From Aeropyrum pernix K1 (GTDB taxonomy: Archaea; Thermoproteota; Thermoprotei_A; Sulfolobales; Acidilobaceae): a DNA stretch of 32,000 nt. The notes under the pieces are model-generated. The model was not told the DNA's origin. It searched no databases and saw nothing but the letters and a program-made list of their open reading frames with translations. Every line of letters begins with the position of its first letter. Positions within the stretch are counted from its first letter, which is position 1. This document shows, piece by piece, positions 1 through 32,000 of this stretch. A program made the translations under genes and the position numbers. Where the stretch lies: contig NC_000854.2 in assembly GCF_000011125.1 (NCBI RefSeq), positions 960,001 through 992,000 on the forward strand. Reading direction: 5' to 3'.

Positions 1-107
1 GGCCCAAGGGAGGCTCCAAACATAGCTAGGATTACGGCCTTCCAGAACATGGTGAAGCTCCTGCAGGGTCTAGGAGCCCTGAGTACCGGCTTGCCTGGGA
101 GAAGGGC

Positions 108-434
108 TTAGCCCTCGCCTCCACCTGCCTCTTTGTAGGTGCTTTCTATGCATGCGTCCATGCAATCCTGCGTCTCCTCTTTGCCAATGCCGTGCTTTTC
201 TAGACACTCCTTTAGACACCTACACTCCCCCTCCTCCAGCGATGAGACTCTAAGCTCTGGTATGCCGGGAGAGGGGCTGACGGCGACTACCCGGCAGTCC
301 TCGAAAACGAGTTCTAGGGCGTATGTGCTCAAGGCGACTCCCACAAGCTTCTTCCCGATGAGGAGGCTCAGCTCCTCAAGCGTCCTCTCGAGAGCCTCCT
401 CTAGAGACTCCCTCCCGTTATCGCCGCTGCCCAA
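108..434 (-). CDS. hypothetical protein (108 aa), acidic with a Cys-rich C-terminal part
   Basis: ATG-initiated ORF with protein-like charged/hydrophobic composition (LEEALERTLEELSLLIGKKLVG...; CRCLKECLEKHG...DCMDAC). The overlapping + strand ORF 139..537 is Ser/Pro/Arg-rich shadow. No family recognised. Confidence 0.5.
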   Translation of the reverse strand: MGSGDNGRESLEEALERTLEELSLLIGKKLVGVALSTYALELVFEDCRVVAVSPSPGIPELRVSSLEEGECRCLKECLEKHGIGKEETQDCMDACIESTYKEAGGGEG

Positions 435-538
435 GATAGGCTGGCACCCCGCTAGCCATGGCCAGGGTTCAACACTACATTGGGCCGCGCAGCCGTATAT
501 AGGTATAGTTAGGTCTAAATGCGGCCTTCGATGCTGAC

Positions 539-949
539 CTACTCCCCGAGATAGAGCAGGTTAACTGTTCTCTCCCTGGGCCCGTCCATCTCCACGAACA
601 GTATCCTCTGCCAGGTTCCTAGGGACAGCCTTCCCCCGACAACCGGTATGACCCTGCTGTCCCCTATGATTGTGTTGCCCAGGTGTGCGTGGGCGTTGAC
701 GTCCACAAGGTTATGCTTCCAGGGGCCCCCGGGCTTCGTTAGCTCCCTAATGAACTCCACTATGTCCTCCATAAGCCTGGGCTCGGCCTCGTTGACAGCC
801 ACAGCCGCGGTTGTGTGTGGGACGTACACAACCAGCAGGCCGTTCACACCGCCGACCGTCGAAAGCCACTCCTCTACCTTGCCAGTAACATCGAGGACCT
901 GGAGCCTCCTCTCAGTCTTTACTGTGAAAGATCCAGTCTCCACCTTCAA
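539..949 (-). CDS. YjbQ/UPF0047 family protein (secondary thiamine-phosphate synthase-like)
   Basis: 136 aa. Family hallmarks VPHTTAAVAVNEAEPRLMEDI and HAHLGNTIIGDSRVIPVVGGRLSLGTWQRILFVEMDGPRERTV. Confidence 0.85.
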   Translation of the reverse strand: MKVETGSFTVKTERRLQVLDVTGKVEEWLSTVGGVNGLLVVYVPHTTAAVAVNEAEPRLMEDIVEFIRELTKPGGPWKHNLVDVNAHAHLGNTIIGDSRVIPVVGGRLSLGTWQRILFVEMDGPRERTVNLLYLGE

Positions 950-1114
950 ACGCGGTCACCCAAGGGTCTATAGTATGCTCTACACGGTATTTAGGCGGCC
1001 ACTGTAGGGTAGGGTTTCCTCAGTCTAGACCGAGTGGGAGGTATACCTGATATAACACCCTATCCACTCACATACTCTCTGGGGGGTGTAATCCCGTTGT
1101 CCAGCGTTCTGGAG

Positions 1115-2074
1115 ATGCTCTGGGTGGAGAAGTACAGGCCCAGGAGCCTGGATGATATCGTCGACCAGAAGCATGTGGTCGAGAGGTTGAAACAGTTTGT
1201 AAAGCAGAGGAACATGCCACACCTCCTATTCGCAGGGCCCCCGGGCACGGGTAAGACGACTGCTGCCCATGCACTAGCCCACGATCTCTTCGGCGAGAAT
1301 TACAGGCAGTATATGCTAGAGCTGAATGCTAGCGACGAGAGGGGTATCAATGTTATCAGGGAGAAGGTTAAGGAGTTTGCCCGTAGCAGGACGCCCCCGG
1401 AGATTCCCTTCAAGATCGTGCTACTAGACGAGGCTGACAACATGACGAGCGACGCCCAGCAGGCTCTCAGGAGGCTTATGGAGCTTTACAGCAGTGTCAC
1501 AAGGTTTATACTGATAGCAAACTATCCCAGCAAGATTATAGACCCGATACAGAGCAGGTGCGCATTCTTCAGGTTCCAGCCCCTATCCAAGCAGGACGTT
1601 ATCGAGAGGCTGAGGTATATAGCCGAGAACGAGGGTGTAGATTACGAGGAGGAGGCTCTGGACGCCATATACGAGATAAGCGAGGGCGACATGAGGAAGG
1701 CCATTAACGTCCTCCAAGCCGCCAGCTACCTCGGCAAGGTGACCGTCGACGCGGTGTACAGGGTAGTGGGTATGGCGAAGCCCAGAGAGGTTAGGGAGAT
1801 GCTCGCCACCGCCCTGAAAGGCGACTTCACCGCGGCCAGAAGCCTCCTCCGGAAGATAATGATAGAGTATGGAATGAGCGGCGAGGATGTTGCCCGGCAG
1901 ATACACAGGGAGCTATTCTCCACAGAGCTTAAGATGCCCGAGGAGCTTAGGGTTCTCGCAGCAGACTATCTGGGGGAGGTCCACTACAGGCTTGTGGAGG
2001 GTAGCGACGACGATATACAGCTCTCCGCCTTCCTCGCGTGGCTGACAATGATGTCGAGAAAACTGGAGGTATAG
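1115..2074 (+). CDS. rfcS: replication factor C small subunit
   Basis: ORF is open from 1034, but the ATG at 1115 gives the canonical N-terminus MLWVEKYRPRSLDDIV. Walker A GPPGTGKTT, Walker B LLDEAD, SRC motif QSRCAFFRF. No intein. Confidence 0.9.
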   Translation: MLWVEKYRPRSLDDIVDQKHVVERLKQFVKQRNMPHLLFAGPPGTGKTTAAHALAHDLFGENYRQYMLELNASDERGINVIREKVKEFARSRTPPEIPFKIVLLDEADNMTSDAQQALRRLMELYSSVTRFILIANYPSKIIDPIQSRCAFFRFQPLSKQDVIERLRYIAENEGVDYEEEALDAIYEISEGDMRKAINVLQAASYLGKVTVDAVYRVVGMAKPREVREMLATALKGDFTAARSLLRKIMIEYGMSGEDVARQIHRELFSTELKMPEELRVLAADYLGEVHYRLVEGSDDDIQLSAFLAWLTMMSRKLEV

Positions 2075-2078
2075 GGGG

Positions 2079-3518
2079 TTGCCGATAGTAGCCCGCTCGA
2101 GCCGCGTCCCCTGGGTTATTAAATACAGGCCCAAGCGCGTCGAAGATGTCGTTAACCAGGACCAGGCCAAGAAGATTCTAGTACCCTGGTTCAAGGCATG
2201 GCTAGAGGGCAGGAAGCCGGATAAAAGGGCGGCCCTCCTCTACGGCCCGCCAGGCGTTGGTAAGACGAGCCTCGTGGAGGCTATAGCGAGCGAGTTCAAC
2301 CTGGAGATGATAGAGCTAAACGCCAGCGACTACAGAAGGAGGAGCGATATAGAGCGTATAGTCGGGGCCGCGTCCCGGAAGAGGAGCATGTTCAAGAGGG
2401 GCGTGGTAATACTGCTCGACGAGGTTGACGGGATAAACCCGAGAGAGGACGCGGGCGGTATAGAGGCTCTCCTCTCCGTCATAAAGACCACCGAGAACCC
2501 TATAGTCATGACCGCCAACGATCCGTGGAAAGACTTCCTCAGACCCCTCAGGGAAGTCAGCCTAATGGTGGAGTTTAGGCCTCTAACCCTGACCCACATA
2601 GTCGCGGTGCTCCAGAGGATCTGTGAGGCTGAGAGGATAGAGTGCGAGAGAGAGGCCCTACGCTACATCGCTGAGAGGAGTGAGGGCGACCTCAGGTCCG
2701 CGATAAACGACCTACAGGCAGTGGCCGAGGGCTATGGCAGAGTCACTCTAACCCTGGCCCGTGAGATAGTGAGGGGTAGGGAGAAGAGCATAGACATCTG
2801 GAGGACGCTGAACCAGGTGTTCTACAAGCCGAGGCAGGCGTGGATGGCGAGGAAGGCGGTTAGCCAGAGTGAGAAAGACTATGAGGAGCTGATAGCATGG
2901 ATAAACGACAACATACCCAGGAAGTACGGGGAGCCCTCTGACCTGTTCAGAGCCTTCGACGCCCTGGCGAGGGCGACAGTCTTCCTGGGCAGAGCCAAGT
3001 TCGGGGGCAACTGGGAGCTGCTTTCGTATGTTTTCGACCTGATGGGCCCTGGGGTCGCCTACGCTAGGATGGAGGGGGAGGTCCTCAAGACTAGGTACTC
3101 CTACCCGGAGAAGATCAGGATGATGGCTCAGCTAAGGGGGGTTAGGGAGACTAGGGAGAAGCTGGCCGAGGTCCTGGCTAAAAGACTCCTTATGAGCAGG
3201 AGAGCTGTTAAAACAGAGGTGCTACCCATACTCCACTACATCTTCCGGAGCTCCAGAGACCCTACTAAGCCTGCCATGATAGCCCTTGAGTACGGGCTAA
3301 CGGAGAAGATGGTCGAGCTTCTGGCGGGCCAGCGTAAAAGCGAGATTCTAAAGGCAATGGCCACCGTAAAGAAGGCGAGGCTAGGCGAGAAGCCCCTAGA
3401 ACCCCAGGAAGCGAAAGCCAGGAGGAGAGGGGAGAAGGCTAGTAGAGATGAGGGTAGGAAGGCGGGGAAAAGGGAGAGAAAGGGCGTAGGCCTGGACTTC
3501 TTCCTAGGTGAGCAATAA
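2079..3518 (+). CDS. rfcL: replication factor C large subunit
   Basis: TTG start 4 nt after the rfcS stop (operon). VIKYRPKRVEDVVNQ, Walker A GPPGVGKTS, Walker B ILLDEVDG. Lys/Arg/Glu-rich tail ending in a PIP-box-like GLDFFLGEQ. Confidence 0.9.
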   Translation: MPIVARSSRVPWVIKYRPKRVEDVVNQDQAKKILVPWFKAWLEGRKPDKRAALLYGPPGVGKTSLVEAIASEFNLEMIELNASDYRRRSDIERIVGAASRKRSMFKRGVVILLDEVDGINPREDAGGIEALLSVIKTTENPIVMTANDPWKDFLRPLREVSLMVEFRPLTLTHIVAVLQRICEAERIECEREALRYIAERSEGDLRSAINDLQAVAEGYGRVTLTLAREIVRGREKSIDIWRTLNQVFYKPRQAWMARKAVSQSEKDYEELIAWINDNIPRKYGEPSDLFRAFDALARATVFLGRAKFGGNWELLSYVFDLMGPGVAYARMEGEVLKTRYSYPEKIRMMAQLRGVRETREKLAEVLAKRLLMSRRAVKTEVLPILHYIFRSSRDPTKPAMIALEYGLTEKMVELLAGQRKSEILKAMATVKKARLGEKPLEPQEAKARRRGEKASRDEGRKAGKRERKGVGLDFFLGEQ

Positions 3519-3668
3519 CGGCTAGGCTGCAATGCTGAAAAGGCTTCGGAGAATCAATTGAGAACTGGGCCAGCCCTCCTCCCCGCCCCGCCGACGGAGG
3601 GCGGTTGCCCGCGTCGATGAGGTGGGGAGCGCACGGGGCTGGCCATAGCTAGGTGACCCCGGGGCTTC

Positions 3669-3989
3669 CTACCCTCTCCTCCGGGTCTCCCTCCTCAGCT
3701 TCAGAAGGAGGTTCGTCGGCACCTCCACGTAAACTTCGCCCCGATCCTCGACTATACGTATCCCAAGCTTGGTCAGCCGCCTGGACTGTGTTGGACGGGA
3801 TAGTTCGGCCAATAGGTCTTCAACCATGTAATCGGTGGGCTCCTCCCTCTTCGCCCTGATAAGGCTTGATAGGTGTATCTTGAAGCGTTCCTGTCCTGAA
3901 GCCTCTAGTATGTCGACCACTCCCCCCCTTAGCCTTGCGAATCCCTTTAGCAGCCTGAGCAGGGTCTCGAGGGGGTCCTCCCTAGTCAT
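3669..3989 (-). CDS. hypothetical protein (106 aa)
   Basis: ORF whose ATG overlaps the stop of the upstream CDP-alcohol phosphatidyltransferase gene by 4 nt (ATGA coupling). Charged, basic C-terminal tail. No family recognised. Confidence 0.55.
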   Translation of the reverse strand: MTREDPLETLLRLLKGFARLRGGVVDILEASGQERFKIHLSSLIRAKREEPTDYMVEDLLAELSRPTQSRRLTKLGIRIVEDRGEVYVEVPTNLLLKLRRETRRRG

Positions 3990-4570
3990 CTTCTCAGCTC
4001 ACCCGCTATGTAGACCATCCTCTGGATGACCGTTATCCACACTAGCACGGCAGCCGCTGAGGCGAGAGCCAGGGCCGTCTGGAGGTTGTATATGGATATG
4101 GCAAGTATAGCTAGTATGGCGATGGATCTCTCACCCCTCTCCATGAGACCCCTACCTCTAACCTCTAGTCCGAGGCTCTCGCCCTTAGCCCGGAGATAAG
4201 GCACTATCAGGCCCCCGGAGAGCATAGCAATGACTATGAGGGGGTGGACCCCTGCTATGTATAGGGTGGCATGGTATAGTGAGTCTGAGATCCTGTCCAG
4301 GCTGGAGTCGAGGAACGAGCCCAGCGGTGAGACTCTGCCTGTAAACCTGGCCACAGCCCCGTCTACAGCGTCCAGTAGCAGGGAGAGGGCGATAAGGAGG
4401 AGGCTGGCCACGGGGGATATGTAGAGCCACGCTGGCAGGGCGGCGGCGGCGGCGACAGGGCTCGCCAGTGTGTAGATGTTTGGGTCCGGCGAGATCCTCG
4501 ATAGGAATGAGGCTACTGTTGGGGCTATTCGAGCCTCGTAGAAGCTCCTTAGCCTGTTGAAAACGCCCAA
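3986..4570 (-). CDS. CDP-alcohol phosphatidyltransferase family membrane protein
   Basis: 194 aa, multi-TM. Exact family motif D-G-x2-A-R-x8-G-x3-D-x3-D in DAVDGAVARFTGRVSPLGSFLDSSLDRISD. Substrate (archaetidylinositol-P, DIP-P, serine and so on) cannot be told from sequence alone. Confidence 0.85.
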   Translation of the reverse strand: MGVFNRLRSFYEARIAPTVASFLSRISPDPNIYTLASPVAAAAALPAWLYISPVASLLLIALSLLLDAVDGAVARFTGRVSPLGSFLDSSLDRISDSLYHATLYIAGVHPLIVIAMLSGGLIVPYLRAKGESLGLEVRGRGLMERGERSIAILAILAISIYNLQTALALASAAAVLVWITVIQRMVYIAGELRR

Positions 4571-4695
4571 CCCGCGGCTACACCCCGCTCCAGCTGGTCG
4601 CCCAGGATAAGGTGGGCCAGCCTACACTCTTTAAACTGGAGAGCACACTCCTTAACCATGGGTAGGGTGGATATCGGGGGGTGTCTTAGTCTGAA

Positions 4696-5865
4696 TTGGC
4701 GTTGAAGATAGCGTTCGTGTCGCGATATCCTCCTGTCCACTGCGGCGTCGGCGAGTACACCCGCATGCTGGCCTCGGGACTTAGGACAGTCCTGCCCTCT
4801 GCCTCGATTAGAGTTTACTCTACCGGGGAGGCCGGGTGGGAGAGGTATTATGACGACTCTCTCGGCGTCGAGGTTGTCCCGTCCTACATGAGGCGTGACA
4901 CCTCCTATGAAGGCCTTGTGAGGAACCTCGAGGATGATGGCGGGGCCGATGTTGTTCATCTACAGCACGAGTACGGTATCTACGGGGACGGGCCGCGGAT
5001 TGTGGAGGCGCTGCTTGAGATCTACAAAAGGGGGTTGGCCTCGGCTGTTGTGGCTACATTCCATACTGTAGTGCATAAGCAGAGCACAGCCAGCGGTGAG
5101 AGGCTAGAGACTCAGAGGAGGGCAAGCAGGCTCCACGCCATAATAACGCACAGCATACTCATGGAGTTCGAGCTCCAGGCCCAGGGCGTAGATCCCAGTG
5201 TCATAGTGAAGATACCCCACGGCACCCTAGTCAACCCCTATCTAGGGTACCCCAGACACAGGCTAGCGGAGAAGCTCGGCGTCGAGGTCGAAGACTCGGA
5301 GCTTCTGCTGGTGACGCCCGGTTTTCTAAGGCCTGATAAGGGTTTGGACGTGCTAGCAAGCGCCGCCGCCCTTGTGAGCGACGGAAAACTGAGGATAGTG
5401 GTTGCTGGCGAGCCTATGGGGGTGGCTCCGGAGGAGATCCCGTCCATGGGTGGTAGGATTAAGGTTATAGAGAAGTATCTCTCCACTGACGAGATACTTA
5501 TGCTTGCGGCGATGAGCGATGCGATAGTGCTCCCCTACAAGGACAGGCCTGGGAAGTATAGTGTGAGCGGCGTGCTCCACCTGAGTATGGGTAGCCTGAA
5601 GCCTGTTCTAGGGACGAGGGTGCCTAGGCTGGTGGAGCTCTACGAGTACTCCCCCATGCTCACCGTGCCGCCCAGGAGCCCTGAGCTGCTGGCCCGTAGG
5701 ATGGAGTGGCTTTCAAGCAACTACGAGCTGGCGGCGTCGGCCAGCGCGCAGCTCTACAGCTACGCGGCGGCGACCCAGTGGCCCATGGTTGCCAGCCAGC
5801 ACATAGCCCTCTACAGGGGTGTTATAGAGGGGAAGCCGCCAGCCTACTACAACTACTGGCGCTAG
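4696..5865 (+). CDS. glycosyltransferase, GT4/GT-B family
   Basis: TTG start (an alternative TTG at 4702 gives MKIAFVSRYPP). N-terminal (M)KIAFVSRYPPVHCGVGEYT is typical of GT4. C-terminal Rossmann half with PGFLRPDKGLDVL and SDAIVLPY. Confidence 0.8.
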   Translation: MALKIAFVSRYPPVHCGVGEYTRMLASGLRTVLPSASIRVYSTGEAGWERYYDDSLGVEVVPSYMRRDTSYEGLVRNLEDDGGADVVHLQHEYGIYGDGPRIVEALLEIYKRGLASAVVATFHTVVHKQSTASGERLETQRRASRLHAIITHSILMEFELQAQGVDPSVIVKIPHGTLVNPYLGYPRHRLAEKLGVEVEDSELLLVTPGFLRPDKGLDVLASAAALVSDGKLRIVVAGEPMGVAPEEIPSMGGRIKVIEKYLSTDEILMLAAMSDAIVLPYKDRPGKYSVSGVLHLSMGSLKPVLGTRVPRLVELYEYSPMLTVPPRSPELLARRMEWLSSNYELAASASAQLYSYAAATQWPMVASQHIALYRGVIEGKPPAYYNYWR

Positions 5866-6206
5866 CCGTACTTGAAGCCCAGTGAGAACCCTACGAGGAA
5901 GCTTGCTGCGAAGGGCGTTGCAGCTATTATGTAGGACTTGAGGCTTGCCGCCGCTGCTCCGCCCCCAGATATCGCCCTCTCAACCAGGAGGGCGAGCTTG
6001 TCCCAGTTGACGCTTATGACGCCGTAGTAGGCGAGGCCCATTAGGCCTAGTGTGAAGACCCCTACCACCAGTAGTAGAATCTTTATAGCCTTCTTTAGAG
6101 CGTATCCAGCAGCGAATCCAAGGATCCCGCCGCCCCCCAGCTGTAGCAGGACGCCGGTGAATATGTCCCCTGCCGTGATCTCCGCCAAACCGACCACCAT
6201 AGTCAC
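5862..6206 (-). CDS. small membrane protein, FUN14-like
   Basis: 114 aa, 3-4 TM helices. GGGGILGFAAGYALKKAIKILLLVVGVFTLGLMGLAYYGVISVNWDKL resembles the FUN14 family pattern. 4-nt convergent overlap with the GT4 gene. Confidence 0.65.
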   Translation of the reverse strand: MTMVVGLAEITAGDIFTGVLLQLGGGGILGFAAGYALKKAIKILLLVVGVFTLGLMGLAYYGVISVNWDKLALLVERAISGGGAAAASLKSYIIAATPFAASFLVGFSLGFKYG

Positions 6207-6237
6207 AACATAGATGCCGCCGGGTGATAAGGCTTCT

Positions 6238-7608
6238 TTAAGGAGCCGGTTCGAACTTCGAGGACCTCAGGTCGAAGAATGTGGCCTCCTCAACTTCCGC
6301 ATAGACCCACCTTCCCATAGCCCTCTCCTCGTAGGGTAGGATTATGGGTGTGTAGTTGTCTAGCCTCCCGGTCATGCTCCCCTCCCTCCAGGACCGCTCT
6401 GTGACGAGGGCTCTCACCCTTCGCCCCACATAACTCCCGTTGATCTCTAAACCTATCTCCGCGACTATCTTCCCCAGTATCCTGCTCCTCTCCTTCTTGA
6501 CACTGTCGGGAACCTGCTCCATGGACGCCGCCTCGGTGTGGGGCCTCAGGCTGTACTGGGCAAGGTGGACCTTTTCGAACCTCAGCTCCTCAACAAGCCT
6601 TACAGTGTTCCAGAACGCCTCCCAGGTCTCGCCTGGGTGGCCGACGATAATGTCGGTCGCTATCATAGCGTCGGGGAACCTGGACTTGATCCTCCTGTGG
6701 ATTGCCTTGTACTCGCTGACTGTGTAGTTCCTCTTCATAATCTTGAGGACCTCGTCATCACCGCTTTGCACAGGGAGGTGGAAATACTTGTACACCCTTT
6801 CATCCCTGTAGACGTCGAGGAGGCTGTCCAGATAGGGCTCAACCTGGTCTGGCGTCATCATCCCCACCCTTATCCTATAGTCCCCCTCAACCTTCTCCAG
6901 GATAGCAGCCACCAGGTCCGCCAGATTGGGCTTTCCGGGTAGGTCGACACCGTAGACCGCAACATCGGTCCCCGTCAGCCTTATCTCCCTGGCCCCCTTC
7001 TCGACAGCCTCCCTGACCCTCTCCACTATGACCCTCGGGCTGTAGCTCCTCACCTGCCTCCTGGCCACCTTGGTGATGCAGAAGCTGCAGTCTCCCAGGC
7101 AACCCTCCTGGATCATCACCGTAACGACAGCATCAGTAATAGGGAGCTGGGGCATTGACCTAGTGTCTCTCCTGCCGTCGAGAACCACAAGCCTCCGCCC
7201 AGACTCGAGGGCGTCTACAGCATCGAGAACCCTCTCAACAGCCTGGGGTGCGAGAAGGCTGGCCTCCGGTACAAGCCTCGCAACCAGGCCGGGCCTCGCC
7301 TTGACAAGACAGCCCGCCACCACGTATTTCCTGTCAGGCAGTTGGAGCCTCAGTTTCTCGAGCCTCTCAGCTATCCTCTGCTCAGTGTCAAGCCTGACCG
7401 CGCACGTGTTAACTAGAATTACATCGGCATCCTCAGGCCGCGCCACCCGCCTATAACCAGCTTCCTCTAGCCTGGACGCCATTATGAGGGCGTCGAACTC
7501 TGAGAGCGAGCATCCGTAGACCTCTAGATAGTACGTGCGGCTGGGCTTGCCAGCCCGTCTGCCCGCCTGGCCTGGGATCTCTGCTTCCACCTTCTCAGCG
7601 CACTCCAT
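6238..7608 (-). CDS. radical SAM methylthiotransferase, MiaB/CDKAL1 (archaeal MtaB-like, ms2t6A-type)
   Basis: 456 aa. MTTase N-domain (YLEVYGCSLSEFD...VNTCAVR...AGCL), radical SAM cluster motif CLGDCSFC, C-terminal TRAM domain (GRRVRALVTERSW...GRLDNYTPIIL). Confidence 0.9.
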   Translation of the reverse strand: MECAEKVEAEIPGQAGRRAGKPSRTYYLEVYGCSLSEFDALIMASRLEEAGYRRVARPEDADVILVNTCAVRLDTEQRIAERLEKLRLQLPDRKYVVAGCLVKARPGLVARLVPEASLLAPQAVERVLDAVDALESGRRLVVLDGRRDTRSMPQLPITDAVVTVMIQEGCLGDCSFCITKVARRQVRSYSPRVIVERVREAVEKGAREIRLTGTDVAVYGVDLPGKPNLADLVAAILEKVEGDYRIRVGMMTPDQVEPYLDSLLDVYRDERVYKYFHLPVQSGDDEVLKIMKRNYTVSEYKAIHRRIKSRFPDAMIATDIIVGHPGETWEAFWNTVRLVEELRFEKVHLAQYSLRPHTEAASMEQVPDSVKKERSRILGKIVAEIGLEINGSYVGRRVRALVTERSWREGSMTGRLDNYTPIILPYEERAMGRWVYAEVEEATFFDLRSSKFEPAP

Positions 7609-7660
7609 ACCCTATCACCAGGCAGGGTTTAGCGGGTCCTGCGCGATCATCGGTTTGCCA

Positions 7661-7680
7661 TGTTTATTATACTATAATAT
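7661..7680. promoter_or_regulatory. AT-rich TATA-box region in a divergent intergenic spacer
   Basis: tgtttattatactataatat is the only AT-rich block between the divergent methylthiotransferase (start 7608) and aIF2-beta (start 7701/7716) genes. It sits at archaeal TATA distance from the aIF2-beta start. Confidence 0.45.
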
Positions 7681-7700
7681 CCCCGGGGGCTGATATATCG

Positions 7701-8162
7701 GTGTTGGGTGTGCGTATGTCTGGAAGCGTTTTGGACGAGGAGGCCGAGAAGCTAATGGACTACGACTACCTACTGGAGAAGCTGTACAAGAAAGTTCCTC
7801 CCAAGAGCGGGACCTCGGAGTACCGCATACCTGAGCCCCAGATAATCAGGATAGGAAGCCAGACGGTGATAAGGAACTTCAGGGAGATAGCCCAGGCTCT
7901 CAAGAGGGATCCGAAGCTCGTGGCAAGATATCTCCAGAAGGAGCTGGCAACTGCTGCGAGCTACGAGGAGGAGAGCGGCCAGCTCATTCTCAATGTCAAG
8001 GTGTCGAGGAAGGTTGTAAACCAGTTCCTCCAGCTGTTCATGAAGACATACGTGCGCTGCCCAACCTGCGGGAGCATCGACACCAAGCTCCTGAGGCAGG
8101 AGAGGGCTTACATGCTGAAGTGCGAGGCCTGCGGCGCAGAGCAGCCTGTGAAGCCTATATAG
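7701..8162 (+). CDS. eif2b: translation initiation factor aIF2 subunit beta
   Basis: 153 aa from GTG 7701 (alternative ATG at 7716). YDYLLEKLYKKVP...RIPEPQI..., C-terminal zinc ribbon CPTCGSIDT...CEACGA. Confidence 0.9.
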   Translation: MLGVRMSGSVLDEEAEKLMDYDYLLEKLYKKVPPKSGTSEYRIPEPQIIRIGSQTVIRNFREIAQALKRDPKLVARYLQKELATAASYEEESGQLILNVKVSRKVVNQFLQLFMKTYVRCPTCGSIDTKLLRQERAYMLKCEACGAEQPVKPI

Positions 8163-8192
8163 CCTAGCCTACCCGGAAAATCCCGCGAGCCC

Positions 8193-9059
8193 CTAGCGAG
8201 CCCATGGGAGCCTGGCCTCTAGAACATCCCTGAGGCCCGATTTAACGAACACTGCATAGCTCCTGCCGGACGAGTCGAAGGTGTGGTCTACGGCTATGTA
8301 GCCCTTTGATAGTAGGCCCGTTATGGCTTTTCTCGTCGCCATCCTCCACCTCCTGGCGGCATCGATCCCCAGCTCCTCCCTGACCACTGTTATGCTTCTG
8401 GGGAGTGCAACCAGCGCGACCTCAGCATCCCCCCATGCCTCCCGTGGACGGGGATAGCCGTCGTCGCCGTGCGCCAGAGCCTCAACCGCGCCATACACGG
8501 TCTTCAGCTCCTCGGCTGGTGGAGGGCGTAATCTGCCCTCGAGCTTCAGCCCGACTAGCCTGGAGTCTAGCCACCATTCCGCGACAACCCTGTCACTACC
8601 CAGCCCCCTGTTGATCTCGTCAGTCATCTCACCGTAGTAGTTCACCTTGTACACCCTGTATACCGCGCCGAGCTTGGCCAGGTTGAACCTAGTGTTAAGG
8701 CTCTGAAGCGGGTCGAAGGTCCACTTGGCCAGCGACACGCCCTCCCTCAGGACCTCCTCCCTCTGCCTAGCCTTAAGAGCGAACCCGACGCCACGGTACT
8801 TATAGCCCTCCTCGACGCCGGTGGCGTGACTATAGAAGTACCTGCCCTCCCCGCAGCCGACGAACCATCCGTAGCTAGCCCCCACCATCCTACCCCCGAC
8901 AAAAGCACCTAGCACCAGGCCGCCGTTGTCAACCAGCGCCCGCAGTATGTGGGGCGCCACAACCTCCCTATAATCCCTGCTACCCCAAGCCCTAGCATGC
9001 ACCTCAACAGCCTCCTCAAGCTCTACAGGGTCGCTAAGCCTCCTCACAACGACCTCCAC
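8193..9059 (-). CDS. GNAT-superfamily-like protein of unknown function (COG3375-type)
   Basis: 288 aa. Acetyltransferase-like core (GGRMVGASYGW...YSHATGVEEGYKYRGVGFALKARQRE) followed by WTFDPLQSLNTRFNLAKLGA, as I recall for this uncharacterised family. Not verified by search. Confidence 0.6.
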   Translation of the reverse strand: MEVVVRRLSDPVELEEAVEVHARAWGSRDYREVVAPHILRALVDNGGLVLGAFVGGRMVGASYGWFVGCGEGRYFYSHATGVEEGYKYRGVGFALKARQREEVLREGVSLAKWTFDPLQSLNTRFNLAKLGAVYRVYKVNYYGEMTDEINRGLGSDRVVAEWWLDSRLVGLKLEGRLRPPPAEELKTVYGAVEALAHGDDGYPRPREAWGDAEVALVALPRSITVVREELGIDAARRWRMATRKAITGLLSKGYIAVDHTFDSSGRSYAVFVKSGLRDVLEARLPWAR

Positions 9060-9288
9060 AGAGGCACACCCCCCAGCATATTGGGGGCGGCGCCTCGGAG
9101 GGCTCTGGAGGCCATCAACCCACCAGGGCCCTGGACCCCGGGTGGGCCTGCCTAGTCAACGCCTTCCACACTGGCGCCGCCAAGATTGATATTTTCGTGC
9201 AGCCAGCTGTTTAGCCTTCCGCCCCCGGGTGCGGGTGTTAAGGTTTAGATCGAGCATGTCCCATAAATTTGTAAATGGGGGGTTGGCT

Positions 9289-10440
9289 ATGCCGATATAC
9301 GCTGTGCCGGAGTGGTACATCGTCAGGCCCGACGCGCTGACAGTGTGGAGAAGGTATCCGCAGGTCGAGGAGAAGCTGGGGTGGTATTCGAGGGTTATGA
9401 GGGGCGAGGAGCCGCCCAAGTATAGGATAGTACGGACGTTCGAGGTTGGTTTCGACAGTGAGGATGATATTAGGAGAGCTTTGACGGAGGAGCTGTGGAG
9501 GGAGCACGAGAGGGTTGCAGGCGAGTTCAGGAGGCTTTTCAGGAGCCTCAGGGAGGGGGGAAGTTATGAGGGGGACATTAAGGATGCGAGGCCCAGCTTG
9601 ATGGATGTGAAGGTGGAGCTTGTCAGGAGGCTGGCGAGCCCCTGCGAGCTTTGTGAGAGGAGGTGTAGAGTTGAGCGGGCCAAGAGCCGCCGGGGCGCCT
9701 GCAGGCTGGCCTGGGAGGTTTATGTGCACAGCGCCTTCCTCCACCTCGGCGAGGAAGCCCCCCTTGTCCCGAGCGGCACAATATTCTATGGGGGGTGCAA
9801 CTTCACCTGCGTCTTCTGCCAGAACTGGGACGTAAGCCAGTGGAAGGCAAGGGATGCCCATATAGTTACGCCTAGGAGGCTGGGGGAGATCCAGGATAGG
9901 CTTGCCGAGGCCGGCGCGCGGAACATTAACCACGTCGGCGGCGACCCCGTCCCTAGCCTCCACGTTATCGTTGAGAGCATGAAGTACGCCAGCCACCTGA
10001 AGCCGCAGCTGTGGAACAGCAACATGTACATGACTCTAGAAGCGCTGGACATACTTGTAGATCTCATAGACATCTGGCTGCCAGACCTCAAGTTTGGGAA
10101 TGACAGGTGCGCCATGAGGCTTTCAGCAGTGCCCCGGTACTGGGAGGTGACCACGAGGAACATACTGCTCGCCGCCGAGCATGGGGACATGATTATAAGG
10201 CACCTAGTAATGCCGGGCCATGTGGAGTGCTGCACTAAGCCTGTGCTGAGGTGGATAGCAGAAAACCTTGGTGATAGGGTTCTCGTCAACATAATGGACC
10301 AGTACCACCCCGACAACCTAGTTCTCAGGATGCCACACAAGTGGCCTGAAATAGCACGGAGGCCCTCCAGGAGGGAGATCGAAGAGGCTTGGAGGTACGC
10401 TGAGCAGCTCGGCCTCGACTGGGAGCCCGTGACCAAATAG
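9289..10440 (+). CDS. radical SAM protein, PflX-like (pyruvate formate-lyase activase homologue)
   Basis: ORF open from 9229; ATG at 9289 preferred. Radical SAM motif [16 protein letters not shown], preceded by an extra Cys cluster [20 protein letters not shown] typical of COG1313 proteins. Confidence 0.8.
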
Positions 10441-10492
10441 CGGGTTAAGCCTTAACAGAGGCGGCGTAGAACAGTGTGAGTGGTGCATCGGC

Positions 10493-11164
10493 TTGAAGCC
10501 CGTTCTCGCCGTTAACATGAAGACCTACAGCTCAGCCTTCGGAGAGGGGGCTAGACGCCTGGCCAGAGATGCGGCGCGGGTAGCGCGGGAGGTGGATGTC
10601 AGGGTTATACTTGTGGCGCCATTGATAAACGCCTCCTCCCTGGCTGGGGTGTATGGCGACGTTTACATCCAGCACGCCGACCCCGTCGATCTGGGGGCTC
10701 ACACGGGCTACACCCCCGTCGAGGCCGCTGCGGCAGAGGGGTTGAGGGGGGTTATGGTTAACCACAGCGAGCATAAGGTAACCTACAGGCACCTACAGGC
10801 TGTGGTCTCGAAGGCTAGGAGCCTGGGGCTAGAGGTCCTCGCGTGCGCCGACACTCCTGAGGAAGCCGCTGCGGCTGCGCTCCTAAGGCCATCCATGGTC
10901 GCCCTCGAGCCGCCCGAGCTCATAGGTACCGGTATACCCGTTTCACAGGCAAAACCCGAGGTCATAACCCGGGGTGTAGAGGCAGTAGCCCGTGTAGCAC
11001 CCGGAGTTGCCGTCCTAGCAGGCGCGGGCATAACTGCGGGGGAGGATGCTAGGCGCGCTGTAGAGCTCGGCGCCCAGGGGGTGCTCGTGGCTAGCGCGGT
11101 GATGAAAGCCAAGGACCCCCATGGGAAGATGCTGGAGCTTGCTGAAGCTATGGCCAAGCCCTAA
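10493..11164 (+). CDS. tpiA: triosephosphate isomerase (archaeal short type)
   Basis: 223 aa, TTG start. [16 protein letters not shown], catalytic [11 protein letters not shown]-terminal GVLVASAV. Confidence 0.9.
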
Positions 11165-11169
11165 GGGGG

Positions 11170-12489
11170 CTAGGCCTCCTGACTGGCTTCCCCGCCTCTA
11201 GCCTCCGTGTCTAGCCTGGACTCCAGCATCGAAGCCAACCTAGGGAGGTTCTCGAGGGCCAGAGTCGCTAGGGCCTCCTCGAGCCTCCTCCTATCGGCCT
11301 CCACGCCCATGAGCCACAGCCTGTGCTCAACCTCGTCTAGAGGCGTGTCCACGACCTTCTCAAAATATGGCTCGAGCTCTGAGGCCAGCTCCCCGACGGG
11401 CTCCCTGCTGCCTATCTCAACCCCGTCTATAACAGCTACCCCTTCAGACTCCAAGTCCCGCCTAACCTCGCCGGGTACGGGTGTCCTCGAAACCAGCACC
11501 AGGAGATCAGGCTTATAAACCTCCCTGTAAAGGAGGACTAGCCTATGCTCCCTCACCCTAACACCCTCCCTCCTCTCCTCCCTCCTGCCAGGCTCTATCC
11601 CTAGAATGTCGGCCAGCCCTGTCTTGAGGCCCTCGAACCACCTGGCATACCACTCCTCCGCAGAAAACCTCTTGACAAGCGGCCCCTTGAGGTACCTAAC
11701 CCTCTCGTACCAGTCCTCTAGCTCTTTGAACTCCACCACGACGCTGGGCCTCTTAATCCTGGGCCTTCCATCCGCCCACTCAACCATGTCTAGAACCCTC
11801 CCACCGTAGATTATCATGTCGGGCCTTAGGCTAGTGTAGAGGCTCCAGGCCCTCTCCAGCCCCCTCGAGTCACCCCACCCTATAGGCCTGGGTGCTTCTA
11901 GGTAGAAGCTGGCCTCCCTAGCCCCGGGCAGCCTGATAACAGCATTGGCCGGTATACTCCCGCCCCTCTGCCTCCCCTGCCTCTCTATATGGAGGAACCC
12001 GTGGTCCGGGTAGACTATGGAGGCGCCCCTACGGCCATACTCGGCTACAAGCGCCAGGAAGACCCAGTGCTGGTAGATGCTTCTCAGGTTCGTGGCGAGG
12101 CTTGTGTTCAAGGCGCTTCTAGCCTTGGCCAAGAACTCCTCTGGCGATAGCTTCCCCCGGGCGAGGTCGATTGAATACTGGAAAAGCTTCTTAGCAAGGT
12201 GGCCCCGGGGGTCTTCTATGAAGCTCCTGAGCTCCTTGGGGAGGAGGACCCCCCTCAGGCCGGCGGCCCGCCGGGCTGTCTCCAACTCGTCCTTGAAGAT
12301 GTGAACCCACTCCACGGCCCTCCCAAGAGCCTCTCCCAGAATGCCATCAACAACCCTAAGCCTGAGGCTCTCGAGCAGCTCTCTAGCGCCATCCCTGAAA
12401 ACCGGCCTCCCCTCCACAAGCTCAACGCTACCCCTAACAGCCTCCAGCACATCTCTGGGGAGGCCAGCGTCGAGCGTGCTGGAAGCCAA
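11170..12489 (-). CDS. uncharacterised protein with a PD-(D/E)xK nuclease-like core
   Basis: 439 aa, same strand as tmcA and 51 nt downstream of it. LRPD(224)MIIYGG ... VVVE(253)FK(255)EL, preceded by a helix (IYQHWVFLALVAEYG) and beta-strands, fits a restriction-endonuclease-like fold. Confidence 0.7.
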   Translation of the reverse strand: MASSTLDAGLPRDVLEAVRGSVELVEGRPVFRDGARELLESLRLRVVDGILGEALGRAVEWVHIFKDELETARRAAGLRGVLLPKELRSFIEDPRGHLAKKLFQYSIDLARGKLSPEEFLAKARSALNTSLATNLRSIYQHWVFLALVAEYGRRGASIVYPDHGFLHIERQGRQRGGSIPANAVIRLPGAREASFYLEAPRPIGWGDSRGLERAWSLYTSLRPDMIIYGGRVLDMVEWADGRPRIKRPSVVVEFKELEDWYERVRYLKGPLVKRFSAEEWYARWFEGLKTGLADILGIEPGRREERREGVRVREHRLVLLYREVYKPDLLVLVSRTPVPGEVRRDLESEGVAVIDGVEIGSREPVGELASELEPYFEKVVDTPLDEVEHRLWLMGVEADRRRLEEALATLALENLPRLASMLESRLDTEARGGEASQEA

Positions 12490-12540
12490 GTTCCCCGGGG
12501 CACCTCCCGTGGAATATATAGTGTTGGCCGTTGGAAGGTA

Positions 12541-14691
12541 TTACGGTATTACCCTCCCGCTCCACAGGCTCCTGGCCCCCTCAAGTATACCCCTGATATA
12601 CTCCTCAACCTTCCCCACAGCCTCGTCAACCGTGGAGGCCCCGATTATCGAGGCCACCTCGCTGTAGGGCTTCCCCTGGACGACCCTCGCCACTGCCCCT
12701 ACGAGACCCGGTTCAACGGGGTTCCAGCTCCTTGTGGCTAGGAGTGTGCTCAGAAGGGCTATGTAGACGGCGTCGAAGGCCTGGTCGGCCATCACTTCCC
12801 CCTTGAGGAAGCCTTCTAGATGCCTGGCCTGTATCCTCGTAAGGTATAGGGGAGGTGCTGTCGCCGGGGTGTGGTGGAGGAGGAGCGCCAGCTTCTCTGC
12901 AGCGAGGTCGCGGTATATGCTCGACCCTGCGAGAGCCAGTTTCAGGGCTAGCGTTTTAGAGGCTTTTTCCAGGATCTCTGCGCCAGCGCTGTCTAGGGGT
13001 TTTGCCAGGGCGACGTTCTTCTCCCCAGTAACCCTGTTGTACCTGGGGCTGACGTAGAACGGTTTGAACCCGTTCTTAAGCCAGAAAGGTATCACGTCGT
13101 GCCTGGAGAACATGGTTGTAACCAGGCTAGCGCCCGACTCCCTGGCCTGCGCCTCTACATGCCTGAGGAGCCTGCTGCCCAGGCCCCTCCGCTGGAGGTC
13201 CTCATGCACAGCTATCCTAGACACCCTCCACGACACCACCCCGGAGCCGGGGCTGCCAGCCATGTAGAGCAGCCTTTCCAAGGCTATCCTAGCCTCCTCC
13301 TCCACATCCGGGCCTTCGAGGACGACGTCGGCGACAGCCACGGGGGTGCCGTCCGCCTCCAGAGCGTATATCCTGTGGTGCGGGCTCTCCAGCATGGCGA
13401 GGAGGTCGTCGGGAGTGTTTCGGTAGTGGGCCTGGACGAGTATGCCGTAGACGCTCCTGAGGACCTCCCTATCCCTGGCGAGGACCTCCCTAGACACCTC
13501 CACGGGCCTGGCGGCGGAGGGGTCGCCAGGCTCCTGGGGCTCGGCTCTCAGCATGAACACGGTGTAAAGCCACTCCTCCAGCGGGTCTCCGGGGAGGTAG
13601 CGTATAGGCTCCCTGAGCTCCAGCTCAATGAAAGGCTTCGGGAGTATGTTGGGCAGGAGCCTTGCGAAGGCCCTCCCACTCCCCTCGTAGCCGTGTATAG
13701 TTGTCGCCACCAGAGACTTCCCACTCCTCCACGACAGCCTCCTAACTCTGGCGACGCCCACCGCGGCGGCCTCGTCCACAACCACCAGGGGCGAGGGCTC
13801 GGCGGTGTCGGGCTGCTCGTAGGCTATCCTGAACCACGGCCCCGAAACCCTGATAACCTCGCCCCCGGAGGTCCTCACCACCCTATGCCCCTTCAACCCC
13901 AGAACATCGAGCCCCCTGAGCAGCCCTGCCATCACGCTCTGAACCGAGAGGGGCGTGGGCCCGACCAGCACGGCCCTGCCGATAAGCCTCCTCCACGCGG
14001 CATAGGCCAGGGCTAGGCCTATGACGTAGCTCTTACCGCGCCCCCTATCACCCCTAACCAGGGCGCTCCGCCAACGCCCCCTGAAGAAGCGGGCCAGGCT
14101 CTCGAGCGCCCGGGCTTGGCTCTCCGACCTGCAAGCCGATACTAGCCTCCTGGGGACGCCTGAGCCTGGTGACGGCTTGTATCTACCGGGGCTCCAGCCC
14201 TGGGCGCCGACCCCCGTGTATTCTAGAAAAGACTCGGATACTATCCGGCCCGACTCGTCGTCGATCCACAGGTGCACCGGGTTATCCCTTATCGCGGAGA
14301 ATAGGTACTCCCTGTAGAGCCCGGTGCCGCGGGGAGGCCCCGGGTCCCACCGGTCCGGCGGGTCAGCCACTATAGCCAGGAACCCCCCGGAGCGGACTGT
14401 CTCACCCGCCCCCGCTATGATGGAGGGCCTGAGGAGGCCTGGCACCGCTATTATGGCAGCAGCGTATTCTCCACCGAGTATCCTTTCTATGGAGCCGGGG
14501 GGCGCCCAAGATCTGCAGATGCCGGGCAGTCTCCCGGCTGAGGGAGAGACTAAAGCGCAATCCCCACCAGCATAGCCAGCCAGCTTCTCCGCCCAGGCCT
14601 TCACATCCCCCGTGCCAACTACCAGCAGGCCCCTAAGCCTAGAATGCCTGAGCCTCTGGATGAAACCGCTGACCTCCAACTCAACGTCCAC
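12541..14691 (-). CDS. tmcA: tRNA(Met) cytidine acetyltransferase TmcA (Nat10/Kre33 homologue)
   Basis: 716 aa. Helicase-type Walker A GDRGRGKSY, Walker B VVVDEAAA, then a GNAT domain (RIAVHEDLQRRGLGSRLL) and a C-terminal tRNA-binding tail. Confidence 0.9.
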   Translation of the reverse strand: MDVELEVSGFIQRLRHSRLRGLLVVGTGDVKAWAEKLAGYAGGDCALVSPSAGRLPGICRSWAPPGSIERILGGEYAAAIIAVPGLLRPSIIAGAGETVRSGGFLAIVADPPDRWDPGPPRGTGLYREYLFSAIRDNPVHLWIDDESGRIVSESFLEYTGVGAQGWSPGRYKPSPGSGVPRRLVSACRSESQARALESLARFFRGRWRSALVRGDRGRGKSYVIGLALAYAAWRRLIGRAVLVGPTPLSVQSVMAGLLRGLDVLGLKGHRVVRTSGGEVIRVSGPWFRIAYEQPDTAEPSPLVVVDEAAAVGVARVRRLSWRSGKSLVATTIHGYEGSGRAFARLLPNILPKPFIELELREPIRYLPGDPLEEWLYTVFMLRAEPQEPGDPSAARPVEVSREVLARDREVLRSVYGILVQAHYRNTPDDLLAMLESPHHRIYALEADGTPVAVADVVLEGPDVEEEARIALERLLYMAGSPGSGVVSWRVSRIAVHEDLQRRGLGSRLLRHVEAQARESGASLVTTMFSRHDVIPFWLKNGFKPFYVSPRYNRVTGEKNVALAKPLDSAGAEILEKASKTLALKLALAGSSIYRDLAAEKLALLLHHTPATAPPLYLTRIQARHLEGFLKGEVMADQAFDAVYIALLSTLLATRSWNPVEPGLVGAVARVVQGKPYSEVASIIGASTVDEAVGKVEEYIRGILEGARSLWSGRVIP

Positions 14692-14800
14692 GCTGCCCTC
14701 CCCCAGGTGTAGGACGGCTTGGATACTCTAGCGGCCTCTCCATTGCCACACGAGGCTTTGCTGCCGCGACCCGATAGTTTAGTCGGGACGCTCCAAACCA

Positions 14801-14808
14801 ATATATAA
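14801..14808 (+). promoter_or_regulatory. TATA box candidate for the DUF996-like gene
   Basis: atatataa lies 33-40 nt upstream of the ATG at 14841 in an otherwise GC-rich spacer. Confidence 0.4.
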
Positions 14809-14840
14809 GCACGGTTTCAACACCCTTAACCAAGAGGTTT

Positions 14841-15443
14841 ATGGAGTTGACTTCTATACCTCAGGATATTGGAACTGCCAGGATGCTGGGGATAGCTGGG
14901 TCTGCCCTAGTCCTCCTCGGCATCCTCATCCCGTTTCTGAGCCTCATAGGCTTTGTTCTCGTGCTAGTGTCGCTGTATATGCTATCAAAGCAGATGGGAG
15001 AGGAGTCTATCTTCAGAAACGCTGTTATAAGCGTCGTCCTCTCGATAGCAGGCTTCATAGTCTTCGCCTTCCTCACGGGCGCCAGCTTCTTCGCCATGGC
15101 AGGGGCCCTCGGCTCTGGAGAGCTGACCGCCCTCACCGCTGCCGGGATCGGCTCCCTGCTGGCAGGGTTTGTAATCCTTTACATAGCAATGGTTGCGTCG
15201 GCCGTCTTCTTCCGGAGGGCGTTAGAAGCGCTGGCCGGCAGGACAGGAGTCGACATGTTCAGACACGCCGGCCTCGCCTACCTCGTAGGGTCCATAACGC
15301 TGATAGTGCTCGTCGGGGGGCTCATCCTCCTCATAGCATGGGTGTTGCTCCTGGTGGGGTTCATACAGCTGAGGCCAGAGCAGGGGATGGAGACGCAGGC
15401 AGCGGTTCAGGAGGGGCCAGGAGAGTCTATAGGCCAAACCTGA
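14841..15443 (+). CDS. integral membrane protein, DUF996-like
   Basis: 200 aa, about 6 TM. N-terminal pattern ARMLGIAGSALVLLGILIPFLSLIGFVLVLVSLYMLSKQMGEESIFRNA resembles archaeal DUF996 proteins. Confidence 0.7.
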   Translation: MELTSIPQDIGTARMLGIAGSALVLLGILIPFLSLIGFVLVLVSLYMLSKQMGEESIFRNAVISVVLSIAGFIVFAFLTGASFFAMAGALGSGELTALTAAGIGSLLAGFVILYIAMVASAVFFRRALEALAGRTGVDMFRHAGLAYLVGSITLIVLVGGLILLIAWVLLLVGFIQLRPEQGMETQAAVQEGPGESIGQT

Positions 15444-15822
15444 GCATAGAGCCTACCACTACGAGGGCGGCCGTCAGTACTGCCGCAGTAAAGAGGAGAA
15501 GCCTGTCCACAGTATCTAGCCCCTCACCCCTGCTCTTAGCCAGCCTATAGTGTGCGTAGCCGCCTATTATGAAGAGGAGTGCGTACAGGCCGATCTTAGC
15601 ATGGGCGAGCGGGGGGTAGCCGCGTAGGTGCGCCATAGCCAAGCCTGAAGCGCCAGCCACCACAACGCCCAGAGTAGCGGGCCAGCCTGTGAACCTCAGA
15701 ACCAGCCTGAGATCCGAGTCTCGACCCCGGGCTAGGAGCCAGAGCGAGTTGAGTATAGCCCCCGCCCACAGTATGGCGGCAAAAACGTGGATCAGCTGGA
15801 GGAGCATGTAGCTTAGGGCCAC
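15427..15822 (-). CDS. small integral membrane protein (4 TM), function unknown
   Basis: 131 aa hydrophobic ORF (LLQLIHVFAAILWAGAIL...). Convergent 17-nt overlap with the preceding gene. Confidence 0.6.
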   Translation of the reverse strand: MALSYMLLQLIHVFAAILWAGAILNSLWLLARGRDSDLRLVLRFTGWPATLGVVVAGASGLAMAHLRGYPPLAHAKIGLYALLFIIGGYAHYRLAKSRGEGLDTVDRLLLFTAAVLTAALVVVGSMLRFGL

Positions 15823-15878
15823 TTTTCTCCACCCCCCTAGTTACACGGGGCTTGGAGGCCCCTCCCGGCGGTGGTCTC

Positions 15879-17714
<1,836 letters not shown>

Positions 17715-17832
17715 TTATAACGTACAGCCCGAGGTGTATCCCTTCGAGGTGATAGCTTCACTTTAATTCTGTATGCTGGGGTCTCTAGCTGCTGAGAAGC
17801 GTTCAGTCTTCCAGACCTCCTGTTGTGTAAGG

Positions 17833-17838
17833 TATAAA
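17833..17838 (+). promoter_or_regulatory. TATA box candidate for the ABC transporter operon
   Basis: TATAAA in ggtataaagg lies 40 nt upstream of the in-frame GTG at 17878. It argues against the upstream starts at 17773 and 17845. Confidence 0.4.
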
Positions 17839-17877
17839 GGGTGTATGTTAGGGGTTGGTCCTACTGTCTGGGGGGTT

Positions 17878-18789
17878 GTGTGGGGTTTGGGCTGTACTGT
17901 GGAGGCACGGGGTTTACGGAAGAGGTTCGGCGGGAGGACTGCAGTGGCTGGCGTCTCGTTTAGTGTCGGGGATGGTGAGAGGGCTTGTATCATGGGTCCT
18001 AACGGGAGCGGTAAGACGACTCTCCTCAGGATGGTGTCCGGGGTGCTGAGGCCCTCCGGGGGGAGTGTGCGTGTCTGCGGCTACGATGTGTGGGGCGACG
18101 GGTGGCGGGAGGCCAGGGGGCTTATAGGATTCGCCCCTCAGGACCCGCCTATGGCTAGGAGGATGACGGGCGCCGAGTATATTACGGTGGTTGGCGGCCT
18201 CCTGGGCCTTAGCCCCGGAGTTGCAAGGAGGGAGGCTAGGAGGGTTCTCGAGATGCTCGGGTTTGAGGATGTGCTTGGGAGGGTTGTGGCTAGGCTTAGC
18301 GGCGGGCAGAGGAGGGCTCTCGGCATAGCCCTGGCTCTCGCGTCGAACCCTGAGGTTGTCGTGCTAGACGAGCCTGGTAGCGGGCTTGACGTGAGGGCCA
18401 GGGAGTCCCTATGGGCCTCACTCAGGAAGGCCTTCAAGGGGAGGACCGTGTTATTCAGCAGCCACGACCCCCAGGAGGCTGAAGCGGAGTCGGACAGGGT
18501 ACTCATAATGCACAGGGGTAGGCTAGCTGCATGGGGGAAGCCTAGGGAGCTTATTCAACGATACGCACCCAAGCCCAGGGTTAGAGTGTGGGCGGATAGG
18601 GCGCCGGATGGGCTGGAGCCCGTCCACACTGGCCCCGGGTTCTCGGACTACCTTATAGAGGCTCCGGGGGACGTCGCGAGGATAGCCTCTGCATACAGCG
18701 GGGCGGGGATACTTGTTGAGAGGATAGAGGTCCTCAAGCCCAGCCTGAGGGAGGTTTTCTTCGCGGTAACGGGGGAGGAGATGGATTGA
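17878..18789 (+). CDS. ABC transporter ATP-binding protein (ABC-2 exporter type)
   Basis: ORF open from 17773; the GTG at 17878 gives (M)WGLGCTVEARGLRKRFGG. Walker A GPNGSGKTT, signature LSGGQRR, Walker B VVVLDEPGSGLD, H-loop SSHD. Confidence 0.9.
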   Translation: MWGLGCTVEARGLRKRFGGRTAVAGVSFSVGDGERACIMGPNGSGKTTLLRMVSGVLRPSGGSVRVCGYDVWGDGWREARGLIGFAPQDPPMARRMTGAEYITVVGGLLGLSPGVARREARRVLEMLGFEDVLGRVVARLSGGQRRALGIALALASNPEVVVLDEPGSGLDVRARESLWASLRKAFKGRTVLFSSHDPQEAEAESDRVLIMHRGRLAAWGKPRELIQRYAPKPRVRVWADRAPDGLEPVHTGPGFSDYLIEAPGDVARIASAYSGAGILVERIEVLKPSLREVFFAVTGEEMD

Positions 18790-19910
18790 GGCGTGGAAGG
18801 AGGTCGGGCTTCACCCTAGGCCTGGTGTCGGGGGGGCTCATGACGATCTACAGCCTCCGCAGGAGCCCCTCAGTCCTCCTCTGGTACATAGGCTTCCCCC
18901 TTCTGCTCCTGGTGATAGCCAAGTACATATTCCTAGGCGGGGGAGGGGCTCCAGTTGTGGGAGTCTACCCGGAAGGCTCGCCCGCCTACGAGGTCCTCGA
19001 GAGCATGGGGGTGAAGGTGGAGGAGTACGGCTCCCTGGGGGAGTTGTTTGAGGACCTCAGCAGGGGTTTCATAGTGGTTGCAGTAATCGAGGAGAACGGG
19101 GAGGCTAGGGTTCTGTATAGTGGGGAGGAGTATAGCCTGCTGGCCCAGGGGGTGGCGGAGGCCGTAGCAGCCTCCAGGCTAGCCGGGGGTCCCGGGGCGG
19201 GTGAGGACCTCAGAGCACTGGAGTCTCTACTCTTCAGAGCCGCCGGTGTCCACGTGGAGCCCTTCATAGACAACGCCGGCCCAGGGAGGGCTCTGGCCGA
19301 GTATAGCGTGAACCTTGTTGGCGTCGAGTCGCTCTACATCGCCCTCTACGGCGGCATGGTCATGCTCATAGCCATGAGGAGGGAGGGGATGCTAGACCTA
19401 GTGGCCTCCAGCCCTGGCGGCCCCCGGAGCCTCCTCGGCTTCATGACGGGGATGAACCTGACCGCTTCACTGGTGACAACCCTCGCAATACTCACGGCCT
19501 CCATAGCCCTTGGAGCAGACTACAGCGGTGTAAGCCCTGCCGGAGTCGTCGCCGGGGCATTCCTGATACTGGTGGGCCTCGAGACTATATTCCTAGCCTC
19601 CATACCCCTCAGCCTCCTCGTTAAGGCCGAGGAGACTGCGGCAGCCCTAGCCGGGATAGCCGGCTTCCTCCTAATATTCTCCACAGGCCTCGCGGTACCG
19701 AGGGAGATGCTCCCCGGGCTCCTTGCCGAAGCCTCCCTATACTTCCCGCTGACCCTAGCCGTCGAGCTGGGTAAGGATGCTATATTCGCCTCCGCCACAC
19801 CCTCTGAGGTCCTCACCGAGGCCTGGCCCCTATACCTGTCCCTAGCACTGGCGGGCCTCGTCGGTATACTATCGTACAGGAGGGTTATGGCCCTGGCTGT
19901 AGAGGAGTAG
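18786..19910 (+). CDS. ABC-2 type transporter permease
   Basis: 374 aa. TTG start overlaps the ATPase stop by 4 nt. One N-terminal TM, a soluble loop, then about 5 C-terminal TM helices, typical of ABC-2 permeases. Confidence 0.8.
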   Translation: MRRGRRSGFTLGLVSGGLMTIYSLRRSPSVLLWYIGFPLLLLVIAKYIFLGGGGAPVVGVYPEGSPAYEVLESMGVKVEEYGSLGELFEDLSRGFIVVAVIEENGEARVLYSGEEYSLLAQGVAEAVAASRLAGGPGAGEDLRALESLLFRAAGVHVEPFIDNAGPGRALAEYSVNLVGVESLYIALYGGMVMLIAMRREGMLDLVASSPGGPRSLLGFMTGMNLTASLVTTLAILTASIALGADYSGVSPAGVVAGAFLILVGLETIFLASIPLSLLVKAEETAAALAGIAGFLLIFSTGLAVPREMLPGLLAEASLYFPLTLAVELGKDAIFASATPSEVLTEAWPLYLSLALAGLVGILSYRRVMALAVEE

Positions 19911-19948
19911 ACGAACGCAGCCTGAGGTCCTCCCACCGCGGCCTCACT

Positions 19949-20908
19949 CTACGCCCTCTCTGGGGTGCGCCTCCTCCGGGAGCCCGAGCCGGCCTCCTGG
20001 AGGATGTATGCGAGCGCTGCTATAACCTCTTCTATGAGCACCGTACCCTTGTACCTCCCATCCCTGTCAACCACTATCGCAGCCTCAGACTCGTACGTGA
20101 GCATCTTCTCCAGCATGTCGTCAACCCCCTCATCCTCCCCCACAACTGGCGCTTCCATATAGGCCAGCGTGTGGGCGGGGGTGGTTGAGAGGTCTACGCC
20201 CTCCTCTATAGCCTCCTCGAGCGAGTCTGGCGTTATAACACCTATGGGCCTCCCATCACCGTCTACCACGGGGACGACTGGTGCTCCCTTCTCCATGAGC
20301 TTCAACACACTCTCGGCCGGTGTGTCGTGCCTCACCGGCTTTATACCGCCGTCTGCAAGCTGCCCCGCGGTTATAGGGGGTTCGACGCCCTTCTCCCTCA
20401 ATATTGCCAGAAGCGCCTCGGCGTCCACAATCTCCCTCGGCGGCCTGTGGAGGAGCTGGCTCGAGTATATGGAGGTGTTGCCCGAGACTTCCCTAGCGAC
20501 TATCGATGCCAGGAGGCTCGGGGGGATTAGGAGGTAGTTGTTGCCCATCTCCGCCACCATGATACTCGTGGCTAGGGGGACTTTGGCTGCGGCTGCGAAG
20601 AAGGCTGACATGCCCAGGTAGGCGTAGGCCGCCGCGGGGAGGGGGGCCTGGGCCACCTCCTGTATCAGGGCGTAGAACGAAAGGCCTAGGAGTGCCCCCC
20701 CAAGGAGCCCCGGCGCGAAGACCCCGCCGCTCCCGCCGGAGCCTATGGAGAGGCTTGTCGCCGCTATCTTGAGGAGGCCGGCCGTAGCCAGGACTGTAAA
20801 CGCCCACAGGCCAGCCTCGCCAACGGGGATCCAGGAGACGGGTTCTCCCGATAGCACGGCGGCCAGCACGCCCCTGCCGCTTCCCGCGACGAACGGCGCA
20901 GCGTACAC
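19949..20908 (-). CDS. ClC chloride channel, C-terminal fragment (GxFxP motif plus two CBS domains)
   Basis: GSGGSGGVFAPGLLGGA (ClC GxFxP motif), further TM helices, then a CBS pair (ITAGQLADGGIKPVRHDTPAESVLKLM... / VVGEDEGVDDMLEKML...IVVDRDGRYKGTV). This is the continuation of ORF 20764..21840 in another frame. Confidence 0.8.
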   Translation of the reverse strand: MYAAPFVAGSGRGVLAAVLSGEPVSWIPVGEAGLWAFTVLATAGLLKIAATSLSIGSGGSGGVFAPGLLGGALLGLSFYALIQEVAQAPLPAAAYAYLGMSAFFAAAAKVPLATSIMVAEMGNNYLLIPPSLLASIVAREVSGNTSIYSSQLLHRPPREIVDAEALLAILREKGVEPPITAGQLADGGIKPVRHDTPAESVLKLMEKGAPVVPVVDGDGRPIGVITPDSLEEAIEEGVDLSTTPAHTLAYMEAPVVGEDEGVDDMLEKMLTYESEAAIVVDRDGRYKGTVLIEEVIAALAYILQEAGSGSRRRRTPERA

Positions 20909-21840
20909 CAGGAGGGAGAGGCCAGCCGCCCCAGCACCGGCCTTAGGGTACGCGGCAGGCCCAGGGACTCCAGCCTTCTAAAGCCTCTCTCCGACTCTCT
21001 GAAAATTCTCGCGTAGAGGTAGCCGAAGGGCGCGAGGAAGGCGCCGAGGAGTATGTAGCTTGCTATGGACTGGGGGCTGTAGAAGTCTGAGCCGTCGACG
21101 ACGAGCCTCGGCAGGGGCGGCTCGTAGCCCGCCACCGTGGCTAGGGTGTAGGCTGTTATGGAGGATACGAAGGCGGGGACGAGGGCCTGCACCTCCAGGT
21201 CCCTCTTGTAGAGGACCTCGGCGGCGAAGAAGGCGCTGCCGAGGGGTGAGTGGAATAGGGCTGAGAGGGCCCCCGACATGCCCGCGACCAGGGCTACCCT
21301 CCTGTCCTCTATCCTAAGCCTGAGAAGCCTAGCGATGGTGGAGCCTATCGAGGCGCCTATCTGGACGCTGGGCCCTTCTACACCGCCGCTCCCGCCCGTG
21401 CCCACGAGTATGGAGGAGGCGACAGCCTTGACAACCCCCGTCCTGAAAGGTATCTGGGCAGCCCTCCTGTGGAAAGCCTTCACAGCAGCATCCGTACCGT
21501 GGCCCTCAGCCTCCGGCGAGAACCTGTAGACTATCAGGGAGCTCACCAGCGCACCCCCGACTATCGCCAGGGGTGCGAGGAGGCCAGCCCCTCCTGCTCT
21601 AGACAGGACTAGGCCCAAGTCGCCTCCGGAAGCCTGGCCCGCCAGGAGGTAAGCCGTAAGCCCTGCCACCACGCCCAGTAGCCAGTAGAACGCCAGGGCC
21701 GCCGCCGCAGACGCCACTCCTATGGCGACGCCGAGCACGATCCACTTCTCCGCATACGCGGCCCTAGCCAAGAGGTGGGATAAACTGTAGCTGAGCCAGC
21801 CTGCAGCACGCCTGACCCCCTGCAACGATCCTCCACTCAT
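20764..21840 (-). CDS. ClC chloride channel, N-terminal fragment (reading frame lost near 20930)
   Basis: TM-rich. GTGGSGGVEGPSVQIGASIGS (ClC GSGIPE-type motif) and GMSGALSALFHSPLGSAFFAAEVL. The last ~55 codons (RLASPSWCTLRRSSREAAG...) look out of frame. Confidence 0.8.
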   Translation of the reverse strand: MSGGSLQGVRRAAGWLSYSLSHLLARAAYAEKWIVLGVAIGVASAAAALAFYWLLGVVAGLTAYLLAGQASGGDLGLVLSRAGGAGLLAPLAIVGGALVSSLIVYRFSPEAEGHGTDAAVKAFHRRAAQIPFRTGVVKAVASSILVGTGGSGGVEGPSVQIGASIGSTIARLLRLRIEDRRVALVAGMSGALSALFHSPLGSAFFAAEVLYKRDLEVQALVPAFVSSITAYTLATVAGYEPPLPRLVVDGSDFYSPQSIASYILLGAFLAPFGYLYARIFRESERGFRRLESLGLPRTLRPVLGRLASPSWCTLRRSSREAAGACWPPCYRENPSPGSPLARLACGRLQSWLRPASSR

Positions 21841-22114
21841 TACGCCCCAACACCCTCCCGGGATCCCCTGGCCCCCTGGTCATCGTCCATTACACATGTT
21901 GGTTACGAATCCACGACTATAATAGAACACCGGAAAACCGTCGAGAGGGAGGGAGGCGGTAGGAGGTCTACAGGGCTGGCGGCTACGAGGGTTTAGGGTG
22001 TGAAGCCGCGCAGAACCCGAGCCTTCCCGGAGAGGCTGCACCCCGGCTCCCCACACCCGCCCATGTAACGCTATATCTATCCTGGACCGCTCTTGAGGTT
22101 GTGGAGAATCTGTT

Positions 22115-23074
22115 TTGGCACGTGGTGGTCTCGCGTTGAAGGACAGGTTTAAAGCCGCGGTTCTCTACGGCTGGAGGGAGCCGTTCAGGCTCGAGGAGTA
22201 CGAGGTGGAGCCCCCTGAAGGCTGGGTCCCTGTCGAGGTTAGGAGTGTTGGCATGTGCGGCAGGGATCTCGTTGTCTGGAAGGGAGGGTTCCCCAACCTT
22301 AAGCCCCCGCTGGTGCTGGGCCACGAGGTCTTCGGCCTCCACGATGGGAGGCCGGTCTCGGTCTATCCCGCCATAGCCGTCCCGGGGTGCCCGGACTGCC
22401 CTCCCTCGATACTGGGGGAGAACCTACCGGGGGGGTACGCCGAGAGGGTCTACGTGCCCCGGGAGAACCTCATACCCCTCCCCGACACGGATTTCAACAA
22501 GTACGCCGCCGCGACGTGCGGCGTGGCTACAATGATGCACGCTGCCAGCGTCGCCAGCGTGAGGCCAGGGGAGAGGGTGCTTGTGACCGGGGCCTCCGGG
22601 GGTGTAGCGCTCCACGGGATACAGTACCTCCAGCTCCTTGGGGCTGAGGTTGTGGCCTACACTAGGAGTAGGGAGAAGGCCAGGGTGCTCGAGGAGGAGC
22701 TTGGCGTCGAGGCTGTGACAAGCCTAGACTTCTACAGGGAGCGGGGCAGGGTTGATGTGGTCATGGAGACGGTGGGGGCGCCCACGATAAACGAGAGCAT
22801 GAGAGCCCTCCGCCCACGCGGCCGCCTAGTCCTAATAGGCAACATAACCGGGGAGCCAGTAACAATAAAGCGTCCAGCACTGCTCGTCATGAGAGAGATA
22901 ACAATATCAGGCACAGCAGCATTCACACGCAAAGAATGGGAGGCAGCCATAAAAACAATAGCCAAGGGAGGAGTCAAACCCTTCTACAAAGCATACAGAC
23001 TAGACCAGATAAACAACGCCCTAAAAGAAGCACTACAAGGCGCCAGAATCGGAAGAATAGTAATAAACCCCTAG
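22115..23074 (+). CDS. zinc-type alcohol dehydrogenase / MDR superfamily oxidoreductase
   Basis: 319 aa, TTG start. GMCGRD and GHEVFG zinc-site motifs, Rossmann VLVTGASGGVALHGIQ, typical C-terminus GRIVINP. Codon usage switches abruptly at about 22827 (see findings). Confidence 0.9.
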   Translation: MARGGLALKDRFKAAVLYGWREPFRLEEYEVEPPEGWVPVEVRSVGMCGRDLVVWKGGFPNLKPPLVLGHEVFGLHDGRPVSVYPAIAVPGCPDCPPSILGENLPGGYAERVYVPRENLIPLPDTDFNKYAAATCGVATMMHAASVASVRPGERVLVTGASGGVALHGIQYLQLLGAEVVAYTRSREKARVLEEELGVEAVTSLDFYRERGRVDVVMETVGAPTINESMRALRPRGRLVLIGNITGEPVTIKRPALLVMREITISGTAAFTRKEWEAAIKTIAKGGVKPFYKAYRLDQINNALKEALQGARIGRIVINP

Positions 23075-23180
23075 AAACCGGAAAGCCGAAACCACACAAC
23101 CAAACGCAAAACCAACAATCAACGCAGAAAGAAAAAGCCAAGCCAGACCAACCCGATTCACAGCCCACACAACACAGTAA
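23075..23180 (+). repeat. A/C-only low-complexity tract
   Basis: By hand count, only 4 T and 14 G in 106 nt (aaaccggaaagccgaaaccacacaaccaaacgcaaaaccaacaatcaacgcagaaag...), directly after the ADH stop. It continues the A/C skew of the ADH 3' end. Confidence 0.7.
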
Positions 23181-23830
23181 CATATAGCAGAGGAATTCTC
23201 GGTATTGCTTGTTTTCTTCTTAACAACAATTTAACAACAATATTGAAGTAATGCTCTTCAGCAGAAAGAAGCTTAATCATGTTTTCGGTAAAGATATGCA
23301 ATAAACATATACAAGCGCTCGCATATGCAATCACACCTTAAGTTAAGTTACTTTACAACAGATGTAATGGCACTGCATGCCTGAATCTTAAGAACTTCCA
23401 AAGATTGGCGTATAGCTAGGATTCTCAACTACTAACTAAATTTTTCATCTATTGTTTGCACGTAAAGGAATGCGATAGGTGCAAGTGTACTCTGACAGAA
23501 TGTTCCATTAACATTACCTTAGTAATCATAGACATTTATGATTAAGAGCATATATCGGCTATGTACTCTTTGTGGAGCCTCTCCTAATTGTTAAAAATTA
23601 AAAAGTAGCAAAGTAGAGTGAGATACAAAGTGCTTAAAGGGAGAGGGCCCGTGAAACCATAAGCTGATTTGCAAGTCGGCTTCTGTTCCCATCAGCAGAC
23701 CCCAATGCTTCACAGCAACTGTTAAATTATGCCTTGTAGATTAAGTCTAGCAGTTATAACATCTATTTTGAGTTGAAGCTGGATCGAGAAAATTTAAATA
23801 CTGTATAATAAATATATGTTAATGGTATCG

Positions 23831-23840
23831 ATTAATATAT
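23831..23840 (+). promoter_or_regulatory. TATA-like box plus SD-like GGTGA upstream of the island nuclease gene
   Basis: attaatatat lies ~30 nt upstream of the ATG at 23868. GGTGA at 23857..23861 lies 6 nt before the ATG. Confidence 0.35.
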
Positions 23841-23867
23841 GAAACTTTTTGAGTTGGGTGAATTCAA

Positions 23868-24707
23868 ATGAAATCCGAAATCGATAAGGATTTATGTATT
23901 TTAAATATCATATCAACAATACACAAAATAAAAAATAATATAAACAAATTCTATAATAAATTATCGCGCAATGAAGCATTGACAAGATATGTACTAATTG
24001 ATCCCTTCCTTCGAAGCATAGGCTGGGACCTGGGAAACCCCAAAGAAGTCATTCCAGAGTTTAGTACTGAGGTAGGTGTTCCAGACTATGCCCTTTTACA
24101 AGATGATAAATTATTCATGTTTATTGAGGCTAAAGCTCTTGGTAAAATAAAGGATGTTGATCAGGTTAAAGTCGTATCATATGCAGTCACAAAAGGTGTT
24201 CAATATCTTACGATAACTGATGGAGACTCATGGATAGTATATGACTTGTACCGTGAAGGAAATATTGAACAGAAACAAATATTAACGTGGAGTATGTCCA
24301 GCGACGATGCTGTTACTATAGCTATTAAGGCATTATTCATAGCTAACCTAAAACCCCCCATTCTATCTCTCTACAGAAGAGAAAGACAGCTTTCGGAGCT
24401 AGTCACTAAATCTACTGTAATTAAACTTGAACATGATAAAAATGTTCTAAGGAAAAAGTTTAAGGGGCCTATTACGTCAAAAACTGCTAGAGATATCATA
24501 TTAACGATATTGAAATCCGAAAAGAGACCTTTAAGCGTCAAAGAAATATTCGAACGCGCCCAAATAATGTTCGAGCCTACTGAAGAGGATAAGAAAGTCC
24601 TCTCTAATGGAGAAGTGAGATGGCAAAATAGAATAAGATGGGAACTTTCAAAGCTGGCTAAGGAAGGGCTAATAAAAAGAGTAAAAGAAGGCGTTTACAA
24701 GGCTTAA
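23868..24707 (+). CDS. HsdR-N-type PD-(D/E)xK nuclease fused to a C-terminal Mrr_N-like winged-helix domain
   Basis: 279 aa, AT-rich codons. NEALTRYVLIDPFLRSIGWD (HsdR_N signature helix), PD73 ... E87-A-K89, TITDGDSWIVYD. The C-terminal SVKEIFERAQ...SNGEVRWQNRIRWELSKLAKEGLIKRVKEGVYKA matches the Mrr N-terminal wHTH pattern. Confidence 0.85.
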   Translation: MKSEIDKDLCILNIISTIHKIKNNINKFYNKLSRNEALTRYVLIDPFLRSIGWDLGNPKEVIPEFSTEVGVPDYALLQDDKLFMFIEAKALGKIKDVDQVKVVSYAVTKGVQYLTITDGDSWIVYDLYREGNIEQKQILTWSMSSDDAVTIAIKALFIANLKPPILSLYRRERQLSELVTKSTVIKLEHDKNVLRKKFKGPITSKTARDIILTILKSEKRPLSVKEIFERAQIMFEPTEEDKKVLSNGEVRWQNRIRWELSKLAKEGLIKRVKEGVYKA

Positions 24708-24943
24708 TGCTAATACTTAAATGGATTATCAAATCTAATCTAATTTAAATTATTTAGTTAAATGAGCGATAAAACTAAACCTAAACATGGAGACGTTAAA
24801 ATGGGTTTGATACAATTATCCGAGGAGAATCATATTTAGTCAACTGAGATGCTAAACCCTCAACACTGTTAATTAGTGTATTTTTGATGCGGAGAGTCAG
24901 TGAGTGTGTTAGGTGGAAACTGTTATTTAATCTCCATGTAACG

Positions 24944-24955
24944 TATTATATATTA
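24944..24955 (+). promoter_or_regulatory. TATA-like box upstream of the putative antitoxin ORF
   Basis: tattatatatta lies 19-30 nt upstream of the GTG at 24974. GGTGG at 24962..24966 could be an SD. Confidence 0.35.
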
Positions 24956-24973
24956 GCAGACGGTGGTTTGATA

Positions 24974-25168
24974 GTGTCTTCGAAAAAGTCTAAGGTTAAG
25001 GTTGAAGTTGAGGTTGAAGTTCCCGAAGGCGATGATGAAGGCGTTTACAGGGAGGAATTTCGGAGAGAGCTAGCTAAGAGGATATTAAACGTAATGCTTG
25101 ACAAGGACGTGGAGCCAGCTAAGCGGGCTGTTGCCAAGACTTTGCGCGAGAAGGGCGGGGAGGGATAG
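24974..25168 (+). CDS. putative antitoxin partner of RelE (family not recognised)
   Basis: ORF open from 24884, but the first 30 codons look non-coding, so the GTG at 24974 is preferred (64 aa). It lies directly upstream (46 nt) and co-oriented with the RelE-like toxin. KVKVEVEVEV repeat, then an acidic/helical part (EEFRRELAKRILNVMLDK). Confidence 0.5.
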   Translation: MSSKKSKVKVEVEVEVPEGDDEGVYREEFRRELAKRILNVMLDKDVEPAKRAVAKTLREKGGEG

Positions 25169-25214
25169 CCCCGGCTACTAGCTGTATGCAATTACTTTCT
25201 GGTGTTAGGAAAGA

Positions 25215-25499
25215 TTGACAGAGGTCTATATAGAGAGTTCTGCAAAACGTGATTTAAAGAGGCTGCCAAAGCATATTGTCCAGTGGGTGTTAAACACTGT
25301 TGAGGAACTCGAGGAGAACCCGTTTATCGGCGAGAGGCTACATCTTCCAGCAAGCCTACATGGCTTGTACTGCTTTAAGCTAAGGCGAGGAGACTACCGG
25401 CTAGTCTACTGCTACGTTCCAAATCGAGACACAGTATATATCATCGCCGTTGGACACCGAGGCGAGATATACGAGAAGTTTCGAAGACGAATAAAATAA
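25215..25499 (+). CDS. relE: type II toxin, RelE/ParE (RelE/StbE) family mRNA interferase
   Basis: 94 aa, TTG start. Family pattern YIESSAKRDLKRLPKHIVQWVLNTVEELEENPFIGERL...LRRGDYRLVYCYVPNRDTVYIIAVGHRGEIY. Confidence 0.9.
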   Translation: MTEVYIESSAKRDLKRLPKHIVQWVLNTVEELEENPFIGERLHLPASLHGLYCFKLRRGDYRLVYCYVPNRDTVYIIAVGHRGEIYEKFRRRIK

Positions 25500-25686
25500 C
25501 GCACTGAATCCAATTATAAACATTAGTGATAAGTGATAATTTTAAATTTAAATTCTGCAGGATAGAACTCCGGGAGGTTGGTTATTATAGAGGCCTATCT
25601 GTGCAAGAGCTGTTCTTTCTGTGCTTCATATTCTTTTTCGGGTATAGAGTGCCAAAGAATCAAGCAGATATAGTTGAGGCAAACGC

Positions 25687-25929
25687 CTAATGCCCTAGGA
25701 GCCTCCAGAGGGTTACCCTGCTTACCCCCGCAAGTTCTACTACTTGTTTTCTACCGTGCTTTTCTACTACTCGTCTGAGGATACGGTATCGGGCGTCCTC
25801 TCTAAGCCTTGCCGGGTCAACAGCCTCCCACCACTCCCGCCTATCAGGCATGACTACCACTCCTGATGTTTCACCATGCATCATGAAACTGAAACATTCG
25901 GGGTTATATATTTCTAACCATCGCTTCAC
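25687..25929 (-). CDS. small HTH-containing ORF, possibly a truncated remnant (integrase or regulator N-terminus?)
   Basis: 80 aa from a GTG only 20 nt downstream of the tRNA-Gly 3' end on the same strand. It ends just after a helix-turn-helix (VVELAGVSRVTLWRLLGH*). Intermediate GC. Confidence 0.45.
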   Translation of the reverse strand: MKRWLEIYNPECFSFMMHGETSGVVVMPDRREWWEAVDPARLREDARYRILRRVVEKHGRKQVVELAGVSRVTLWRLLGH

Positions 25930-25948
25930 GATGATGAAGAGGTGTTTG

Positions 25949-26027
25949 TGGTGCGGCCGCCGGGATTTGAACCCGGGACCACCGGCTTGGGAGGCCGGCG
26001 TCCTAGTCCAGGCTAGACGACGGCCGC
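25949..26027 (-). tRNA. tRNA-Gly (anticodon CCC), CCA encoded, no intron
   Basis: Hand-folded cloverleaf on the minus strand: acceptor GCGGCCG/CGGCCGC, D-arm GTCT-AGCCTGGACTA-GGAC, anticodon arm CCGGC-CTCCCAA-GCCGG, variable TGGTC, T-arm CCGGG-TTCAAAT-CCCGG, discriminator A, CCA. Confidence 0.95.
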
Positions 26028-26157
26028 GCCATACTATTTTCTAGTCTATCCTGGGGGGCTTAAAGGTTAGCGCTGTTACCTGTGGGTGAGTGTTATATCC
26101 TCCCGTTAACCATGTATCTCCATCTGGCCCGCGACTCCCCCGGGTGGGGGGTGTTGG

Positions 26158-27150
26158 GTGAGCGGGCCTGGGACGTATTCACCGCCTTCTTCCCGGTTAC
26201 AATATCTGGGGTGCTGTGCTGGGGTGGCTGGTGCTAGGCTTGTTCCGGGGCCTCTTGGGGGGAGGTTTCCCTTTAGCAACTGTGTGTTGGTTGAGGATGC
26301 GGGGTTCAAGGTTCTCGTGGATACGGGGTGTGAGCCCTGGGAGCGTGGGCTGGTGGATGTTGATGTAGTGGTGTTCACTCACTTCCACCCAGACCATATC
26401 AGGGGGTTCCATAGGCTGCGGGCTGGCCGGGTGGCTGCCCCGGAGGGTGAGGAGCCCTATGCTGGGAGGCTTGAGAGGCTTGCCCTCAGGTTTGCCGGCG
26501 AGAGGTGGAGGGAGTGGATCAGCATGGCTAGGCTGGTTATGGATCTGGAAGGCGTGCCGGAGCCGGGGGAGTATTTCAGGCCTGGGGAGGACCTCTGCTT
26601 CCGGGGGGTCTGCATTAAGACCTACCCCGCTAGGGGGCACCTCCAGACCCACACCCTGCTCGAGCTGCCCGGGGGGCTTGTCCACCTTGTGGATATCGAT
26701 TTGACAGGGTTCGGCCCATGGTACGGCAACCCTGAGGCGAGCCCCGAGCTCTTCCTACTCGACATTGAGGCTGCCGCGGAGATGGAGGCCAGGGGGTATC
26801 TTTCAGCCCACAAGGACAGGGTCTACTCTAGGGGTGAGGGTGTGGAGGCTCTCGCCAGGTTTGCGGGGAGGCTGGTGGAGCAGGCTGAGGGTGTGTATAA
26901 GGCCTTGGAGGCCGCTGGGAGGCCCCTCTGGCCCTGGGAGCTCACCGGGAGGGGTATAATATACAGGAGGTATCTGGAGGGTATGGAGGCCATTATGAGC
27001 TACTTCGAGGGCGTGATGATAGAGAAGCTCCTCGGCCTCCTAGGCCTATGGGGCTGCACCCGGAAGACCCCCGGGGGGTATGTTGCCAGGGACTGCCACC
27101 TCGGGGTTATCAAGGATAGGATAACGAGGAACATACTATCCCTAGCCTAA
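26158..27150 (+). CDS. metallo-beta-lactamase fold hydrolase
   Basis: HxHxDH motif in VVFTHFHPDHIRG, preceded by NCVLVEDAGFKVLVDTG. The true start is probably the in-frame GTG at 26224 ((M)AGARLVPGP...), because the first 22 codons look non-coding. Confidence 0.85.
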   Translation: MSGPGTYSPPSSRLQYLGCCAGVAGARLVPGPLGGRFPFSNCVLVEDAGFKVLVDTGCEPWERGLVDVDVVVFTHFHPDHIRGFHRLRAGRVAAPEGEEPYAGRLERLALRFAGERWREWISMARLVMDLEGVPEPGEYFRPGEDLCFRGVCIKTYPARGHLQTHTLLELPGGLVHLVDIDLTGFGPWYGNPEASPELFLLDIEAAAEMEARGYLSAHKDRVYSRGEGVEALARFAGRLVEQAEGVYKALEAAGRPLWPWELTGRGIIYRRYLEGMEAIMSYFEGVMIEKLLGLLGLWGCTRKTPGGYVARDCHLGVIKDRITRNILSLA

Positions 27151-27215
27151 CCACCGCTAGTCTGACCCGGAGGGTTACCCCGGGGATAGTAGGTTGAGGG
27201 CCCGCTAGGGAGGGG

Positions 27216-27221
27216 TTATAT
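27216..27221 (+). promoter_or_regulatory. TATA-like box upstream of the CDGSH mini-gene
   Basis: ttatat within ggggttatatgtttt lies ~38 nt upstream of the GTG at 27259. Confidence 0.3.
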
Positions 27222-27258
27222 GTTTTGAGGTCTAACTCGCTGTTGTGGTGCGCAGGCT

Positions 27259-27438
27259 GTGGCTAGGGTAAGGATAGTGGCCAAGAAGAACGGGCCCTAC
27301 CTACTCGAGGTAGACGGGAAGGTCCAGACGGCCCTGTGCCGCTGCGGCCACTCCAACAACAAGCCCTACTGCGACGGAACCCACGCTAGAGTGGGGTTCC
27401 AGGCTGATGAGAAGGTGGCCTTCGAGGCAGAGTTCTAA
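27259..27438 (+). CDS. CDGSH-type iron-sulfur domain protein (59 aa)
   Basis: Not in the supplied ORF track (GTG start, <60 aa). My translation is (M)ARVRIVAKKNGPYLLEVDGKVQTALCRCGHSNNKPYCDGTHARVGFQADEKVAFEAEF*. It contains the CDGSH signature C-x-C-x2-S-x3-P-x-C-D-G-T-H. Confidence 0.8.
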   Translation: MARVRIVAKKNGPYLLEVDGKVQTALCRCGHSNNKPYCDGTHARVGFQADEKVAFEAEF

Positions 27439-27491
27439 AACCGCGCCTGGGAGAAGTAGCGTCCCCGCGAAACTCTAAGGCTACCTCCTTT

Positions 27492-27953
27492 TTGTCTTTC
27501 CGTGTAGACTTCGATTCTGGGGGTTGTTTGGCGAGGGTGAGGTATGAGAGGGCCCCGGACGTGTGCCGGGCCGCTGAGGTCCTCGTAGACGCTCTCGGAC
27601 TAGACTATATCGACGTCTCCAGGGTGTACTGCGTGAGGAGCTGGGGGAGTAGGGGGAGGGCTTATGCGAGGATCTACGGGACGCCGGGGGCTTGGGCTGC
27701 GGCCCTCGGCTATAACCCCGGCTACGTTATAGAGGTTGTCTCGGAGAAGTTCGACCCTCTGCCACTGGAGGAGAAGGTTAAGGTCGTCATACATGAGCTG
27801 CTCCACATACCCCGCACCTTCAGCGGCGGCCTCAGGGCCCATGGCCCCCTGGTTAACGGGAGGAGGGTTGCAGCGCTGTACAGGAGGGTCAGGGGTGATG
27901 CCAGGGTTATGGGCATCCTCCGCGAAGCCTTGGATGGAGGCCCTCAAGAATAG
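27492..27953 (+). CDS. predicted zinc metallopeptidase (HExxH), COG4900-like
   Basis: 153 aa, TTG start. VKVVIHELLHIPRTFSGGLRAHG contains HELLH plus a downstream His. Family assignment is from memory only. Confidence 0.65.
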   Translation: MSFRVDFDSGGCLARVRYERAPDVCRAAEVLVDALGLDYIDVSRVYCVRSWGSRGRAYARIYGTPGAWAAALGYNPGYVIEVVSEKFDPLPLEEKVKVVIHELLHIPRTFSGGLRAHGPLVNGRRVAALYRRVRGDARVMGILREALDGGPQE

Positions 27954-28626
27954 CTCCCAGCAGGGCCGCGGCCCCGGCCATGGCGAGAATGGCCAGCTTC
28001 CCAAGCCCCCAGCGTAGCCCGGCCTCGCGGCCCTCCCTGGCCACGACACCCGGCTCCCCTGCATCCCCTTTAGCGGTGCTGGCGGCTGTGGCCCCGTCCT
28101 GCCGCTCCTGGAGGGTTATGAGGAGGATGGCGTTGCCTGGGCTTAGCGTTACCGTGGCGGCCATTATCTCCCCTGGCTCCGGCTGGGCGAGTGTTAGCAT
28201 GCCTTCGAGGTCTAGGAGGACCTCAGCCGCTCCATCCCTGCAGTAGACTCTGGTGTAGCCGAGGGCTATCTCCCTCACCCCAAGGCTGCCAAGGTAGGCG
28301 TGTACATCGGGGGTGAGGTCCTCGCAGCCCTTGGGAGGGGTTGTGCGTAGCCTGAGCACGCCGTCCTCCTTCTCCACGTCTACCTCGAGGCCGTTGCTAG
28401 CTAGTATGATGGCGGTGAGCCCTCCAGGCAACGGCGTCCTGTAGCTCTCGCGGTAGACTAGGTCCTGGGGGGAGTATACGAGGCCCCGGCCTCCCGGGAG
28501 CTCTAGGGTGGTGACCCCGCCGGGGAGGTTTAGGGTTAGCCCTTCCCCAGCCGCCGAATGATGAGCTGGCCCTGTCGCCAGAAGCAGGATTGCCAGGAGC
28601 AGGGGGAGAGCGGGCCTATTCTTCAA
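27907..28626 (-). CDS. secreted / C-terminally membrane-anchored hypothetical protein
   Basis: 239 aa. N-terminal signal-like MKNRPALPLLLAILLLATGPAHHSAAG, C-terminal TM LGKLAILAMAGAAALLGAILEGL. 47-nt convergent overlap with the HExxH gene. Confidence 0.6.
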   Translation of the reverse strand: MKNRPALPLLLAILLLATGPAHHSAAGEGLTLNLPGGVTTLELPGGRGLVYSPQDLVYRESYRTPLPGGLTAIILASNGLEVDVEKEDGVLRLRTTPPKGCEDLTPDVHAYLGSLGVREIALGYTRVYCRDGAAEVLLDLEGMLTLAQPEPGEIMAATVTLSPGNAILLITLQERQDGATAASTAKGDAGEPGVVAREGREAGLRWGLGKLAILAMAGAAALLGAILEGLHPRLRGGCP

Positions 28627-29278
28627 CAGACTTTACCTCCTCCTCCAACGCCAGGATGTACTCGAGGAGCTCGACGGGGGTTAGGACGGTGAGCCCCAGG
28701 TCCTCCGCGGCCCTCCTAAGCCCCTCATCGCTCGTGACAATAGCGGCCCCCAGCTCGAGGGCGAGGAGGAGGGTGTCAACATCCTCGACACTGTCTAGCA
28801 TCCCCTTCCTAGTGTACTCCCTGTATTTCTCCCTGAGCGACCTGACTATATCACCCTCCTCGTCCCGGCTCCTAAGCGCCCTCCTCACGTGATCCTCAGC
28901 CACCCTAAGCCCCTTGTCGAGCCTGGCCCTAACGGTCTCCACATACCTTCTGAACATGGCTGCTGGGAGGCGCAGCTCATGCGTGGTGGGCGGCTTAACC
29001 CTCACCCACGCCATAAGCCTGGCAATGGTTGTAGGGTGCACGCCGTTCCCCAGCATGAACCTCTCTATCTCAGCCCTGACGCTAGGAGTTATGTACACCG
29101 TCAGCCCCATCCTGGAAGCCCGGGCCAGTATCCTAGCCATTATCCTGGCAGCCTCCTCCAGGCTCCTGGCCCCGAGGACCTCGCGCAGCTTGGCGTCGGT
29201 AAACATGGTCGTGTCTGCCACCACAACGCTGCCCACGCTCGGCGGAGGCCTCCCGCCCACGCCAGCCACCCCCTCCAA
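28616..29278 (-). CDS. RNA ligase partner protein (PIN-like domain, MJ_0950 family)
   Basis: 220 aa, immediately downstream of the RNA ligase gene on the same strand. PIN-like acidic residues (VVVADTTMF ... DSVEDVDTLLLALELGAAIVTSDEGL). Confidence 0.8.
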   Translation of the reverse strand: MEGVAGVGGRPPPSVGSVVVADTTMFTDAKLREVLGARSLEEAARIMARILARASRMGLTVYITPSVRAEIERFMLGNGVHPTTIARLMAWVRVKPPTTHELRLPAAMFRRYVETVRARLDKGLRVAEDHVRRALRSRDEEGDIVRSLREKYREYTRKGMLDSVEDVDTLLLALELGAAIVTSDEGLRRAAEDLGLTVLTPVELLEYILALEEEVKSVEE

Positions 29279-29296
29279 CCCCCATGTCCCTCACTT

Positions 29297-30496
29297 CTAG
29301 TCTAGAGGGCTGATTCCCGTCTCCAGTATCCTGGCTATCTCGCCCTCACTCTTCCTAGGCTTCCTGAAAGCCACCCTAACACCATCTACACCCCTAGCAA
29401 CACCAGCTATCTCCAGGTGCACACCCAGGCTTGCGAAGTAGGCTATAACCTCTTCCGCCTCAACCTCGTTAGCGAACACCAGCTCGAACTCCTCCACAAG
29501 CCGCCCACCCCTGCTGACCGCCTCCACAGCCTCTATGGCAGGCGCCAGTATAGCCTCGCCCAGCTCCCCGTACCTCCTGCGGCCCGTCTCCCACTCCCTG
29601 AATATCTCCCTGAGGATTCGGGGGAATAGGAAGGACCTACCCTCCTCGAACGGGTACCTCATGCCCAGCCTGATGTCACCTATGTTGGTCCTGCTGGTGG
29701 TGTATTTCAGTGGCTCTACCCTGCCCTCCGGGTCCTTCACTATAACGCCCTCCCTACCCCTCTTCTCGAGGTCCTCAACAATCGTGTAGAGCCTTTCCAC
29801 GCCCGAAGCGGTAGCAGGGATCTCGGCGAGTAGGTTGACCGTCTTGAGCCCGTACTCGGGGGCGAGGCTAAACTTCACCCGGGGCGGGAGCTGGCGGCCT
29901 CCCTTGAATATGTCGAAGATGAAGTAGCCGAAGCCCGGGGCCTCCTCGTAGTAGTATCTAGTGTAGGGGTTCTCGAGGCCTACAACCTCTCCCGCAATGA
30001 AGGAGCCCTCGGCCCCCAGGTCCTCTAGGATCTTCTGGAGAGCCCCCCCGTAGAGCCTCCTCAGCCTCCTCGTAGTGTAGGGGCATATTAAGCCGCCCCG
30101 TGTAGCCGCGTAGACCATGCCGCCGAGCGTGAAGACCCTCACGTTGTAGCCGTTCATCTTCTCCTCAACAAGCACAGTCGGCCCAGGGAACCATCTCGGC
30201 ACGGCCACCCTCGGCAGCAGCATCCTCTTTATCGACGGGTAGCCCCAGACCACAATCTGCTCCCCCCGCCTGAAGGCCACGAGGGTCCCCTCAGGCACGC
30301 CGCGGAACTGCCTCCTGAACCCTACGTAGACTACGTCCTCGAACCTCGAGACCCTAACGCTCCTCCTCGTGGAGAGGGCTTCAAGATCGACGCTACCCGG
30401 ATCCACACCAACGGCCCTCAGGGCACTGGCGAGGACCTCAGCCGCGCTGGCCAAAGCAGGAGCACCCGGTGATAAGTCTTGTAGTAGGCCGGGCAA
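29297..30496 (-). CDS. ATP-dependent RNA ligase, Rnl3 / Pab1020 family
   Basis: 399 aa, TTG start. Nucleotidyltransferase motif I VEEKMNGYNVRVF (lysine adenylylation site). The N-terminal and C-terminal dimerisation-domain layout resembles the Pyrococcus Pab1020 enzyme. Confidence 0.9.
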   Translation of the reverse strand: MPGLLQDLSPGAPALASAAEVLASALRAVGVDPGSVDLEALSTRRSVRVSRFEDVVYVGFRRQFRGVPEGTLVAFRRGEQIVVWGYPSIKRMLLPRVAVPRWFPGPTVLVEEKMNGYNVRVFTLGGMVYAATRGGLICPYTTRRLRRLYGGALQKILEDLGAEGSFIAGEVVGLENPYTRYYYEEAPGFGYFIFDIFKGGRQLPPRVKFSLAPEYGLKTVNLLAEIPATASGVERLYTIVEDLEKRGREGVIVKDPEGRVEPLKYTTSRTNIGDIRLGMRYPFEEGRSFLFPRILREIFREWETGRRRYGELGEAILAPAIEAVEAVSRGGRLVEEFELVFANEVEAEEVIAYFASLGVHLEIAGVARGVDGVRVAFRKPRKSEGEIARILETGISPLD

Positions 30497-30525
30497 AACT
30501 GTGTATCCAAGACTGGGGGTATGAG

Positions 30526-30858
30526 CTAGAATACCAGGGGGGTGTACCCTTTGCCTAGGAGCTCCGCTATCTTAGCCCCCACGTACTCGACCCTCACCTT
30601 ATCCTTCAGCGCCTCCTCGAAGCCACCCTGCTCGGCGACCCTCTTGCACGCCAGGGGGGTTCCCTTGACCTGGGAGTAGGCCGCTATAGCCTCCAGGAGC
30701 CTCTGGTTGCCCCTAGCTATCTCAGCCTCGATAGGCCCGAAGAATATTAGCTCCACATCCTCGGCCCAGCCCCTCTTCAAAGCGTTGGTAGCCCAGAGCA
30801 TGCCCGTCAAAGCCTTGTCAACATCGCTGCTCGATATGATAACCAGGGCTTTCACCAA
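30526..30858 (-). CDS. DsrE/DsrF-like family protein
   Basis: 110 aa. MVKALVIISSSDVDKALTGMLWATNALKRGWAEDVELIFFGPIE fits the small DsrE-like Rossmann-type fold pattern. Not verified. Confidence 0.6.
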   Translation of the reverse strand: MVKALVIISSSDVDKALTGMLWATNALKRGWAEDVELIFFGPIEAEIARGNQRLLEAIAAYSQVKGTPLACKRVAEQGGFEEALKDKVRVEYVGAKIAELLGKGYTPLVF

Positions 30859-30886
30859 AGCCTGCCACCATTAGAATATACTGTCT

Positions 30887-30903
30887 GCATAAATTATTTA
30901 TGC
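30887..30903. promoter_or_regulatory. perfect 8+1+8 AT-rich palindrome in the promoter region of the DsrE-like gene
   Basis: gcataaat-t-atttatgc lies 29-45 nt upstream of the start at 30858, next to a second TATA-like ttagaatata (30871..30880). Candidate operator overlapping the TATA box. Confidence 0.4.
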
Positions 30904-30987
30904 CGATATGGCGAGCGGGCTAGAGTCCCCTCAGGCCTTGCTTAACAAGCCTCCCCGGCCCCTGCTCCGGCCTAATGACCAGGCAGG

Positions 30988-31461
30988 CTAGCCTCCAACC
31001 CTGAAGCCAGCTTCGACCAGTATTCGCTCCCCACTATAGACGTCTTCAAGAATTTTCACGATCTTATACTCCCCGGGATAGAAGTCAAAAGATTCTGGTT
31101 TAAAAACTGCTACAACCTTAGTCTCCCCATGCTTTATAACGTCATTAGCGACGGGGAAAACAGGGTTAAACTCGGGATCCGCCACCCATGCCCCGCCGTC
31201 CCACGTGTACAAGGTCCACCCGAAGCGGTACTCCAGCGTTCGACCGCTGTTATTCACAAGTTTGACTGTTACAGTGTCGCCTTCACCATAAACTTTCTTA
31301 TCCGGCTCCAGAAAAACAGACTCACCCCCCATATCCTCCGACGGGAGATTCATGCTTGTTAATGCGAGGTAGGTCGAGGGCACCGCTACAAGAATACCCA
31401 GGAGAAAACCGGCCAGAACAAATTTAAACATAACACCTGCACAACCGGGAACTGTACCCAC
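30988..31461 (-). CDS. N-terminally membrane-anchored protein with a beta-sandwich (Ig-like/BsuPI-like) ectodomain
   Basis: 157 aa from GTG 31461 (alternative ATG at 31431). TM FKFVLAGFLLGILVAVPSTYLAL, then an all-beta-looking domain (KKVYGEGDTVTVKLVNNSGRTLEYRFGWTLYTWDGGAWV). GC lower than its neighbours. Confidence 0.6.
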   Translation of the reverse strand: MGTVPGCAGVMFKFVLAGFLLGILVAVPSTYLALTSMNLPSEDMGGESVFLEPDKKVYGEGDTVTVKLVNNSGRTLEYRFGWTLYTWDGGAWVADPEFNPVFPVANDVIKHGETKVVAVFKPESFDFYPGEYKIVKILEDVYSGERILVEAGFRVGG

Positions 31462-31484
31462 TAGACCAGTGGGAGACCGTACAG

Positions 31485-31495
31485 TTAAATATAAG
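31485..31495 (-). promoter_or_regulatory. TATA-like box for gene 30988..31461
   Basis: The plus strand reads ttaaatataag (minus strand cttatatttaa), 24-34 nt upstream of the GTG at 31461. Confidence 0.35.
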
Positions 31496-31690
31496 TATGT
31501 ACCCCAGCTGTTTATCCCGAATTTACAGGCAAGCCATCGACCATACAGGCCCTCCGCCGGGAGACCCCTCCGGGCCCTGGCAGGCTTATCCTGTTTCAGT
31601 AATGTATTCTGGCGTTTCGGGAGAAAGCGATGTGATTCCCAGGAGGTTTCTGAAGGCTGGTGGCTGGGTAGGCCGGTTTCGCTGTTCGGG

Positions 31691-32000
31691 TTAAAGCAAC
31701 CGTATCATATGGTGAAGCATATCCACTATAATGCCGGCACCTATGATTATAGGCACGGCTAGGTTCAGGTTGAAGCTCTCCTTAACCCTTCCAAGCCAAG
31801 CCATAGCCTGCACAAGTATTATCACTAAGGCTGTTAGGGCTGTAGAGACCGTGGCTATAGCTCCGAGGCCGTAGGCTTCTACTCCTGCTATGAATAGGGC
31901 GACGGCTGCAGCGTGCATGGCCAGTGAAGCCGCTAGAGCCCCCTTTGGCCCCAGCAGGGCTGGTATACTTCCTAAGCCATGACTCCTGTCGAAGTCTATA
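31691..32000 (-). CDS. integral membrane protein, 3' part (gene continues beyond the window edge)
   Basis: The track shows 75 aa from the ATG at 31918. My translation shows the same frame stays open to position 32000 (...IDFDRSHGLGSIPALLGPKGALAASLAMHAAAVALF...). Hydrophobic throughout. Confidence 0.5.
   Translation of the reverse strand, partial: IDFDRSHGLGSIPALLGPKGALAASLAMHAAAVALFIAGVEAYGLGAIATVSTALTALVIILVQAMAWLGRVKESFNLNLAVPIIIGAGIIVDMLHHMIRLL

Follow-up and report, generated by a model that had tools for sequence, protein, structure and literature searches.

Results

An Abrupt Change in Composition at the 3′ End of an ADH Gene. The DNA analyzed here, a window of 32,000 nt of the Aeropyrum pernix K1 chromosome, contains on its plus strand a gene for a Zn-dependent (MDR) alcohol dehydrogenase (ADH), whose longest ORF starts at 22115 and whose product carries the Pfam domains ADH_N, ADH_zinc_N, and ADH_zinc_N_2. 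The gene is followed by an A/C-rich noncoding tail, by the remnant of a CRISPR repeat, and by a low-GC island encoding an Mrr_N-like protein (23868–24707), a 64-aa protein, and a ParE-family toxin (25215–25499). Beyond the island lie a tRNA-Gly gene and a gene for a metallo-beta-lactamase (MBL)-fold protein (CDS 26223–27150) (Table 1).

Table 1. Features of the ADH locus of A. pernix K1 (positions in the window)
Feature	Position	Strand	Remarks
Zn-dependent (MDR) alcohol dehydrogenase gene (ADH)	22136..23074	+	312 aa; matches BAA80556.2/Q9YBP2
Skewed tract, coding part (last 90 codons of ADH)	22802..23074	+	third positions A48 C31 G10 T1
Noncoding A/C tail	23075..23176	+	conserved to 23176 in A. 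pernix L001; recognizably homologous in A. camini
Oligo-T run on the CRISPR-sense strand	23126..23137	-	AGAAAGAAAAAG on the plus strand; kept in K1 and A. camini, T6 in L001
Degenerate trailer-end CRISPR repeat remnant	23196..23219	-	17/24 positions; positional homologue of the A. camini repeat at L087 11053-11076
K1-specific low-GC (about 35%) island	23222..25929		from comparison of K1 with L001 and with A. camini
tRNA-Gly(CCC)	25949..26027	-	directly upstream of the CRISPR leader in A. camini and L001
Mirror-image G/T-rich tract	26028..26380	+	intergenic region and 5′ end of the MBL-fold gene

A likelihood fit on the third codon positions along the long ADH ORF placed a change-point at codon 229 (22802), with a flat likelihood between 22787 and 22830. 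This confirms the abrupt in-gene switch to A/C-ending codons described in a first-pass annotation of the sequence, which had set it at about 22827, within the flat range. Upstream of the change-point, third positions read A15 C87 G97 T30 (n = 229), as against the counts given in Table 1 for the codons downstream (n = 90). Codons ending in A or C make up 100/222 of the 5′ part and 79/90 of the tract (Fisher p = 8e-13), and those ending in A 14/222 and 48/90, respectively (p = 2e-19). When synonymous codons were redrawn for the 90 residues of the tract from K1 codon usage (100,000 draws), the mean number of A/C-ending codons was 45.2 (SD 3.9, maximum 64), compared with 79 observed (z = 8.6). The onset is sharp, third-position A+C rising from 0.33–0.53 to 0.87–1.0 inside 15 codons, and no obvious oligo-T terminator lies at this point of the gene.

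The skew continues beyond the stop codon, where the 106 nt from 23075 to 23180 hold A52 C36 G14 T4, in exact agreement with the 4 T and 14 G counted earlier. Coding tract and tail together (375 bp) are more skewed than all 1,369 background windows of 600 bp, taken from the rest of the window and from six control loci. A sequencing artifact is ruled out by the recurrence of the tract in independent data: apart from the K1 genome record, it is carried by a further A. pernix assembly, by two assemblies of A. camini, and by 12 independent Logan contigs.

The A+C fraction is 0.88 at the third positions of the tract and 0.83 in the noncoding tail, and 0.54 at positions 1 and 2 of the tract, the last being a small shift relative to the 0.42–0.52 of outgroup orthologues. 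Across the change-point, the third-position odds of G to A fall from 6.5 to 0.21 (a purine shift of ~31-fold) and those of T to C from 0.34 to 0.03 (a pyrimidine shift of ~11-fold). The suggestion that G→A and T→C transitions accumulated on the plus strand, equivalent to deamination of C and A on the minus strand, thus holds as a pattern, in that both transitions are shifted, mainly at silent and noncoding sites, with deamination as a candidate cause.

The Skewed Tract Is Shared by Aeropyrum Genomes With and Without the Island. The change in composition is abrupt and adjoins a low-GC island, and the first-pass annotation had therefore offered a mosaic gene as one explanation: the 3′ end of ADH would be a xenologous copy carried on the island, whose boundary would then lie inside a functional gene. 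We compared K1 with A. pernix L001, which carries a different insert, and with A. camini SY1, which has no island and in which about 780 bp separate ADH from the MBL-fold gene. The tract is present in both, with an identical onset 90 codons before the stop. The 3′ end of ADH is likewise A/C-ending in A. camini (third-position G+T of 0.03 in the last 40 codons), and across all three genomes this value is 0.03–0.05, far outside the range of 0.23–0.80 of all other gene segments compared. The same A/C-rich 3′ end in a relative without the island, which the annotation had named as evidence against an island-linked reading, is thus what was found.

The position of the variable region points the same way. 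Homology between K1 and L001 spans the entire tract through to 23176, and that between K1 and A. camini extends as far as 23221, so that strain-specific DNA begins downstream of the tail in either comparison and away from the compositional breakpoint; a boundary inside the gene is not supported. Moreover, the island itself (GC 35%, no strand skew) is unlike the tract in composition, and the C-terminal 90 residues of ADH are as near to A. camini, and have the same closest outgroups, as the rest of the protein, as judged by sequence identity. No integrase was found at the locus, and no att-type direct repeats of the tRNA were found at the ends of the island. Because the tract is shared with island-free A. 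camini and with the differently inserted L001, the mosaic-gene reading, to which we give hardly any credence, is refuted. The extent of homology indicates that the skewed tract is native Aeropyrum DNA, lying on the conserved side of the island boundary, and within it the plus strand stays near a two-letter {A,C} alphabet as far as the protein permits.

In the nearest non-Aeropyrum ADH orthologues (L002 and L003), the tract is missing and the 3′ ends are G/T-rich. Between K1 and A. camini, synonymous differences amount to 0.31 per codon, equally in the tract and in the 5′ part, and A↔C differences make up 16/25 inside the tract vs. 2/63 outside. At the protein level, 81/90 residues of the tract and 203/222 of the 5′ part are identical, a divergence of 10% and 8.6%, respectively. 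Since synonymous divergence is equal in and outside the tract while A↔C exchanges dominate inside, these comparisons indicate that the tract is old and still actively maintained after speciation. Only four synonymous differences separate K1 and L001 in the tract, all involving G or T at sites where A. camini has A or C, and just one of them is confidently polarized. The tail changes more rapidly than the genome does on average: indels separate the two A. pernix strains, and alignment to A. camini is poor.

The sharp boundary, identical in both species, would also be expected from one ancient episode of hypermutation or repair in the ancestor shared by A. pernix and A. camini, with drift ever since. 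We regard this as very unlikely, given that a synonymous divergence of 31% should have brought decay toward G/C-ending usage, yet 64% of the differences are A↔C, third-position G+T remains at its very low value in the last 40 codons of all three genomes, and the synonymous rate in the tract is not lower than elsewhere. Such an event would also have hit nonsynonymous sites, but the protein is equally conserved in the tract and elsewhere.

The Tail Abuts an Orphan CRISPR Mini-Array. In A. camini, ADH is followed by the A/C tail, two 24-nt repeats with one spacer, a 325-bp leader, tRNA-Gly, and the MBL-fold gene, in this order, and the tail abuts the trailer end of what is an orphan CRISPR mini-array: within 10 kb of the locus, gene calling yielded no cas genes in A. 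camini, L001, or K1. In L001, the locus holds 2+2 repeats, whose spacers measure 42 and 38 nt. K1 retains just one repeat remnant, the island having displaced about 300 bp of leader along with the leader-proximal repeat and the spacer. The repeat (consensus CTCTTAGTCTTGCTTGTTTTCAAC, sense GTTGAAAACAAGCAAGACTAAGAG) is a genuine CRISPR repeat, as identical repeats form arrays of 7–71 units elsewhere. The leader–repeat junction (the repeat and the first ~25 nt of the leader) is conserved in two related loci (L092 and L097), leaders are similar among loci (z 2–4.5), and in another locus (L098) the sense of the repeat agrees with the direction of the cas operon. Degenerate repeats lie on the side of the array that faces ADH. 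Given the genuine repeat, the conserved leader junction, and these degenerate repeats, the array is oriented for crRNA synthesis toward ADH.

About 60 nt beyond the last repeat, toward ADH, a conserved T5/T6 run on the CRISPR-sense strand might serve to terminate transcripts that exit the array, archaeal transcription termination being dependent on oligo-T. Two other roles of the tail were considered and rejected. As the relic leader of a former plus-sense array, it bears no likeness to five leaders beyond composition, and its complementarity to the leader, which would form a long stem around the array, is limited to matches of up to 12 nt, at chance level.

The Skew Is Mirrored Across the Array and Recurs at Related CRISPR Loci. 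On the other side of the array, third-position G+T reaches 0.78–0.80 in the first 40 codons of the MBL-fold gene, and polarity is thereby mirrored, the plus strand being A/C-rich on the left and G/T-rich on the right. The outward-running strand is also G/T-rich, for about 600–1000 bp, in six of seven related CRISPR loci with the same repeat family in other Desulfurococcales. These loci are of type I-D, with a DEAD-box Cas3-like helicase, and their skewed flanks include the 3′ ends of cas1 and cas6, genes that have A/C-rich sense strands though they are transcribed toward the array; in cas1 of L097, third positions read A156 C117 G46 T10, and A+C reaches 0.93–1.0 adjoining the array.

The skew is strongest by leader ends and at the one-spacer mini-array and is weak at the far end of long arrays, the trailer flanks of the long arrays L089 and L092 showing none. 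L103 (GC 41%) has no skew at all. As a further case of a convergent gene at a trailer end, L104 is ambiguous, its cas1 being followed by decayed repeats in the same orientation. Tracts that are similar but shorter also exist at sites with no CRISPR array, such as the surroundings of tRNA-Ala in L004.

With the sense strand A/C-rich in ADH and cas1 and G/T-rich in the MBL-fold gene, the skew tracks the side of the array and not gene orientation, and we therefore rejected the genes' own transcription and translational selection as its source. A general promoter-proximal G/T skew of Aeropyrum genes is too weak on average to suffice: the ordinary strand asymmetry at gene 5′ ends corresponds to a mean third-position G+T of ~0.54 vs. 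0.50 (averaged per-gene values). An overlapping antisense or alternative-frame gene was rejected as well, the extents of the antisense ORFs differing among K1, L001, and A. camini; these ORFs exist because the G/T-rich strand has no stop codons. As for a skew switch at a replication origin, which we regard as less likely, no Orc1/Cdc6 or WhiP initiator gene was called within about 10 kb of the locus, and the K1 chromosome has only two replication origins, tied to Orc1-1 and WhiP (PMC10769869).

Discussion

A Strand-Specific Transition Bias as the Candidate Cause. What we observe are the tract itself, its age and maintenance, where it lies with respect to the array, the mirrored polarity, and the recurrence at related CRISPR loci. 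The reading that we put forward for them, with about an even chance of being correct, is a local and long-lasting strand-specific transition bias combined with purifying selection, the minus strand being single-stranded during read-through transcription of the CRISPR array. CRISPR transcription would run out of the short array, antisense into ADH, and the minus strand, as its nontemplate strand, would often be single-stranded, such that exposed C and A would deaminate at about 90–95 °C. The resulting C→T and A→G changes, read as G→A and T→C on the plus strand, would push the latter toward an {A,C} alphabet, while purifying selection would keep the C terminus of ADH as silent sites shift. In K1, the leader and promoter have since given way to the island, and the K1 tract would therefore be a recent relic. 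In this model, we infer the mutational nature of the bias, the part played by deamination, and transcription as the source of single-strandedness.

In agreement with deamination, the purine shift is larger than the pyrimidine shift, which is the order expected from the faster deamination of cytosine relative to adenine. Inside crenarchaeal CRISPR arrays, transcription start sites in both sense and antisense direction are documented (PMC10883916). Several observations nevertheless count against transcription. The conserved T5/T6 run should halt part of the read-through before ADH, the sharp onset of the skew coincides with no obvious oligo-T terminator, and the skew on the leader side requires outward (antisense) transcription, which is hypothetical in these organisms. 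The unskewed trailer flanks of L089 and L092, the unskewed L103, and the shorter tracts away from CRISPR arrays likewise count against this model. In addition, given that the ordinary 5′-end asymmetry of Aeropyrum genes is weak, the CRISPR promoter would have to be exceptional.

The same mutational footprint might instead arise from single-stranded DNA produced by DNA processing at the array. Free 3′-OH positions follow from the published chemistry of spacer integration, and either Cas1–Cas2 integration nicks bearing such ends at the leader-proximal repeat, or the loading of a Cas3-type 3′→5′ helicase-nuclease, would lead to removal of the array-directed strand, leaving its complement exposed to heat deamination until resynthesis. 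A single cause would thereby cover the mirrored polarity on both sides of the array and account for the A/C-rich sense strands of cas1 and cas6; the peak of the effect by leader ends and at the one-spacer mini-array, its weakness at the far end of long arrays, and the DEAD-box Cas3-like helicase of the related type I-D loci are also in its favor. However, spacer integration is rare relative to transcription, making it doubtful that it could sustain a 10–30-fold bias. Moreover, no cas genes were called within 10 kb of the orphan Aeropyrum mini-array, the abrupt edge of the skew in ADH is unlike a distribution of resection lengths, and such intermediates are hypothetical in archaea. We consider DNA processing an improbable source, though one to be kept in mind.

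Composition alone does not separate mutation bias from selection on nucleotide content. The A/C-rich plus strand, corresponding to a G/U-rich antisense RNA, could itself be a functional element, such as an unstructured 3′ region of the ADH mRNA, a series of oligo-T terminators acting on CRISPR transcripts, or a region bound by a protein specific for strand or composition. The {A,C} alphabet is retained in both species despite 31% synonymous divergence, the onset is sharp and conserved, and the conserved A-run in the tail is an oligo-T run on the opposite strand, all of which speaks for such a function. Yet the tail is fast-evolving, with its indels and its poor alignment to A. camini, and has no homology to CRISPR leaders beyond composition; an Rfam search of both strands at the gathering threshold returned tRNA only, with no family across the tract, and the extents of the antisense ORFs are not conserved. 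A terminator role needs T-runs, not avoidance of G, and a single function hardly accounts for a shared polarity that extends over up to 1 kb in genes as unrelated as ADH, cas1, cas6, and the MBL-fold gene. Selection on composition thus appears to us a minor contender, on a par with DNA processing.

A transition bias at ADH might be an instance of something wider. We tentatively propose, as a possibility that falls short of probable, that the CRISPR arrays of hyperthermophilic Desulfurococcales leave on their flanks, over up to about 1 kb, a mirrored and strand-specific footprint of deamination, and that this footprint outlasts the array, as in K1. Array activity, whether outward transcription or the processing of integration or Cas3 intermediates, would leave the outward-running strand single-stranded at about 90 °C or more, and the footprint would rewrite the synonymous sites of any gene located there, be it ADH, cas1, cas6, or the MBL-fold gene. 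If this is true, the footprint would be a fossil record of the position, orientation, and activity of a CRISPR array. The CRISPR link points to an inexpensive marker, readable from sequence alone, of how arrays are oriented, of where arrays once stood, and perhaps of their activity in adaptation or transcription, and it would make the in vivo fate of DNA around a CRISPR leader testable in archaea. If mutational, the tract would rank among the strongest local strand asymmetries known from cellular chromosomes and would be a natural readout of single-stranded DNA sites in an organism living near 95 °C, and it would mean that noncoding activity nearby can outweigh the usual codon preferences of a conserved enzyme gene with little change to the protein. 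For annotation, the locus is a warning that codon-usage breaks alone are insufficient for calling horizontal transfer or island borders.

Comparison with Known Systems. The locus resembles integrative elements at the 3′ ends of tRNA or protein genes in having a variable island between a gene 3′ end and a tRNA gene. It differs from them in lacking both an integrase and an att duplication of the tRNA, and in that the replacement-like ADH end is present without the island.

The mini-array resembles leader-bearing CRISPR arrays of the type I-D-associated repeat family GTTGAAAACAAGCAAGACTAAGAG, with 24-nt repeats and 36–42-nt spacers in A. camini and L001, a degenerate trailer repeat in both, and a conserved leader–repeat junction. 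Unlike these arrays, that of Aeropyrum is an orphan: cas genes are missing next to it, it holds a single spacer, and in K1 it is reduced to one degenerate repeat. In a literature search, a compositional footprint on flanking genes was not found in published descriptions of CRISPR loci.

Transcription-associated strand asymmetry, known from E. coli genes and from the 5′ ends of mammalian genes, consists of C→T and A→G changes, and hence of a G+T excess, on the nontemplate strand. The ADH tract shows the same pair of transitions on one strand, with the G+T excess on the presumed nontemplate strand of CRISPR transcription, and the effect is likewise strongest near the presumed start and found mainly at silent sites. 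It is, however, far stronger, with almost no third-position G or T, extends over ~375 bp with a sharp edge, and runs antisense to a protein gene as part of a mirrored pattern at a CRISPR array, the transcript itself being hypothetical.

In vertebrate mitochondrial DNA, C→T and A→G changes on the heavy strand scale with the time spent single-stranded, and the gradient is attributed to deamination of the strand that is long single-stranded. This effect is replicon-wide and driven by replication, whereas the ADH patch is local in a two-origin chromosome (PMC10769869). Common to both are A/C-rich, G-poor third positions on the sense strand of genes whose proteins are conserved.

Results

The 3′ end of the ADH gene is confined largely to A- and C-ending codons

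ORF 22115/22136-23074 of A. pernix K1 encodes a Zn-dependent alcohol dehydrogenase (ADH; BAA80556.2). The first-pass annotation had proposed an abrupt switch to A/C-ending codons towards the end of this gene, and change-point analysis confirmed it, placing the switch at 22802 with a likelihood that stays flat until ~22830. Third positions comprise A15 C87 G97 T30 upstream of the switch and A48 C31 G10 T1 downstream (A+C before versus after, Fisher p = 8e-13), and the 106-nt tail past the stop codon comprises A52 C36 G14 T4; the base counts first given for the gene end and tail held on recount. The switch far exceeds chance: resampling of synonymous codons according to K1 usage gave z = 8.6 for the excess of A/C-ending codons, and the skew of the 375-bp tract lies above that of all 1369 background windows. 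In the three Aeropyrum loci, third-position G+T is 0.03-0.05 in the last 40 ADH codons and ranges from 0.23 to 0.80 across all other gene segments examined. Positions 1 and 2 of the tract show a mild shift only (A+C 0.52-0.54 versus 0.42-0.52 in outgroups), Ile, Thr, Lys and Asn being more frequent and Val, Phe and Met less so.

The tract is present in genomes lacking the K1 island

The switch had also been read as a mosaic 3′ end acquired with the neighboring low-GC island, whose boundary would then lie inside ADH. In another A. pernix strain (GCA_004323575, locus L001), which carries a different 2.7-kb insert, homology to K1 spans the whole tract and the tail to 23176 and restarts at 25947, two bases past tRNA-Gly. 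The island is missing altogether from A. camini SY1 (L087), where ~780 bp separate ADH from a metallo-beta-lactamase (MBL)-fold gene; ADH there also ends in A/C-ending codons, if anything more extremely. In all three genomes the switch is abrupt and sits at one position, 90 codons before the stop, where third-position A+C rises from 0.33-0.53 to 0.87-1.0. We found no sign of a foreign C-terminus in the ADH protein, either in its identity to A. camini (81/90 residues in the tract, 203/222 upstream) or in its nearest outgroups, both parts having the same ones. The tract in island-free A. camini and in the differently inserted L001, the outcome that had been set at first pass as its refutation, refutes the mosaic origin, and the lack of a foreign C-terminus likewise counts against it.

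Outside the genus, the tract is missing from the closest orthologues (Acidilobaceae and Desulfurococcales MAGs, 74-77% identical), whose 3′ ends are rich in G and T. In the nearest of these loci (L002, 10940-10970, and the L003 equivalent), a short spacer rich in G and T separates ADH from a downstream short-chain dehydrogenase gene of the same orientation, and the whole ADH has G/T-rich third positions (A+C 0.23-0.40), a tendency opposite to that in Aeropyrum. Another A. camini assembly (GCA_001316065, L088 1245-2188) has ADH called as two ORFs (195 and 119 aa), split upstream of the tract, possibly by a draft-assembly frameshift or by real gene decay. Elsewhere in the window, a ClC-type channel gene with CBS domains (19949-21840, minus strand) forms two ORFs in K1 (235 and 358 aa), which overlap in their raw form, and is unsplit in A. 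camini, with 598 aa (L087 7815-9611); a frameshift, pseudogenization or sequencing error accounts for the K1 split.

An orphan CRISPR array lies beside ADH

In A. camini, the A/C tail is followed by two 24-nt repeats (CTCTTAGTCTTGCTTGTTTTCAAC) flanking a single 36-nt spacer, then by 325 bp rich in G and T on the plus strand, a minus-strand tRNA-Gly(CCC), and a G/T-rich intergenic region leading into the MBL-fold gene, whose 5′ part favors G/T-ending codons. That this is a true CRISPR repeat is evident from its occurrence elsewhere: metagenome contigs contain arrays of 7 to 16 exact copies, the related locus L101 contains arrays of 22-71 copies when up to 6 mismatches are allowed, and in Desulfurococcales MAGs the repeat sits after type I-D cas operons (Csc1, Csc2, DEAD-box helicase, Cas4-like, Cas2, Cas1). 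Conservation of the leader-repeat junction among other arrays, degeneracy of the repeats facing ADH and co-orientation of the repeat with cas genes together locate the leader in the interval from the array to tRNA-Gly; the crRNA sense is therefore the minus strand, pointing at ADH.

A. camini and the other A. pernix strain retain at this site a spacer, repeat and leader absent from K1, whose island is specific to that strain and contains no integrase. L001 has four repeats, the two pairs being separated by a 2.2-kb insert (1445-3646) with four minus-strand ORFs (48, 330, 83 and 177 aa), none with a Pfam match, which suggests insertion or recombination of a mobile element or plasmid fragment into the array.

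Features of the K1 array site and cas1/cas6 genes of type I-D loci in Desulfurococcales MAGs, whose strong preference for A/C-ending codons rises towards the neighboring CRISPR array
Feature	Locus	Coordinates	Remarks
Trailer repeat remnant	K1	23196-23219	17/24 match; sole repeat retained
Island	K1	23222-25929	35% GC; in place of spacer, other repeat and leader
Mrr_N/HSDR_N-like protein	K1 island	23868-24707	
64-aa ORF	K1 island	24974-25168	
ParE-family toxin	K1 island	25215-25499	
cas1/cas6	L097	245-1234	A/C-ending
cas1/cas6	L098	8884-9873	A/C-ending
cas1/cas6	L101	10001-10981; 1380-2228	A/C-ending
cas1/cas6	L104	10001-10969	A/C-ending

The sign of the skew depends on the side of the array

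To either side of the Aeropyrum array, G and T are enriched on the strand that runs 5′ to 3′ outward from it. The same sign is found upstream of the related arrays in L097/L098, L100, L101 (two arrays) and L104, where sense-strand A+C over 600 bp is 0.635-0.678, within the top 0.2-2.3% of the two-sided background and identical in sign in all cases. The skew rewrites synonymous sites of array-flanking genes: third positions of L097 cas1 comprise A156 C117 G46 T10, with A+C at 0.93-1.0 in the array-proximal third and a decay across the following genes, and L101 cas6 and cas1 and L104 cas1 show gradients towards their own arrays. The sense strands of ADH and cas1 are A/C-rich and that of the MBL-fold gene is G/T-rich, which excludes the genes' own transcription as the cause; the skew instead tracks where a gene lies with respect to the array.

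Skew is absent from L103 (GC 41%), including its cas genes, and slight at the far (trailer) ends of long arrays, and the geometry of L104 is ambiguous. Right after L104 cas1, a very A/C-rich segment (10970-11390) contains decayed repeat copies (CCTCAAAACAAGCAAAAC..., ~62-nt spacing) that give the appearance of having lost G and T; beyond it lies an oppositely oriented array of the same repeat family. Comparable, mostly shorter tracts also occur away from arrays. A 423-bp tract in L004 (5908-6330, plus strand G/T-rich) surrounds a minus-strand tRNA-Ala and also covers the 3′ end of an MFS-like transporter gene in the same orientation, A/C-rich on its sense strand, with no CRISPR repeat evident there. 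Given these exceptions, the CRISPR association is strong, not exclusive. Tracts of 60-150 bp with a G/T-rich sense strand also occur in the window (17818-17937, 12303-12453, 8844-8924, 27486-27552 and 31386-31447), at or just upstream of gene 5′ ends (ABC ATPase and others); on average, 5′-end asymmetry in Aeropyrum genes is weak.

The tract is maintained

Synonymous third-position differences between K1 and A. camini amount to 0.31 per conserved codon, equally inside and outside the tract. A/C exchanges make up 16/25 of them inside and 2/63 outside, where differences are of the C/G, C/T, G/T and A/G types. Both lineages have thus kept substituting while confined to {A,C}, which implies rapid conversion (G->A, T->C) or removal of each G or T that arises; the tract is maintained and is not the fossil of one event. 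The odds at third positions shift more for purines (~31-fold) than for pyrimidines (~11-fold), the order expected from deamination chemistry. Selection on nucleotide composition, which on sequence evidence is possible and which we rank third among the candidate causes, is disfavored as an explanation, since the tail evolves fast, the pattern is common to unrelated genes, and a search for an RNA family, a conserved antisense ORF or leader homology found none.

Discussion

We propose that C->T and A->G changes keep occurring in excess on the outward-running strand and are filtered by selection on the protein; any process keeping this strand single-stranded would yield the observed polarity. Among possible causes, we give first rank to transcription leaving the array. 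During pre-crRNA synthesis the minus strand would serve as non-template strand across the ADH tract, which, with a one-spacer array, would lie ~100-500 nt from the presumed promoter, for which a TTAAAAA box ~50 nt upstream of the first repeat is a candidate. Within crenarchaeal arrays, transcription starts in both the sense and the antisense direction have been documented (PMC10883916). Against this model, there is no obvious terminator at the sharp onset, the tail contains a conserved oligo-T run that precedes ADH, and ordinary promoter-proximal asymmetry in Aeropyrum is weak. It also requires antisense transcription for the leader-side skew, here hypothetical. We rank second DNA processing at the array, in which 3′-OH ends from spacer integration or a 3′->5′ Cas3-type helicase-nuclease would strip the inward strand, and which would yield the mirror symmetry from a single cause.

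The initial reading of the skew as one-strand transitions is thus supported as a pattern, and we extend it: the tract bias is ancient, ongoing and CRISPR-adjacent, and the kind of asymmetry is itself already known. Transcription-associated asymmetry and the heavy-strand gradient of mitochondrial DNA both classically bear this signature, with G+T enriched on the exposed strand and third positions of the opposite strand rich in A and C and poor in G. We found no prior description of such an array-flanking footprint in the open-access literature, and what appears to be new is its intensity, its small size and sharp edge, its antisense location in a conserved enzyme gene, its mirror arrangement around a CRISPR array, and its recurrence at related arrays.

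Follow-up and report, generated by a model that had tools for sequence, protein, structure and literature searches.

Elements that entered archaeal tRNA genes in the classical manner were reportedly described by She et al. in 2002. In type II elements of this kind, with pNOB8 as the example, the 3' end of a tRNA gene serves as the site, the integrase gene is located beside the reconstituted tRNA and reads into the element, accessory or defence genes are carried as cargo and the elements are commonly found decayed; in each of these respects the locus of Aeropyrum pernix K1 considered here is alike. It differs in its integrase, which in pNOB8 and XerA combines PF00589 with SAM-like domains and in K1 belongs to the PF16795 family and is reduced to 63 codons; an att repeat is also absent from K1. 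A second point of comparison is provided by the "suicidal" SSV-type integrases (SSV1, pTN3, pT26-2), which share PF16795 with the full-length relatives of the K1 remnant, denoted int'. The SSV1 integrase has about 335 aa and its Int(N) fragment about 65 aa; int' is about as short as the latter, whereas its full-length relatives exceed the SSV1 enzyme at about 430 aa and stay intact beside the tRNA. Moreover, int' differs from the SSV-type fragments in reading from the tRNA into the element, without Int(C) and without an att inside the ORF. A review (PMC8371274) covers the classical integrated elements and also PF16795, the domain responsible for catalysis in the SSV-type integrases of viruses and plasmids.

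The window, that is the whole 32,000-nt stretch of DNA that was analysed, derives from A. pernix K1 and the locus extends over genes APE_1557 to APE_1558b (Table 1). It is bordered by conserved genes: APE_1557 matches BAA80556.2 exactly and is 97% identical to the protein of strain YK1-12-2013 (YK1), and the MBL-fold hydrolase on the right is 97% identical to its YK1 counterpart and 84% identical, over the aligned two-thirds, to that of A. camini. A first-pass annotation had placed an AT-rich island at 23075–25948, and the base counts that it gave (39/60, 10/60 and 17/60 G+C) are all exact. The segment 23177–25946 has 38.6% G+C against 60% for the rest of the window. Measured in 300-nt windows, G+C averages 0.382 in 23075–25650 (minimum 0.263) and 0.601 outside the island (sd 0.041, minimum 0.457), such that the island lies about 5 sd under the window mean; the sliding G+C plot that had been proposed as a check reveals no stretch below 45.7% per 300 nt elsewhere in the 32,000 nt. 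By its composition the AT-rich segment is foreign DNA. It is also mosaic, as had been suspected, with a G+C content of 0.35 for both the non-coding left part and APE_1558, 0.50 for the ORF upstream of the toxin gene, 0.46 for the ParE gene and 0.54 for the integrase remnant, and because of these unequal values the cargo may stem from more than one event.

The limits assigned to the island stand on one side only. Its right edge is the CCA end of tRNA-Gly(CCC), a complete minus-strand gene whose 3' end does face the island; strain-specific DNA begins within 2 nt of the CCA end and K1/YK1 homology returns at 25947. The left edge lies about 100–145 bp to the right of 23075, since K1-specific DNA, which extends over 23177..25946 in the comparison with YK1, begins at 23177 and an ancestral CRISPR repeat is found at 23196–23219. 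The ORFs of the non-coding left part have no family match and Rfam yielded no hit there; a TTTAAATA box lies at about 23793, upstream of APE_1558. At a permissive threshold Rfam detected nothing but the tRNA in K1, YK1 and A. camini, and no CRISPR-repeat family was matched.

Table 1. Features of the ADH–tRNA-Gly(CCC) locus of A. pernix K1 (positions in the window)
Feature	Position	Strand	Remarks
Zinc-type alcohol dehydrogenase (ADH), APE_1557	22136..23074	+	Pfam ADH_N and ADH_zinc_N; conserved left flank, outside the island
A+C-rich, T-poor tract	22820..23190		ADH codons ~234–312 and ~100 nt downstream
Decayed terminal CRISPR repeat	23196..23219	+	18/24 matches to CTCTTAGTCTTGCTTGTTTTCAAC
AT-rich non-coding DNA, K1-specific	23220..23867		G+C 0.35; nothing homologous in YK1 and A. 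camini
APE_1558, predicted PD-(D/E)xK nuclease (HSDR_N type) with C-terminal Mrr_N winged helix	23868..24707	+	Pfam, PHROG
APE_1558a, putative antitoxin	24974..25168	+	64 aa (94 aa if started at 24884); ORF list
APE_1558b, RelE/ParE-family toxin	25215..25499	+	Pfam ParE_toxin PF05016, 7e-12
DNA between toxin gene and integrase break	25500..25689		No family or RNA match
int', codons 1–63 (HTH part), PF16795-family tyrosine integrase	25690..25884	-	TAG stop 25687–25689
tRNA-to-integrase spacer, 64 nt	25885..25948	-	AT-rich box AAATATATAA
tRNA-Gly(CCC), complete	25949..26027	-	ARAGORN; Rfam 62.1 bits
MBL-fold hydrolase, conserved right flank	26224..27150	+	Pfam Lactamase_B

Comparison with A. camini and YK1 indicated what had stood at the site before. 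Only 513 bp lie between the ADH stop and tRNA-Gly(CCC) in A. camini, and YK1 carries a different filler of 2735 bp (about 2.7 kb) between the same flanks, which are 94–95% identical in K1 and YK1 with breakpoints at 23176 and 25947. The A. camini spacer aligns with the tRNA-proximal 400 bp of YK1 and not with K1. The proposed search for an empty site therefore showed the K1 segment to be absent from the ADH–tRNA-Gly site of both relatives, and within this comparison of three genomes it is found in K1 alone. The direct adjacency of the two genes that was to be looked for is seen in neither relative, one having the 513-bp spacer and the other another cassette, nor does a simple insertion between ADH and tRNA describe the alignments; the K1 segment has instead replaced a mini-CRISPR array and leader-like stretch kept by A. 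camini and YK1. Because both of these genomes have the homologous leader-like stretch and mini-array beside the tRNA, and K1 lacks them, K1 represents the derived state. When the genome collection, in which K1 itself seems to be masked, was queried with the ADH, only relatives of up to 68% identity, without synteny, were retrieved. Logan contigs ending inside the tRNA were considered as a sign of population heterogeneity and this was rejected; given 100% identity to K1 and a common end at 25978, from which a single contig departs, the ends are read as an assembly break.

The ancestral spacer of A. camini and YK1 consists of the mini-CRISPR array and the leader-like stretch that flanks it. The 24-nt repeat occurs in two copies in A. 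camini and in four in YK1, with spacers of 36–42 nt, and it also builds arrays of 15–16 units on metagenome contigs. Two or more near-identical repeats with unique spacers, as in a CRISPR array, are thus seen in A. camini and YK1, whose locus is like the orphan or mini arrays known elsewhere; K1 differs in having a single decayed repeat left. That repeat is the best CTCTTAGTCTTGCTTGTTTTCAAC match of the whole window, its strand and place are as in YK1 and A. camini, its position is backed by the three-way alignment and 18/24 matches were reached by only 2 of 1000 block shuffles; it is a relic of the ancestral mini-array. No further decayed repeats rose above shuffle level in a gapped scan of K1, and the window holds no cas genes. 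The literature that was searched nowhere mentions either the repeat CTCTTAGTCTTGCTTGTTTTCAAC or APE_1558. The foreign DNA of K1 begins right behind the terminal repeat. In YK1, a 2.2-kb cassette of three ORFs sits between the repeats of the mini-array in the manner of a giant spacer, an arrangement odder than the K1 island itself; scanning IMG/VR with a 330-aa protein of YK1 produced nothing.

The island had been recorded as free of integrase genes. However, an ORF listed in its cargo as an "HTH fragment" (25687..25929 on the minus strand) corresponds to residues 1–63 of tyrosine integrases of about 430 aa bearing PF16795 and is the start of such a gene; the remainder of that list, a nuclease with a winged helix and a RelE toxin ORF, holds. 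When int' was run with phmmer against 1.8 billion representatives, 26 hits were obtained, the best at 2e-18, and the full-length relatives (420–447 aa) contain PF16795 and go by the name of integrase. Their residues 1–63 align by tblastn with 25884..25696 at 57–60% identity (E 1e-18 to 1e-19), and homology to the integrase gene ends at about 25693; the rest of the gene, catalytic domain included, was not found by tblastn in the window. An alignment of integrase residues 192–222 at 25082–25174 was discarded as not significant (E 0.56–4). An SSV-type overlap, suggested by a frame open across the tRNA, was likewise rejected, the full-length relatives beginning at ORF residue ~16, and neither an Int(C) in the window nor a tRNA-like sequence at the int' break was found. 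The int' start codon is flanked by an inverted repeat, ATGTTTCA (25866–25873) and TGAAACAT (25890–25897). An 11-nt inverted repeat of other sequence is present at the same place in Zestosphaera.

The position of int' is that of an intact integrase of its family. It starts 64 nt past the tRNA 3' end, and in five of five intact loci the distance is 65–87 nt, on the same strand; the tRNA is Arg-TCG in four of these, among which is a pair of near-identical copies, and Thr-TGT in the fifth, and the K1 spacer is homologous at the nucleotide level to those of the intact tRNA-Arg-to-integrase loci. The tRNA-Gly(CCC) and tRNA-Arg(TCG) genes have a 24-nt stretch of the T-arm in common. Downstream of the intact integrases are, among others, genes for BrxL, MazE and a type I restriction system, as well as a helicase with a PLD nuclease, and the contigs are chromosomal and up to 1.37 Mb long. 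With 481 relatives at E <= 1e-5 in Thermoprotei, the data point to a widespread integrase family there that would combine an SSV-type catalytic domain with a classical, non-split layout by a tRNA, often followed by defence genes. IMG/VR contained no member when scanned with one integrase and with the integrase alignment. In two loci (L025 and L026) the downstream genes look like the core rad50-mre11-herA-nurA operon, on our reading of the Pfam hits, and given these neighbours and the same tRNA-Arg(TCG) in four loci, some family members may be resident chromosomal genes. The absence of a long direct repeat of the tRNA 3' half, remarked on earlier, was borne out by a repeat search and by blastn-short of the window with the tRNA and its 30-nt downstream flank, which turned up no repeat of either, and blastn-short with tRNA plus 30 nt detected no att repeat within 10 kb of the five intact loci (L023–L026 and L054) either, so that mobility of the family is not demonstrated by these loci.

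APE_1558 has Pfam matches to Mrr_N (7e-11) and HSDR_N (6e-7), each above its cut-off, and matches a PHROG endonuclease at 2e-13. Residues D73, E87-x-K89 and D118 are kept in 9–10 of 10 aligned homologues. The AlphaFold2 model has a mean pLDDT of 79.7, and the structures ranked highest by Foldseek, each of them a weak match (E >= 2e-3), are DrdV, DpnI, Hjc and HsdR. Like DpnI and Mrr, the modification-dependent endonucleases, the protein is predicted to join a PD-(D/E)xK nuclease to a winged helix, and no methyltransferase partner is found among the island ORFs; the likeness comes from predicted domains and from structural matches at that weak level. The order of nuclease followed by winged helix is that of DpnI, and the winged helix matches the Mrr_N family; Mrr itself has the reverse order, and the APE_1558 nuclease is of the HSDR_N type rather than Mrr_cat. 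Judged on its sequence, APE_1558 is a candidate stand-alone restriction-type endonuclease, which would serve in defence, with modified or foreign DNA as its probable target.

Detectable relatives of APE_1558 number just 19, scattered over Marsarchaeota, Sulfolobales and metagenomes. The closest (68% aa identity) is separated by 140 nt from an incomplete tRNA-Arg(CCG), of which positions 22–79 are present, on a contig of 36.5% G+C, and another has 40% G+C within a 57% contig. Known mobile elements gave, with tblastn of APE_1558, only distant stand-alone HSDR_N nucleases (25–38% identity), and a scan of IMG/VR with the APE_1558 alignment found nothing. The low-G+C donor that the first-pass annotation had sought in a virus, plasmid or other crenarchaeon is therefore plausible, given the closest relative on its 36.5% G+C contig beside a partial tRNA, but a viral or plasmid origin found no match: blastn of the island, run as had been recommended, retrieved none of 50,697 phage and 72,556 plasmid records.

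APE_1558b is a clear RelE/ParE toxin, with a ParE_toxin score of 46.2 bits against a cut-off of 23, a PHROG RelE-like match at 2.5e-13 and 37–42% identity to RelE/ParE toxins of bacterial plasmids. APE_1558a ends 46 nt before the toxin start and is called a putative antitoxin solely from this place; it matches no protein family, antitoxins included, and no plasmid, and its single-sequence AlphaFold2 model shows two helices at low confidence (pLDDT 63.7). A clear toxin domain and a small upstream ORF on a mobile-element remnant are as in type II RelE/ParE modules, from which K1 differs in the missing antitoxin family match and in the width of the gap. The module may help the remnant to persist.

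The conserved left flank also carries an anomaly of its own. The composition shifts from about 22820, already inside the ADH gene, into an A+C-rich tract where (A+C-G-T)/N reaches 0.45, the window maximum, and where third codon positions have 50–58% A and 0–4% T, as against 0–12% A earlier in the gene. The tract is common to K1, YK1 and A. camini and missing from the orthologues of other genera; it is ancestral to the genus and separate from the island, and is odder than the island itself. A deamination scar was rejected as its cause, since the substitutions (G>A 34%, C>A 23%, T>A 21%) represent a general shift to A rather than the combination of G>A with T>C. Such an A+C-rich flank is also lacking beside other arrays built from this CRISPR repeat.

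We consider that 23220–25948 is probably the remnant of an integrative element, brought into the K1 lineage by the recombination of a tyrosine integrase at the 3' end of tRNA-Gly(CCC). Recombination would have left the classical layout of a complete tRNA, a spacer of about 65 nt and an integrase gene pointing into the element. Deletions would afterwards have removed the integrase past codon 63, the distal part of the element together with its att copy, and the ancestral leader-like stretch with every repeat except the terminal one, fixing in place what remained, with ORFs for a nuclease–winged-helix protein, a RelE/ParE toxin and a small upstream protein; the order of these events, and the arrival of all cargo with one element, we infer. 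A complete tRNA with the 3'-end site and absence from the same site of the relatives are as in classical elements; the integrase beside the tRNA is present as codons 1–63, placed and spaced as in the five intact loci, which suits a remnant rather than an active element, and direct repeats (attL/attR) that would leave part of the tRNA duplicated at the distal border were not found in the window. The earlier view of a decayed and immobilised foreign remnant at this tRNA is thus sustained by its absence in relatives, the truncated integrase and the lack of an att repeat.

That same lack of att repeats would also suit an already-decayed segment imported from an Aeropyrum-like lineage by homologous recombination in the flanks, with crossovers in the tRNA on one side and in either the ADH tail or the terminal CRISPR repeat on the other, and no integrase action in the K1 lineage. 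Both breakpoints abut strain-conserved sequence, YK1 has another cassette between the same flanks and flanks 5–6% apart make K1 and YK1 distinct enough lineages for allele exchange. Nevertheless we regard such an import as unlikely: it merely shifts integration to another lineage, the tRNA–spacer–int' junction looks integrase-made, and a donor allele from Aeropyrum is not known, all other copies that turned up being 100% identical to K1. Remains of a temperate crenarchaeal virus, comparable to APSV1 or APOV1 of the same genome, are quite improbable. Although SSV-type integrases of viruses and plasmids have PF16795 as their catalytic domain (PMC8371274), and K1 is known from a preprint to carry two proviruses, the island has no capsid or other viral hallmark gene, its PHROG hits are confined to a generic endonuclease and RelE, neither the phage collection nor IMG/VR matched it, and the integrase lacks the Int(N)/Int(C) split of SSV-type proviruses. 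For an ancestral segment lost from YK1 and A. camini, or a native AT-rich intergenic region, nothing speaks except the missing att repeats; with the leader-like stretch and mini-array shared by both relatives and absent from K1, a G+C content about 5 sd under the mean and so few, scattered APE_1558 relatives, it is very improbable.

The K1 island is an ordinary kind of genomic island and leaves current ideas on such islands unchanged. An integrative element truncated at the tRNA would account for three ORFan-like K1 genes (APE_1558, APE_1558a and APE_1558b) and an unannotated integrase relic; it adds a tRNA-Gly(CCC) site that varies among strains and a documented case of a small CRISPR array displaced by a mobile element. 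More speculatively, and we think it unlikely, the ADH-to-tRNA-Gly spacer of Aeropyrum could be a hot spot of cassette exchange with two entry routes, recombination at CRISPR repeats and a PF16795 integrase whose family differs from the "suicidal" PF16795 integrases described so far in remaining intact about 65 nt past its target tRNA. If this were true, arrays could be invaded by mobile DNA bearing a CRISPR repeat, and a CRISPR leader could be deleted by an element that integrates at the tRNA.

Within positions 23075–25650 of the window, mean G+C content is 0.382 and the lowest value 0.263, compared with a mean of 0.601 (sd 0.041, minimum 0.457) outside the region, and no AT-rich stretch of comparable depth was detected between other genes when the whole window was scanned in 300-nt windows. 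By exact protein look-ups the window belongs to Aeropyrum pernix K1. The first-pass annotation had described a low-G+C island of about 2.9 kb at tRNA-Gly(CCC), and the segment is confirmed, with all three of the reported base counts reproduced exactly. Its left boundary had been placed too early, because homology to a second Aeropyrum pernix genome, that of strain YK1-12-2013 (YK1; contig BDMD01000011.1; bioRxiv 10.1101/2021.04.21.440749), continues to position 23176. The parts of the island are uneven in G+C (0.35 to 0.54), which allows more than one acquisition for its cargo.

K1 and YK1 match at 94.9% over the left flank (21835–23176) and at 93.7% over the right flank (25947–31999), and between these shared flanks lie 2770 bp in K1 and 2735 bp in YK1 that are unrelated to each other. 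The right breakpoint falls at most 2 nt from the CCA end of the tRNA. In the draft genome of A. camini only 513 bp separate the ADH stop codon from the tRNA. The island is thus absent from both related genomes at this site, a comparison proposed with the original annotation, and the 16 Logan contigs that carry it are all 100% identical to K1 and provide no additional allele. Since the A. camini spacer shows homology with YK1 over the 400 bp next to the tRNA, and with K1 none, K1 represents the derived state, with a segment specific to this strain.

Coordinates of the island, its flanks and related loci (window positions unless a contig is named)
Feature	Position	Strand	Remark
ClcA chloride-channel gene	20764–21840 and upstream	minus	left of ADH
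ADH, APE_1557	22136..23074	plus	exact protein look-up
A+C-rich, T-poor tract	22820–23190; L017 (YK1) 960–1340; L022 (A. camini) 1900–2290		final ~80 codons of ADH and the next ~100 nt
Decayed CRISPR repeat	23196–23219		18/24 identical
APE_1558, 279 aa			exact protein look-up
APE_1558a and APE_1558b, 94 aa each			exact protein look-ups
int', 80 aa	25687..25929	minus	in Pfam, only weak HTH matches
Inverted repeat arms at int'	25866–25873 and 25890–25897		bracket start codon
tRNA-Gly(CCC)	25949..26027	minus	3' end toward island
Mini-CRISPR array (2–4 repeats, 36–42-nt spacers) and G+T-rich leader-like stretch	L022 2286–2700; L017 1358–1444 and 3647–4071		adjoins tRNA-Gly(CCC)
YK1 2.2-kb cassette	L017 1445–3646		between repeats 2 and 3
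Intact ~430-aa PF16795 integrases	L023 9835–11272; L024 9856–11326; L025 4783–6245; L054 9862–11299		downstream of tRNA
Partial tRNA-Arg(CCG)	L018 3562–3619		tRNA positions 22–79

The spacers of A. camini and YK1 share a 24-nt motif, CTCTTAGTCTTGCTTGTTTTCAAC, which occurs twice in A. camini, spaced 60 nt, and four times in YK1, as two pairs flanking a 2.2-kb insert. On two contigs (L041 and L048) of metagenome Ga0256831 the 24-mer recurs without change 16 and 15 times, at intervals of 58–69 nt, so it is a genuine CRISPR repeat. About 28 nt directly past the last repeat are conserved between these arrays and the Aeropyrum loci, and the ~330 nt reaching the tRNA are G+T-rich and resemble the leader side of a further locus, L050. 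Together these features show that the ancestral ADH–tRNA spacer was a mini-CRISPR array with a leader-like stretch abutting tRNA-Gly, and not, as first proposed, a plain junction of two core genes that received an insertion. K1 retains one decayed copy, with strand and position as in its relatives, which is the top match of the entire window and whose score was reached by 2 of 1000 shuffles; no additional copies were detectable in K1. The YK1 cassette, which sits in the mini-array like a giant spacer and may have originated by recombination at a CRISPR repeat, carries three minus-strand ORFs (330 aa and acidic, 83 aa, and 186 aa and membrane-type) lacking matches in Pfam, PHROG, PADLOC, the phage collection or IMG/VR.

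The ADH flank has features of its own. Third positions in the tract at the end of the gene are 50–65% A and 0–4% T, against 0–12% A earlier in the gene, and amino acid changes lean likewise (R to K, V to I, D to N). All three Aeropyrum genomes (K1, YK1 and A. camini) carry the tract, and the orthologues in other genera lack it; pure deamination was rejected as its cause, the substitution spectrum being a general shift to A. The neighbouring ClcA gene is split into two ORFs of 358 and 235 aa in Logan gene calls and is annotated as a 'truncated ClcA homolog' in K1 and likewise in YK1.

The island had been considered to lack an integrase, but phmmer, tblastn and tRNA spacing identify int' as residues 1–63 of a PF16795 integrase. 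An exhaustive phmmer search yielded 26 relatives (best 2e-18). Starting from one of these, P0084, 481 proteins were recovered at E <= 1e-5; most have 420–447 aa and the PF16795 domain (Phage_integr_3) and bear the name integrase in assemblies of Sulfolobales, Ignisphaera, Desulfurococcales and Acidilobaceae. Residues 1–63 of full-length members align with positions 25884..25696 at 57–60% identity (tblastn, E 1e-18 to 1e-19), and the remainder of the gene is absent from K1, YK1 and A. camini by the same method. A same-strand tRNA, Arg(TCG) in L023–L026 and Thr(TGT) in Zestosphaera (L054), lies 65–87 nt upstream of the integrase start in all five intact loci examined, two of which (L025 and L026) are near-identical copies; the K1 distance is 64 nt. 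The intervening spacer of K1 is alignable with the intact loci at the nucleotide level, and the aligned part takes in the inverted repeat bracketing the start codon, which the intact loci also have; in Zestosphaera the inverted repeat at this position is 11 nt long and differs in sequence. Over 25949–26040 (minus strand) the int' frame is open upstream across the entire tRNA gene, which is judged coincidental, as full-length relatives begin downstream of the tRNA. Short N-terminal HTH-only pieces of this integrase family (59–128 aa) recur in other metagenomes (P0079–P0083; L053 55–267, where the integrase ends after 70 codons) and may reflect frequent truncation, or retention of the HTH piece as a small regulator.

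The nuclease and toxin frames of the remnant are open and retain family motifs. APE_1558 combines an HSDR_N-type PD-(D/E)xK domain, whose residues D73, E87-x-K89 and D118 are conserved in 9–10 of 10 homologues, with a C-terminal Mrr_N winged helix, the same domain order as in DpnI. Its AlphaFold2 model (mean pLDDT 79.7) gave weak Foldseek matches to the nuclease domains of DrdV, DpnI, Hjc, BpuSI and HsdR and to winged-helix domains, and no methyltransferase lies next to it. Only 19 relatives were found; the closest (68% aa identity) lies on a 36.5% G+C contig, L018, and is followed after 140 nt by a partial tRNA-Arg(CCG) without 5' acceptor and D arm, which looks like an att site; another is of 40% G+C within a 57% contig. 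APE_1558b is a clear RelE/ParE toxin by family matches, and APE_1558a, upstream of it, is a putative antitoxin by position only, since it has no family match and its two-helix model is of low confidence. Genes following intact integrases are often of defence type (BrxL, type I restriction system, MazE, helicase with PLD nuclease).

Most likely, once the K1 lineage had separated from that of YK1, an element bearing this integrase entered it by recombination with the 3' part of tRNA-Gly(CCC), and subsequent deletions removed the integrase past codon 63, the distal end of the element together with its copy of att, and the ancestral leader-like stretch with every CRISPR repeat except the terminal one. 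The remnant can no longer excise. Less probably, the cassette was already decayed and was acquired as one piece through homologous recombination in the flanks. Part of the integrase family may be resident and not mobile: searches within 10 kb of each of the five intact copies revealed no att repeat, and four of those copies occupy the same tRNA-Arg site.

One review assigns PF16795 exclusively to self-splitting integrases, the 'suicidal' SSV, pTN3 and pT26-2 families, whose own gene is split upon integration (PMC8371274). In contrast, relatives of int' are intact beside the tRNA on chromosomal contigs as long as 1.37 Mb, and the K1 fragment points inward from the tRNA, with Int(C) absent; this family is thus unlike the 'suicidal' description, and its layout is classical. 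The outline of the first-pass annotation holds, with integrase, left boundary and ancestral spacer amended: the island is a decayed tRNA-linked integrated element with defence and addiction genes, an island of a familiar kind.

Follow-up and report, generated by a model that had tools for sequence, protein, structure and literature searches.

APE_1558 of Aeropyrum pernix K1 combines an HsdR-type PD-(D/E)xK nuclease domain with a C-terminal Mrr_N-type winged helix on a foreign low-GC island

What kind of protein is encoded by a solitary long gene in a short stretch of foreign, AT-rich DNA? The question is raised by a stretch of 32,000 nucleotides from the genome of Aeropyrum pernix K1, called the window in the following. 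One of its open reading frames yields a product that is 100% identical to APE_1558, annotated in the database as 'hypothetical protein', and no publication mentioning APE_1558 was found. An earlier note, made from the letters of the DNA, had read the product as a stand-alone nuclease with a permuted Mrr-like architecture. The reading frame, its translation and the codon positions which that note gave for P72-D73 and E87-A88-K89 all agree with the sequence. Coordinates of the features discussed here are presented in Table 1.

Table 1. Features of the APE_1558 locus, in positions of the window.
Feature	Coordinates	Strand	Basis
APE_1558 coding sequence, 279 aa plus stop	23868..24707	+	ORF list, ATG start
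Low-GC island with APE_1558, from ADH gene to tRNA-Gly	23075..25948	no strand	composition profile
tRNA-Gly(CCC), bounding the island	25949..26027	-	tRNA calling, Rfam
TTTAAATA, candidate archaeal TATA box	23793..23800	+	read from sequence, weak
GGTGA, Shine–Dalgarno-like candidate, 6 nt before ATG	23857..23861	+	read from sequence
PD-(D/E)xK nuclease domain, HsdR/type IIG kind, residues 8-162	23889..24353	+	Pfam, hhalign, AF2, Foldseek
E36, Glu of first core helix	23973..23975	+	invariant, 163/163 relatives
E64, Glu ending first strand	24057..24059	+	160/163 relatives
P72-D73 (cca gac), catalytic 'PD'	24081..24086	+	D73 163/163; aligns with EcoKI HsdR D298
E87-A88-K89 (gag gct aaa), catalytic '(D/E)xK'	24126..24134	+	K89 163/163, E87 150/163
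T117-D118-G119 after fourth strand	24216..24224	+	T 157/163, G 162/163; aligns with 'TNG' of 3h1t
Flexible linker, ~35 residues (163-195)	24354..24452	+	AF2 pLDDT <50 over 162-195
Mrr_N-type winged helix, residues 196-279	24453..24704	+	Pfam, hhalign, AF2, Foldseek
R251-W252, start of third helix of winged helix	24618..24623	+	invariant in alignments A2 and A5

The island that carries the gene is foreign in composition and was probably acquired horizontally. It spans about 2.8 kb, with a GC content of 0.34-0.41 over approximately 23000-25500, compared with about 0.60-0.65 in the flanks and about 60% in the genome. APE_1558 had been described as the only long ORF in this AT-rich core, and both the GC profile and the lack of any other island ORF of at least 110 aa bear this out. 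A ParE/RelE pair and the tRNA adjoin the island, from which Rfam recovered the tRNA alone, and about 790 nt of AT-rich non-coding DNA lie 5' of the gene. The gene had also been credited with its own TATA-like box and a GGTGA Shine–Dalgarno sequence; both strings are present, yet they are weak evidence, since TATA-like strings are common in DNA of 35% GC.

To look for an att site, the left edge of the island was screened for a direct repeat derived from the tRNA with a repeat finder, a pattern search allowing 3 mismatches and local alignment, and none was found; nor is any integrase present in the island. Its edges as an integrase-type element are therefore not definable. The island may be a decaying remnant. 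A viral origin was considered and rejected: IMG/VR contigs contain no relatives, and phage and plasmid records hold relatives of the N-terminal domain alone. The query of the metagenome scan was the full-length alignment.

The N-terminal domain belongs to the PD-(D/E)xK superfamily, and within it to the HsdR_N/type IIG clade. The Pfam family HSDR_N matches residues 72-130 (E 6.2e-7; 29.9 bits, with a cutoff of 25.1) and is matched in 139 of 140 relatives. In profile comparisons by hhalign, the domain pairs with EcoKI HsdR at 96.7% (E 3.6e-10), and its profile finds the solved structure of Vibrio vulnificus HsdR, 3h1t, at E 2.5e-6. The opening helix, NEALTRY..IDP.LR..GW, aligns with the same helix in both of these proteins, as expected from the earlier assignment to the HsdR_N type; the domain also includes a long leading helix, at residues ~11-34. 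Additionally, N-terminal matches to the PADLOC profile REase_MTase_IIG reach E 2e-5, covering positions ~12-146 of a profile of more than 1000. Searching the PDB with the whole protein by phmmer gave chance matches alone.

Structural prediction leads to the same assignment. Foldseek E-values were weak for the two-domain model, owing to its floppy linker, and modelling the N-terminal domain alone solved this problem. The AF2 model of the isolated domain (pLDDT 96.5, pTM 0.91) shows the order of secondary structures expected for the alpha-beta-beta-beta-alpha-beta restriction-endonuclease-like fold. Foldseek places DrdV, BpuSI, HsdR and 3ijm at probability 0.99-1.00, with the nuclease domains of DrdV, BpuSI and HsdR as top matches at 1.00; for DrdV (7lo5), the E-value is 1.8e-4 and the TM score 0.55. 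No Pfam match to a methyltransferase, helicase or ATPase domain occurs in APE_1558. Similarly, Mrr_cat (PF04471) is not matched even at E<=1, and hhalign gives 0.35% for the N-domain profile against Mrr. Judged by these profiles, the domain is unrelated to the catalytic domain of Mrr, which upholds the view that the catalytic module has been exchanged.

The active site is equally well marked. By hhalign, D73, E87 and K89 fall on D298, E312 and K314 of EcoKI HsdR, and they are conserved among the relatives, as is the TDG..W motif that follows. The 13 relatives that lack E87 have Gly in its place, and in 13 of 13 a Glu stands at alignment position 95, eight positions on, where the remaining 150 mostly carry Leu (107/150). 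In other words, the glutamate of this subclade has been relocated rather than lost, an argument in favour of a functional nuclease. The overall pattern suggests an active site under selection. It might still be supposed that the nuclease-like domain has degenerated, leaving a regulator that binds DNA without catalysis, or that the A. pernix copy is a functionless remnant, and the decayed look of the island, with its non-coding upstream DNA and its lack of integrase and att, would suit such a view. However, the catalytic residues are all intact in APE_1558 and conserved in 163 relatives, the Glu of the divergent subclade has moved, and the ORF is not truncated, with homologues aligning over its whole length; this explanation is highly improbable.

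The C-terminal domain is of a different kind. As had been proposed, homology to Mrr of E. coli is seen over the last 84 residues, which hhalign pairs with the N-terminal domain of that protein (residues 12-81; 85.9%, E 5.2e-6); Mrr is annotated as a methyl-directed enzyme of type IV. Pfam Mrr_N covers residues 211-278 (E 7.1e-11; 42.6 bits, with a cutoff of 29.5), so that this family and HSDR_N both exceed their curated cutoffs. The winged helix is predicted by AF2 at a pLDDT of ~87-93, and winged-helix matches found by Foldseek have TM scores to the target of 0.76-0.84. The C-domain profile has no significant solved relative in the PDB, and therefore no Mrr_N-type structure can be named. The linker in front of this domain varies in length and sequence among homologues. 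As a counterpoint, a winged helix can bind DNA simply by sequence.

The explanation preferred here, which we consider to have about an even chance of being correct, is that APE_1558 is a stand-alone, single-chain, NTP-independent endonuclease on an acquired island, probably modification-dependent (type IV/IIM-like). In this model, the Mrr-type winged helix would bind DNA, most probably reading a modified base, and the flexible linker would tether it to a Mg2+-dependent nuclease (E36, E64, D73, E87, K89) that would cut near the mark. Host DNA would be spared by not bearing the mark, and thus no cognate methyltransferase would be needed; the same logic applies to DpnI and to Mrr as type IV/type IIM enzymes. 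Dimerisation, possibly via the long N-terminal helix, would give double-strand breaks. We infer the modification dependence from the logic of the domains and from the genomic context. Scans of 26 other ORFs across the 32 kb window revealed no methyltransferase, HsdM/S, helicase or ATPase partner, as the earlier note had observed; all that they recovered was housekeeping genes and a ParE/RelE toxin.

A nuclease followed by a winged helix is an established design. According to PMC11037411, DpnI, FcyTI and Psp4BI are PD-(D/E)XK-wH endonucleases of type IIM/IV, and DpnI and FcyTI, which have been characterised, are 6mA-dependent with neighbouring methyltransferases being rare. As such enzymes are already characterised, APE_1558 is a variant of a known design, and the frame of a 'permuted Mrr', which correctly captures the swapped order, is less useful than that of a DpnI-like order built from different modules. 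Members of the DpnI family and APE_1558 are both in the size range of ~250-280 aa, and in both the PD-(D/E)xK nuclease comes first and the winged helix last. The family is described in the same paper as single-chain, NTP-independent and usually devoid of an adjacent methyltransferase, which is also what is proposed for APE_1558.

The modules themselves differ, however, since in APE_1558 a nuclease of the HsdR/type IIG clade is joined to an Mrr_N-type winged helix. Foldseek compares the two-domain AF2 model with DpnI (4esj) at a probability of 0.80, but with a whole-chain TM score of merely ~0.2. DpnI, although in the PDB, was recovered neither by phmmer at E<=10 nor with the profiles of the two domains at E<=1; as a yardstick, characterised members of the DpnI-like family are ~58% identical to DpnI. 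Membership of the DpnI family was rejected, given that neither domain shows a sequence relationship. DpnI recognises Gm6ATC, whereas no specificity is assigned to APE_1558.

Other known systems share one module each. E. coli Mrr (EcoKMrr) has the homologous reader domain and is likewise a single polypeptide with no methyltransferase partner, but the order is reversed, with the reader being C-terminal in APE_1558, and the catalytic domain of APE_1558 is not Mrr_cat. The type I HsdR subunits (EcoKI, EcoR124I and V. vulnificus 3h1t) have the homologous nuclease domain, with D/E/K in register and matching folds; they are proteins of ~1000+ aa with an SF2 translocase/helicase, whereas APE_1558 has 279 aa and no such domain, and the window holds no HsdM/HsdS. 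Structurally, the N-terminal domain is closest to the nuclease modules of type IIG/IIL enzymes (DrdV, BpuSI and the MmeI family), but there the nuclease is fused to methyltransferase and target-recognition domains, both missing from APE_1558, which has a winged helix instead.

The same combinatorial principle, a modification reader joined to a nuclease, underlies further type IV fusions named in PMC11037411, namely wH-HNH, wH-GIY-YIG, PLD-wH, SRA-HNH and RAMA fusions. An HsdR-type nuclease paired with Mrr_N is absent from the architectures given in the consulted sections of that paper, and a search of the literature found no report of it. APE_1558 reveals no new principle of defence: the HsdR-type nuclease with an Mrr-type reader is a new domain pairing within an already known design, one more combination of modules among those of type IV enzymes. 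It also shows that the nuclease cassette of type I/IIG enzymes moves about as a building block in its own right. Two domains, RAMA and the Mrr_N relative HARE-HTH, are proposed, and partly shown, to read modified DNA (PMC6591016, PMC11037411). What Mrr_N/HARE-HTH-type domains read is disputed, with 6mA favoured in PMC6591016 and cytosine modifications suggested according to PMC11037411, where binding of RAMA to 6mA is also said not to have been reproduced. If the preferred explanation is true, APE_1558 would offer a simple system for settling Mrr_N/HARE-HTH recognition, a question reaching, according to both papers, human ASXL1. Provided that the protein is active and depends on modification, its 279 aa would also make a compact, hyperthermophilic restriction enzyme for modified DNA in a single chain, with possible use as an epigenetic tool.

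Homologues of APE_1558 are 37-68% identical to it, with the motifs conserved, and among those found the full architecture, HsdR-type nuclease plus Mrr_N, amounts to ~20 clusters and is confined to thermophilic archaea. Their neighbourhoods were compared in 13 contexts, a small sample, of which about 7 carry defence, TA or mobile-element genes as a raw count without statistical control. No neighbouring gene is conserved across the 13, and flanks differ even between near-identical copies of the homologue. The contexts are variable, often with TA, R-M, Hma, PLD-nuclease (DrmC-like) or TnpB genes adjoining, and show no housekeeping operon pattern. The earlier note had named three outcomes that would tell against it, namely no match to the expected folds or profiles, unconserved D73/E87/K89, and homologues in housekeeping operons; instead, AlphaFold models and Foldseek matched both the PD-(D/E)xK fold and the winged helix, the three residues are conserved, and the neighbourhoods vary as described. 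Beside the closest homologue (L008), a tRNA-like 3' half, which neither ARAGORN nor Rfam recognises as a tRNA, is a weak hint at most.

Some of these contexts suggest a different role, in which the protein would serve a multi-gene R-M-like system as its nuclease or sensor component, together with a neighbouring methyltransferase and helicase, and the A. pernix copy would be an orphan after partner loss. At three Marsarchaeota loci (L002, L009, L097), the homologue is followed directly, in the same direction, by a type IIG-like adenine methyltransferase and then by an HKD-Snf2 helicase. The PADLOC match of this methyltransferase begins at profile position 210, indicating that it is without the usual N-terminal nuclease; a hidden related nuclease at its N-terminus was also considered, and hhalign found nothing. 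At L099, the homologue is directly upstream of, and co-directional with, an operon of an Hma-like ATPase, a PglZ-like protein and an adenine methylase. Moreover, this nuclease fold is the one found in cis in enzymes of type IIG and type I. A multi-gene role is nevertheless distinctly unlikely. The same Marsarchaeota protein occurs at L096, where upstream DNA is 98.8% identical but the methyltransferase/helicase module is absent, and in other contexts at L003-L005; a methyltransferase is missing from most contexts, and A. pernix has no partner. In addition, two different systems adjoin the homologue in different lineages, which is expected if they are co-residents of defence islands. As a separate observation, the adenine-methyltransferase systems adjoining the L009 and L099 homologues would be awkward for a 6mA-dependent nuclease and hint at a different relationship.

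Toxin–antitoxin genes adjoin in three lineages, as ParE/RelE in A. pernix, SocA/Panacea in Sulfolobales and PIN in Infirmifilum, and PADLOC weakly matches the last ~40 residues of APE_1558 to the AbiEi wHTH (E 1e-3). Both would be in line with an abortive-infection or toxin-like effector, whose winged helix would sense an invader cue, not necessarily a base modification, and release non-specific DNA degradation. Yet no conserved cognate antitoxin or regulator adjoins, the nearby TA genes form complete pairs by themselves, and the AbiEi matches are marginal and confined to the generic wing, so that such an effector is very unlikely.

The preferred reading, that of a modification-dependent nuclease, has also to be weighed against a modification-independent one. 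In the latter, the winged helix would read sequence or structure, and the protein would be a site-specific endonuclease, either solitary or selfish, or a repair/recombination enzyme such as a junction/flap resolvase. Winged helices are generic DNA binders, the resolvase Hjc and Cas4 are among the weaker Foldseek matches, and phage-encoded relatives of the N-terminal domain are annotated merely as 'endonuclease'. The family of this domain, furthermore, comprises 980 clusters at E<=1e-10, in most of which the C-termini have no assigned domain, and hence the module has no fixed link to known modification readers. Against these points, an unregulated sequence-specific nuclease without a methyltransferase would be toxic to its host, and the C-terminal domain is specifically of the Mrr_N type and no generic wHTH. 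A repair enzyme with a housekeeping role would hardly be expected to show so patchy a distribution, a foreign composition and variable defence-type contexts, and in the fold comparison restriction nuclease domains score higher than resolvases. Taken together, modification independence appears unlikely.

The breadth of the N-domain family has a further implication. The same nuclease module is fused to RAMA (one relative), ParB-HTH or HhH in rare relatives, and three relatives match MmeI_N. Over 100 clusters, mainly of Chloroflexota, Thermoplasmata and Caldarchaeum, carry a C-terminal domain of ~150 aa without family assignment. It is possible, if rather doubtful, that APE_1558 is a member of a widespread, unstudied family in which one HsdR/type IIG nuclease cassette is combined with interchangeable DNA readers. 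If this family were modification-dependent, the members with Mrr_N would represent hyperthermostable enzymes of type IV/IIM with a new specificity, on which the choice between 6mA and modified cytosine as the mark read by Mrr_N/HARE-HTH domains could be put to a clean biochemical test, and the ~150-aa domain could represent a new class of modified-DNA reader.

APE_1558 encodes a two-domain protein in which an intact, conserved HsdR-type active site is connected by a flexible tether to an Mrr-type winged helix, and it possesses neither an NTPase nor a partner gene. Pfam places HSDR_N on residues 72-130 (29.9 bits, cutoff 25.1, E 6.2e-7) and Mrr_N on residues 211-278 (42.6 bits, cutoff 29.5, E 7.1e-11). 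Proteins of E. coli K-12 served as type specimens in both domain comparisons. A profile of 35 N-domain sequences (residues 8-162) aligned to the nuclease domain of EcoKI HsdR (probability 96.7%, E 3.6e-10), placing D73, E87 and K89 in register with D298, E312 and K314 and aligning the opening helix too. The same profile matched HsdR of V. vulnificus, whose structure is solved (3h1t; E 2.5e-6), keeping the NE.., aDY, vEaK and TnG motifs in register, and had nothing in common with the Mrr catalytic domain (0.35%). The C-domain profile (residues 196-279; 19 sequences) aligned to residues 12-81 of E. coli Mrr (probability 85.9%, E 5.2e-6). Given these Pfam and profile matches, APE_1558 therefore combines the reader of Mrr with a nuclease of a different clade, in the opposite order. 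This bears out the architecture that the earlier note had proposed from the sequence; its codon coordinates for P72-D73 and E87-A-K89 proved exact, and the analysis was accurate overall.

The predicted structure was examined with AlphaFold2 (AF2) and Foldseek. The whole-protein model contains two confident domains, at about residues 10-160 and 196-279, and a disordered linker (162-195). A separate model of the N-domain, built from a deeper alignment, reached a pLDDT of 96.5 and a pTM of 0.91, and its alpha-beta-beta-beta-alpha-beta order is that of the restriction-endonuclease fold. Its best match in the PDB is the nuclease domain of the type IIL enzyme DrdV (E 1.8e-4, TM 0.55), accompanied at the top by type IIG BpuSI, HsdR 3h1t (TM 0.52) and the REase-like fold protein 3ijm, all at Foldseek probabilities of 0.99-1.00; Hjc and Cas4 rank below these. 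For the C-domain, the matches are Rpa2-WH and Z-alpha, both small winged helices (TM to target 0.76-0.84), and the whole model aligns to DpnI (probability 0.80).

Conservation was assessed in 163 retrieved relatives, all of which retain E36, D73, Y74 and K89, while E64 is found in 160, G119 in 162 and E87 in 150. The 13 proteins lacking E87 (e.g., P0007 and P0026) all carry glycine there and glutamate at alignment position 95 (GAKxLGxxE), a position occupied by leucine in 107 of the 150 E87-bearing relatives. Relocation of a catalytic carboxylate occurs in some PD-(D/E)xK enzymes, and Glu95 looks like such a case. The paired loss and gain, as read from the alignment, argues that nuclease activity is under selection. 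Proteins with Mrr_N and proteins with RAMA both belong to this subclade. Within the winged helix, R251-W252, which opens the third helix, is invariant. That APE_1558 is a non-catalytic regulator or remnant is very improbable, being contradicted by the conservation of the active site.

The exhaustive search for relatives returned 3626 clusters at E<=1e-3 and 980 at the stricter threshold of E<=1e-10, nearly all matching only residues ~12-160. A C-domain of the Mrr_N type is present in only 20 of the 163 relatives. Among 140 relatives scanned with Pfam, HSDR_N was found in 139, Mrr_N in 20, and RAMA, ParB-HTH, HhH and ankyrin in one each; about 115 have a C-terminal region of ~150 aa without a Pfam assignment (e.g., P0011-P0017; loci L018-L088), which may hold one or several DNA-binding or reader domains not yet described. 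Most of the nuclease-domain family consists of proteins of ~300-330 aa from Dehalococcoidia, Thermoplasmata, Caldarchaeum and others, the first three being rich in N-domain-only relatives. Such relatives also occur on some phages and plasmids, annotated as 'endonuclease' or 'type I restriction endonuclease'. IMG/VR viral contigs yielded no relative of either kind. Members with both domains are restricted to thermophilic archaea and hot-spring metagenomes (Aeropyrum, Sulfolobales, Infirmifilum and Marsarchaeota).

By analogy, the best reading, held at about even chances, is that APE_1558 works like a single-chain modification-dependent enzyme of the DpnI or Mrr type, yet belongs to neither family. 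It shares with DpnI the order of nuclease then winged helix. Membership of the DpnI family was rejected, as no sequence search links either domain to DpnI. With Mrr it shares the reader, but it lacks Mrr_cat and has the opposite order. With type I HsdR and type IIG enzymes it has only the nuclease module in common, lacking their motor, methyltransferase and specificity parts. The principle of joining a reader to a nuclease is established. A literature search found no paper on APE_1558 or on the pairing of an HsdR-type nuclease with Mrr_N; database entries already show the pair among their automatically assigned Pfam domains. The pair and its archaeal thermophilic clade are uncharacterized so far.

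A modification-dependent restriction enzyme, which analogy makes about as probable as not, would act as follows: the winged helix would dock on DNA and probably read a modified base, the tethered nuclease, probably as a dimer, would cut nearby, and host DNA would be safe because it lacks the mark. This proposal draws on the Mrr precedent, on winged-helix-nuclease fusions and on RAMA as an alternative partner. Its database annotation makes E. coli Mrr a methyl-directed enzyme of type IV (see also PMC3874153). Fusions such as DpnI and FcyTI are demonstrated to be 6mA-dependent, with adjacent methyltransferases rare (PMC11037411). For RAMA and HARE-HTH, the reading of modified DNA has been proposed and in part demonstrated (PMC6591016); PMC11037411 adds that cytosine modifications may be what HARE-HTH senses and that the binding of RAMA to 6mA failed to reproduce. 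Cleavage by the same two domains irrespective of modification is unlikely, and a role as an abortive-infection-type effector is distinctly improbable.

About 13 distinct contexts of full-architecture homologues were examined, and no neighbouring gene is conserved across them. Neighbours include SocA/Panacea (L001, Sulfolobales), PIN (L010, Infirmifilum), TnpB (L004, L005), a type IIG-like adenine methyltransferase with an HKD-Snf2 helicase (L002, L009, L097), an Hma-like operon (L099), a DrmC-like PLD nuclease with a nucleotidyltransferase (L095), and metabolic, regulatory or unknown genes (L003, L006-L008, L096, L098, L100). L096 matches L009 at 98.8% identity as far as ~240 nt beyond the gene, after which the two are unrelated; L098 and L099 share ~1.1 kb around it at 93% identity before their flanks diverge. 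In L006 and L007 the gene has 40% GC and its flanks 54-57%. In this small, statistically uncontrolled sample, the varying flanks of near-identical copies and the GC contrast fit a mobile gene carried on islands and do not fit a housekeeping operon.

Two arrangements suggest that APE_1558 might be an orphaned subunit of a neighbouring methyltransferase/helicase system. In Marsarchaeota (L009, 9992..17455; same as L097), the homologue lies directly 5' of the gene for a type IIG-like adenine methyltransferase (1075 aa), behind which comes an HKD(PLD)-Snf2 helicase of 1052 aa. No IIG-type N-terminal nuclease is detectable in this methyltransferase, since the IIG profile match starts at position ~210. 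Moreover, a second independent adjacency to an adenine-methyltransferase-containing system occurs in L099 (4871..13205), with the homologue upstream of and co-directional with an operon for an HmaC/DUF499-like ATPase (E 2e-21), a PglZ-like protein and an HmaB/DUF1156 adenine methylase (E 6e-34). However, L096 lacks the entire methyltransferase/helicase module although its gene and upstream DNA are 98.8% identical, and many contexts are partner-less, which weakens the subunit reading and leaves it quite unlikely. The Marsarchaeota genes could form a split system of three genes, or the locus could simply be a hotspot of insertions and deletions within a defence island.

In Aeropyrum pernix K1, the source of the window, no DNA methyltransferase, HsdM/S or helicase was found across the 32 kb, as the earlier note had stated. 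The APE_1558 product is 100% identical to an A. pernix K1 database entry annotated 'hypothetical protein', and no other ORF reaches 110 aa in the low-GC stretch around its gene at ~23000-25500 (34-41% GC, against a background of ~60-65%). The features are listed below.

Features of the APE_1558 island and nearby genes (window coordinates)
Feature	Position	Strand	Remarks
TTTAAATA	23793..23800	+	read from sequence
GGTGA	6 nt 5' of APE_1558 ATG	+	read from sequence
APE_1558 ORF	23868..24707	+	279 aa; ORF list
Small acidic ORF	24974..25168	+	5' of toxin; called 64 aa in public assemblies
ParE/RelE-family toxin	25215..25499	+	94 aa; Pfam E 7e-12; in island, 3' of APE_1558
HTH ORF	25687..25929	-	80 aa; in island, 3' of APE_1558; adjoins tRNA-Gly(CCC); weak resolvase/homeodomain-type HTH matches, E ~4e-3
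tRNA-Gly(CCC)	25949..26027	-	island boundary
CLC ORFs	19949..20908; 20764..21840	-; -	overlapping
Phage metallopeptidase-like ORF	27492..27953	+	'putative phage metallopeptidase', Pfam E 1e-24
PIN_5 ribonuclease	28616..29278	-	beyond tRNA-Gly

The small acidic ORF and the toxin form a toxin-antitoxin pair immediately downstream of APE_1558, in a region whose GC (~0.41-0.48) is between island-core and genome values. The HTH ORF is possibly a remnant of a recombinase or regulator. The ADH gene and APE_1558 are separated by ~790 nt of AT-rich sequence (23075..23867) in which no ORF reaches 60 aa and nothing matches Rfam; it could represent degraded coding sequence or an extended regulatory/leader region. 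No att repeats or integrase were found in or around the island, nor a tRNA-derived repeat at the end opposite tRNA-Gly. In the closest homologue (L008, 68% identity), a 53-nt stretch at the contig end (3566..3619), ~140 nt 3' of the gene, is 81% identical to the 3' half (T-arm, acceptor) of the window tRNA-Gly; AT-rich non-tRNA sequence precedes it, and neither ARAGORN nor Rfam calls a tRNA. It may be an att-site remnant.

Beyond the island, the window is housekeeping in character (TmcA, acylaminoacyl peptidase, ABC transporter, CLC channel, ADH, MBL, RNA ligase, RFC, TIM and radical-SAM enzymes). The gene for the CLC chloride channel is broken up into two ORFs, one of them covering Voltage_CLC profile positions 1-210, the other positions 218-345 together with CBS. 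Independent Logan assemblies of A. pernix contain the same split, so that it reflects a genuine frameshift or a programmed event instead of an error in sequencing. Past tRNA-Gly, along with a PIN_5 ribonuclease, lies the metallopeptidase-like ORF, which may point to a further gene of viral origin close to that tRNA.
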